Source of the DNA: Centroscyllium fabricii
Lineage: Eukaryota
Assembly: GCA_051313645.2 (NCBI GenBank)
Contig: JBNRSN020000009.1
Span: 129,704,001-129,768,000 of the forward strand
Length of the DNA: 64,000 nucleotides
Direction of reading: 5' to 3'
Shown here: piece after piece, positions 1-64,000 of the stretch
How positions within the stretch are numbered: position 1 is the first letter of the stretch
Layout: each line of letters starts with the position of its first letter
Notes under the pieces: model-generated
The model's input: the letters and a program-made list of their open reading frames with translations, nothing else
Told to the model about the DNA's origin: nothing
Database searches by the model: none
Position numbers and translations under genes: made by a program

Positions 1-1023
1 TGGATCCAAAACTGGCTTAGTGGCAGAAGGTAGAGGGTGATGGTCGAAGGTTGTTTTTGTGACTGGAAGCCTGTGTCCAGCGGGGTACCGCAGGGATCGG
101 TGCTGGGTCCCTTGCTGTTTGTAGTCTACATTAATGATTTGGATATGAATGTAGAAGGTATGATCAGTAAGTTCGCTGATGACACGAAAATTGGTGGGGT
201 GGTGGATAGCGAGGAGCGAAGCCTCAGTCTGCAGGACGATACAGATGGGTTGGTCAGATGGGTGGAGCAGTGGCAAATGGAATTTAACCCTGAAAAGTGT
301 GAAGTGATGCATTTTGGAAGGACGAACAAGGCAATGGAATACACAATTAATGGTAAGACCCTAGGAAAGACAGACGATCAGAGGGACCTTGGTGTGCATG
401 TACATAGATCCCTGAAGGCAGCAGGACAAGTGGATAAGGTGGTTAAAAAGGCATATGGGATACTTGCCTTCATTAGCCGATGCATAGAATATAAGAGCAG
501 GGAGGTTATGATGGAGCTGTCCAAAACGCTGGTAAGGCCACAGCTGGAGTACTGTGTGCAGTTCTGGTCACCACACTATAGGAAGGATGTGATTGCTTTG
601 GAGAGAGTACAGAAGTAATTCACCAGGATGTTACCTGGGCTGGAGCGCTTCAGCTATGAAGAAAGACTGGGTAGGCTGGGGTTGTTTTCCTTGGAGCAGA
701 GAAGGCTGAGCGGGGACCTGATTGAGGTGTACAAGATTATGAGGGGCATAGATAGGGTAAATAGAAAGGAACTTTTTCCCTTGGTAGACGGGTCAATAAC
801 AAGGGGACAGAGGGTGGTTGGAATCTGGAACTCACTGCCTGAAAGGGTGGTAGAGGCAGGAACCCTCACAACATTCAAGAAGCATTTGGATGAGCACTTG
901 AAGTGCCATAGCATACAAGGCTATGGACCAAGTGCTGGAAAATAGGATTAGAATAGACAGGGCTTGATGGCCGGCACGGACGCAATGGGCCGAAGGGCCT
1001 CTTTCCGTGCTGTAAAACTCTAT
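1..1023 (+). mobile_element. CR1 LINE 3' fragment (RT C-terminal part, degenerate)
   Basis: ORFs 37-618 and 628-945 carry CR1 RT motifs (GVPQGSVLGP, FADD, LVRPQLEYCVQFWSP). There is a stop at 616-618 and an internal deletion. The CTCTATGA tail is split by the MITE at 1024 and resumes at 2140. Confidence 0.93.
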
Positions 1024-2139
1024 GGGCACGAAATTGGCGCCTTAGCGCCAGCCCATTATCGCCGGGCGCTAAATAATAATAATAATTCAATAATAATAAT
1101 TCAATTTTATTGTCATTATACAATGTACAAGTACATGAACAACGAAATGTGATCTTGCAAGCTCCCAAGAGTCCAGCAAAGCCGCTGCGTCTGTGCGCGC
1201 CGCCATTCCATCTTTCCATCATTCCGACAATCTTCAGCCAACCGCCCCTCCCCGGGGCTCCTTTCGTGACCTTCTGCACCTGGCATTCCCTGGTGGTCGC
1301 CCCTCCAAGTACTAACCAGGCCTGGCTCTGCTTAGCTTCCAAGCCTTGCCAGTGGCCCTGTCCCTAGTCCCAGGAAATTGGCATGGTGGTTAGCGCCGGC
1401 GCTAAACGCTAGCGCTGCACCGCCTGACGATCAATAATCTTCGTGGCAACGCGTGTGCAATGGCCTGCGCCCGATATTGGCCTTAGTGCCTTCGCAGCAC
1501 CATCCGCGCTATTAGCGACAGCTTTTGCAAGCGCTGCAGTGGCTTTGAGTGGCTGCTGCAGCGCTGCTAAAAGGGCCACCCTCCCTCTTCAGCCTGAGCG
1601 CGGCCAGCTGATGGGGGGAGTCGGCCTCAGCAGCCAATTGATTGCGTCTTGCAGAGAGGGGCCGGCTCTGTGATCAGTGGCGTCTTGCAGAGAACGGGGA
1701 GGGAGGGCAGCTCTCTGATCATTTGCGTCTTGGTGGGTCGCGGCGACCCCCTCCCGGTGGGTCCCCGCGAACCACCAACACGCAAATGATCAGAGAGCCT
1801 CCCCCCTCTCTTCTAGATGCCACTGATCAAAGAGCCGGCCTCTCTCTCCGCTCTCTCCGAGACGCAACTGCTCAGAGAGCACGGAGAACAGCTGCTACTC
1901 CCCCTTTAATGCCTCATCGGCTGCAGAGGCGAAGGGGACGCAAGCAGTTAGTCAGGGAGCACTGCGCCCGGGAACGGCCATTAGCGCCGGGATATTAGCC
2001 GCCTGACTCTCGTGCAAGGCGGGAATTTGCGCCGAAATCTCGAAGGCCACCGCTACTGCCAATTAGGCAGCTTTGGCGCTAAATTTTAGCGCATCGGCAA
2101 TTTTAGCGCCCAATCCGTGCGCTCACGAATTTCGTGGCC
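1024..2139. mobile_element. Non-autonomous DNA transposon (PIF/Harbinger-like MITE)
   Basis: TIRs GGGCACGAAATT / AATTTCGTGGCC, 3-bp duplication TAT on both sides, subterminal TAGCGCC motifs, no transposase. Confidence 0.75.
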
Positions 2140-2621
2140 TATGACTCTATGACAGCCATCACTGTTTGGCCATTCATTCATTTGCTGTTTGTGGGACCTT
2201 GTGAGATAATTAGCTGTTGTGTTGCCTATACCTGTATTACAACAGTGACTGTACTTCAAAGGGAATCCGTCACTTTTAAAGTGCTTTGGGACACCTGAAG
2301 GAAATAGTAAGATGCTGCATGTGGTGATATTGAACAAACCTCCGGGGGAAGGTTGAATGGTGAACTCTGTACATGTTACTTCCTGGGCCCAGATAGTATA
2401 AATACTGGAACTGCTCAGTATGGGGTGGATGCTTCATCTGGAAGCATGGTAAAACCCACCTTTGTAAATAGTGACAATATAGTGGATTAAAACTTTACTT
2501 TAGAGTTATTGATGTATAAGACTCATTTATTACATCACTGCATATAAGTCTTGTCTTTTTATAAGTCACGGTAAGTCCAGGGTTCCCGCTGGCATTGACA
2601 CTGTGTCTGTTTTCTCTGCAG

Positions 2622-2691
2622 AGGACATCTTCGTGCTCAACGGGAAGGACAAAAAGAATCCACTGATCTACGGAGTTTTCACAACATCCAG
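2622..2691 (+). CDS. SEMA3: Class-3 semaphorin internal exon (70 bp, Sema domain)
   Basis: tttctctgcAG acceptor and GTAAGG donor. Reads (x)DIFVLNGKDKKNPLIYGVFTTS, resembling SEMA3 DVFL..KDPKNP..YGVFTTSS. Phase matches the exon at 33809. Confidence 0.9.
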
Positions 2692-2989
2692 GTAAGGGCC
2701 TTGTCCAAAGGGAAGCTTGGGCCAGCGGTTTCAGGAAAGAAACCAAATCATGTCAATGTTATCGTGAAAGCTGAGTTCTAATTAACAGGGAACCAAATAC
2801 GCGATCTCGCTAACTGCCCAAAGCCCAGTGCTTGAGTGATGGAATCAGCTTCTATCACTCTGAGCTGCTTGAAACATCTGCTGCAGCAATCCATTCAGAC
2901 GGAAGTGTCTCTTAGATTGAAGCAACCTACTTACAAAACAAAGTCACTCCTTCCAAGAACTCTGCGCTCCTCTACAGACACAGCCACAG

Positions 2990-3245
2990 AAGATAGGAGC
3001 AGGAGTAGGCCATTCGGCCCTTCGAGCCTGCTCCGCCATTTTTTTTGATGAGATCATGGCTGATCATCCAAACCCAGCACCCCCCTCCTACCCTCTCCCC
3101 ATATCCCCCGACACCCCCAACTCTAAGAACTATATCTCACACACATACTCATGGGCAATTTCTTTTTTAGTATCTCCAATTCACCTAACCTGCATGTCTT
3201 TGGGTGGTGGGAGGAAACTGGAGTACCCGGAGGAAACCTACACTA
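2990..3245 (-). mobile_element. HE1/V-SINE-type fragment with CR1-like tail
   Basis: Similar to the fuller copy at 31413-31820 (GGAGCAGGAGTAGGCCATTCGG tail, GGAGGAAAC.GGAG.ACCC core). Confidence 0.6.
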
Positions 3246-3396
3246 GCCTAACTCTAGCCTCCTTTGCATTCCCCACTTCCTTCGCCCCCACCTCTTCCTA
3301 TGGCTCCAGAAAATTCCCTCCCTAAACCTCTCTGCCTCTCTCTCCTCCTTTAAGACGCTCCTTAAAAACAGCCACCCTTGACCAAGCCCCTGTCTG

Positions 3397-3803
3397 AATA
3401 CGATAGCAAAATACTGCGGATGCTGGAAATCCGAAATAACAACAGAAAACGCTGGAGAAACTCAGCAGGCCAGGCAGCATCGGTGGAGAGAGAAACAGAG
3501 TTAACGTTTCAGGTCGATGACCTTTCTTCAGAACTGGAGAAGCCGGGAGGGGGGGATTCCTTGAATTTCTCCTAATGTTTCTTATCTCCCACTCCTTCTA
3601 GTCTGTCGCTGATCTTTCCTTTGTTCTTTCAGCCCCCCCCCCACACCTTCCTTTCCCCAGCCCCCACAAGCTTTAAAATCTATCCCCCCTCCTGGTTTCT
3701 CCAGTTCTGAAGAATGGTCTTCGACCTGAAACGTTAACTCTGTTTCTCTCTCCACTGACGCTGCCTGGCCTGCTGAGTTTCTCCAGCGTTTTCTGTTGTT
3801 TTC
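3397..3803. mobile_element. Penelope-like terminal repeat pair in inverted orientation, each arm with a minimal hammerhead core
   Basis: About 105-bp inverted arms (ca. 3438-3545 and 3694-3800). The CTGAAGA-stem-GAAAC-GTT motif occurs at 3707-3738 (+) and 3499-3531 (-). The pair interrupts an L2-like tail. Confidence 0.7.
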
Positions 3804-3887
3804 CCTTGTCTTAATATCTCCTTCTTTGACTCTGTGTCACTTTTCGTCTGACTACACTCCTGTGAAATGCCTTCGGCCAGTCACCAC

Positions 3888-4623
3888 TGTGGTAAACCAT
3901 TATCCCTAATGTTATACAGGTTGAACTTCGTTGATCCGGCACCCGAAAAATCGGCAACTTTGAACGTCCGGCAATAATTTCCCCGACTGCCCTGCGCATG
4001 CGCAAAATGGCCACCGCGATCGATGCTTCGGCGAATGATCTGCGCATGCGCCGCCGAACGGCGAGTGCATGCGCAGCTCATTCACAATGGCCGAGCTGAT
4101 CCCGAGCCAAGCCTGGCCGCTGCGAGCCTCCCCGAGCCTGGCCGCTGCGAGCTTTCCCGAGCCTGGCCGCTGCGAGCTTTCCCGAGCCTGGCCGCTGCGA
4201 GCCTCCCTGAACGATCAGCGCCTGCGCAGACCACTCAAAATGGCCGCCAGCCTTTCGCGGCAGCCATTTTGAATGGTTTGTGCATGCGCTCGCCGAAACT
4301 TCAATCGTTTGGGATTTTCACTTGTCCGGTACGGGCCTGGTCCCGCCCGTGCCGGATTAACGAAGTTCAACCTGTACCACTGTTTGTACTACTGTACTGC
4401 TAAATCCTACTGTCTGTAAATACCTGTACATATACATGCAGGAGCTTGCCCCAACTGACCCCGCCCCTGACTCCACCTCCAGACTCAGTTATATAGGTGC
4501 TTGCTCACCCACCTCTGGTCAGTACACCACGGAGCTCAGCCGAGACACGCTCCATTCTTTAGTCAATAAAAGCCGTATAGTTAAGGTTAACTCTTCGCCT
4601 TTGGCCTTATTGACGGTACATCA
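3888..4623 (+). mobile_element. Gypsy solo LTR (TGTGGTAAACC type) containing a MITE
   Basis: TG...CA termini, 5-bp TSD ACCAC, TATA-like box and AATAAAAGCC. Starts like the LTRs at 43759 and 48359. Confidence 0.85.
3917..4374. mobile_element. Tc1/mariner (Tigger/pogo-like) MITE
   Basis: About 26-bp TIRs CAGGTTGAACTTCGTT(G/A)ATCCGGCAC, TA duplication, short internal tandem repeat at about 4100-4205. Confidence 0.85.
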
Positions 4624-5305
4624 ACCACGTTAAAGGCGCTGTGTGAATGCACGTTGTGGTTGTGTGTCTGGTGATGACAGGATGAGGTTCGGCTGTAACA
4701 AACACCAAAGCCGAGTAACCATGTTGACACTCGCTGTCCTGGCCGGTATTGGTTGCCTGCTTGCACCACGACAAAAGCCGGCACCTTCAGACTGGAAACC
4801 CAAAGGTTACAGATAGTAAAAACAGTTCGGGAATCCCACCCAGAATTTCACGTTGGTTAAGATAAATAAAGCGGCTCAAAAAAAATCCCGCAGTCTCTTA
4901 TCTGAGAGTTCAATGCTGACCCTTGACTGGCAGCAGCAAGTTAGGAAACTACAAAGTGTCTCTTCAAAAGGTTGTGATGTGTTGATAAGGGGCTTGTTTA
5001 TTTGTGAAGCTGTGAGGGAAGAGGAAGCAGGGCCCTTTATCCTGACTCGTGCTGTGGGTGTGGTTAGTGAGCAATTTGTGAAACTGTATATTTTCAGTAC
5101 ACACTCCTCGGTGAATATTCAACTGGCAGTGGAAGTGTTCATTTAAAATCAGTGGTTCCCATTTTTGGCCAGGATGACTAAGCTGTGTTTTTAAAACAAT
5201 CCTTAATGAGTCAGCTGTGCCTCAGTGGGGAGCATCCTTGCTTCTGAGTCAGAAGGTTGTGGGTTCAAATCCCACTCCAGGCACTTGAGCACAAAAATAC
5301 AGGCT

Positions 5306-8300
5306 TGTGGCGACACGCCCACCGGCAGCCACGAACCCGCGCTGGGAAGGCTGCAAAGCGGCCCCGCCCGTCGGAGGACGCACGGACTTCCCCGACGTGA
5401 TGACGTCACCAGGTGGCCAGCCGGCAGTGACGTCCCCAGCCGCGGGACCTTTAAATACCTGAGCGCCAGGTGGCTCAGCCTCTTTCTCTCCACCTGGCCC
5501 TAGTTGTAACAAGCAGTATAATAAAAACTCTCCTTCTAACCTCTCTGTGTCCAGCGTGGTCCTTCAGCCTTGCAGGCCTCAACACTGGTGACCCCGATAC
5601 CTGAGACGATTCTCAGGTGAACAATGAAGCAGCCACTGCAGGACTGAGGGCCAAGCTGCCGCAGCCGAATCGCTACCACCATGCCAGCAGCAAACGACTC
5701 AGCACGCCAAAGCAGACGGGGCCAAGTTTACCTCCCGGTCCCAACCATACCACAATTCTGGGAGCTCCGTCCAGCGGCTTGGTTTCGCAACACCGAGAAC
5801 ACCTTCCGCATCCATGGCGTGCAGGGAGACGACCGCTACAGCCTGCTCTTCGCAGCCCTCGCACAGTCCACCATCGACAGAATGTGGGACACCATCGAGG
5901 AAGACACTTCTGCTGGCAGGTACGAATCGCTAAAGGCCGCGCTGCTCGCAAAATTTACCCCAACCATTTTCGAGCGCGATTGCCAGGTCATTAACCTCCC
6001 CGACCTGGGAGATGCAGACCCCACCGACTTGTGGGCCCAGTTTGAGGCGCTCAATCGCGACTCGGACACCCTTAAGCGCGCCCTCTACCTCCTTAAGCTG
6101 CCGCCCTCCATCAGACCGACACTGACGGTCTTGGAGCACCTCTCAAACAGGCAGCTAGCTCAGGAGGCAGACAAGCTCATTAAGGCCGAGCGCACCCGCG
6201 CCACCATGCACCGCCACGCTGCCGCTCAACAAGAGCAGCACCACCCACAACCCCGGCCCCAACTCAGAGCCGCGCGGACCCACAAAAAGCCACGCACCGC
6301 GGCAACCGGCTGGTGCTACTACCATACCAGGTTTGAGGCCAAAGCGCAGCGCTGCGTTCCGCCCTGCAACTTCAAACCCCAAACCTGCCCCAGCCCCACC
6401 ATGTGCGTCGGCCGCTCCGGAGCGCTGCTCTTCGTTAAAGACAGTGTCTCAGGCCTCCGTTTCCTCTGCGACACAGGCGCGCAGCACAGCATCGTGCCAG
6501 CCTCCCCCGCAGAATCCAAGCAGGGCACCCAAGGCCCACCACTCGAAGCCGCAAACGGCTCCGAGATACTCACGTTCGGTACCCGCCAGCTTACCATTAA
6601 ACTAGCAGGCCACAGGTATACGTGGGACTTCATCACCGCGCAGGTTAACACGCCCCTACTCGGAGCCGATTTTCTGTGCGCCCACGGGCTCCTTGTCGAT
6701 GTTACCCGGCGCCGCCTGGTCGACATCCAAATCATGTCGACCATTCCGTGCTCCACAGCCCCAGCACACCAGACCCACGCGGCAGCTCACTGCCGGGCCC
6801 GCAACTCCGACACGTACGCCACGCTGCTCGCCGAGTTCCCCACCCTAACCAACCCCACCTTCACAGCCCGCTCCGCCAAGCACGGCGTAGAGCACCACAT
6901 CACCACCACAGGCCCCCCGGTCCACGCCCACGCACGCAGGCTGGACCCGGCCAAGCTAGAGATCGCTCGAGCCGAGTTCCACATCATGGAACAGCTCGGC
7001 ATCATCCGCCGCTCCAGCAGCCCCTGGGCCTCCCCCCTCCACATTGCCCCCAAACCCGATGGCGGCTGGCGCCCCTGCGGAGACTACCGCCGCCTCAACA
7101 ACGCCACCACCCCGGATAGGTACCCAGTCCCCCACATCCAGGATTTTTCCGTGAGGCTAGCCGGCTGCACGGTCTTTTCAAAGATCGACCTCGTGCGGGG
7201 CTACCACCAAGTTCCAGTGCACCCGGCGGATGTCCCTAAGACAGCCGTCATCACCCCATTCGGCCTATTCGAATTTCTCCGGATGCCCTTCGGACTCAAA
7301 AACGCGGCCCAGGCTTTCCAGCGCCTCATGGACTCAGTCCTCCGGGACCTCCAGTTCACATTCGTCTACCTTGACGACATCCTGGTGGCCAGCGCCTCCC
7401 CCCGGGAACACCTCATCCACCTCAGGACCCTTTTTAAACGCCTGGCCGAGCACGGCCTCATATTAAGCCCCTCCAAGTGCCGATTCGGCCTCGAGGCTAT
7501 TGACTTCCTCGGCCACCACATCTCCCACACCGGGGCCATACCCCTGCCCTCCAAGGTGCAGGCGGTCCAGGAATTCCCCCGCCCGCACTCCATCAAGGGG
7601 CTGCAGGAATTCCTTGGAATGGTTAATTTTTACAACCGTTTCATCCCCGGCGCAGCCGCCCTCATGGCCCCCCTCTACCAGGCCACCCACGGGCAACCAA
7701 CAAGACCGCGGTCGAGTGGACGGCCGAAGCCGCCACCGCTTTCACCGCAACCAAAACGGCCCTTGCCAAAGCCACCCTCCTCAGCCACCCCAGGCCCAAC
7801 GCCAGAGTAGCCCTCACCACCGACGCCTCCGACCACGCTGTCGGAGCAGTCTTCGAGCAGTGGTCGGGCGACTCATGGCAACCACTGGCCTTTTTCAGCC
7901 GCCGCCTCCGGCCCCCAGAGGTCAAGTACAGCGCCTTCGATAGGGAGCTACTCGCTCTCTACCTCGCAGTGCGCCACTTCCGCTTCCTTTTGGAGGGCCG
8001 CCACTTTACAGCATTTGTGGACCACAAACCACTAGTCTCCGCAATGGCTAAGCTCTCCGAACCCTGGTCGGCCAGGCAGCAGCGCCAGCTCGCGGCCGTG
8101 TCCGAGTTCACGACCGACATCCAGCACATTGCCGGCCGCGACAACGTGGTCGCCGACTGCCTCTCATGACCCGCCATTCACAAGCCCAACCCCGACCACC
8201 CCCCAACCCCAGCCACCAACCGCGCCTGCGCACACTGCTGCGCATTCCCAACCACCAACACTGTCCAGACCGCGGTCGACTACGTCAAAATGGCGGCCGA

Positions 8301-10057
8301 CCAACTCAGCGATCCCGACCTCCTCGACCCCACCAACAAACTTCCCGGCCTACTCTTAGCCACCGTAGCACACGGACCCACAGCCACGGGGGTCCGCTGC
8401 GACGTCACCCTACCCCAACCCAGGCCCGTGGTGCACCCCGCGTGGACGCAGCACATCTTCCAGACCCTCCACGGCCTCTCCCACCCCGGCGTCCGCGCAT
8501 CCACCAAGCTCATCTCTGCGCGATTCGTTTGGCGCGGCCTAAAACAAGATGTCCGCGCCTGGACCACCTCGTGCAATGCCTGCCAGCGAGCCAAGGTGCA
8601 CAAACACATCAAAGCACCACTCCAACCAATCGTCATCCCAGCCAGACGCTTCAGCCACGTGCACATCGACCTGGTTGGACCACTACCCCCATCACGTGGA
8701 CACTCGTACCTCCTCACAATGGTCGACCGCACCACCCGCTGGCCTGAAGCGGTCCCCCTCAACACGACCACCACCGCCGAACTGGCCAGGGCCTTCATCG
8801 CCACCTGGGTCGCCCGCTTCGGCGTCCCCAACGACATTACTTCAGACAGGGGCCCCCAATTCACTTCAACTCTATGGTCAACCATCGCTCACGACCTTGG
8901 GGTAACCCTGCACCGAACCACTGCCTACCACCCGCAAGCCAACGGCCTCTGCGAACGGTTCCACCGAACTTTTAAAACATCCCTGCGGGCCAGCCTCCAG
9001 GACGCAACCTGGACGGACCGCCTGCCCTGGGTAATGCTCGGCCTCCGCTCAGCGGCCAAAGAAGATCTACACGCCTCGGCAGCCGAACTCGTTTACGGCC
9101 AACCACTAACGGTACCAGGCGAGTTCGTCGCAGAAACAAGCGAACCCTGGTCGGCCGAGCGCTGCCTCAGGGAATTCAACAACCAGGCAGCAGAATTCAA
9201 ACCACTTCCGGTGGCCCGCCACGGTCACCCGGCGACACGTGTCCCCGATGCCATTCAGGATGCCAAGTATGTGTTTGTCCGCTATGACTCACACAAAACA
9301 CCGCTGCAGGCACCGTACGACGGGCCATTCAGAGTGCTTCGGGCGGGACCCAAAACGTTTGACATTCAAATGGGCAACAGAACTGAGACCGTATCCATTG
9401 ACCGGCTCAAACCAGCACACGTAATGGCGGGCGAGACAACAGTCCCCGCACAACCACCTAAACGCGGCCGCCCTACCGCACCAAAACCCGCCCACACTCC
9501 CACACAGACCAACAAGCAACACATCACACGTGCCGGCCGTACCATCAGGCCACCTAAGCGCCTCGCCTGAGGCGACACGGGCAGAGCATTGACGGCCCGC
9601 CACAACACCATCTTTCGAACCACGGAACAGCACACAACACCTGCCGGCCACAACACCAGGCCATTGCGGCAAACTGTCGGACATTCTGTGTGTAATCGAA
9701 ATGTGTGTCTGCTCTCCTTTTTGTCTCCCTCTCCTCTAGGAAACTACACTTCCCCTCGCGGATTCTGGGGGGGAGCTGTGTGGCGACACGCCCACCGGCA
9801 GCCACGAACCCGCGCTGGGAAGGCTGCAAAGCGGCCCCGCCCGTCGGAGGACGCACGGACTTCCCCGACGTGATGACGTCACCAGGTGGCCAGCCGGCAG
9901 TGACGTCCCCAGCCGCGGGACCTTTAAATACCTGAGCGCCAGGTGGCTCAGCCTCTTTCTCTCCACCTGGCCCTAGTTGTAACAAGCAGTATAATAAAAA
10001 CTCTCCTTCTAACCTCTCTGTGTCCAGCGTGGTCCTTCAGCCTTGCAGGCCTCAACA
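5306..10057 (+). mobile_element. Full-length Gypsy provirus A (CsRn1-like), defective
   Basis: 279-bp LTRs at 5306-5584 and 9779-10057 that look identical, TSD GGCT, PBS TGGTGACCCCGA (tRNA-Trp), PPT at about 9767-9776. Confidence 0.96.
5681..9570 (+). pseudogene. gag-pol of provirus A, disrupted
   Basis: Colinear with ORF 10702-14667, but has a 1-bp deletion near 7696, CGA>TGA at 8167-8169 and a ~75-bp deletion near 8195. Confidence 0.92.
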
Positions 10058-10326
10058 GGCTGATACTTGTAAGGAGCGTGCGCCGTATATTTTATTGTAC
10101 GACTTGGGGTCCGTTACTGCCTTGCGCTAGCAGTCCGCTAGGCCTCGCGCAATAACCTCCTCCCCCGCGAGCGGTTCGAATCGCTCACCCTTACGGTTCT
10201 AGACGCTGGACTTAGGTGCAGGAGAAGAGAGAGAGACGAGATGGATACCGATTGGACTCAGATTTAGACTCGAATAAAAGTTTGCAAAGTTGGAAGATTT
10301 TATTACACCACAAGATATATTTACAG

Positions 10327-13300
10327 TGTGGCGACACGCCCACCGGCAGCTACGAACCCGCTCTGGGAAAGCTGCAAAACGGCCCCGCCCATCGGAGGAC
10401 GCACGGGCATCCCCGACGTGATGACGTCACCAGGTGGCCGGCCGGCAGTGACGTCCCCAACCGCGGGACCTTTAAATACCTGAGCGCCAGGTGGCTCTCT
10501 TTCTTCTCTCCACCTGGCCATAGTTGTAACAGCTTACTGTAATAAAAGTGCTCCTTCCGAACCCTCTGTGTCCAGCGTGGTCCTTCAGCCTTGCATGCCT
10601 CCACAGTGGTGACCCCGATACTTGGGACGATTCTCAGGTGAACAATGAAGCAGCCGCTGCAGGACTGAGGGCCAAGCTGCCTCAGTGGAATCGCTACCAC
10701 CATGCCAGCAGTAAACGACTCAGCACGCCAAGGCAGACGGGGCCAAGTTTACCTCCCGGTTCCAGCCATACCACAGTTCTGGGAGCTCCGTCCAGCGGCT
10801 TGGTTTCGCAACACGGAGAACACCTTCCGCATCCATGGCGTGCAGGGAGACGACCGCTACAGCCTGCTCTTCGCAGCCCTCGCACAGTCCACCATCGACA
10901 GAATGTGGGACACCATCGAGGAAGACACTTCTGCTGGCAGGTACGAATCGCTAAAGGCCGCGCTGCTTGAAAAATTTACCCCAACCATTTTCGAGCGCGA
11001 TTGCCAGGTCATTAACCTCCCCGACCTCGGAGACGCAGACCCCACCGACTTGTGGACCCAGTTTGAGGCGCTCAATCGCGACCCGGCCACCCTTAAGCAC
11101 GCCCTCTACCTCCTTAAGCTGCCGCCCTCCATCAGACCGACACTGACGGTCTTGGAGCACCTCTCAAACAGGCAGCTAGCTCAGGAGGCAGACAAGCTGA
11201 TTAAGGCCGAGCGCACCCGCGCCACCATGCACCGTAACGCTGCCGCTCAACAAGAGCAGCACTACCCACAACCCCGGCCCCAACTCAGAGCCGCGCGGAC
11301 CCACAAAAAGCCACGCACCGCGGGACCCGGCTGGTGCTACTACCACACCAGGTTTGAAGCCAAAGCGCAGCGCTGCGTTCCGCCCTGCAACTTCAAACCC
11401 CAAACCAGCCCCAGCTCCACCATGTGCGTCGGCCGCTCCGGAGCGCTGCTCTTCGTTACAGACAGCGTTTCAGGCCTCCGCTTCCTCTGCGACACAGGCG
11501 CGCAGCACAGCATCGTGCCAGCCTCCCCCGCAGAATCCAAGCAGGGCACCAGAGGCCCACCACTCGAAGCCGCAAACGGCTCCGAGATACTCACGTTCGG
11601 TACCCGCCAGCTTACCATTAAACTAGCAGGCCACAGGTATACGTGGGACTTCATTACCGCGCAGGTTAACATGCCCCTACTCGGAGCCGATTTTCTGTGC
11701 GCCCACGGGCTCCTGGTCGATGTTACCCGGCGCCGCCTGGTCGACATCCAAATCATGTCAACCATCCCTTGCTCCACAGCCCCAGCACACCAGACCCACA
11801 CGGCAGCCCACTGCCGGGCCCGCAACTCCGACACGTACGCCACGCTGCTCGCTGAGTTCCCGATCCTAACCAACCCAACCTTCACAGCCCGCTCCGCCAA
11901 GCACGGCGTAGAGCATCACATCACCACCACAGGCCCCCCAGTCCATGCCCACGCACGCAGGCTGGACCCAGCCAAGCTAGAGATCGCGCGCGCCGAGTTC
12001 CACATCATGGAACAGCTCGGCATCATCCGCCGCTCCAGCAGCCCCTGGGCCTCCCCCCTCCACATTGCCCCCAAACCCGACGGCGGCTGGCGCCCCTGCG
12101 GAGACTACCGCCGCCTCAACAACGCCACCACCCCGGATAGGTACCCAGTCCCCCACATCCAAGATTTTTCCGTGAGGCTAGCCGGCTGCACGGTCTTTTC
12201 AAAGATCGACCTTGTGCGGGGCTACCACCAAGTCCCAGTACACCTGGCGGATGTCCCTAAGACAGCCGTCATCACCCCATTCGGCCTATTCGAATTCTTC
12301 CGGATGCCCTTCGGACTCAAAAACGCGGCCCAGGCCTTCCAGCGCCTCATGGACTCAGTCCTCCGGGACCTGCAGTTCACATTCGTCTACCTTGACGACA
12401 TCCTGGTGGCCAGCGCCTCCCCCCGGGAACACCTCATCCACCTTAGAACCCTTTTTAAACGCCTGGCCGATCACGGCCTCATATTAAGCCCCTCCAAGTG
12501 TCGATTCGGCCTCGAGGCTATCGACTTCCTCGGCCACCACATCTCCCACACCGGGGCCATACCCCTGCCCTCCAAGGTGCAGGCCGTCCAGGAATTACCC
12601 CGCCCGCACTCCATCAAGGGGCTGCAGGAATTCCTCGGGATGGTTAATTTTTACAACCGTTTTATTCCCGGCGCAGCCGCCCTCATGGCCCCCCTTTATC
12701 GGGCCACCCATGGGCAGTCCAACAAGACCGCGGTCGAGTGGACAGCCGAAGCCGACACCGCCTTCACCGCAACCAAAACGGCCCTCGCCAAAGCCACCCT
12801 ACTCAGCCACCCCAGGCCCAACGCCAGAGTAGCCCTCACCACCGACGCCTCCGACCACGCTGTCGGAGCAGTCTTCGAGCAGTGGTCGGGCGACTCATGG
12901 CAACCACTGGCCTTTTTCAGCCGGCACCTCCGGCCCCCAGAGGTCAAGTACAGCGCCTTCGATAGGGAGCTACTCGCTCTCTACCTCGCGGTGCGCCACT
13001 TTCGCTTCCTCTTGGAGGGCCGCCACTTTACGGCATTTGTAGATCACAAACCGCTGGTCTCCGCAATGGCTAAGCGCTCCGAACCCTGGTCGGCCAGGCA
13101 GCAGCGCCAGCTCGCGACCGTGTCCGAGTTCACGACCGACATCCAGCACATTGCCGGCCGCGACAACGTGGTCGCTGACTGCCTCTCACGACCCGCCATT
13201 GACAAGCCCAACCCCGACCGCCCCAACAACCACCCCTTGTGCCCCGCCACCAGCAGCGCAGGCACCACCGGCACCCAAACCGACAGAGCCGACAACCCCC

Positions 13301-15103
13301 CAACTCCAGCCACCGACCACGCCTGCGCACACTGCTGCGCATACCCAACCACCAACGCGGTCCAGACCGCGGTCGACTACGTCAAAATGGCGGCCGACCA
13401 ACTCACCGACCCCGACCTCCTCGACCCCACCAACAAACTTCCCGGCCTACTCTTAGCCACCGTAGCACACGGACCCACAGCCACGGGGGTCCGCTGCGAC
13501 GTCACCCTGCCCCAACCCAGGCCCGTGGTCCCCCACGCGTGGAGGCAACACATTTTCCAGACCCTCCACGGCCTCTCCCACCCCGGCGTCCGCGCATCCA
13601 CCAAGCTCATCTCTGCGCGATTCGTTTGGCGCGGCCTAAATAAAGATGTCCGCGCCTGGACCACCTCGTGCAATGCCTGCCAGCGAGCCAAGAGGCACAA
13701 CCACATCAAAGCACCGCTCCAACCAATCGTCATCCCAGCCAGACGTTTCAGCCACGTGCACATCGACCTGGTCGGACCACTACCCCCATCACGTGGTCAC
13801 TCGTACCTCCTCACAATGGTCGACCGCACCACCCGCTGGCCCGAAGCGGTTCCCCTCAACACGACCACCACCGCCGAACTGGCCAGGGCCTTCATCGCCA
13901 CCTGGGTCGCCCGCTTCGGCGTCCCCAACGACATTACTTCAGACAGGGGCCCCCAATTCACTTCAACTCTATGGTCAACCATCGCTCACGACCTTGGGGT
14001 AACCCTGCACCGAACCACTGCCTACCACCCGCAAGCCAATGGCCTCTGCGAACGGTTCCACCAAACTTTCAAAACATCCCTGCGGGCCAGCCTCCAGGAT
14101 GCAACCTGGACGGACCGCCTGCCCTGGGTAATGCTCGGCCTCCGCTCGGCGGCCAAAGAAGACCTACACGCCTCGGCAGCCGAGCTCGTTTACGGCCAAC
14201 CACTAACGGTACCAGGCGAGTTCGTGGCGGAAACAAACGAACCCTGGTCAGCCGAGCGCTGCCTCAGGGAATTCAACAACCAGGCAGCAGAATTCAAACC
14301 ACTTCCGGTGGCCCGCCACGGACAACCGGCGACACGTGTCCCCGAGGCCATTCAAGATGCCAAATATGTGTTTGTCCGCCATGACTCACACAAAACACCG
14401 CTGCAGGCACCGTACGACGGGCCATTCAGAGTGCTTCGGGCGGGACCCAAAACTTTTGACATTCAAATGGGCAACAGAACTGAGACCGTATCCATTGACC
14501 GGCTCAAACCAGCACACGTAATGGCGGGCGAGACAACAGTCCCCGCACAACCACCTAAACGCGGCCGCCCTACCGCACCAAAACCCGCCCACACTCCCAC
14601 ACAGACCAACAAGCAACACATCACACGTGCCGGCCGCACCATCAGGCCACCTAAGCGCCTCGCCTGAGGCAAAACTGGCAGAACACCTGCCGGCCACAAC
14701 ACCAGGCCATTGCGGCAAACTGTCCGACATTCTGTGTGTTATCGAAATATGTGTTTGCTCTCCTTTTTGTCTCCCTCTCCTCTAGGCAACTACACTTCCC
14801 CTCGCGGATTCTGGGGGGGAGCTGTGTGGCGACACGCCCACCGGCAGCTACGAACCCGCTCTGGGAAAGCTGCAAAACGGCCCCGCCCGTCGGAGGACGC
14901 ACGGGCATCCCCGACGTGATGACGTCACCAGGTGGCCGGCCGGCAGTGACGTCCCCAACCGCGGGACCTTTAAATACCTGAGCGCCAGGTGGCTCTCTTT
15001 CTTCTCTCCACCTGGCCATAGTTGTAACAGCTTACTGTAATAAAAGTGCTCCTTCCGAACCCTCTGTGTCCAGCGTGGTCCTTCAGCCTTGCATGCCTCC
15101 ACA
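10327..15103 (+). mobile_element. Full-length Gypsy provirus B (CsRn1-like), apparently intact
   Basis: 279-bp LTRs at 10327-10605 and 14825-15103 (one difference seen), TSD ACAG, tRNA-Trp PBS, PPT. Confidence 0.97.
10702..14667 (+). CDS. Gag-Pol polyprotein, 1321 aa (Gag CHCC, protease, RT, RNase H, integrase)
   Basis: Uninterrupted ORF with CYYH-x9-CVPPC, LCDTGA, YLDD, TDASD (RNase H), HGLSH..CNAC, D-D-E (HID, SDRG, CERF) and GPF. Confidence 0.96.
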   Translation: MPAVNDSARQGRRGQVYLPVPAIPQFWELRPAAWFRNTENTFRIHGVQGDDRYSLLFAALAQSTIDRMWDTIEEDTSAGRYESLKAALLEKFTPTIFERDCQVINLPDLGDADPTDLWTQFEALNRDPATLKHALYLLKLPPSIRPTLTVLEHLSNRQLAQEADKLIKAERTRATMHRNAAAQQEQHYPQPRPQLRAARTHKKPRTAGPGWCYYHTRFEAKAQRCVPPCNFKPQTSPSSTMCVGRSGALLFVTDSVSGLRFLCDTGAQHSIVPASPAESKQGTRGPPLEAANGSEILTFGTRQLTIKLAGHRYTWDFITAQVNMPLLGADFLCAHGLLVDVTRRRLVDIQIMSTIPCSTAPAHQTHTAAHCRARNSDTYATLLAEFPILTNPTFTARSAKHGVEHHITTTGPPVHAHARRLDPAKLEIARAEFHIMEQLGIIRRSSSPWASPLHIAPKPDGGWRPCGDYRRLNNATTPDRYPVPHIQDFSVRLAGCTVFSKIDLVRGYHQVPVHLADVPKTAVITPFGLFEFFRMPFGLKNAAQAFQRLMDSVLRDLQFTFVYLDDILVASASPREHLIHLRTLFKRLADHGLILSPSKCRFGLEAIDFLGHHISHTGAIPLPSKVQAVQELPRPHSIKGLQEFLGMVNFYNRFIPGAAALMAPLYRATHGQSNKTAVEWTAEADTAFTATKTALAKATLLSHPRPNARVALTTDASDHAVGAVFEQWSGDSWQPLAFFSRHLRPPEVKYSAFDRELLALYLAVRHFRFLLEGRHFTAFVDHKPLVSAMAKRSEPWSARQQRQLATVSEFTTDIQHIAGRDNVVADCLSRPAIDKPNPDRPNNHPLCPATSSAGTTGTQTDRADNPPTPATDHACAHCCAYPTTNAVQTAVDYVKMAADQLTDPDLLDPTNKLPGLLLATVAHGPTATGVRCDVTLPQPRPVVPHAWRQHIFQTLHGLSHPGVRASTKLISARFVWRGLNKDVRAWTTSCNACQRAKRHNHIKAPLQPIVIPARRFSHVHIDLVGPLPPSRGHSYLLTMVDRTTRWPEAVPLNTTTTAELARAFIATWVARFGVPNDITSDRGPQFTSTLWSTIAHDLGVTLHRTTAYHPQANGLCERFHQTFKTSLRASLQDATWTDRLPWVMLGLRSAAKEDLHASAAELVYGQPLTVPGEFVAETNEPWSAERCLREFNNQAAEFKPLPVARHGQPATRVPEAIQDAKYVFVRHDSHKTPLQAPYDGPFRVLRAGPKTFDIQMGNRTETVSIDRLKPAHVMAGETTVPAQPPKRGRPTAPKPAHTPTQTNKQHITRAGRTIRPPKRLA

Positions 15104-16924
15104 ACAGCAGTTAGGTTGTATTTCATCGGAACAACACAGTATGATACACCAACAATTGTTTCCCAAATAGATATATATATGCACATACACAGGTAACTTA
15201 TAGGATGGGGAACGCACGGCACATCGTAAATCGGGGCAATGACTCTACAAATACACCCCAAATAAACCACCCTTCCCTCTATTGCCTAGCTATGTCCAGG
15301 TGTGTAGGATCGGGGCACATGCTCACCACTCGGTAATACTCGGGGTCTGCAGCGTCGGTCGTCACGTGGCTGTGGAAGATTCGGGAGTCCACTTGTTGTC
15401 TTCTCCCTCTGGGCGGCGGCCGCTCCTGCTCGGGCTGGTCCCGGACGGGTTCCTCGAGGCTGCTCTACCTCCTCGCACCAACCGCACCGTCTCCCTGGCT
15501 GAACCGGACCCTGGGGTATGCCGATCCTGCCCTCTCAAGCCGAACTGTAACGGGCTGCTAGCCTACTTGCTTTCCCCACTCTTCGAATGATAGCTTAATC
15601 GCCGTGTTCAACAAGACGCTACTAATGGGCCCCAACAACCAACTACCTCACCAGCAATGGTTTTCCGATGCGATACTGCCCTGACCCAACTCTGCTGTCC
15701 TGCCAGAGCCTGCACCCTGCTTGCCCTGCACCCAGAAAGCTGAACTGGAGTCTTCGAAACAGAGAGCCCACCCAAAGTTACTGCCAAAGCTCAAAAGTTC
15801 TTTTCCTAGACCTCACCGCTTCCAGAGGTCGATTCCACGAGTCAAGAGAGAGAAATCCAAACCCCCCCTCCTCCAGGGAGTCCGAGATGAAGAGAGAGCT
15901 CTTTCCAGAGAGCCCACAGAAGAAGAAGAGTTTCCAAGAGAGAGAGAGAGACCTCACCGCTTCAAGAGGTCGCCTCTACGAGTCCTAAGTCATAAGAGCG
16001 ATTTTACAAGAGACAGAATTGTAGAATGTCCTGCCAGTTATACTATGAAGCTAATGTCTTTCTCATTAGGCAGGTATTGTGTTTAGAAAAACGGTTACTG
16101 CATTCCTTTGTCCAGCCAAGCCTGCTGGTAATAGTTTGATGGCACCCTAACCTCTCCGTTAGAGCTCCCATTGTTTTGTAAGGGTGCTAATCGCTTTAAT
16201 GCGGGCTTGCTGTGTAAATCTTGTGTCTGGCTAAACGGCCAGTAATTTCAATATTTGCAGCTTTATCGGGTGCTTATTTAACTGGGTGCATTTCTTTGTG
16301 GGGCTAAGCGATTTCTGAGGGGCTGGCTACTTATTTACAGGTTTAACAGCGCCTTCATGTCTGGCTTCTTCGCGGGCTTTTTCCGAATTGGGTTTTGGTT
16401 TCGTTTTACACTATGCCATGTGGTCCGGCGGCCATCTTGGAGGCCCCTTTTTCTCTGATCAGGCCGCAGCCTGTCCTGTCTGCCATTGTTCAATAAAAGA
16501 AACATGTATACTCCATCCCTTCGTTTCTGGTCTTTGTGAATCCGTTTTTGACTTGGAATATTGCGACCTTACATACTTCAGTGCAGTGCTGAGGGAGCGC
16601 TGCACTGTTGGAGGAGCTGTCTATCGGATGAGACGTTAAACCAAGGCCCCGTCTGCCCTCTCAGGTGAATGTAAAAGTTCCCATGGCACTATTTCGAAGA
16701 AGAGCACGGGAATTTTCTCTGGGGCCCTGGCCAATATTTATCCTCAATCAACATCATTAAAAAAAATGCAGACTATGTGGTCATTGTCATGTTGCTGTTT
16801 GTGGGAGCTTACTGTGCACAAATTGGCTGCCGCATTTCCTATATTACAACAGTGACTGTACTTCATTGGCTGTAAAATGCTTTGGGACGTCCAGTGGTCG
16901 TGAAAGGCGCTATATAAATGAAAG

Positions 16925-17586
16925 TCGGATATTGGGTTTTAGCACCCCAAGTAGGAGGTGAGGCGCTACTGCAGACACCCCACCTCGTTCTTTGGGCGCT
17001 ACCACTCGATTTCGGGCGACTGCTTGCCGCAGCGCCACGTTCTGCAGAGCACTGTGCCACGGTACTGCAGGACTCACTCCACTTCTTAAAGGGGAGTGGC
17101 CTAGTGCGGCCCAGCCCGGAGCCCCGTTGGGCCGCCGGGGCTCGGAATGCCGTCAAAGGAGCCCGGCACTCAAGGGAACTGCCGGGCTCACGGAGCACAG
17201 CCAGCACTCTGCGGGGGGGCATCGGGGAAGGCCGGGGACGGCAGTGGGGGCAGGTGCTGGCAGTTGGCCAGGAAGAAAAATGGCCGCCTGGCACCCACCC
17301 CTTTAAATAGCGCTGCCCAAGCTGCAAGTACACCCCCCTGACCCTGTCGGTGACAATGTCTGACGGTACGTCAGCGGGCGCAACTCAAGTTCGCGGCCGG
17401 GGCGCTGTGCACGGCGATGACCCGATCGCCAGCGGTGCGGCGCCACGGAGCGCTACTGGCTGCCGCCACTGCCACTGCCCCGCTGAATATCGCGGGTGGC
17501 ACCAGCCCAGGCGCTAGGTGCCTTGCGCCCCATTAGCAGCCCTCTTAGGGCGCTAACAGCTGGCGCAAGCCACCCAATTTTCCCCC
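16925..17586. mobile_element. GC-rich MITE-like element (related to 32991-33560)
   Basis: Shares GAGCCCGGCACTCA, AAAATGGCCGCC and terminal CAATTTTCCCCC with the 33-kb copy. The left TIR is degenerate. Confidence 0.55.
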
Positions 17587-17684
17587 ATACTTTTTAACCA
17601 CGAGTCTACCTTTTAATATCTGCCAACCATCACAGAGCTTGATTTTTTTTTAAGTGCTGCACTACAATGGTTTGGGGTTATTTC

Positions 17685-17915
17685 TTCTTCCTTCTTCTTA
17701 GGCAGCCCCTACGAATCGAGGATGACTTGCTTCCACTTTAAAAATGATTTCTCAGGTGACTGATGAGTCCAATGCGGGACCTACAGTCTCTGTCACAGGT
17801 GGGGCAGACGGTGCTTGAAGAGGCGGGTGGGTGGGGTGCGTGGGATGACGTGCGCTCCTTGCGCTGCCTGCGCTTGGCTTCCACTTGCTGCCGGCGAAGA
17901 GACTCAAGGTGTTCG
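17685..17915 (-). mobile_element. RTE-clade LINE 3' end fragment
   Basis: Colinear with 26175-26400 (GAGGATGACTTGCTTCCAC, TGTCACAGGTGGGGCAGAC). Confidence 0.7.
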
Positions 17916-18496
17916 GGGTTATTTATGTCACAGTTCTCTTAAAATGACGGCTTTTTCTGATAAAATACTTGGAATTGTTTGGAGACTGCAGTTGCTACAC
18001 CATAATTTCAAAATAAGTTCTCCCTACTGAGTAGATGCTGTCTTGTGGGTGGCCCCAGGTTGCAGTGCCAGAACACAGAATACGAGGACACTGCCTCTTT
18101 GACTGAACACAGTGATGTGTCATTCTTGTGTCGGCTGTCACAGACAGGGCAGTGAGTGGAGACCAGGCAGCCAACTTAAAAGAAGGGAATGGGCAGTGAC
18201 CGAACTCATGGTCAACTCAACTGAAGTCTGGAAACAAATTGCAGGCTCGTACTTTTCCTGGGAGTGATGTGGGGTGGGTGGGTGGGTGTGTGTGCATGTG
18301 TGCATTAGTGCTATGTCTATTGACACCACTGTGTCAACCAATTAGTTGGAGGTGGGATGGAACTTACAGCCGGACTCGCAGCAAACAGTCTATTTTACAG
18401 CAAGCAAAGTCTATTTACTCAGCAAACAGAGTCTTTTTAAACTGCACACTACAGCAAACAGTCTACAGAGTCTATTTAAACAGTCATAGAGTCATT

Positions 18497-19278
18497 GGGC
18501 GCGAAATTGGTGAGCGCACGATTTGGGGCGCTAAAATGGGTGCAGCGCTAATATTAGCGCCGGGCGCAAATAGTGCCAGAGCGCCCGATATTGGGTTTTG
18601 CATCGGCCTTGCAGATTTTAGCGCTAAATCTAGCATTGCACGGGTGCAAACGCCCAATTTCGTGGCACTAATTGCTGATCGCGGACGCAGCCCTCCTTCA
18701 GCAACTCCTTGTTTTCCCATGAACTCTGGAGCCGGACAGATCTTGAAGGAGGTAGGGGAAGCAGTGCATGATGTGTCGGCACCCCTCCCTCATCATCTCC
18801 CCGATCTCTGCCAACACCCCTCATCATCTCCCTGATCTCGCCCGACCCCCCTCATCATCTCCCCATCTCGGCCGAACCCCCTCAGCATCTGTCCGATCTC
18901 GGTCGAACCCCCTCAGCATCTGGCCGATCTCGGCTGAACCCCCTCCATCAGCATCTGGCCGATCTCAGGCTGACCCCCCTCTCTCAGCAGCGGCCACTCA
19001 GACCCTCAGCAGCGCTTGCCAAAGCTGGGGCTGGCAGCGCTGCGCCAGGGGGACAGGCACAAAGACGAATTTCGGGCACAGCCCGGCGGGCGGGTGTTGC
19101 ACCCGGATATGCACAACGATTGTCGATCGCAAATTAGCGCACGCTAACAGTTAGCGCCAGCGCTAATCTCTGGGTAAATTTTGGGCATGGCGCTAAATTG
19201 GTAGAGCCCGGCGCTAAAACCTGTAGCGCCCATTTTTCAGCGCTAAATGGACGGCGCTACAGTACCAATTTCGCGCCC
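18497..19278. mobile_element. PIF/Harbinger-like MITE (related to 1024-2139)
   Basis: Perfect 15-bp TIR GGGCGCGAAATTGGT, flanks ATT/ATA, internal degenerate tandem repeat at about 18780-18980. Confidence 0.8.
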
Positions 19279-20048
19279 ATAGAGTTTTTCAGCACAGAAA
19301 GAGGCCCTTCAGCCCATCGCGTCTGTGCCGGCCATCGAGCCCTGTCTACTGTAATCCCATTTTCCTGCATTTGGTCCATAGCCTTGTATGCTATAGCATT
19401 TCAAGTGCTCATCCAAATGCTTCTTGAATGTTGTGAGGGTTCCTGCCTCCACCAGCCTTTCAGGCAGTGAGTTCCAGATTCCAACCACCCTCTGGGTGAA
19501 AAAGTTCTTCCTCAAATCCCCTCTAAACCTCCCACCCCTTACCTTGAAACTATGCCCCATTGTTATTGACCCCTCTACCAAGGGAAAACGTTCCTTTCTA
19601 TCTACCCTATCTATGCCCCTCATAATTTTGTGCACCTCAATCAGGTCCCCCCTCAGCCTTCTCTGCTCTAAGGAAAACAACCCCAGCCTGTCCAGTCTCT
19701 CTTCATAGCTGAAGCACTCCAGCCCAGGTAACATCCTGGTGAATCTCCTCTGCACCCTCTCCAAGGCAATCACATCATTCCTATAGTGTGGTGACCAGAA
19801 CTGCACACAGTACTCCAGCTGTGGCCTTACCAGCGTTTTGTACAGCTCCCTCATAACCTCCCTGCTCTTATATTCTACGCCTCGGCTATTGAAGGCAAGT
19901 TTCCCATATGCCTTTTTAACCACCTTATCCACCTGTCCTGCTGCCTTCAGGGATCTATGTACATGCACACCAAGGTCCCTCTGATCCTCTGTCTTTCCTA
20001 GGGTCTTACCCTTCATTGTGTATTCCCTTGCCTTGTTAGTCCTTCCAG
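19279..20048 (-). mobile_element. CR1 LINE 3' fragment
   Basis: ORF 19309-20151 contains the CR1 RT C-terminus (LVRPQLEYCVQFWSP, NFFTQRVVGIWNSLP). Close relative of 1-1023. The tail resumes at 18483-18496. Confidence 0.93.
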
Positions 20049-21182
20049 TGTCTTTACAAACTACAGCACACAGAACACGTGACCAAAAATATAGCAGTCT
20101 CCCACTACACAGCGAGTGGAGGATAGTTACATACAAATTATGGGCATACAATCAATCCCAGCCACTTGCAGCAGTGTAGTCTCCAGTTGTGAATGTCGGG
20201 GGAGTTACTCAATCATCTCCATTCAGTCACTATAAGCAGGTGTATTAGTGAGAGGGGAGAAAATAAGCACTGTAGTGACAGAATGCTACCTATATTCTCC
20301 TTATATGTACAGTGCAATTTTTATTACAAAACAGCTGCATAAATCGGTCTGTTTTTTGAAGTGTTTCTACCTCGCTTCATCCTCATCGTATTGAAATGAA
20401 GTTTAATTCCTGTTCTATATCATTCTTTTCCAGATCCTCAGAAGTGTGCAACTCTTTGCCTCCCTCAGTCTTTGCCTCCCTCCTACAGTCTGCAGGCTTT
20501 ACCTGAGTCACTGTTTCCTAATTTAACCTTGTCTGCCTATTACTCTTTCTGACTTTAGTGCTGCCTGTTCGTTAGAACGTCACCCTTCGCCTGGACTTCT
20601 TGTAACGGTTGTAGGTTGGGCCCAAATGCAATACACCGAAAACATACGTAGAAGTAAACTCCTTTATTTCCGAGCAGTCAAAGACATGGGAAACAGTAGG
20701 TCAATAACGGCAGAAAGTTCACGGAGGCAACAAGTCCAAAACAGAGTTCAGGCAGGAGAGAATCCAAATTCAGAAACAGTAATATACCGGGCAGTCCGTC
20801 CACGGGAGCGACAAATCCAAGACAGAGTTCAAGCAGAAGAGAATCCAAATTTCCAGTAAGCAGGTCAGTATCACGAACAGACAGGATCAGAGAGCTAGGA
20901 ACTAAACACATGTATCACAGTCAGGAAGAAATAACGATCTGGCAACCTCATGGTGAAAAGTGGGAGTTTATATACAGCTCTAGATACTACTGGTTAATCT
21001 GGGCTGTCCAATCAGGTGCATGCAGTAGTTAACGAGGTGCTGACCAGTTTAAAGGAGAAGAGCCCACCTAGGAGTTAAAGGGGAATCTAACCTATGACAG
21101 AACCCCCCCCTCAAGGGACGACTCCTGACGTCCCAAACCCCAAATGCCGGAATCGGGTGGGCGGAGGGGTGCGGAGGAGGGA

Positions 21183-24100
21183 CTAACATTCCTTGGGACC
21201 CTCATCCACGTCCATCTCATCACAAGAATGAAGGGAATTTTCATCATCAGAAGATTGTACCTCCTCGTTCAGGGTTTCCAGAGAATGCACGGAACCGGAC
21301 CCTTGCCCAGACTCCCCAGGGGGCGCAGTCCTCCTACTTGGCTGGTCGGGATGCCTTTTGTGGAAGTCGACCATAAGCTGAGGATCCACTATGTGGCGAG
21401 CAGGAACCCAGGACCTCTCTTCTGGACCATACCCCTCCCAGTCCACCAGGTACTGAAGTCCTCTCCCTCGACGACGGGAGCGAAGTAGGCGACGAACAGT
21501 GTAGACCAACCCACCGTCGAGCATACGAGGAGGCGGAGGGGGCGTGGCAACAGGCACCAAAGCACTCTCACGTGCTGGTTTGATTCTTGACACATGAAAC
21601 GTGGGATGAACCCGCATGGATCGAGGAAGCTTGAGTCTCACAGCCGCTGGGTTGATGATCTTCTGGATCTCGAAGGGCCCGATAAAACGGGGAGCAAGCT
21701 TCTTCGACTCCACCTGGAGAGGCAGGTCCTTAGTGGAGAGCCACACCTTCTGCCCAGCCTGATATTTAGGAGCCTCCGAGCGACGACGGTTGGCGGCAGC
21801 CGAGTAGCGATCCGCCGAGCGAAGCAACGAAGTCCGAGCCTGGTCCCATGTCCGGCGACAACGATGAATAAATGCCTGGACGGACAGACAGGAAACCTCC
21901 CTCTCCAGGTCCGGAAACAATGGGGGCTGGAATCCATAGGCGCACTGGAACGGGGTGAGTCCGGTGGCGGAACTGGTCAGAGTGTTGTGAGCGTACTCTA
22001 CCCACAGGAGTAGCTGGGACCAGGAAGAGGGATTCTGGGAGACAATACATCGGAGAGCCTTCTCCATCTCCTGATTCATACGTTCAGACTGCCCGTTGGA
22101 CTGCGGATGAAAACCCGACGACAGACTGACTGTGGCCCCGATCAGACTGCAGAACTCCCTCCAGAATACTGACGTAAACTGAGGTCCCCGATCAGAGACT
22201 ATGTCTACAGGAAGCCCATGAAGCCGGAAAACATGTTGCAGCATAAGTTCAGCTGTCTCCTTCGCCGAGGGCAGTTTAGGCAGAGGTATGAAGTGGGCCA
22301 TCTTGCTGAATCGGTCCACCACTGTCAGGATCGTGGTTAGTCCCTTGGATGGAGGCAGACCGGTAACAAAGTCCAAGGATATGTGGGACCAAGGACGATG
22401 TGGTATCGGTAGAGGTTGCAGAAGGCCAGCGGGAGCCCGATGAGACGGCTTGTGTTGGTTGCAGACCGAGCAGGCGTTGACAAACTCCCGGGTGTCTTCT
22501 TCCAGCGTATCCCACCAGAACCTCCGCAGTATAACCTCTTTGGTCCTTTGAGCCCCCGGATGGCAGGAAAGCTTGGAAGCATGGGCCCACAGGAGAACAT
22601 CAGGTCGAAGGTTCGTGGGAACGAATAGACGGTCGGGAGGACAACCGCTGGGTCCAGCCTGATCCCCCACGGCTGATCTCACCCTCTCCTCGATCTCCCA
22701 CATAACAGCAGCAATAAGACAAGGAGCTGGAAGGATGAGGTCAGATCCAGGAGCGGAACCCTCCTCCTTCTGGAACTGGCGGGACAGAGCATCAGGCTTG
22801 ACATTGCGAGAACCAGGCCTGTAGGAGAGGGTGAAGTTGAAACGGGTAAAGAAGAGGGACCACCTAGCCTGCCGTGAATTCAGCCTCTTGGCCGTGCGAA
22901 TGTATTCAAGGTTTTTGTGGTCTGTCCAGACTAGGAACGGCAGCTTGGTCCCCTCTAGCCAATGGCGCCACTCCTCCAATGCCATTTTGACCGCCAGTAA
23001 CTCCCGGTTCCCGATGTCATAGTTCATCTCAGCCAAGGACAGGCGTTTGGAAAAATAGGCACAGGGATGTAGCTTTTGGTCGGAAGCCGAATGTTGGGAC
23101 AGAATAGCCCCTACTCCAACATCTGATGCGTCCACCTCTACCACGAACTGCTGATCCGGATCAGGCACCTGGAGAATGGGAGCAGAGGTGAACCGGGACC
23201 TGAGACCTCGAAAAGCCTCCTCCGCTGCAGAAGACCACAGGAACGGCACCTTAGAGGAGGTAAGAGCCGATAACGGGGCCGCTACCGTGCTGTAGCTGCG
23301 AATGAACCGTCGATAGAAATTAGCGAATCCCAGAAACCGCTGTAGCTGTTTACGTGTCTCTGGAATAGGCCATGACGCGACAGCTGACACCTTCTCTGGA
23401 TCTATCTGCACGCTCCCCTGCGCAATGATGTACCCCAAGAAAGAAACGGTAGTGACGTGAAACTCACACTTCTCCGCCTTCACAAATAATGAGTTCTCGA
23501 GAAGCCGTTGCAGGACAGTCTGGACATGGTGAACATGCTCCTCACGAGACTTAGAAAAGATTTAAATGTCGTCCATGTACACGAACACAAACCGGTTCAG
23601 CATGTCTCTTAAAACGTCATTAACCAAGGCTTGGAATACCGCCGGGGCGTTGGTTAACCCGAACGGCATTATGAGGTATTCATAATGTCCAGAGGGAGTG
23701 TTGAAAGCAGCCTTCCATTCATCGCCCTCTCGGATCCGAACCAGATGATAGGCATTACGAAGGTCCAGCTTAGTAAAGATGGTCACCCCCTGTAGCAACT
23801 CAAAAGCAGAAGAGATGAGAGGAAGAGGATACCGGTTCTTTACTGTGATGTCATTAAGACCCCTGTAGTCGATGCATGGTCGCAGCGACCCGTCCCTCTT
23901 ACCCACAAAAAAGAATCCAGCCCCAGCAGGTGATGAAGAGGAACGGATGATCCCCGCCGCCATAGAGTCGCTGATGTACGTTTCCATGGCCTCCCTCTCA
24001 GGTGCAGACAAGGAATACAGCCGTCCCTTGGGTGGGGAAGAACCTGGCAGCAGATCAATGACGCAGTCATAGGGGCGATGTGGAGGCAGAGACGTGGCTC

Positions 24101-24722
24101 TAGCTTTGCTGAATACCTCCCTAAAATCATGGTATTCAGTGGGAACCACCAAAAGATCTGAAGCGGGAAGAGGTGTTAATGGCTGTCGGAAGATGGTAGC
24201 CTGTTTCAGACAGACCTGGTGACCGGAGGAACTCCACCCCAAAATAGCTCCCGTGTTCCAGTCAATGTGGGGGTTGTGGCGGCGAAGCCAAGTGTGTCCC
24301 AGAATCAAAGGAAGCCGAGGTGATTTCAGGATATGAAATTGAATGCTTTCATGATGATTACCAGACATAAGCATGTGAACCGGTGAGGTCTGATGTGTCA
24401 CCGTTCCCAGGAGGTGACCGTCTAGGGCGTTGGCAGGAACCGGCTGCGGCAGTGGAACCCGGTCAATCTCCAGCTGTGTGACAAGATCCTCATCAATAAT
24501 GTTGACGTCGGCTCCAGAGTCAATAAAGGTGACGAGAGTCTGGGATCCCCTGGGAAGAAGAAGTCTGGCCTGGCACAAGGGTCGTGGATTGGGAGAGAGT
24601 CTTGTAGGAGTTCGACTCACCAGTACGACTCCATCTACTGGTGAGTCCGGCCTTTTGCTGGGCATTGGGAAACAAAATGGCCGGCCTGGCCGCAGTACAA
24701 ACAGAGATTCCCCTGGCGGCAT
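21183..24722 (-). pseudogene. Pol of provirus C (PR-RT-RNaseH-IN-chromodomain) with one nonsense codon
   Basis: FIDSGA protease and YMDDI followed by TAA at 23562-23564. The same frame continues through RNase H, integrase and chromodomain ([18 protein letters not shown]). Confidence 0.93.
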
Positions 24723-25603
24723 CGTTCATGCTCCACCAATGAGAGACTGGTGCGACCCAACTGCATTGGTTCGGGACCCACTGGCTGTGACCCTGCTGTC
24801 GCAGTAGACCTGGGCGCCACGAATATCTCTTGAGACCGTTTCGGAGGAGGTCGACCAGTCGTTCCCAGTCGTCTCTCACGTCGACGCGCCTGGATACGGA
24901 GATCGATCCTGGTGGCAAGACTAATTAGTTCATCCAGGGTGGAAGGGAGATCATAGGAGACCAGTTCATCCTTGATGTACTCTGCAAGCCCATGAAGAAA
25001 AACGTCACATAATGCAGCAGAGTTCCAATCACTCTGACGAGCTCTGATTCGGAAGTCTATGGAATAGTCGGCCACTGTCTGATTACCCTGGCTCAGATTC
25101 ATGAGTCCCCGAGCTGCTTCAGAGCCGTAGGTCACCATGCCGAATACCTTTCTTAATTCGATGGCGAACATCTGGAAGGAAGAGCAAGCCAGAGTCTCTC
25201 TCTCCCACTCGGCGGTTCCCCAGAGACGAGCTCTTCCTGTAAGGTGGTTAATAGCAAAGGCTACCCTTGCCGCCTCATTGGCAAAGGTGTGGGGTTGCAA
25301 TGAAAAAAGAATGGAACAGTTTGTGAGGAAGGGATTGCATTGCTCAGGTTCACCGGCATAACGCTCCGGGACCCCGACCCGGGGTTCGGGTGTGAGGCCT
25401 TGTGGGTGAGGCATGGTTGCCGACCCCGATGCTGGAGCAAGAACTGGTGGTAGTAGGGTCCCTGCCGGATTCGAAGCTGCCTGTTGGATCCGGGCGGCGG
25501 TTAGCTGCTCAACTCGGGCTGTTAGCCCCTCCAAGGTCTGCCCCAGTTGTTGTAGGAGGCCCTCGATCTGCGCAAGACGATTCGGTGTGTCTGCTGGGTC
25601 CAT
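24635..25603 (-). CDS. Gag of provirus C
   Basis: MDPADTP start, retrotransposon gag core ([11 protein letters not shown]), EPMQLG, and [14 protein letters not shown] zinc knuckle. Confidence 0.9.
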
Positions 25604-26171
25604 TTCTGGCCAGATCGTTCTGTAACGGTTGTAGGTTGGGCCCAAATGCAATACACCGAAAACATACGTAGAAGTAAACTCCTTTATTTCCGAGCAGTCA
25701 AAGACATGGGAAACAGTAGGTCAATAACGGCAGAAAGTTCACGGAGGCAACAAGTCCAAAACAGAGTTCAGGCAGGAGAGAATCCAAATTCAGAAACAGT
25801 AAGCAGGTCAGTATCACGAACAGACAGGATCAGAGAGCTAGGAACTAAACACATGTATCACAGTCAGGAAGAAATAACGATCTGGCAACCTCATGGTGAA
25901 AAGTGGGAGTTTATATACAGCTCTAGATACTACTGGTTAATCTGGGCTGTCCAATCAGGTGCATGCAGTAGTTAACGAGGTGCTGACCAGTTTAAAGGAG
26001 AAGAGCCCACCTAGGAGTTAAAGGGGAATCTAACCTATGACACTTCTAGTGAAAGATTATCAAAACCTGTGTATAATGTCTTTTTCTTCCTGTATCTGTC
26101 CTCTTCTGAGGGCAATGATTCATGCTGGAGTCTTCCACTGAAGGTATTGTTGTAATACCCAGCTATCAATC

Positions 26172-26695
26172 TCTTCTCTTCTTAAGCAGTCCCTCGGAAC
26201 CGAGGATGACTTGCTTCCACTAAAAATGAGTTCTGAGGTGACTGATGAGTCCAATGCAGGACCTACAGTCTCTGTCACAGGTGGGGCAGACAGTGGTTGA
26301 AGGGGTGGGTGGATGGGTGGGTTGCTTGGGTTGACGTGCGCTCCTTCCGCTGTTTGCACTTGGCTTCCGCTTGCTCCCGGCGAAGAGATAGGAGGTGTTC
26401 GGCACCTTCCTGAATGCTTCTCCTCCACTTTGTGCGGTCTTGTGCCAGGGATTCCCAAGTGTCGGTCTGCATGTTGCACTTTTTCAAGGAGGCTTTGAGG
26501 GTGTCCTTGAAGCGCTTCCTCTGCCCACCTGGGGCTCTCTTGCCGTGTCGGAGCTCCGAGTAGAGCGCTTGTTTTGGGAGCCTCGTATCGGGCATGTGGA
26601 CGATGCGACCCGTCCATCGGAGCTGAGCGAGCGTATCAAAGCTTCGATACTGCGGATGTTGGCCTGAGCGAGAACACTGATGTTGTTGCGCTGAT
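26172..26695 (-). mobile_element. RTE-clade LINE 3' fragment
   Basis: LRWTGRIVHMPDTRLPKQALYSEL..GGQRKRFKDTLK and a C-terminal CPTC...HLRTH finger. Confidence 0.85.
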
Positions 26696-26769
26696 CCCAA
26701 TCACCGTTATTATATAGACCTATAAAAAGGACATTAAAAGTTTGGTTAATAACCAGGAATAAGCAATTC

Positions 26770-27215
26770 AACAGCAACAACAACAACTTGCCTTTATATA
26801 GCGCCTTTAACATAGCAAAACATCTCAAACTGCTTCATAGGAGCGTACTCAGACAAACATTGACACTGAGCCAAAGGAAGAGATATTAGGAAATGTGACC
26901 AACAGTTTGGTCAAAGAGGTCGGTTTTAAGGAGGGTCATAATGGTAGAGTGGTTTAGAGAGGGAATTCCAGAGCTTATGGCCTGGACGCCTGAAGGTACA
27001 GCCGCCAATGGTGGGCTGAAGGAAGTGGGGGCAAGGACAAGAGGCCAGAGTTGGAGGAAAGCAAAGTTCTCAGAGGGTTGTAGGACTGAAGAAGGTTACA
27101 GAGATAGGGAAGGGCGAGGCCATGAAGAGATATTAACACGAGAATTTTAAATTGGAGGCATTGGGAGACCGGGAGCCAATGTAGGTCAGTGAGTAGAGTT
27201 GTGATGGGTGAGTTG
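26770..27215 (-). mobile_element. L2 LINE 3' fragment
   Basis: LHWLPVSQCLQFKILVL...PYLCNLLQSYNPLRTL motif and (TTG)n tail. Confidence 0.75.
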
Positions 27216-27961
27216 AAAAACGGTGCGGGTTCCCTCACAGTGGTGCCGATCTGAATCTGAAGCATTCAAACCCGCTGGAATTTACTGTTGGCTGCGTGGG
27301 AGGCAACACTAGGCGTGAACGCAGGTCACTGGGCTGTCTCTCCAGCGACAGGTCTGCTGATATTTTGTCTGCTGACTTTTGATGTGTTATTGCTGTGCGT
27401 AGCAGCAAGGCTTGACTTCAGCTATCAGCAGCTCTGCCTGATAGAGCAGATAAGGTTTCTAAACAAACTGTAATTATCATTCCAGAAGCAGCATGTCGCT
27501 GGCAATGTACACAGGAAGCCCAGGGCTTCATGTCCCAGGCTGCCACGAGGTGTGCGGCATTCGTAGGCTGGCCCGGGTTGGCATGTAGTTTAATTACTAC
27601 TTGTGTTCTCACACGCTGGGGTACGGTTCCAGCAGTGCTGCCACCTTGTCCAAACAGCCACTTTTCATTTTGGGAACATTACCAGTTATTTCAATTCACT
27701 TTTGGGGTGTGGGCGTCGCTGGCAAGGCCGGCATTTATTGCCTGTCCCTAGCTGCTCCTGTGAAAGTGGGTGCTGGGCCTTGTTCTTGAGCCGCTGCAGT
27801 TTGTGTGGTGAAGGTGCTCCCACCGTGCATGATGGCTGGCTATTTAACTGTGCATGACATCGGGGCGCGCATAGACGCAGTGGCTTTGCGTCTCCCAGGA
27901 TGGTGCTGTCCGCTCATTGTTCCTGTACTGGTTCTGGGTCTGTTCGCTCGGAGGGGATGGC

Positions 27962-28290
27962 GGGGCCAGCGTGGCCGGAGCGCCGGGGCTGGCGTGGCCG
28001 GAGCACCGGGGCTGGCGTGGCCGGAGCACCGGGGTCGGCGTGTTCGGAGCGCCGGGGCTGGCGTGGTCGGAGCACCGGGGTCACCATGATTGGAGCGCCA
28101 GGGCCTGCGTGGTCGGAGCACCAGGGCCTGCATGGTCGGAGCACCAGGGCCTGCATGGTTGGAGCACCGGGGTCACCGTGGTCGGAGCACCAGGGCCTGC
28201 GTGGTTGGAGCAACGGGGTCACCGTGGTCGGAGCGCCGGGGCCGTCGTGGTCGGAGCACCGGGGCCGTCGTGGTCAGAGCACCGGGGTCA
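27962..28290. repeat. GC-rich minisatellite, 23-bp unit, about 14 copies
   Basis: Unit GGGGCTGGCGTGGCCGGAGCACC and variants. Confidence 0.9.
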
Positions 28291-28394
28291 GTGTCGGTGG
28301 CGGATGGAATGGATCAGACTGGGACTTACAGGAGAGGACATTTTAATATCAGCATCATTTCTTGGGAGTTTGCAAGTTTGCATTTTGTTGTAAT

Positions 28395-29164
28395 GGGCCA
28401 GAAATTAGGGTCGGAGGCTTGCTGCGTGTGCAAACCTCCAAAGTGCACTTACCTTCCGCACCTGCATTTAGGTGATTTCTCGCCTAGGACTTCCGATGCG
28501 AGGCCCTCCGAGGTCCTTGTGAAATGTCAGCGCGCCGCGCTGGTGCATCTGAACATCGGAGTTAGTGGGAAGCTTCCCGCAGGATCATGTGGTCCGCGGG
28601 GAGCCAATCGGAGCAAAGAATGCTCCATTCCTAAGTTTGACAGGAAGAGCTGTCAGACTTATGAATACTACAGCCCCAAAACCACATTCAATCTTAACAT
28701 TTTTTTTTTTTTAAATCACATTTTTTTAAATTACTATCAATGACATAAATTAGCTATTTTAAACAAAAATTAAAAATTTTGAAAAAAAATATATATAAAA
28801 TAGTTACCTACAAATCAACTTACCGTTCCTTAAATTTCTAAAAAATGAGAAACCTGTGGAAAAAATGCTTAAATTGAATAAAATAAAGACTTACCTGATG
28901 AAATTGACTCTTTACCGATGAAAATATCAGCGGTAACTTTTTCCAATACTTACCCTAATACAAACCTGTGAAAAAATCGGAAGTTCACTGCGCACCTCCC
29001 GCTGCGCAGGCCAACGCGCTCCGGCTCCTGGCCCCTTCAGTCAGGGCATCGGAATTGCCGGTTTCGCGCGCATGCACGGTGCATACCGGAAACCGGCAAT
29101 TCCGAGAGGCCCGCGCGTGAGTACACCGTCCGTACTCGCGCGTTGGGCCCCTAATTTCTGGGCC
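28395..29164. mobile_element. PIF/Harbinger-like MITE
   Basis: TIRs GGGCCAGAAATTAGGG / CCCTAATTTCTGGGCC, flanks AAT/ATT, AT-rich centre. Confidence 0.7.
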
Positions 29165-29367
29165 ATTGTGTTTGTTCACTTTGCATTAACAATAAAATTG
29201 AATTGAATTGAATTGAAACCCGATCCCATCCACTCTCAAGCGCCCACATACATGCACTTTCCAGAGTAGCGATCAGTAGCAAGAAACCCGGCTGATTTTC
29301 TTTCTTCTCCTTTTCCTACTTTGGCCAATTTTACTGTCCTTCCTTCTGTCCTACACCACATGAACCC

Positions 29368-30880
29368 GATAAACTCGGGAACAGTACCCATGGATTGGAG
29401 GGTAGCAAATGTTACCCCACTATTTAAAAAAGAGGGTAGAGAAAAAGCAGGGAATTATAGACCAGTAAGCCTTACATCAGTCGTGGGCAAAATGCTAGAG
29501 TCCATTATTAAGGATTTAATAGCGGAGCACTTGACAAATAGGGATGGGATCGGACAGAGTCAACATGGATTTACAAAAGGTAAATCGTGCTTGACTAATC
29601 TATTGGAATTCTTTGAGGAAGTAACAGGTAAAATAGATGGGGGAGAGCCAGTAGATGTGGTGTACCTTGACTTCCAGAAAGCCTTCGATAAGGTCCCACA
29701 TAAAAGATTAGCATGCAAAATCAAGGCTCATGGGATTGGGGGCAAAGTATTGACGTGGATAGAGAACTGGCTGCCAGATAGAAAACAGAGAGTTGGAATA
29801 AACGGCTCGTTCTCTGAGTGGCAGGCGGTGACTACTGGGGTGCCGCAGGGATCTGTCCTGGGACCCCAGCTGTTCACAATATATATTAATGATCTGGACC
29901 AGGGAATTGGATGCAACATCTCCAAATTTGCAGATGACACTAAACTAGGAGGTGGGTGGACTCTGAAGAGGATGTCAGGAAGCTCCAGTGCGATTTGGAC
30001 AAGTTGGGGGAATGGGCGGATACATGGCAAATGCACTATAATGTGGATAAATGTGAGGTTATCCACTTTGGGGGCAAAAACAGGAGGGCAGATTATTATT
30101 TAAATGGCAATAGATTGGGAGATGGGGAAGTGCAGAGAGACCTGGGTGTTCTTGTGCACCAGTCACTGAGGGCATGCAGGTGCAACAGGCGGTTAAGAAG
30201 ACAAATGGTATGTTGGCCTTCATATCAAGAGGGTTCGAGTATAGGAATAAGGATACCTTACTACAGCTGTACAAGGCACTGGTGAGACCACACCTTGGGT
30301 ATTGTGTACAGTTTTGGTCGCCTCATCTGAGGAAGGATGTTCTTGCCATGGAAGGAGTGCAGCGGCGATTCACCAGGATGATACCTGGAATGGCAGGAAT
30401 GACCTACGAGGAGAGATTGTGTAGTTTGGGCTTGTACTCGCTGGAGTTTAGAAGATTGAGAGGGGATCTCATCGAAACATATAAAATTCTGACAGGCCTG
30501 GACAGGTTAAATTCAGAAAGAATGTTTCCAATGGCGGGGGAGTCCAGAACCAGGGGCCACAGTCTAAGGATAAGGGGTAAACCATTTAGGACAGATATGA
30601 GGAAGAATTTCTTCACCCAGAGAGTGGTGAGCCTGTGGAATTCCTTGCCACAGAGGGCAGTGGAGGCCAGTTCATTAAATATATTTAAGAGGGAATTGGA
30701 TATATTTCTTCAGGCTAAAGGGATTAAGGGTTACGGAGAGAAGGTGGGGACGGGGTACTGAACTTGAAAGATCAGCCATGATCTCAGCCAAAGATCAGCC
30801 ATGATCTCATTGAATGGTGGAGCAGGCTCGAAGGGCCGAATGGCCTACTCCTGCTCCTATCTTCTATGTTTCTATGTTTC
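29368..30880 (+). mobile_element. CR1 LINE 3' 1.5 kb (RT domain, frameshifted)
   Basis: NYRPVSLTS, QHGF, YLDFQKAFDKV, GVPQGS and FADD motifs spread over three frames, plus a TTCTATGT tail. Confidence 0.95.
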
Positions 30881-31412
30881 TTTTACTCTGGCTGGTACCA
30901 TATAGGCTTAGGAAGCTCATCCGAAGGTTCTCAGTTTCGCATTAACTCTTCGGTTGCTGGGCACTGTCTAGGGAAATTGCAGTTGCCGTGGGCTGGCCAT
31001 TGGTTTAAGTTTTTAACTCAAGTTGCTGAGGTGCTAAAACAAACACTAGTAATGCAGTAATAAAACTACTTATAGGTCTACTGGTGCTTGTCACGCAGGG
31101 ACCACCCTACCCGTTAAGGCGTTGGCTTGTGGAATGATAGCAGGAGGATGGAGTCAAGGAGGAAGAATCCCAAACCCCAGCGACAGACTTACCTTCCCAG
31201 GTCCCAACTATTTCCATTGGCAGGAGGGTTGATAACCAGTGCACACATGGCGGAGGTGGTGACGTAGTGGTTATGTCACTAGACTAGTAAGCCAGAGGCT
31301 CAGTCAAATGCTCTGAGGATATGGGTTCAAATCCCACCATGGCAGCTGGTGGAATTTAAATTCAATCCAATTTAATTCTAGAATTAAATGTTAGTCTTAG
31401 TAATGGTGACCA

Positions 31413-31820
31413 TAGAAACATAGAAACATAGAAACTAGGAGCAGGAGTAGGCCATTCGGCTCTTCGAGCCTGCTCCGCCATTCAACGAGATCATGGCTGA
31501 TCATCCAAACCCAGCACCCCGCCCCTGCCCTCTCCCCATATCCCTCGATCCCTATCGAGCCTGCATCGACACATATCCCACCCTATCCCCGTAACCCCAC
31601 ATATTCAATCGCCCTAACACTAAGGGTCAATTTATCCTGGCCAATCAACCTAACCCGCACATCTTTGGACTGTGGGAGGAAACCGGAGCACCCGAAGGAA
31701 TCCCACGCAGACACGGGGAGAATGTGCAAACTCCACACAGATAGTACCCGAGGCTGGATTTGAACCCGGGTCTCCAGTGCTGTGAGACAACAGTGCTAAC
31801 CACTGTGCCACCATGCCGCC
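31413..31820 (-). mobile_element. HE1/V-SINE with CR1-type tail
   Basis: Minus strand has GGTGGCACAGTGGTTAGCACTG..GGTTCAAATCC and the V-domain GTGTGGAGTTTGCACATTCTCCCCGTG..TTTCCTCCCACAGTCCAAAGA, with a (TTTCTATG)n tail. Confidence 0.85.
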
Positions 31821-31876
31821 CCATGATACCATTGTCGATTGTTGCAAAAACCCATCTGGTTCACTAATGTCCTTTA

Positions 31877-32455
31877 AGGCCCTGTCACACCTAGGCGTTT
31901 TAGCCAGCGTATGCAAATTTGGCTAAAACGCTGAATTTTTGACTTTTTTTCAGTTTTGGGTGTATAATAGCGTATTCATAACGTATGCATAACGTATTAG
32001 TAACGTACACAGAACGTATCGATAACTTACAGATAACTTATACCAACGAATGCTTAGCGTGTTGTCGGCGTTCACAACTTATGCCCAACGATAGTCTAAC
32101 GTATGCATAGCGCGCGGCAGCGTATCGCCGACATTTTAGATAAATTTTGATACGTTGGCATACTAAATCGTCAAGTTGTGACAGGGCATGACAGGGGCAC
32201 AGGTAAAGTGTGTTCAACGATCGCCTAACGTGCCTACAACGTATGGCCAGCGTATGCGGAACGTGTGAGTCATACGCTGGATAAGTCGAGATTTTTTATG
32301 CATGCTCAAAAATTCTCGACTTACTCGAAGTACAACGACGTATGCCCAGCGTATGCCCAGCGTTCTCGTAACGTACCCATAACGTATCCGACGTAACCCA
32401 GCGTTTTAGCCAAATTTGCATACGCTGGCTAAAACGTCTAGGTGTGACAGGGCCT
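31877..32455. mobile_element. PIF/Harbinger MITE
   Basis: 57-bp TIRs (AGGCCCTGTCACACCTAG...) with one mismatch, TTA duplication, many internal CGTATG motifs. Confidence 0.9.
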
Positions 32456-32990
32456 TTAGGGAAGGAAATCTGCCGTCCTTTCCTGGTCTGGCCTACATGT
32501 GACTCCAGACCCACAGCAATGTGGTTGACTCTTAATGCCCTCTGAAATGGCCCAGCAAGCCACTCAGTTGTAAACAACCGCGACGCAACATTGTGTGTGT
32601 ACCTACACCATATGGACTGCAGCGGTTCAAGAAGGCGGCTCACCACCATCTTCTCAAGGGCAGTTAGGGATGGGCACTAAATGCAGGCTTAGCCAGCGAC
32701 GCCCACATCCCATCAACGAAAAAAAAAACACAGGTTGGCAAAAGGACCAGAGGGCAGATGATGTGAATTTATTTTTACGCAGCGAGTTGTTACGATCTGG
32801 ATTGCACGGCCTGAAAGGATGGAGGAAACGGATCCAAAAGTGACTTTCAAAAGGGAATTGATTATATACTTGAAAAGGAAACATCTGCAGGCCGATGGGG
32901 AATAGACAGGAGGAGTGGGATTAGTTGGACAGCTCTTTCAAAGAGTCAGCACAGGTACAATGGGCTGAATGGCCTCCTGTGCTGTAAGAT

Positions 32991-33560
32991 AGCACCCCGG
33001 AAAATTTATCGCCCCCGCGCCTGAAATTGAGTGGTTGCGCCCCTCTTGGGGCGCTGCAATTCAATATTGCGGCGCTATGTGGTGTTGCGGCGCGTCACGC
33101 CACGGTATTGCAGGCCTTCCTCCCCTTCTTGAAGGGGAGGGACCTTGCGCAGCGCGACCCGGGACCCAGCTGGGCCCCCGGGGATCGGGAGTGCCGGAAA
33201 AAGAGCCCGGCACTCACGAGACGTGCTGGGATCATGGAGCGCAGCCGGCACTCCGCAGGGGGTGTGGGTGCGGTTCAGGAGGCCGGGGACGGGAGCGCAG
33301 GCAGGTGCCGGCAGGCGGCCAGCAACAAAAATGGCCGCCCCGCGCCGCCCCGCGCCGCCCCGGCTGCAGGTAGGCCCCCCTGACCCCGGCAGCCGGGGCG
33401 CAAGCAGACGCCATCGCTGGTGGCATTGGATGCTACCTGTTAGCGCCATCACTAACCTCCCGCTGAATTTTGCGGGAGGCATGGGTGGCACCGCGCCCTG
33501 GCACTAGTTGCTTTGCGCCCCGTTAGCGCCCTCTAAGCAAAGCTACTCAATTTTTCCCCC
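32991..33560. mobile_element. GC-rich MITE-like element in a CR1-type tail
   Basis: Related to 16925-17586. Flanked by GTGCTGTAAGAT on the left and TATGATTCT on the right. The left end is approximate. Confidence 0.55.
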
Positions 33561-33808
33561 TATGATTCTCTGATGAGCCAGGCCGACTAGTCAGCCGCTT
33601 AACCTCCCTGCAACCCAGTTCAGAGAGGCACCCAAACCCTGGATAAAAGGGCACGTGTTCACTTTGACCTCATGTCTCAATACCATCTCACTCCTGCTTT
33701 GGGGCAAGATTCCTTATTCACTTTGCAGTTCAGTTATTCAACACAGGAGTAGGTTTATTTAAATGTTGCGAGAGCAAATTCAATGAAAGTTTGTGTTTTC
33801 TTTTATAG

Positions 33809-33953
33809 CAACATTCTCAACGGGTCAGCTGTCTGTGTATACAAGATGGCCGACATTATAATGGCCTTCAAAGGAGAATTTTCACACAAAGAGGGTCCTG
33901 ACTACAAGTGGATGACCTATCCGGGACGCGTCCCCTTCCCTCGCCCCGGAACG
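33809..33953 (+). CDS. SEMA3: Class-3 semaphorin exon (145 bp)
   Basis: ttttatAG / GTGAGT boundaries. Reads SNILNGSAVCVYKMADI...HKEGPDYKW..YPGRVPFPRPGT, a Sema-domain signature. Confidence 0.96.
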
Positions 33954-34296
33954 GTGAGTGATGTTAACAATCTCTGAGGTCAGTGTTGTGCCAGTGAGCA
34001 CTGTGCTCTGGGCTGTATCATCGGAAGGAGTGTGTCTCATTGATTTAAAACTGAAACTCTTTTTTCTCTCTCAATCTGATGCATTAATCTGGGATAATTG
34101 CTACATCGCATCCATATAACGGGTGAAGAATGTGAAATAAGATAAGAAAGCATGGGAGAGGAAAATGGCCATCAAATTCAAACCTTCTATGGGCCTCATG
34201 CAATCTGTTCTATCATAGACTATGGAAGAAAGAGAGAGAGAAATCGGGATCACCCAGCATTAGCATTAGGTTTACACGCCATTTGCATTATAAGAA

Positions 34297-34593
34297 TGTG
34301 GTAAACCATAATACCGTTTACCACCACGTTATCTACTGTTACACTGCACTGTACATAGTTACCTGTAATACCGTTCGCCCCCACTATTGTATTGTATCGT
34401 ATAGTTACCTCTTACCTCGGAGGACTTGGTCAGCTCAGGCTCCACCCACCTACAGAGGATAAAGGCAGCTGCCTGCTGGCCTCCCCCCATTTCCAGGACT
34501 CGACTGTGGTGGTGGCCGGTGCTCCAGTTCTCTGCTAATAAAAGCCTTAGTTATATCTCAACTCAATCTTCGAGTATAATTGATCGTTTATCA
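34297..34593 (+). mobile_element. Gypsy solo LTR (TGTGGTAAACC type)
   Basis: TG...CA termini, TSD AAGAA, AATAAAAGCC. Confidence 0.88.
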
Positions 34594-35045
34594 AAGAACA
34601 TAAGAAATAGGAGCTGGAGTCAGCCATTTGGCCCCTCGAGCCTGCTCCACCATTCAATAAGATCATGGCTGATCTTCTACCTCATCTCCACTTTCCTGCA
34701 CTATCCACATATCCCTTGATTCCCTTAATATTCAAAAATCTATCGCTCTCCGTCTTGAATATGCTCAATGACTGAGCCCCCACAGCCCGCTGGGGTAGAG
34801 AATTCCAAAGATTCACCACTCTCTGAGTGAAGAAATTTCTTCTCATCTCAGTTCCAAATGGCCGACCCCTTATTCTGAGACTGTGACCCCTGGTTCTAGA
34901 CTCCCCAGCCAGGGGAAACATCCTCCCTGCATCTACCCTGTCAAGCCCTGTAAGAATTTTACTCAAATCCTCTTGTAGTAAAGGTCAACATACCAGTTGC
35001 TTTCCTGATTGCTTGCTGTACCTGCATGTTAACTTTCAGTGATTA
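34594..35045 (-). mobile_element. CR1 3' fragment
   Basis: ORF 34682-34966: ILTGLDRVD..RTRGHSL..NFFTQRVVNLWNSLP. Confidence 0.88.
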
Positions 35046-35587
35046 TGCAGCATTATCATTCCTTCCCATTAGCATTATGTACCATTAGAAGTGATGACAC
35101 TTCATCAATAATTTATTCCTGAAGACGTGAGTAGCACTATATTTTGATTATGACAGAACACGCTGGAAATCTATTTGAAGTAGAAAAATAGATGAATGTT
35201 TTGGGTGGGACGCTGCGTCAGAACTGGACAATTATTAACTTGAAAACCCTAATCCGGGGATAATTCTGATTCAAACATAAATCCTTTGACAAACCAGTTG
35301 TGTGCTAATCAGGGTTAACCATGTTGGTTTAAGGGAAAATATTGACAAGGACATTTGGACAATTTCTTTGAAAAAGCATTAATTACACTTAATAAGTCAA
35401 TGAGAATGGTCTTCCCTGTATCATACCACATCATTTCAAAACAAGCATCACTCGGAAATTTCTATGTTGTTTTATTGTATACCATCAACCAGAAAACATT
35501 GAGTCATTGGTGAGTTTTCAGCAAAGCCTCAAGCTGCGAAGCCTTATCTGTCACGGTCTTATGCTTGCACGTGTCACTTACTTCCAG

Positions 35588-35807
35588 TGTCCCAGCAGCA
35601 CCTATGGGAGCTACAGGTCAACCCGTGAATACCCGGACGAGGCGATCTTCTTTATCCGGACCCACCCACTCATGCACGACTCGGTCTACCCCGTGAATCA
35701 GCGGCCAGTGCTAGTGCGAGTCGGCGTGGACTACAAGTTTACGCGGCTTGCTGTGGACCGGGTCGAGGCGGTGGACGGACAATATGATGTGATGTTTATC
35801 GGAACAG
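35588..35807 (+). CDS. SEMA3: Class-3 semaphorin exon (220 bp)
   Basis: cttccAG / GTGGGT boundaries. Reads CPSSTYGSYRSTREYPDEAIFFIRTHPLM...VDRVEAVDGQYDVMFIGT. Confidence 0.96.
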
Positions 35808-35872
35808 GTGGGTGGTTTGAGCTGGAATAACTTTATTTTAAAAGCCACCAACCAGCTCTCTGAAAAGATTAT

Positions 35873-36745
35873 GGGTAGGATTTTCCTCAGGCCGTGAGGT
35901 GGGTTTCTGGGCGGGACATCAGCGAAAATAGCAGAAATGGGGGTCCGCGACCCCTCCCGCCGCCTTTCCGCCCGCTTGTCAATTTCACCCGGCGTGTCCG
36001 GTCGGCCCGCCTCAGTCCCGCCCGGCATCGGCGGGGATGCTCGTTAGACTCATTAGGGGCCCTTAATTGGCATCGGTAATGCCATTTTAAGGGCCTCTTG
36101 CTACTTTGACCCTCTTCCCACCCAGAACCCGCCAGGTAGGTACATCGCCGTTGAAAGCTGGTGGGCACCCAATCGGCTGGGTGACTGCCATCTTCAAGGC
36201 AAGGGAAAGAGCAGCTGCACAGTGGCTTGCTGACCTCCAACATGCTGGAGGTGTAACTGGCACCCAAGGGTGTCAAACTTCAGTGCCCAAAGAACTTAAA
36301 ATTACTTACCTGACAGCTGCATCCCACTCACTCACAGACAACGCGCTGCGTCTGTGAAGCAAAGTGTCAATCACCCAGTGGATCAGTTTCTGTTTACATT
36401 CCACTGAAACCACAGAGACAGCCTACTTAAAGCTGTCACTCTTAGATTTATGGTTTCATCTGTTGACATAGCATTATGACATCATAATGCCCTGAAACCA
36501 CAGAAAGAGAAACACCAAGCCTATCAGTACAGCTGCCAATCATAGGCTCTGCTGCTCACACAGGTCAAAGCCTGCCCAGTTTCCAGGCAAAATCTCTCAA
36601 TTGCTAGGATCTTCCCACACTCGGAGACTTAATTGGCCAATTAAGCCAAAATTGCGTGGGGCTTCCACACCCTCCAGAAAGCGGGAAGATAGCGTGATCA
36701 GTGGGGATCCCACCCATTTCCCACACCTTCAGGAAATTCCTGCCC
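35873..36745. mobile_element. PIF/Harbinger-like MITE (old)
   Basis: TIRs GGGTAGGATTTTCCT / AGGAAATTCCTGCCC, flanks TAT/TAC. Confidence 0.6.
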
Positions 36746-37392
36746 TACGTGTTGATAACGACTTTATAATGGGGCATTAAGTTTAAATCAAATTAGTGTC
36801 TTGCTAATTAATCAGTTGTATCAAAATGGCTATTTTGGGTTCGCCTCATCTCCCCACCAGCAAAATAATTACATCAAAACCCTCCAAAATATTTAGCAAA
36901 TGTTTTGCACCACGCGCAAGTTAAAAACTTGGCAAGTGTGCAGAACCGTAAGTGTCAAATGTACCTGTGCATGTTGCAGGATAAGGTAATTGGATAATCT
37001 TCCTCTGGTAAATGTATCCACTGTAGTTACGGGTATTAACCATTGTATTACAGCAGCAACAAGACTGGTGGGACTTCAGCTTAAAAATGTTGTAGGTTGT
37101 TGTTCACTTGGAGGGTATTGCTATCAGTACCAGACTAGTGACCGCCCCCATATCTACCTGTCATATAAACATAGGGAAGGAAAGATGAAGAAAAACCATC
37201 AGGTGCTGCCCTCCCTATCCATTAGACAGAGCAGTCCCATGTACCAGTCTCTTCCACTGCTAGTAGTGCCAACTCCTGGGGGGTGACAAAAATAAAGAGA
37301 AAAAAACAGCTATGGCCAATTTCAGAAAGAACTCTGGGAAATCCCTTCCTGATTCCATAAGGTAAACAAGAACATTCCATGATCCCTGCCCA

Positions 37393-37648
37393 TTCTCCTT
37401 CTCCTCCTCCTTGTCTTTGTCCTGCTCCTCATCTTCCTCCTCCTTGTCTTCCTGCTCCTCCTCCTCCCCCTCCTCCCAGACTTCCTGCTTCTCGCCCTCC
37501 TCCACCCTCTCCTCATCTTCCTCCTCCTCGTCTTCCTGCTCCTCCTCCTCCCCCTCCTCCCAGTCTTCCTGCTCCTCACCCTCCTCCACCCTGTCCTTGT
37601 CTTCCTCCTTCTCCTTGTCTTCCTCCTCTACCTCCTCCTCTTCCTTGT
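37393..37648. repeat. (TCC)n-derived polypyrimidine low-complexity repeat
   Basis: Nearly pure C/T strand with a higher-order internal duplication. Confidence 0.9.
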
Positions 37649-38352
37649 TGTCAGCCTGACTCACAACCCCCTACCAGAAGAACTGGCTGGATCCCGATGT
37701 GGGGGTCACCACTCCATTCTGCGAATACCCTGCTGGATTTCATCCCAGTATTCAGAAGCCAGAGCTCTGGTCTCATGATCACCAGGGTGGCCTGTCCATT
37801 CCCGGAGTCCCAATCTCTCCGTCCTTAGCATTCAACTCCACCAATTTCAGTTTGTGCTTTGCGACAAGATGGCAGTTATCAACCAGCTTCAGCATTTACC
37901 AGCGGTACTGGGACACCCCATTGAATTGAGGTACCGCCCCCCAGCTGCATGTTTTGTGGGTACCTTACAGTCAGCAGATGGGGAGACTGTCACACCAACA
38001 GTCTGGGTGGAAGTTAAAGACCAGTGCATTAAAGCATTGTGCCACCAAATACTTATGTATTTGTTGTGCACAGAAATTGAGATCATCATGAAATGTTACC
38101 TATAGCCCCTGATGAATTGTGACAGATCCTCTGTATACTGCACTGCAGCACTGCAGCTCATAATGGCCACCACTTGATGTCGCTAGTGTATCCAGAAGCC
38201 AGCTGGCACTCTTGGTTGTGCTGTAACAGTCATTTTACCTCAGAACACTGTGACAGTCTCATGTTATTGGACCCATGGGGCCTCATAATCAATCGTATAA
38301 AAAAAAAATCAACTTTGTAACTCTAATTTTTTTAGTCTTAGTTGTAGTACGC

Positions 38353-38800
38353 AGTGTCAGCTGAGGCTCAGTGGGTAGCACTCTCACCCCTGAGTCAGAA
38401 GGTTGTAGGTTCAGGTCCCACTCCAGGGACTTGAGCACAAAAATCCAGGCTAACACTCCAGTGCAGTGCTGAGGTAGTGCTGCACTGTCGGAGGTGCCGT
38501 CTTTCGGATGAGAAGTTAAACCGAGTCCCCGTCTGCTCTCTCAGGTGGACGTAAAAGATCCCATGGCACCATTTCGCAGGAGAGCTGGGTGTCCTGGCCA
38601 TTATTTATCCTTCAATCAACATAACAAAAGCAGATGATCTGGTCATTAAAACATTGCTGTTTGACAGAGCTTGCTGTGCATAAATTGGCTGCTGCATTTC
38701 CCACATTACAACAGTGACTCCACTCCAAAAAGTGTTTAATTGGCTGTAAAGCGCATTGAGACGTCCGGTGGTCGTGAAAGGCGCTATATAAATGCAAGTC
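38353..38800 (+). mobile_element. Full-length DeuSINE (SacSINE1-like)
   Basis: tRNA-like head GGCTCAGTGGGTAGCA..GGTTCAGGTCCC, Deu-type core, GCGCTATATAAATGCAAG tail. Confidence 0.8.
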
Positions 38801-39062
38801 TGTCTTTCTTTTTTCTTTTACACAATAAAATACTTCAGCTTTTCATTCTGGCACATAACAAGAACGGTTTAATCAGTCCAAGGAGGGATTGTGTGCTTGT
38901 TTTGGGTATTGATGAAAGCAGAGAAAGTAAATGGCCTGGCAGATGTTGTAGGTTGGAATGTCTGTTCCTCCCTTACTGTTTACACAGAGACATTGAACAC
39001 TGGCGCTTACAGGCCGCATTTTGTAAAACAAGAGCTGACAGTCCGATTGTATTTCTCTACAG

Positions 39063-39151
39063 ACACTGGTGTGGTCCTCAAATCTATCTACGCTCCTAAA
39101 GCAAACCAGGAGGTAGAAGAGATCATTCTCGAAGAGTTGGAGGTATTTCAG
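39063..39151 (+). CDS. SEMA3: Class-3 semaphorin exon (89 bp)
   Basis: ctctacAG / GTAAGT boundaries. Reads DTGVVLKSIYAPKANQEVEEIILEELEVFQ. Confidence 0.95.
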
Positions 39152-39432
39152 GTAAGTGTGAATAATTACAGAGGTGACCGAATGGAACGAAGACCATATA
39201 AAGATATATCTTAAAGTAATAAATCACTTCCTATTCACTTCACTAACACAGAACATTGATCCAGATGCAATATTTTGAAAGGAGGAAGGATGAGAATGAC
39301 AGGTGACGTCAGATATGCAAACAAAACGATGGTCTTCGTGATGCAATGGGGTGAAATTGGTCCATGGCAGTAGCGCAAAATGGGCTCATTGCAAATCAGT
39401 AGCCTGCTTTACACCGTGCCCAATTTTCATTT

Positions 39433-40830
39433 GAAGAGTGAAAGGAGACCCAACCATGGTGAGGAAGAGTGAGGGACCCAGCAATGGTGAGGAAGAGTGA
39501 GGGGACCCAGCAATGGTGAGGAAGAGTGCGAGGACCCAGCCATGGTGCGGAAGAGTGAGTGACCCAGCCATGGTGAGGAAGAGTGTGGGGACCCAGCCAT
39601 GGTGAGGAAGATTGAAGGACCCAGCCATGGTGAGGAAGAGTGAGGAGACCCAGCCATGGTGAGGAAAGAGTGAGGGGACCCAGCCATGATGAGGAAGAGT
39701 GAGGAGAGACCCCGCCATGGTGAGGAAGAGTGAGGAGACCCAGCCATGGTGAGGAAGAGTGAGGAGACCCAGCCATGGTGAGGAAGAGTGAGGAGAGACC
39801 CCACCATGGTGAGGAAGGGTGAGGGGACCCAGCCATGGTGAGGAAGAGTGAGGAGAGACCCCGCCATGGTGAGGAAGGGTGAGGGGACCCAGCCATGGTG
39901 AGGAAGAGTGAGGGGACCCAGCCATGGTGAGGAAGAGTGAGGGGAGACCCAGCCATGGTGAGGAAGAGTGAGGAGACCCAGCCATGATGAGGAAGAGTGA
40001 GGAGACCCAGCCATGGTGAGGAAAGAGTGAGGAGAGACCAAACAATGGTGAGGAAGAGTGAGGGGACACCGCCATGGTGAGGAAGAGTGAAGGACCCAGC
40101 CATGGTGAGGAAGAGTGAGGGGAGACCCAGCCATGGTGAGGAAGAGTGAGGAGACCCAGCCATGGTGAGGAAGAGTGAGGAGACCCAGCCATGGTGAGGA
40201 AAGAGTGAGGGGACCCAGCCATGGTGAGGAAGAGTGAGGAGAGACCAAACAATGGTGAGGAAGAGTGAGGGGACACCGCCATGGTGAGGAAGAGTGAAGG
40301 ACCCAGCCATAGTGAGGAAAGAGTGAGGGACCCAGCCATAGTGAGGAAAGAGTGAGGGGACCCAGCCATAGTGAGGAAAGAGTGAGGGGACCCAGCCATG
40401 GTGAGGAAGAGTGAGGGACCCAGCCATAGTGAGGAAAGAGTGAGGGGACCCAGCCATGGTGAGGAAGAGTGAGGGACCCAGCCATGGTGAGGAAGAGTGA
40501 GGGACCCAGCCATAGTGAGGAAGAGTGAAGGACCCAGCCATAGTGAGGAAAGAGTGAGGGGACCCAGCCATGGTGAGGAAGAGTGAGGGACCCAGCCATA
40601 GTGAGGAAAGAGTGAGGGGACCCAGCCATGGTGAGGAAGAGTGAGGGACCCAGCCATGGTGAGGAAGAGTGAGGGACCCAGCCATGGTGAGGAAGAGTGA
40701 GGGACCCAGCCATGATGCGGAAGAGTGAGGGGACCCAGCCATGGTGAGGAAGAGTGAGGGACCCAGCCATGGTGAGGAAGAGTGAGGAACCCAGCCATGA
40801 TGCGGAAGAGTGAGGGGACCCAGCCATGAT
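39433..40830. repeat. Minisatellite, ~29-32-bp unit, about 45 copies
   Basis: Unit GACCCAGCCATGGTGAGGAAGAGTGAGG(G/GA). Confidence 0.96.
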
Positions 40831-41597
40831 GGGGAACATAACAATAAGAGCAGAAGAAATGGGAGCAGGAGTAGGACATACGGCCCCTCGAGCCTGCTCA
40901 TCATTCAACAAGATCATGGCTGATCTTCTACCTCAACTCAACTTTCCCACCATATCCCTTGATTCCCTCAGTGTCCGAAAATCTATTGACCTCTGTCTTG
41001 AATATACTCAACGGCTGAGCCTCCACAGCCCTCTGGGGTAGAGGATTCTAAAGATTCACCACCCTCTGAGTGAATAAATTCTCCTCATCTCAGTCTCAAA
41101 TGGCTGACCCCTTATCCTGAGACTATGCCCATTTAGTTTTAGACTCTTCATCCAAGGGAAACAGCCTCTCAACATCTAGAGAGAGAGAAACAGAGCTAAC
41201 AATTCATGTCGATGACTTTTCGTCAAAATGTTCTGGTGGAAGGTTATCAACCTGAACCGTTAACTCTCTTTCTCTCACCACAGATGCTGCCTGACCTGCT
41301 GAGTATATCAATCATTTTCTTGTTTTTATTTCGGATTTCCAGCATCCGCAGTATTTTGCTTTTGATTTTCGCAGCATCTACCCTGTAAAAATGCTATATG
41401 TTTCAATAAGATCACCTCTCATTCTTCTAAACTTCAGAGAATATAGGCCCATTCTACTCAATCTCTCCTCATAGGACAACCCTCTCATCCCAGAGATCAA
41501 TCTAGTGAACCTCTGTCTGTCTCTGCTAAGGTGAGATGTGGGAGATATCGGATTTCTCCCTTCGTCCCATATGTGCGTTCTTTAGGCCAGTCTCTCT

Positions 41598-41725
41598 GTC
41601 GCCTGACGAAGGGGCAAAAGCTCCGAAAACTTGTGATTTAAAATAAAACTGTTGGACTATAATCTGGTGTTGTGTGACTTCTTGCATTTGTCCACCCCAG
41701 TCCAACACCGGCACCTCCACATCAT
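41598..41725 (+). mobile_element. Penelope-like terminal repeat with hammerhead-like core
   Basis: CTGACGA-A-GGGGC-AAAA-GCTCC-GAAA followed by AATAAA. Homologous to 49715-49835. Confidence 0.6.
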
Positions 41726-41954
41726 ACATAATTGCAGAAAGACGTCCTTACTCTTATACTCCAACTCCCTTGCAATAAAGGCTAACATACCATTTGCTTT
41801 CCTAATTTGCATGTTAACTTTCTGTGATTTGTGTACAAGGACCCCCAAATCCCTCTGCATACCAACATTTCCCAGTCTCTCACCTTTTAAAAACATTCTG
41901 CTTTTCTATTCTACCTACTAAAGTGGATAATTTCACATTTCCCCACATTATAAT

Positions 41955-42791
41955 GGGCCAGATTTTCCTCTGCTCCAGAGGAGCTGCACACGCACGGAGG
42001 GGGGTCCGAAATGCCCCGTGCGTGTGCAGCACGGGGGATGCCCATGAACGGGAATTTCCTCTGCTGAGGGAGAAGGGCCCTCAGCATCAAACGCAGGAGT
42101 GAGTTGCACCCAGAATTTGCAATCCAAAAGGGTGTTTTTGGAGAGTGATTCCGTGTGCAACTGGCTCACAAGCTGCACCCAGAAAAACTAGTAGTAAACT
42201 CGTGCGTGAGGGACAAGATTTAGTTACTAAAGCAGGTAAGTTAATTTTTTTACTTTAATTTTAATTTTTTACAGTTTTTGGGAGTAATGTGGCCAGATCG
42301 GTAGCATTAAATTTTTAAGTTAAAGTTTTTTTTTAAAAATTACAAATCCAATTTTAAGTTAATTTACCTGTTTCAAATCGCTAATTTTTAAAGTAAAATT
42401 TCTGAAATTTTTAACTATCTAGCTATTAAAAAATCTAAGAGGAAAAAATGGCAGACTTACCTTGCGTTTCTTCCTCTGAGAAGCTGCTCTGCCCGCGCTG
42501 CTCCCCGCCGAGTCTGTGAATGCAGCTCCGCACTTCCCTGTTCTCACAAATGTCCGACTCGGGATCTGTGCGCATTTTTTAATTTAAATTAGGGATCTGG
42601 GGGCGTTTTTTATTTAAATTTGGGATCTGTGGGCGGGGCATACACTGCGCACCTAGCGTGGCTGGACTGCCACGCAGCGCAGGAACGGGGAGGAAAGTCA
42701 GGGTGCAACTTCTGTGCGATGTTGGTGCGTGCGATAGGTGTCCGCAGGGTCCTAGCGCACGCACTAACCTGCACAGAGGAAAACCTGGCCC
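41955..42791. mobile_element. PIF/Harbinger-like MITE
   Basis: 18-bp TIRs GGGCCAG(A/G)TTTTCCTCTG, flanks AAT/ATT. Splits a CR1 sequence cleanly. Confidence 0.78.
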
Positions 42792-44039
42792 ATTCCATCT
42801 GCCACTTTCTTGCCCACTCACTTAACCGATCTATATCCCTTTGCAAACTCTTTGCATTCTCCTCACATCCTCCTCCTCCTCCAAGAGGAGGCTCCGCCAT
42901 ACTGCGTAAGGGTGTGCAGAGGTCCAGCCATGGTGGGCAGGCAATGTGCAGAGGCACAGCAGTCTTGAGGAGATGCTAAGACGGAGCTCAGCTGGTGTGA
43001 GAGACACTGAGACTGAGAAACGGGAGGGTCATATCATATGGCCGTCGCAGTCCAGATTGATGTCGCCACTTGGCTTAGGTAGCAGAGAGATTGGGTCATC
43101 CTTGGAGCTGCATCAACCAATCACTGCCTTCAGGAGAGATGGAGACAACATTTGGTGGCGTTGTGGGGGTGAGGGGGTGGGGCGGCAGGAGGAAGAATTT
43201 CAGATTCATTGTTTTAAGTAACAAAGGAATCTCAGTTAATGGAGATACAATTCAAAGGAGCTGTATATTTAGACAGCATGAAGAATTCCTGATCCCGGCA
43301 CGAACCTAATAAGGATATTTCTTGGCAAGCCACATGCATTTATGAGGTTTCAGTCAAGCAACCCTAGATGTGAGTGCGCTTGCCGTGGGTTTTAGCACTC
43401 CAGGGACTACTTTGGCATGAGATGTAACAGAAAATCCAAACTAGACCCTGCTGTGCTAAAAACTACATGAATGCCACCCACTGAATTATTATTGCCTGGA
43501 GATTAGACAGAATACAAGCTATTATCAAGAGCCTTTTTTTAAATATTACATATTTTAAATGTATTTTCTGTCGCTGTGTGTGTGATCCTTCTCCCGAACT
43601 CTTACACACAACTCTAAAGCATGAAAACGAAACATTTGACTGACTGACTAAAACCCAAACAAGCAGTGAATGATTTGTGGTGCTGCTTAGTCAACTAGAA
43701 GCCTGCTATAGGCCGAGTGGCCGTCTAATTGAAAGGAGACCCAGATTACAATAGTGTGTGTGGTAAACCACTGTATTGTATATATTGTATTATAGTTCAC
43801 TATACCTGTCTGCATGTAACCTGCCTGGGCATGCCCCTACTGACTCCGCCTGTGGCTCCTCCCCCGGACCCAGGTATAAGGCTGGCCGTCTCCCAACCCC
43901 ACTTCAGTCTTGGACCAGTCGATCAGCAGAGGTATGCTCCTGTTCTTTAGCTAACAAAAGCCTATCAATTATTCACATAACTTCTAGTCTATTGAGATCA
44001 TTGATAGCGCATCAATTTTATTAGCTAATTTTTTTTACC

Positions 44040-47000
44040 ATGGAGCAAATCTTGAAACCTGCAACGCTAGAGCTGGATCCCCAATCGCCAGATGCTGCTG
44101 ATACTTTTCAGCACTGGCTGAACTGCTTCGAAGCGTTCCTTCATGCCTCCAGCACGACTGTTCGAACCGACGCCGACAAACTGCTGGTCCTCTACTCCTG
44201 GGTGGGCCCTCGAGTGTACTCGCGAATCAGAGACGCTATGTCGTACAACGAAGCGATCAGACTTTTAAAAGTCCAGTATACCAAGAAAGTCAATATGGTC
44301 TACAACAGGCACCTCCTGGCTACCCGCAGGCAACAACCTGGGGAGTCGAGTGACGAATACCTGCAGGCGCTGACCTGTGACTGTAAAGCCGTGACGGTCA
44401 TAGCGCACACGGAGGCCCTGATCAGAGACGCCTATGTCGCCAGCATCAGGTCCGACTGTGTCCGACAAAGACTGCTGGAACAGGGTGGGCTCGACCTACA
44501 AAAGACGATGGAGCTCGCTGACTCGTTAGACGTGGCCCTCCGGAACATGGACGCCTACTCCCCTGACCATGCGACCGCCTCGTGGATGTCGTGGGCACCG
44601 CCATCTTGGGACTCGGGAAGGCCGCAGGCCTGCGCCACACTGCCACCGCTGCAACCCACCAGCGACCTGACTACAGCTGCGATATCGAGCGGCCCGACGT
44701 GTTACTTTTGCGGCCAGGCCAAACACCCCAGACAACGCTGGCGGCGAAGGACACGATCTGCTCCGCATGCGGTAAGAATGGGCACTACGCCAAGGTGTGC
44801 AGAGCCAAACCGGCCCCCAAATCCAGCAGTGCTGCGTGGGGGCCGCCATCTTGGACGCCGCCAGCCGCGTGTGAGCCATGCTGGCCGGCATCTTGGGACC
44901 GGGCCCCCGACCTCCCCACCGCCTCAACGGAGTACGACAGCGACTCATCGCACCCAACGCTGGCCTCCATCACCCTGGACCAATCCAGGCCTCACCAACT
45001 CGCCAGATCAATGATGGCCATTAAGGTAAACGGCCGCGCGACGAACTGCCTATTCGACTACGGGAGCACGGAGAGCTTCATCCACCCGGACACGGTGCGG
45101 CGCTACTCCCTGTCGGTATCGCCAGCAAGCCAAAAGATTTCGATGGCTTCAAAGTCCCATACGGCAAATGTCTGCGGCTACTGCGTGGTGACCCTGACTG
45201 TGCGGGGCACAGAATATAAGAACTTTAAACTCCTTGTGCTGCCACAGCTCTGCGCTGCCGTGCTACTGGGGCTCAACTTCCAATGTCACCTTAACAGCGT
45301 GACAATGGAGTACGATTGGCCCCTTCCTCCCCTCACTGTCTGCAGCCAGCAGTTTTTAAATCGTCCGCCGCGCACCAGCCACAGCCCCTCAGTCCCTCCC
45401 CCTGCTGCCTACAGCCAGCAGCCTTTAAATCGCTCACCGCGCATGATCTGCAGCCTCTCGACGCTTAAAGTCACCCCTCCCCCGCTGTTCACTAACCTCA
45501 CCCCAGACTGTAAGCTAGTCGCCACCAAGAGTAGGCGGTACAGTATCAGGGACAGAAACTTTATCAAGTTAGAGGTACAGTGGCTCCTGAAGGAGGGGAT
45601 CATCAAGGCTAGCACCAGCCCCTGGAGAGCTCAAGTGGTGGTGGTCAAGACTGGTGAGAAGCACCGCATGGTCATTGACTATAGTCAGACCATCAACCGA
45701 TATACGCAGCTGGACGCGTACCCCCTTCCCCGCATATCTGACATGGTCAATCAGATTGTACAATATCGGGTGTTCTCCACCATCGATTTAAAGTCTGCAT
45801 ACCACCAGCTCCCTATCCACCCGGAGGACCGCCAATATACTGCCTTCGAGGCAGATGGCCGCCTCTATCACTTCCTTCGGATCCCCTTCGGCGTCACAAA
45901 TGGGGTCTCGGTCTTCCAGCGGGAGATGGACCGAATGGTTGACCAGAACGGACTGCGGGCCATATTCCCGTATCTGGATAATGTCACCATCTGCAGCCAT
46001 GACCAGCAGGACCATGACGCCAACCTCCAGAAATTCCTCCACACCGCCAAGCTCCTAAACTTGATCTACAACAAGGAGAAATGTGTATTCCGCACAACCC
46101 GCCTCGCCATCCTTGGCTGTGTTGTGGAGAATGGGGTCATCGGTCCTGATCCCGACTGCATGCGCCCCCTCCTGGAGCTCCCCCTCCCCCACTGCCTCAA
46201 GGCCCTGAAGAGATGCCTGGGCTTCTTTTCGTATTACGCCCAGTGGGTCCCCAACCATGCGGACAAGGCCCGCCCCCTCATCAAGTCCACCTCCTTTCCC
46301 CTGACGGCAGAGGCCAGCCTGGCCTTCAGCGTTATTAAGGCAGACATTGCCAAGGCCGCAATGCACGCCGTGGACGAATCAACCCCGTTCCAGGTGGAGA
46401 GCGATGCATCCGATTTTGCCCTAGCCGCTACCCTTAACCAGGCGGGCAGACCCATGGCCTTCTTCTCACGCACCCTCCAGGGCACTGAAATTCGACACTC
46501 CTCAGTTGAGAAGGAGGCCCAGGCCATTGTGGAAGCTGTACGGCACTAGAGGCATTACCTGGCTGGTAGACGATTTACCCTGCTGACTGACCAACGTTCA
46601 GTTGCCTTTATGTTCAATAATAAGCAGCGGGGCAAAATCAAAAATGACAAGATATTGAGGTGGAGAATCGAACTCTCCACCTTTAGTTACGATATCTTGT
46701 ACCGGCCCGGGAAGCTCAACGAGCCCCCAGATGCCCGATCATGCGGTACATGTGCCAGCGCACAAGTAGACCGACTGTAGGCCCTCCACAACAACCTCTG
46801 CCACCTGGGGGTCACTGTGGTGTATGGACAACATACACCTATGTACCGATGATGCTAGACTCTACCTCGGCATCACCCCTCCATATCGCCCCGGTGCTAT
46901 ACGATGGCCTGTGCCTTTAAGGATGGTGCTGGGCACTGCATCATGTGATGTTACCAGGCTGCAGTACCCTTACCAGCCACTGTCGTGTGTATATAAGCTC

Positions 47001-48306
47001 GCATGTGTAGTTCCTGTTCAGTCTTCCATTAGTCCTCAGTCCTCGAGGGGTTCGCTATTAGTCCTGTACTAGACAAGGCTGTAAGCTAATGTAAATATGT
47101 TGGCGCGAGAAGCGCCACGGGTTAAGTTGTGATTTTACCATGCCAGTAAACATCACCCAGTTAGAACTTAACTTGAGTCTGTCGTCATTTGTCCTCCTTC
47201 TAACATTAAACGTAACAATGGCGATAGATTTAACAGTCACCAGGTTCTTCCACTTCATCAAGGCCCGCAACTTACCCTACTCCATCGAGGAGGTCAGGAC
47301 CATGACCAGGAACTGCCAGGTCTGCGCGGAGTGCAAACGGCACTTCTATCGGCCAGACAGAGCACACCTGATAAAGGCCACCCGCCCTTTCGAGCGCCTC
47401 AGCGTCGACTTTAAAGGGCCTCCCCCTCCTCTGACCGCAACGCGTACTTCCTCAATGTCATTGAGTACTCACGTTTCCCGTTTGCCATCCCCTGTCCGGA
47501 CATGACCTCCGCCGCGGTCATTAAGGCCCTGCACAGCCTCTTCACCCTGTTCGGGTACCCCAGCTATATCCATAGCGACCGGGGCTCATCTTTTATGAGT
47601 GATGAGCTGCACCAGTACCTGCTCACCCAAGGCATCGCCAGGAGCAGGACTACCAGCTACAACCCCCAAGGGAACGGACAGGTTGAGAGGGAGAACGCGA
47701 CTGTCTGGAAGGCCGCCCTGCTAGCTCTGAAGTCTAGAGGCCTTCCTGTCTCCCACTGGAAGGACGTCCTCCCCGATGCGCTGCACTCCATCAGATTGCT
47801 CCTTTGTATGGCCACCAACGCTACCCCTCACGAAAAACTGTTTGTCTTCCCAGGAAGTCCGCCTCAGGGACCTCGCTGCCATCATGGCTGACGTCCCCGG
47901 GACCTGTCCTGTTCCGGAAGCACGTGAGGGGCCATAAGTCAGACCCCCTGGTCGAAAGGGTCCACCTCCCCATGCCAACCCTCAATACGCCTACGTGGCG
48001 TTCCCTGACGGGCTGGAGGGCACGGTCTCCATCAGAGATCTGGCACCCTCAGGAGCCCCCGAGACCAACACAGCCCACCACCCCGCACCTTCACCCCCCA
48101 CCACTACCCACGCTGCATCAGTACTATGGTATGTTGTTCCAGCCCCTTTGGACAGCACGTGGCCACGCACCCACCAACTCGACGTGGCTGAGGACGACAC
48201 TCCGGTGCTCCAGACCGCCCAGGACTCAACACCAGAACCTGCACCACGACCGGCTCTACGACAGTCGCAGCGGTGGACCAGACCCCCCGAAAGACTCAAT
48301 TTATAG
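44040..48306 (+). pseudogene. gag-pol of provirus D with frameshifts, stops and a nested LTR
   Basis: Gag MEQILKP, CYFCG..H and CSACGKNGHYAKVC knuckles, protease LFDYGS, RT YLDN, RNase H SDASD, integrase VDFKG/HSDRG/VEREN. Confidence 0.9.
46816..47235. mobile_element. Solo LTR nested in the integrase of provirus D
   Basis: TGT...ACA termini, TSD GTCAC. The integrase sequence rejoins across it. Confidence 0.88.
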
Positions 48307-49190
48307 TGACTGTTGATCTGCTTCACCCCGCCAGACTCTTTTTTAAACAGGGGGTGAATGTGGTAAACCACTGTATTGTATATATTGTATTATAGTTCAC
48401 TATACCTGTCTGTATGTAACCTGCCTGGGCATGTCCCTGCTGACTCCGCCTGTGGCTCCTCCCCCAGACCCAGGTATAAGGCTGGCCCGTCTCCCAACCC
48501 CCACTCAGTCTGGGACCAGTCGATCAGCAGAGGTAAGCTCCTGTTCTTTAGCTAATAAAAGCCTATCGATTATTCTCATAGTTTCTAGTCTTTTGAGGTT
48601 ATTGATAGCGCATCATGTAGTAATAACACAAGGGGCTGTTTGTTTATTGATCAGCGTTAAAGAGGAAGAATATTCATCTTAAGTATCTCATATAGCCCAA
48701 ATACAATAAAGGGACATATCTGTACGCTTCCTGGGGCGTCTCGGTTTTCCTTCTTTTCCGTGCTTTTAAATTGCTGGTCAGAAAGAGCCTTTGGATAAGC
48801 CACTTGGTGTAAAGTCCCCTCTTCAGTGGCATCAGGAGTGGGTAGTTCTGACCATAGCCCTCTGTCCCCAGGGTATGGACAAAGAGGAACCTCGGAACAG
48901 GGGAGCATGGGGAGAAACAATATATATACAGGTTGAGCACCGTTAATCCGGCACGGGCGGGACCAGGCCCGTGCCGGGAAATGGAAAAAACCGGGAGAAC
49001 GAGTTTGGACACTGCGCATGCGCACCAGTCACAATGGCAGCGCGCATGCGCGCAACATTGGTATTGGCTGGCGCGCGCATGCGCAGATCGTCCAATATTG
49101 GCCGCCGCGAAGTTTTTTGATGGGCTCAGGCTTTTGTGGCGTTCCGTTTAGGTTTTAGGGCTGTCGGGCAGCAGTGAAAGGCCGGTCTTG

Positions 49191-49606
49191 CGGGGGGAGG
49201 CAGGAGGGTGGCGTGGCGTGGCGTGGCGCGGGGGAGGGGGGGGAGGAAGGCGCGGGTCCGGGGGGGGGGGAGGAAGGCGCGGGGCGGGGGGGGGGGGAGA
49301 AAGGCCGGGGGAGGGAGGAAGGCGCGGGGCGGGGGGGGGGGGGAGGAGGAGGAAGGCGCGGGGCGGGGGGGGGGGAGGAAGGCCCGGGGGGGCGGGGGGG
49401 AGGAAGGCGCGGGGCGGGGGGGGGAGGAAGGCGTGGGGCGGGGGGGGGGGGAGGAAGGCGCGGTGGGGGGGGAGGAAGGCGCGGGGGGGGGCGGGGGGGA
49501 GGAAGGCGCGGGGGGGGGCGGGGGGGAGGAAGGCGCGGGTCCGGGGGGGAGGAAGGCGCGGGTCCGGGGGGGGGGAAAGGAGGGTGGCGCGGGTCGGCGG
49601 GGGGGC
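49191..49606. repeat. G-rich minisatellite (GGAGGAAGGCGCGGGGC-Gn)
   Basis: About 14 units with long G runs. Confidence 0.88.
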
Positions 49607-49630
49607 AATTTATCCAATCCCGTTTTGCTC

Positions 49631-49838
49631 TGTAAGAGGTCACACGGCGCCAGGCTGTGGTCCAACGGTTTTAGTTGGGGTCACGGGCTTTCGGAGCGCC
49701 GCTTCCCCGTCAGGTGATGGGGGAGCGGCGCTCCGAAGGTCCGTGATTTCGAGTGGGACTTTTGGACTACAGCCTGGTGCTGTGTGGCTTCTTACAATTG
49801 TCCATCCCAGTCCAACACCAGCACCTCCACATCATGGC
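49631..49838. mobile_element. Penelope-like inverted terminal repeat hairpin
   Basis: About 82-bp arms at 49631-49712 and 49715-49796. Homologous to 41598-41725. Confidence 0.7.
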
Positions 49839-50354
49839 TTCAATTACAGTTATCGATAAAATAACCGGCGGCCGTATTGAATTATCTGCGCATGCGCTAA
49901 CCTTCCGGCGACGCATGCGCAGATTATTCAAAACACCCGCAGCTGTTTTGAATGATCTGCGCATGCGCTCGGCGCATGCGCAGATCGTTCGTTGAAGCCA
50001 CGATGTCGGCTGCCATTTTGCGCATGCGCAGTGCAGTCGGGGCAATTTGTGCCGGCAGACTGAAGCTGCCGGCTATTCGGTTACCGGATTAACGGTGCTC
50101 AACCAGTATTTTCTTAATTCACGGAATGTGGGCGTTGCTGGCAATGCCAGCATTCGTTGCCGATTCCTTGTTGAGCACATAATCTAGGCTGACACTCCAG
50201 GGCAGTACTGAGGGAGTGCTGCACTGTTGGAGGTGCCGTCCTTCAGATGAGGCATTAAACTAAAGCTCTGTCTGCCTGTTCTAATGGTACAGGCAGATGT
50301 TACAGAGCCATGGTGCTACTGATCCCCCAGTGTCCTGATCAATGTTCCTCCCTC

Positions 50355-51162
50355 TGTCCCTTATCTAAGGAAGAATGTTCTTGCCATGGAGGGAGTGCAG
50401 CAAAGATTCACCAGACTGATACCTGGGATGGCAGGAATGACATATGAGGAGAGATTGGGTCGATTGGGCTTACAGTCGCTGGAGTTTAGAAGAATGAGAG
50501 GGGATCTCATTGAAATTTCTAAAGTTCTAACAGGACTGGTGTGATGAACCTTTTGGTGTGGTTCACACTGTACGGTTATTGTATATAGTTTTGTTTAATG
50601 TGTTTGTTATATATCTGTACCTTTCTGTAAGGACCTGTACCGGCTGACCCCGCCTCTGGGGACTAGTATAAAGGAAAATGCTCCGCCCACTTATCTCTCA
50701 TTCCGGGCAGGCTCATCGGGGACATGGTTCAGTTCCTTGTGAATAAAAGCCACTTATTTAAGAACTCGCTGCCATCTTTGATTTGAGGCATCTCAACTGG
50801 ACAGACTAGATGCAGGAAGGATGTTCCCAATGGCGGGAGAGTCCAGAACCAGGGGTCACAGTCTAAGGATAAGGGGTAAGCCATTCAGGACAGAGATGAG
50901 GAGGAATTTCTTCACCCAGAGAGTGGTGAACCTGTGGAATTCTCTACCACAGAAGGCAGTAGAGGCCAATTTATTAAATATATTCAAGAAGGAGTTGGAT
51001 ATATTTCTTAAGGCTAAAGGGATCAAGGGATCAAGGGCTATGGGGAGAAAGCAGGGACAGGGTACTGAATTTGGATGATCAGCCATGATCGCATTGAATG
51101 GCAGAGCAGGCTTGAGGGTCCAAATGGCCTACTCCTGTTCCTATCTTCTATGTTTCTATGTT
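50355..51162 (+). mobile_element. CR1 3' fragment interrupted by a solo LTR
   Basis: Colinear with 30320-30880. ORF 50821-51078 and a TTCTATGT tail. Confidence 0.9.
50540..50795 (+). mobile_element. Gypsy solo LTR
   Basis: TG...CA termini, TSD ACTGG, TATAAA and AATAAAAGCC. Confidence 0.88.
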
Positions 51163-51503
51163 CCGATGTCAGTGCCAGAGTAACACATTAATTGCTCATT
51201 CATCTCATTAGACTTGTGGGACTTTACTGCGTTTAAAATGGCTTCTGCACTTACCCATTTGAAATGATAAATGTCCAGTGCAATTCATTCTACGTAAATT
51301 ACGCTGGCATGTTTCTGAGAGACAGGTGATAAGATATCAGTCGAATTAATACCACAAATTCTAGGCCAATGTGTTTTCTTTTTAAAATGTCTTTCTCTCT
51401 GCTGCTTCTTCTCAGCTTTAAATAAAAAGTTACAGATACTGAATAAATACTCCCACCGTTAATGTCAAGGATGCCACCTCACTATGATTTAATCTCTCTT
51501 CAG

Positions 51504-51545
51504 GACAAATCACCCATCACCTCAATGAACCTGTCCAGGAAACGG
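51504..51545 (+). CDS. SEMA3: Class-3 semaphorin exon (42 bp)
   Basis: ctcttcAG / GTAAGC boundaries. Reads DKSPITSMNLSRKR, phase 0 at both ends. Confidence 0.9.
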
Positions 51546-52499
51546 GTAAGCAAGCAGATCCTGGGTATTTGATGCCCATTTGTTACAATTCATGATGAAA
51601 TCTTTGGATTGAAATGTAAAATCAGAATGTCCGGGGTGATAGATCGTGAAAATGGCTCTCCTGGGAGTGAGGTCAGAGAGCAATGGAACAGAGATTACTT
51701 ACCATTGCTGGTACAGTCCACAAGCCAGCGTTTACTTGTGTAACCTCCGAAAACCTATTTAACTTTGCCCAATAATGAGAAAGATTGACACCAATTCACG
51801 GCAAACAGCGACAGTTCTTGGAAGACAGATATCGCTGGCTCGCAGGTGACTCTTTCTCTCAGTCGTGTGGTTGGGCTGCGTTTTGCTAGTTTCTCGGGCA
51901 GTGGTCACCTGGGTAGATTACCTCGGAACATGCCACCCCTCTGAGGGAGAGGGAGGGCGTATCAGTGTCCGGAACAATGCCTGCGTTCTGCTAAACAAAT
52001 GGAGCAGTGACGAAATAAAACTGTGAACCGCCGGCTCCCCAGTGTGTATTAAAAAAAACCACAAACTGAAACTGGGGAGTATTATATTGGTAGGACTTAA
52101 TGCAATTATTACTCGGAGCCTCATAGAACATCGACCGTTTATTGTAGTAGCAGCGGGTACAAGACAATATGGCGCTGGGGTTACCCAGCATGCCTTGGTG
52201 ATGGAACATACCAACTGCCACAGCCCTTAAGGGGAGTGCAGACTATACCAATACATCACAGGGAGAGATTTCCAGGCAAAAACATCTTCTCGGGATTCAG
52301 GGTCCATATTGCACCTGGACGCCTCACTGTGATTAACGTGTTGCAGTCGGGCCAGTTGGTGTCCTCTCTCTCGATGGACTAAATCACCCAAGAACCTGTG
52401 CCACCCGCAGGGGCCTTGAATGTATTAGACGGCTCATTGGGAGACCATGAGCACACTGGACCTGTGCCTTTCTGTCCACTGATTTCGATGCACCTGCCG

Positions 52500-52742
52500 T
52501 TCCTGGCTCAATGTTGGCGCACTCACCTCTAGCTCAGATCATTGTGGGTTCAAGCTCCACAGCAGGACTTGAGCACAGAATCTAAGTTGACACTTCACTG
52601 AGGGAGTGCTGCACTGTCGGAGGTGTCGTCTTTCAGATGAGACGTTGAACCAAGGCCCCGTCTGCCCTCTCAGGTAGATGTAAAAGACCCCACAGCGCTA
52701 TTTCGAAGAAGAGCAGGGGAGTTCTCCCGGTGTCCTGACCAA
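52500..52742 (+). mobile_element. DeuSINE 5' part
   Basis: Colinear with 38353-38600. Confidence 0.7.
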
Positions 52743-53024
52743 AAGTGAGTTGTTGTGGTGGAAGTGGATTCAATAGGAACTTTCAAAAGGGAACTTTCAG
52801 AGCGGTCAATTAGTCCCACTCCCTCCCCTCCTTCCCCAGAGCCCTGCAATTTTTTTTCATTTTCAAGTATTTATCCAATTCCCTTTTAAAAGTTCCTATT
52901 GAATCCACTTCCTATTGAATCCACTTCCACTTTACACAGGCACAATGGGCCGAATGGCCTCCTTCTGTGCTGTAAGATTCTATGATCCGAGCTTAAAGAA
53001 TGGCGTCCTTAACTCAATTACTGA

Positions 53025-54884
<1,860 letters not shown>

Positions 54885-55594
54885 TAAAAAGAAAACCAGT
54901 CACTCCCTGATGGTTTTTCTGACCTTAACAACCTGGCCCTATCTCTTAAAGGCAGGAATTGCGGATATACGAACAGCTGCCAATCTATAGAAACTTCCCT
55001 CAGCAATTGGCCCCAGGATGTGCCTATTTAGACCGCATCTCCGTCCCCATTCCCAGAGATCTTGAGCAGTGGTGTTACAGGGGCACGTCAGTTTAAGTAT
55101 AACTCCATCCTAGCAGCTCACCAGCACAACTGTGTTCCAAGATCCAGGCTACCCCTGGGTAAGTACCACAGAATATCAGCAAGCTCCATATAAAATCGAA
55201 CACTGGTCTCTGGATTGTACTTTACCGCATGCCAATTTCTAGGGGATTCGTTTTGTATTCATCAAGCGAGGGATGTGAGGGATGGTGTATGGAACAGCTT
55301 ATGTAGCAGCATGCACTCCCAGGTCAGACAGAACCTGGAACGTCCGTTAACGAATTAAGCTCCCTCTCACCGTCTAATAATGTGAATTAACCCAAATCTG
55401 AGAAACACACTTCCTGCTGCCAAAGATGGAATTTTTACATTTTGCACACCAGGCATGCGGATTGGCGTAAGTGAGAGGGCCAGTTGGTCCTGATGCCTGG
55501 GATGGTCCCAACTACTGTACCAGCCAAGAAAACATCCACTGAATTCTAAGAGAAAAAGTCCCCCTCCCAAAGAAAGGAAGATTAAAAATTCCTC

Positions 55595-55865
55595 AATAAC
55601 ACACTCCCAGTATCCATTTTTTATACGTATAAACCACCTAAACCCCTCGATTATATTGCAGCCTGTAGCTCACTCCCAGTATCCAATTTTCTATATATAA
55701 CACATACCAATCCCTCAATCAAATCGCTGCCTGCCGCTCGCTTTTAGTCAATCATTATTCTACATATATTCTATATATAAAACACCTGAAAGCCCTAGAT
55801 TAGGTTCCAGCCTATAAATCTCCCGGGGATCCATTCTATATATAAACATCCGAACCCTCCATTAT
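55595..55865. repeat. Degenerate ~65-70-bp tandem repeat
   Basis: Recurring CTCCCAGTATCCA..TATATAAA..ACC..AACCCCTCGATT..GCCTGTA, about 4 units. Confidence 0.6.
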
Positions 55866-56107
55866 GTGTAATTATCGCTCTCTAATTTCACCGCATAATG
55901 AGACTATCTGTGAAATAAATGTTATGGATTGGGCAGCTTTCATAAACCCTTTCCGAGGCAACAGATATGGCCATTGACACAAGCCATCTGAATTCTTTGC
56001 TGTTGGATACCGTTCAAATAAAACACAGGATAAAAGGGAGCGCTTCGGATTGAGACTTCAGTGGGCTGCTGTTGAACCTGACCCCTTGCTGTTATGTTTG
56101 CTTGCAG

Positions 56108-56169
56108 AAGACACACTCGACAGGTCACTCTGAATGGAGACCCTCTGACCCAGTGCTTCAACCAGGGAG
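56108..56169 (+). CDS. SEMA3: Class-3 semaphorin exon (62 bp, basic cleavage region and end of PSI)
   Basis: cttgcAG / GTAAGT boundaries. Reads (R)RHTRQVTLNGDPLTQCFNQG, compare SEMA3A RRTRRQDIRNGDPLTHC. Phase 2 matches the previous exon. Confidence 0.9.
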
Positions 56170-56645
56170 GTAAGTGTCACACAAAGGAGCCAGGAGGTCA
56201 GCCCACTCATGAGTGCAATCATTGAAACTCCCGCACATCAGAAGTAGCCTGTCAAACTGTTTGAGGTTTATTTAGAATTCTTTAAAAGGTTTTTATTTTG
56301 ACAAATAATCAAGCAGTTTTCCAGTTTTGCCTTCCTGAAATGCTGAAGACAAAAAGGAGCTCAGTACGGCCCCTGTGCCTGCAAACGCCAATCTCCGGCC
56401 AGAAAAACTGGCTGCGTAGAAGTGAAAGGGGGGATTTTTTCCAGATCTGAACAGCAGTTTCAGAAGCTTTCAAAATAAAAGATTAAGAAGTAACAGGAAA
56501 GAGAAAGGGATCTTAGAGAGGACAACTGGAGCATTTTCTATCAGGACATTTTATAAAAGTTACCTTATTGCAGCTGGATTTCTGTATTTAAAAAGGTCTA
56601 ATTTCCTGTTCCCAGTGAAAGCCCAGAAAAAGGTTACAGAGTAAA

Positions 56646-56936
56646 TGATACCTTATCAATAACCTCGGAGACGAGAAGTTATGTGGTGAATAAAAGGCTT
56701 TTATTCGCTAAGACATGGGCATGCCCCAGCTAGTCGACTGCTCCCGGAATGATTGGGGGGAGGGAGACAGTCACCTTTACACCTGGTCCAGGGGGAGGAG
56801 CCACAGGCGGAGTCAGCACGGGCATGCCCAGACAAGCTATACAGGGAGAACTATACACACAGAGAGGTGGTCATATATATACAATGCTACAGGCCGTGGA
56901 TATGGCACAGACATATATATATTGTGGTTTACCACA
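56646..56936 (-). mobile_element. Gypsy solo LTR (TGTGGTAAACC type)
   Basis: TSD GTAAA. Similar to LTR 60062-60330. Confidence 0.9.
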
Positions 56937-57121
56937 GTAAAACTGTGCAGAGGTCAGCCATTTTGAGGCTAAGTGCCGGAGTGTCCATTTTGAGATATGA
57001 TTTTGAATGGGAAGAGGAATGATGAGGGAGCGGTACCTGTCCCTGATTCAGAGACAGGAGAAGACTTTTGTACATTTTGTGGACTCTGAACCCTGCACCA
57101 GGCCTATATAGACCATGTGAG

Positions 57122-58910
57122 TGTAAGGGGTTTGCGCCGTGCTTTACGCGACCTAGGGTCCTATTGCCTTGCTCTAGCCACCGGCCAGGCCTCGCGCAAT
57201 GATCCCCCGTGAGTGGTTCGACCCACTCGCCCTTACGATTCTCTACGCTGGACTTAGATGCAGGAAAGAGTGATGCAGAGACTGGACTCGAACAAACTCG
57301 GCTTTAGTAAAAGTTCAAATGGATCTTTATTGTAGCAGACAGTAGATTCACATACATCATCATCATCGGACATACACGTCCCACACTAAAACAGTATCAA
57401 ATATAAATATATATATATATCTATATAAATGTATCCGACACACGCTACTATCCTTATAAAATGGGGAACACACGACACATCGATAAGGGGTCAACACTCT
57501 ATTGATTACCCTCTAAAAACCAACCCTCCCCTATATTGCCTAAACTATGTCCAGGTGTGTAGGATCGGGGAACATGCTCACCACTCGGTTAAACTCGGGG
57601 TCTGCTATGGGGTTCGTGTTTCTCCGCTGCAGTGCTGGTCGTCACGTGGCTGTGGAAGATTCGGGAGCTCACTTGTTGACGTCTCCCTCTCGGCGGCGGC
57701 TGGCTCTGCTCGGGCTGGCCCCGGGCGGGTCTCTCGAAACCTCGCTACCTCTCAACGTTCCACTGCCTGCCGTACCGGGCGCTGAAACCGCGCTGTCTTC
57801 CTGGCTGAACCGGGCCCTGTGGTGAGCCGGTCCTGCACTCTTGAGCCGATCTGTAACTGACTGCCTTTCTCGTTGTTTGTCCGACTGTCTCTCCCGGGCT
57901 ATGCTGCCCGTTCTAAACTCGACTTAACTGCCGAACTATGGGTTCCGTGCCCAATCCTTGAGGACCTCCAAGATCTCCAGTACCTCGTTTAGTTCCTTCA
58001 GCACCTCCAGTACCTCCAGTACTCAGTTAGTTCCCCGAGTACCTCCAGTATCTCCTGCACTATGCCTCAGCGCTAGCAGGCAACTAACTTTTACTCTGCA
58101 GCAGTCGCCGCTCGGGCCCAACTCTACCGTCCCGCAGCCTCCAGCACCTGCTCCTCAGAACAGTACCGGGCCTTCAGTGTCTCTCTGCGGACGACCCGAT
58201 GTCCCCAACTCCTCACCACTGTGCAACCGAGTACCTGTGCAACCGAGTCACCCCCGTAACTGTGTCCTCAACGTCTAACATGTCTTATTGTTATAATGCG
58301 AAACTGTGGGCTTATCTCCCGCCCAAATCGTGAAATCTTTTGTGATAATAATGGTTCGGATGTCTCTGTTGTCTGGTTAACCTGTTCCGGGATGGCCCGA
58401 GAACGGCCTTAACTAGCTGTGAAATGTTCTTCCTTTGTCGGGAAATTATGTAAATGGCGTATCGATGGTTTTGCTGTTCAAACTTAAGTCTGACTATCCG
58501 GGTCAGTCAATCGGTTTCTGGCGGTGTCATATTTAAACCCATTAAATGATGTACTGTATTGTTTGGCTAAACGGGCCCAGTCAATCGGTTTCGGGGAAGG
58601 CTTGTTGGATCTTCCAACAAGTGTTATTCCTCGGCGCCCCCATGTCTGGGCGCTGGCTAGTTTTTCGCGGGCTTTTGCAGGGCTCATGCATAATGTTTGT
58701 CTGGACGGCAGTTAAGTATATTCAGATGTCTCGAAAGTTCTGGTCGGCTTGTCACGGGGTCTGGTGGCCATCTTAGGGGCCCCTTTCTTTCTCTCTCTTT
58801 CAACAAGCCGCAGCCCTTTTCTGCGTTGCAGCCATTTTGCTCAATAAAGTGTCTAATTAAACTGGCTGTCTCCTGTCGTTTTTAATCGTGGTAATATTGC
58901 GACCTTTACA
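57122..58910. mobile_element. Long (1.79 kb) solo-LTR-like element
   Basis: TGTAAGG...TTTACA termini, 4-bp TSD TGAG. Homologous to 10068-16573. Confidence 0.82.
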
Positions 58911-59180
58911 TGAGCCAACAGTGTATGAAATTGAAATCGTGATGAAGTCTTGAAAAATCACTGCAGTTGAATATTCTGACAAAAGACGGAGGAGAGAAGA
59001 CACACCGTGTACCAGCTATGCCTTCAAGAATGTGCTGCCATCTTAAGATATTGGCAGCTTCTAAATGCTTCCAAACCTCTACCACCGCTGCCCGCACTGC
59101 CCCCCACCGCCATTCTCTCCCAGGTTGCATGGGAGTTGTGCCCCTAACCCGCCATTGAATATTTAAACGAATTGGCCCCG

Positions 59181-59457
59181 TGATGCACGATCAAGACGAA
59201 GTTAAGAATACAACTGAGGCTTTTATTAACTAAGAACTGAAGTACAGGTCTTGTCTTGTTACTAACCGGTCCTGGAATGCCACGAGGTCAGCAGGGCTGT
59301 GACCTTTATACGGCAGCCTGTGGGTGGAGCCAGGAGGCGGAGCCGGCTGAGGCATCCCAGGTAGATCTCAGGTGGACAAGAGGTAACTATGTATAATAGT
59401 GTTAGTGTCCAGATAACTATATACAGTACAGCATTAGTGGTAAACCATATCACCACA
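59181..59457 (-). mobile_element. Gypsy solo LTR
   Basis: TSD CCCCG. Minus strand reads TGTGGT...AATAAAAAGCC...CATCA. Confidence 0.87.
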
Positions 59458-59774
59458 CCCCGCAAATTCACCAGCAGCTGGTGGTGCCGCCCTTGGTGCA
59501 CAAACAGCAATGTGGATTTTCGGAGCCTGAAATGTTAGTGAGCAGTTCAACCGTGGAAGTCAGCACACCCATGTCACTTCCACTTTCAGCAGCAGTCACT
59601 GGACAGTGATCAGGAGTGATAACCTGAGCTGATTTCCTCCTCCCTAGCCCTGTGGCCAATGTTAACCCTCAAACGCTGATTCAGCATAGACAGAGTCGAA
59701 GTTGGGGCCTGTTTTCGGCCTGCATGGTTCAGTGCCTCACCCATTTGGCCATTGTGGGGGGGCGCGGGGGGAAG

Positions 59775-60061
59775 TGTGGTAATCATGTATATAACCACTG
59801 TATATAGTTGCCGGTTACCTTTGTAATGCTGTAGGCTAGGTCAGCCACACCCCTGACTCCTCCCCTCAGGTCGGAGTATTTAGGTGAGTGCTGACCTGCC
59901 CCCACTCATTCTTCACCTTGACCTCATCAGAAGACCAGCTCCATTCTTAGTTAATAAAAGCCTGTAGTTTAGGTAACTACTCGTCTTTGTGTGATTAATT
60001 GACGATACGTCAATTTTATTAACTAAATTTTTAAACATGGAGAGCAATGCAGTGAAACCGG
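59775..60061 (+). mobile_element. 5' LTR, leader and gag start of Gypsy provirus E, interrupted by provirus F
   Basis: LTR 59775-60012, a leader like that of provirus D, and ATG at 60037 (MESNAVKP, compare MEQILKP). Confidence 0.8.
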
Positions 60062-63000
60062 TGATACCGAATCAATGACCTCGGAGACGAGATGTAATGA
60101 GGTGAAACAAAAGGCTTTTATTAGCTAAAAGGTTGGGCATGCACCAGCTAGTTGACCGCTCCCAGAATGAATGGGGGAAGGGAGACAGTCACTTATGTAC
60201 CTGTCCTGGGAGGAGGAGTCACAGGCGGGGCAAGCATGGGCATGCCCAGGTAAACAATATACAAAGAATTATATACATTATCACAGGCCGTTGGTTACAC
60301 ACATATATATATACAAAGTGGTTTACCACATTCACCTCTTGTTTAAAAACAAAGTCCGGCGGGGCAAATGTGACGCAGTTCTTAGAGGTCAAGCCTGTCG
60401 GGCGGCCTGGTCTGCCTCGTCGATCGGTGCACTGCTGGTGGTGGAGTCGGCGGGCGCACCGTTGGCAGTGGAGTCGGTAACAGCGAGGTCGGCGGGGGCG
60501 TTCGATCCGTCGTTGGGCCCCTTGCGGTAACAATCAGGGGCGCGCTCTCCCTTTCGTCATCCGGCTCGCGGGTGCGTAGACTAGGGGGCCATACTGTGCT
60601 GCCTGCAGGTGCTGGGTGGGCATACCATGGCGCTGGAGCCTCGTAGTGAGCGGCGTACCATGGTGCTGGTGCCCCGAAGGTGGCGGTAGGCAGGGGGGGG
60701 TGCGGGCTGATGGGTCGTACTGGTCTCGGGGGCACCCGCGGGTGCCAGGTCCTTGATGGACACCGTATCCTCCCTCCCGTCAGGGTACGCCACGTAGGCG
60801 TACTGGGGGTTGGCGTGCAGGAGGTGGACCCGTTCGACCAGGGGGTCCGACTTATGGCCCCTCACGTGCTTCCGGAGCAGGACGGGTCCTGGGGACGATA
60901 GCCATGACGGCAGCGAGGTCCCGGAAGCCGACTTCCTAGGGAAGGCAAAGAGTTGCTCGTGAGGGGTGGCGTTAGTGGCCGTACATAAAAGTGACCGAAT
61001 GGAGTGGAGCGCTTCGGGGAGGACATCCTGCCAGCGGGAGACTGGGAGGCCTTTAGACAGTAGGGCTAACAGGATGGCCTTCCAGACGGTGGCGTTCTCC
61101 CTCTCTACCTGTCTGTTCCCCCGGGGGTTATAGCTGGTAGTCCTGCTAGTAGCGATGCCCTTGGCTAGCAGGAACTGACACAGCTCGTCACTCATAAAGG
61201 AGGCCCCCCGGTCGCTGTGGATGTAGCTGGGGTAGCCGAACAGGGAGAAAATGCTGTGAAGTGCCCTGATGACTGTGGAGGAGGTCATGTCCGGGCAGGG
61301 GATGGCAAAGGGGAAACGCGAGTACTCGTCAATGACGTTTAAAAAGTACGCGTTGCGGTTGGAAGAGGGGAGGGGCCCTTTAAAGTCGACGCTGAGTCGC
61401 TCAAAGGGGCGGGTGGCCTTGATCAGGTGCGCCCGGTCTGCCGAAAGAAGTGCGGCTTGCACTCCGCACAGACCTGGCAGTTCCTGGTCATGATCTTGAC
61501 CTCCTTGATGGAGTAGGGGAGGTTGCGGGACTTAATGAAATGGACCAACCTGGTGACCCCCGGGTGGCAGAGGTCATTGTGCAGGGTTTGGAGATGGTCC
61601 ACTTGTGCGTTGGCACGTGCACCGCGGGACAGGCCGTCTGGGGGCTCGTTGAATTTCCCGGGCCGGTACAAGATATCGTAATTGAAAGCGGAGAGTTCGA
61701 TTCTCCACCTCAATATCTTGTCGTTCTTGATTTTACCCCGCTCTTTGTTGTTGAACATGAATGCGACTGAGTGTTGGTCAGTCAGCAGGGTAAATCGTTT
61801 GCCGGCCAGGTAGTGCTTCCAGTGTCGCACTGCTTCAACAATGGCCTGGGCCTCCTTCTCCACGGAAGAGTGACGGGTCTCGGGTCCCTGGAGAGTGTGT
61901 GAGAAGAAGGCCACAGGTCTGCCCGCCTGGTTAAGGGTGGCGGCCAGGGCAAAGTCCGATGCATCGTTGGAACGGAACGGCCTCGTCCACAGCGTGCATC
62001 GCGGCCTTTGCGATGTCTCTCTTTATGCCGCAGAAAGCCGAGCGGGCCTCAGCCGACAGGGGAAATGAGGTTGATTTAAGTAGTGGGCGGGCTTTGTCTG
62101 CATAGTTGGGGACCCACTGGGCAAAGTAAGAAAAGAACCCCAGGCACCTTTTCAGGGCCTTGAGGGAGTGGGGGAGGGGGAGCTCCAGGAGGGGGCGCAT
62201 GCGGTCCGGGTCGGGACCGATGACCCCATTCTCCACAACACTGCCGAGGATGGCGAGGTGGGTTGTCCTGAACACACATTTTTCCGTGTTATAGGTCAGG
62301 TTTAACATTTTGGCGGTGCGGAGAAATTTCTGGAGGTTGGCGTCATGGTCCTGCTGGTCGTGGCCGCAGATGGTCACATTATCAAGATACGGAAAGGTGG
62401 CCCGCAGTCCGTACTGATCAACCATTCAGTCCATCTCTCTTTGGAAGACCGAGACCCCGTTGGTGACGCCAAACGGAACTCTGAGGAAGTGATAGAGGCG
62501 GCCGTCAGCCTCGAAGGCAGTATAGTGACGGTCCTCTGAGCAGATGGGGAGCTGATGATACGCAGACTTCAGATCGATGGTGGAGAAGACCCGAAACTGA
62601 GCGATCTGGTTCACCATACCCGCTATGAGGGGGAGGGGATACGCATCTAGCTGCGTAAACCGGTCGATGGTCTGACTGTAGTCCACAACCATCCAGTGTT
62701 TGGCTCCGGTCTTCAACACCACTACCTGCACCCTCCAGGGGCTATTACTGGCCTCGATGACCCCCTCCTTCACGAGCCGCTTCACCTCGGACTTAATGAA
62801 GTCTCTGTCCCCGGTACTGTAGCGCCTACTTTTGGTGGCGACGGGCTTGCAGTCCGGGGTGAGGTTGGCAAAGAGCGAGGGGGGGGCGACCTTAAGGGTC
62901 GAGAGGCCACAGGTAGCGCGCTGTGGGTACTGCGGGGAGCGCTGGTTGCTGACCGTGAGCGGTTGAAGGGGCCCACCGTACGCCATGGTAACGCTCTGGA

Positions 63001-64000
63001 GGTGGCACTGAAAGTCGAGGCCCAGCAGTAAGGGAGCGCAGAGCTGCGGCAGCACGAATACTTTAAAATTACTGAAGTGTACGCCCCGCACTGTCAGGGT
63101 CACTACGCAGCGACCGCAGACGTCCGCAGATTCGGACTTAGACGCCATCGCTATTTTTTGGCTAGCCGGCATGACTTTAAGGGAGAAGCGCTTTACCGTA
63201 TCTGGATGGATGAAGCTCGCCATGCTCCCGCTGTCAAAAAGGCAATCCGCACTCCGCCCGTTCACCTGCACCGTCATCATAGATCTGCTCAGTGGCTGGC
63301 TCTTGTTCTGGTCGAGTGTGATGGAGGCCAGAATCGGGTCAGTCGAGTCGGTTGAGAGGTCTGGGGCCTGGTCCCAAGATGGCTGCCGCCATGCGGCGGG
63401 CTGTGATGGAGATGACTGTGTCCAAGATGGTGTCTGCTCCCACGCGGCGGGCTGTGATGAAGATGGCTGTGTCCAAGATGGCTGCCCCCACGGCCCACAC
63501 GCGGCGCTGCCCAGTTTGGAGGGCGGTATTGCCGCTGCTCTGCAGACTTTAGCGAAATATCCTTTCTTACCGCACTTCGAGCAGGCCGCGTCTCTTGTCG
63601 GGCAGTTTCGCCTGGGATGTTGGGCCTGGCCGCAGAAGTAACATTTAGGCCCTCTCGAGTGCGTAGCCGCAGTCATCTCTTCCGCCAGTCGCGGCGCGGC
63701 CGGCTGTGACCATGATGTCGGCGCCGACGATGGGGCCACGTGGTTGCCCGAGTAAGACGACAAGTTAAGGGACGCCAAGTCCAGCGCGTTCCCCAGGTCA
63801 GCTGTCGCCTGCAGGTCCATACCATTTTGTTCCAAATGTCTTTGGCGGATGTAATCGGACCTGAGGCCAGTCACATAAGCGTCCCTGATGAGACTTTCCG
63901 AGTGCACCTGGGCTGTCTGTGACTTACAGTTGCAGGCCCGGCAGAGGACTCTCAGCGCTCGTAGGAACTCCACGCTTGATTCCCCGGGTTGCTGCTTTCT
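60062..64000 (-). mobile_element. Gypsy provirus F (same group as D), degenerate, runs off the window end
   Basis: 3' LTR at 60062-60330 and PPT. ORF pieces 62426-63973, 61931-62425, 61423-61914 and 60581-61462 carry zinc knuckles, LFDSGS, YLDN, RNase H and integrase. Confidence 0.93.

Follow-up and report, generated by a model that had tools for sequence, protein, structure and literature searches.

To our knowledge, self-priming of reverse transcription has been proven only in the fission-yeast element Tf1; beyond it, the mechanism is linked chiefly with its chromovirus relatives. In Tf1 the RNA's initial 11 bases pair with the primer site and RNase H cleaves between bases 11 and 12 (PMC7175516), the primer site is copied into cDNA (PMC11042837), and the RNA adopts a three-duplex ('pretzel') structure (PMC10085805). 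Self-priming has likewise been predicted from sequence for Tcn1 and the TAR lineage (Houba, Osr-1), the latter being Ty1/copia and outside the chromoviruses; these are plant elements, unlike those described here, and no overlap with a poly(A) hexamer is mentioned for them in the portion of the source considered (PMC6317226). Skipper of Dictyostelium likewise has a pyrimidine-rich, non-tRNA sequence at its primer position (PMC5006619), but it is a chromovirus and its LTR lacks the complement.

The window, meaning the whole 64,000-nt stretch of Centroscyllium fabricii DNA analysed here, contains three elements, D, E and F, of one Ty3/gypsy clade with TG...CA LTRs, a polypurine tract and the domain order gag-PR-RT-RH-IN (Table 1). 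The protease, reverse transcriptase and RNase H of D were identified by Pfam and its integrase region by likeness to F. As in Tf1, Tf2, Tj1 and the Tf1/sushi group, a tRNA site is absent and the site beside the 5' LTR complements the element's own LTR. The initial annotation had reported that D and E lack a TGG-type tRNA primer-binding site, which was confirmed and extends to the whole clade, where no site begins with TGG. All four sequences it had named, the two sites and their two LTR partners, were found where it had placed them, including the single change in the 5' LTR copy of D. From base composition, an exact 13-nt match is expected by chance at 2.9e-06 (D) and 5.5e-06 (E) per LTR. The core of the D segment, TTAGCTAA, is palindromic, so taken by itself D might pass for a direct repeat; the complementarity is a real relation because E and the other families are not palindromic. 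E had been taken for a whole provirus, which did not hold, as its 5' LTR and first gag codons are broken off by the minus-strand element F and its gag continues past F, outside the window.

Table 1. Positions of clade elements and their priming-related features in the window.
Feature	Position	Strand	Remarks
D 5' LTR (TG...CA)	43759..44014	+	93% identity with D 3' LTR
D TATA-like box	43875..43880	+	start predicted near 43906, ~41 nt 5' of partner
D 5' LTR partner, predicted primer segment	43947..43959	+	one change
D predicted primer end	43959/43960	+	directly 5' of GCC
D one-base spacer (A)	44015	+	separates LTR end from primer site
D primer-binding-site position, 13 nt	44016..44028	+	TTTTATTAGCTAA, complement of the LTR partner
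D gag-pol	44040..48316	+	disrupted by frameshifts and stops
D polypurine tract	48345..48358	+	
D 3' LTR	48359..48615	+	
D 3' LTR partner	48548..48560	+	contains AATAAA
Solo LTR of the clade, partner-type segment	4559..4571	+	
Solo LTR of the clade, partner-type segment	56699..56711	-	G variant at position 8
Solo LTR of the clade, partner-type segment	59221..59233	-	
E 5' LTR	59775..60012	+	
E TATA-like box	59877..59884	+	start predicted near 59908
E LTR partner	59947..59959	+	
E hairpin (GCCTG / TAGGT)	59960..59974	+	opened by RCC 3' of partner
E primer-binding-site position	60014..60026	+	
E gag start, up to F insertion	60037..60061	+	5-bp duplication 60057..60061
F, same clade, inserted in E	60062..64000	-	extends to 64569, past the window
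F 3' LTR	60062..60330	-	partner at 60116..60128

The Gypsy clade of D and E is a distinct one outside the chromoviruses, present in this genome and in many invertebrates; its hundreds of members occur in cnidarians, nematodes, crustaceans and insects as well as in this genome, which is vertebrate-sized. In a quick reverse transcriptase tree with long outgroup branches, in which the Tf1 sequence itself was not among the taxa, 26 clade members grouped together (SH-aLRT 99, branch 2.48) and separately from the chromovirus element C; P0017, the only outgroup that we take to be Mag-like, branched outside the clade in this same quick tree with its long branches. No chromodomain (PF00385) was present among the 120 homologues listed, whereas element C has one, and the GPY/F module was absent as well (0/120). 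The clade is thus unlike Tf1/sushi in its separate reverse transcriptase, in the absent chromodomain and in a complementarity of 13 rather than 11 nt. Its open reading frames have a median length of 1202 aa, with two zinc knuckles in 118 of the 120, and its LTRs measure ~150-270 bp. Two zinc knuckles in gag are a feature of the Mag lineage, and the Cigr-1 clade of Ciona combines ~245-bp LTRs, one open reading frame of ~3.6 kb and a Mag-like gag. The short LTRs and single ~1200-aa frame of Cigr-1-type elements would fit the present clade. The Cigr-1 clade is also present in molluscs (PMC6238403), in a report whose main text does not use the terms PBS, primer binding or priming. Viral contigs yielded no relative, and a search limited to published papers found none on the LTR-complementary primer site.

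In the clade, the 13-nt site lies one base 3' of the 5' LTR and exactly complements a segment of the LTR, the partner, that ends at A|RCC; the base 3' of the partner is G or A in 31/31 cases and the next is C in 31/31, and the spacer base never pairs with the base just 3' of the partner. Across 30 family representatives, 386 of 390 cells were paired against 258 +/- 8 expected, with 26 distinct 13-mers; the 27 distinct site sequences each track the LTR of their own element. Pairing was also counted with the alignment anchored on positions 1-9 only and no choice of best copy (100/136 copies, 27/36 groups). Positions 10-13 were then paired in 27, 27, 26 and 26 of the 27 groups, compared to 21.4, 18.6, 8.6 and 12.2 by permutation, with G-U pairs absent from positions 1-14. 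Position 14 paired in 17/27 groups, position 15 in 19/27 against 10.4 by chance, and from position 17 onward pairing fell to chance level. No partner was found in 5 of the 36 groups, owing to scant upstream DNA or a missing LTR or, in L084, for no evident reason. When changes at positions 1-13 were mapped onto a 29-member gag tree, the LTR took 68 steps, the leader 71 and the pairs 71. The same behaviour is visible within one family, where the T/G variant of the partner at position 8 accompanies A/C in the site (179 D copies: T-A 103, G-C 46, T-C 15, other 15). The complementarity proposed from D and E is maintained in the further families collected, with covariation that keeps the pairing as the sequence changes.

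Such paired changes in LTR and site fit a site that is re-copied from the element's own primer, in other words Tf1-like self-priming; both sides would change together without G-U pairs because the site would be rewritten from the LTR in each cycle. A host RNA, either a tRNA half or a small RNA, could instead prime with the LTR match being incidental, and half-tRNA primers in some Copia lineages provide a precedent (PMC6317226). This is highly improbable given the lack of a TGG start, the tracking of each of the 27 site sequences with its own LTR and the tracking of even a single-base variant within one family, and a search of the site against cellular RNAs in Rfam returned nothing beyond a U2 match below threshold, at D. 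At the level of sequence, there is good support for the element priming without a tRNA, by means of its own RNA.

The partner also overlaps the poly(A) signal, a feature that sets the clade apart from Tf1/sushi. A hexamer lies within the paired segment in 24/30 representatives (AATAAA 11, ATTAAA 13), which together with the proximity of the partner in the 5' copy alone would be expected if the helix merely hid the 5' poly(A) signal and something else did the priming. However, the 6/30 representatives with neither AATAAA nor ATTAAA in the segment are still paired at 13/13, and L077, L098 and L109 keep all 13 pairs without any recognisable hexamer. A masking hairpin would need neither an exact one-base register nor avoidance of G-U, and the adjoining hairpin that opens with RCC does use G-U as its first pair (G-U 18, G-C 9, A-U 4); the elements would moreover be left without a primer. 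We regard hiding of the signal as the sole function as very unlikely, although it may be a side effect. Of the interpretation first offered, tRNA-independent priming by the element's own RNA has been strengthened by the fixed register, clade-wide covariation and absence of G-U, while a poly(A) switch as the main role is not supported. The clade as a whole is enriched for the RCC hairpin (summed stem 122 vs 86 +/- 6 in shuffles), which is weak in D, L002 and the I-type families. A stem at the U5 end was at chance across the clade (124 vs 126) and clear only in D, E and F, a stem 3' of the primer site was likewise at chance (186 vs 182), and potential base pairs between R and the start codon of gag showed no covariation in 24 families (p 0.65). 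A single flanking hairpin is thus enriched, unlike the three duplexes of Tf1 (PMC10085805).

The position of the partner within the transcript bears on how the primer could be made. No representative has a TATA-like box 25-35 nt 5' of the 13-mer, a further difference from Tf1; element C of this window, which is of Tf1 type, carries such a box at 31 nt. Based on TATA boxes, the families of this genome would start 38-65 nt 5' of the partner; invertebrate families lack any TATA box, and their promoters place no constraint on the start. The predicted internal position of the partner, which the initial annotation placed ~45 nt into the transcript, is supported by promoter geometry only. Contigs from two possible RNA runs and one other contained no starts or ends, no poly(A) ends and no joints inside R and, being contigs only, are neutral either way; two patterns for polyadenylated retrocopies marking the 3' end gave 0 matches.

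If the replicative transcript instead began at the 13-mer, the primer would be its first 13 nt as in Tf1 and the upstream TATA box would serve another transcript. A 5' primer would give just such a sharp length of 13 nt, G at position 10 (27/30) and A at position 11 (25/30) are initiator-like, and Tf2 has alternative starts (PMC5341516). That geometry is nevertheless improbable in light of the missing TATA box, of a position 12 that varies freely and a pyrimidine at position 13 in 25/30 readable cases, both unlike an initiator, and of the position-15 pairing and a mosaic LTR edge near the TATA-predicted start, which point to RNA 5' of the 13-mer. A splice-made primer was rejected, as the partner comprises 13 contiguous genomic bases spanning the AG and position 12 is A/G in 16/30.

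A primer from inside the transcript could come from either copy of the partner. Only about 23-71 nt separate the 5' copy from the end of the LTR and the primer site, compared to 255 nt in element C, and this copy is predicted to be paired at 0.84-0.99. Among mosaic LTRs, three lineages exchanged U5 alone, with the left edge 3' of the last R or partner marker and, in two of the three, the mosaic in both LTRs; these count for a cut in the 5' copy. In the L176/L026 lineage, however, an R block with its left edge between 43903 and 43921, near the predicted start, occurs in both LTRs, and the edge in the single LTR L201 is similarly placed; these two fit an uncut template better. Later mutations account for L226 (5' T, 3' G) and probably for L270, which were set aside, as was L231 for ambiguity; linkage in the first 90 D copies offered no informative marker within R.

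The primer may instead be the 3' copy, on the same RNA or on one packaged with it, or else a short transcript of the LTR that acts in trans; either would be trimmed or cut back to A|RCC, such that the 5' template stays intact and strong-stop DNA extends to the cap. Covariation is explained equally well, the R-block edge is accounted for, a long R stays for strand transfer, and the excess at position 15 would reflect a primer strand reaching upstream. After a 5' cut at A|RCC, only a short R would be left for that transfer, which would count against the 5'-cut reading. Conversely, the U5-only exchanges and the closeness and predicted pairing of the 5' copy speak against the 3' or trans source, as do several families in which the RCC pairing partner lies 24-43 nt downstream, likely past the poly(A) site. 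We know of no case of priming by a 3' copy, Tf1 itself using the 5' copy, and consider this source a serious but rather unlikely one.

On balance, we lean slightly towards D and E priming with their own RNA through the 5' copy of the 13-nt complementary segment after a predicted cut at A|RCC. Observed are the missing TGG site, the fixed one-base register, the 13 Watson-Crick pairs and a hairpin abutting the partner. With a start 38-65 nt 5' of the partner, the primer would be a capped fragment of 50-80 nt whose last 13 nt pair with the site. By analogy with Tf1, the RNase H of the element would cut where the 13-bp helix meets the RCC hairpin. Plus-strand synthesis would copy ~13 nt of the primer, rewriting the site from the LTR every cycle; as a side effect, only the 5' poly(A) hexamer would be covered by the helix. 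In favour of this reading, the RNase H enzymes of Ty3 and CaMV cleave at a distance of 11-13 nt from the site of polymerisation (PMC11363490), near the copied primer length.

For the clade as a whole, it is reasonably probable that self-priming evolved independently of Tf1, with a primer from inside the transcript (the poly(A)-signal segment cut at A|RCC, or from the RNA 3' end) and one 13-bp helix serving as primer, template for rewriting the site and cover of the 5' poly(A) signal. If so, self-priming would have a separate origin in a large and widespread animal clade, and an internal primer would imply a reverse transcriptase able to generate a 3' end well away from the cap, with priming coupled to poly(A) control. 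The predicted cut is exact and can be tested with short RNAs. LTR finders that require a tRNA site miss or mislabel such elements, which would likewise evade silencing by tRNA fragments aimed at the primer site.

The window belongs to a 7.2-Gb genome. All four sequences that the initial annotation gave for the pairing between leader and LTR in elements D and E were found at their positions. The site of D, TTTTATTAGCTAA, has its exact complement in the 3' LTR (48548–48560), with one change in the 5' LTR copy, and E pairs TTTTATTAACTAA with TTAGTTAATAAAA; the chance of such a 13-nt match per LTR is 2.9e-06 for D and 5.5e-06 for E. The neighbouring element G (L031), which lies just outside the window and has a single ORF of 1343 aa, pairs TTTTATTAACTTC with GAAGTTAATAAAA, a variant different from those of D and E. 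In D and F the coding order is that of Gypsy elements: protease, RT, RNase H, integrase. E had been taken for a whole provirus at this place; instead, its first gag codons are broken by the minus-strand element F, with a 5-bp duplication, and its gag continues past the window end. D has no matching target-site duplication (43754–43758 and 48616–48620), whereas its relatives show one of 5 bp, and the U5 type differs between its two LTRs; D may have arisen by recombination between two copies.

Features located in the window, with their positions
Feature	Position	Strand	Remark
Element A	5303–10057		Gypsy copy adjacent to B, ~95% alike; tRNA-type site starting TGG
Element B	10326–15103		Gypsy copy adjacent to A; tRNA-type site starting TGG
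Element C	20597–26042	-	chromovirus with a chromodomain; 11-nt self-complement 25876–25886 with 25609–25619
Tandem array	27917–28353		unit ~23 bp
Tandem array	39416–40814		unit ~29 bp
Element D	43759–48615		13-mer one base past 5' LTR
R–gag start pairing	43935–43942 with 44040–44047
Tandem array	49188–49631		unit ~9–27 bp
Tandem array	53172–54900		unit ~14 bp
R–gag start pairing	59940–59944 with 60037–60042

The covariation first seen between D and E extends to further families. The sample comprised 136 copies in 36 groups, 63 from this genome and 73 from 80 metagenome loci (seven without a gag start were left out), and anchoring on positions 1–9 of the helix only, with no choice of best copy, retained 100 copies in 27 groups. 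Positions 10, 11, 12 and 13 were paired in 27, 27, 26 and 26 of the 27 groups, against permutation means of 21.4, 18.6, 8.6 and 12.2, and no G–U pair occurred at positions 1–14. Position 14 was paired in 17 groups, 15 in 19 and 16 in 12 plus 6 with G–U, with chance level from 17 on. Four of the nine unanchored groups match by eye (L073, F via its 3' LTR, L083 and L141); no partner was found in the other five (L095/L097, L110/L128, L084, L133 and L134). When best copies were chosen, 30 representatives holding 26 different LTR 13-mers had 386 of 390 cells paired, against 258 ± 8 (permutation maximum 294 in 20000). On a gag tree of 29 representatives the pair took 71 steps at positions 1–13, close to the 68 of the LTR side and 71 of the leader side, so kinship does not account for the covariation; at positions 17–20 the pair steps far exceed those of either side alone. 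The one-base spacer was built into the junction search pattern, and LTR ends set by direct repeats gave the same register. These sequence relations and their statistics are demonstrated, and the feature is real and clade-wide.

A sharp length, a register fixed relative to the LTR end and strict Watson–Crick pairing without G–U are as expected of a site re-copied from its primer in each cycle. Sites for tRNA primers are re-copied in this way, and re-copying is also described for Tf1 (PMC11042837). The proposal of tRNA-independent self-priming gains support from the covariation, the register and the lack of G–U, with a predicted start site, cut and enzyme; self-priming in some form is very probable, and a host RNA as primer extremely improbable. 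The hairpin directly after the partner does use G–U (stem sum 122, with 86 ± 6 in shuffles; the opening pair is G–U in 18, G–C in 9 and A–U in 4 of 31), and the base after the partner is G or A, then C, in 31 of 31. From these sequences, the junction is read as the putative 3' end of the primer. In Ty3 and CaMV RT, 11–13 nt separate the polymerase and RNase H sites (PMC11363490), a distance to which the copied length may, by analogy, correspond. G at position 10 (27 of 30) and A at position 11 (25 of 30) are kept clade-wide while their neighbours vary (43949–43950 and equivalents).

The partner had been equated with AATAAA itself, and a poly(A)-hiding switch had been offered as a further or alternative function. 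The paired segment contains a hexamer in 24 of 30 representatives (AATAAA in 11, ATTAAA in 13), and a switch between the two in the LTR is matched by the site. In the remaining six the segment holds none, one having ATTAAA across the predicted cut, and three families without a recognisable hexamer (L077, L098 and L109) still pair at 13/13. Hiding the signal is therefore not what maintains the pairing, which makes masking alone a most doubtful explanation; masking may be a consequence of pairing.

A transcript starting at the 13-mer, the plain Tf1 geometry, is improbable, since none of the representatives has a TATA-like box 25–35 nt before the 13-mer, and mosaic LTRs hint that R begins near 43903–43921 instead. 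TATA-like boxes lie 68–95 nt upstream of the partner in this genome's families, to which start prediction is limited, the box being absent in invertebrate families; starts are thus predicted 38–65 nt before the partner. In the predicted RNAs of these families the 13-bp helix has a mean pair probability of 0.84–0.99. By eye, an inverted repeat links the start of R to the sequence directly behind the TATA box (43881–43920, clearest in G); judged from sequence, only the RNA's 3' copy could fold in this way. R can also pair with the gag start codon region above shuffles (p 0.003, six related families of this genome), with no covariation (p 0.56), and a U5-end hairpin including the LTR end (44000–44016; 60000–60014) covaries between D and E but is at chance level across the clade.

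LTRs that are mosaics between subfamilies mark the reach of strong-stop DNA. Three lineages (X2, L318 and L305/L315/L219) have a foreign U5, in both LTRs of X2 and L318, with their own R and partner retained; the left edge in X2 lies between 43952 and 43967. Three copies have the distal U5 alone swapped. The U5-only mosaics fit a template cut in the Tf1 manner, by which an internal segment of the 5' copy would be freed as primer; early transfer or a second switch on an uncut template can give the same pattern. An edge near the predicted start is seen in both LTRs of L176 and of L026 and in the single LTR seen of L201; it fits the uncut template of a primer supplied by the 3' copy or by an LTR transcript in trans, and early transfer or a second switch under the cut model can again give the same. 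Overall, the cut of an internal segment in the 5' copy is narrowly preferred, and priming by the 3' copy or in trans is rather unlikely. L344, the 3' LTR of L026, has a short inversion over the partner segment and the bases preceding it.

D-type junctions in the genome carry A at site position 8 in 576 cases and C in 344. Among 179 intact of 199 D copies, the position-8 pair (LTR–site) is T–A in 103, G–C in 46, T–C in 15 and another state in 15, frequencies biased by the choice of 70 of the 199 for the C form. Pairing is perfect in 31 of 77 scorable copies and has one mismatch in 30; old D copies lose pairing by decay.

Of 7998 candidates from a profile search, 754 proteins reached E <= 1e-100. 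Among the 120 listed are proteins named from a sea anemone, a nematode, a woodlouse, an aphid and three lepidopterans; a Nematostella gag was also matched. The 120 have a median length of 1202 aa, with two zinc knuckles in 118 and GPY/F in none, and their precomputed Pfam matches contain no chromodomain. A quick RT–RNase H tree, for which 29 of 48 rows were kept and 19 dropped as near-duplicates, fragments or other elements, placed 26 clade members together (SH-aLRT 99, branch 2.48), apart from chromovirus C, tRNA-primed element B and P0017; with these outgroups on long branches, it speaks for distinctness, not for the root. Of the 120 listed proteins, 65 have the motif YXDN at the RT active site, including D, F and G (L031:3871–7899, minus strand), and 54 have YXDD; a literature search for 'YLDN' together with 'reverse transcriptase' found nothing. 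L084, a clade member by RT, has a leader for which no LTR partner was found; its contig is perhaps chimeric, or L084 may be an exception.

Judged by LTR and ORF sizes, this clade may be the Cigr-1 clade. PMC6238403, the one paper found that names Cigr-1, has nothing on priming in its main text. In Tf1 the first 11 bases pair and the cut falls between 11 and 12 (PMC7175516), a three-duplex structure is common to Tf1 and the Tf1/sushi chromoviruses (PMC10085805; PMC4600332), and self-priming is predicted for the plant Tcn1 and TAR lineages (PMC6317226). Element C has the Tf1 arrangement, with TATATAAA, a TATA box, 31 nt before its partner, unlike the clade families, which have no box at 25–35 nt. 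No description of the signature was found in the literature within reach, which took in few subscription journals and none of the primary Tf1 reports. Repbase reportedly describes some Gypsy families of aquatic animals as 'self-primed', and it is quite possible that the signature has been noticed before. The clade would work like Tf1/sushi but is no member of it, differing in RT group, chromodomain and three-duplex structure; it would be a variant of self-priming in which the predicted internal position of the primer would be the new part for the specialist.
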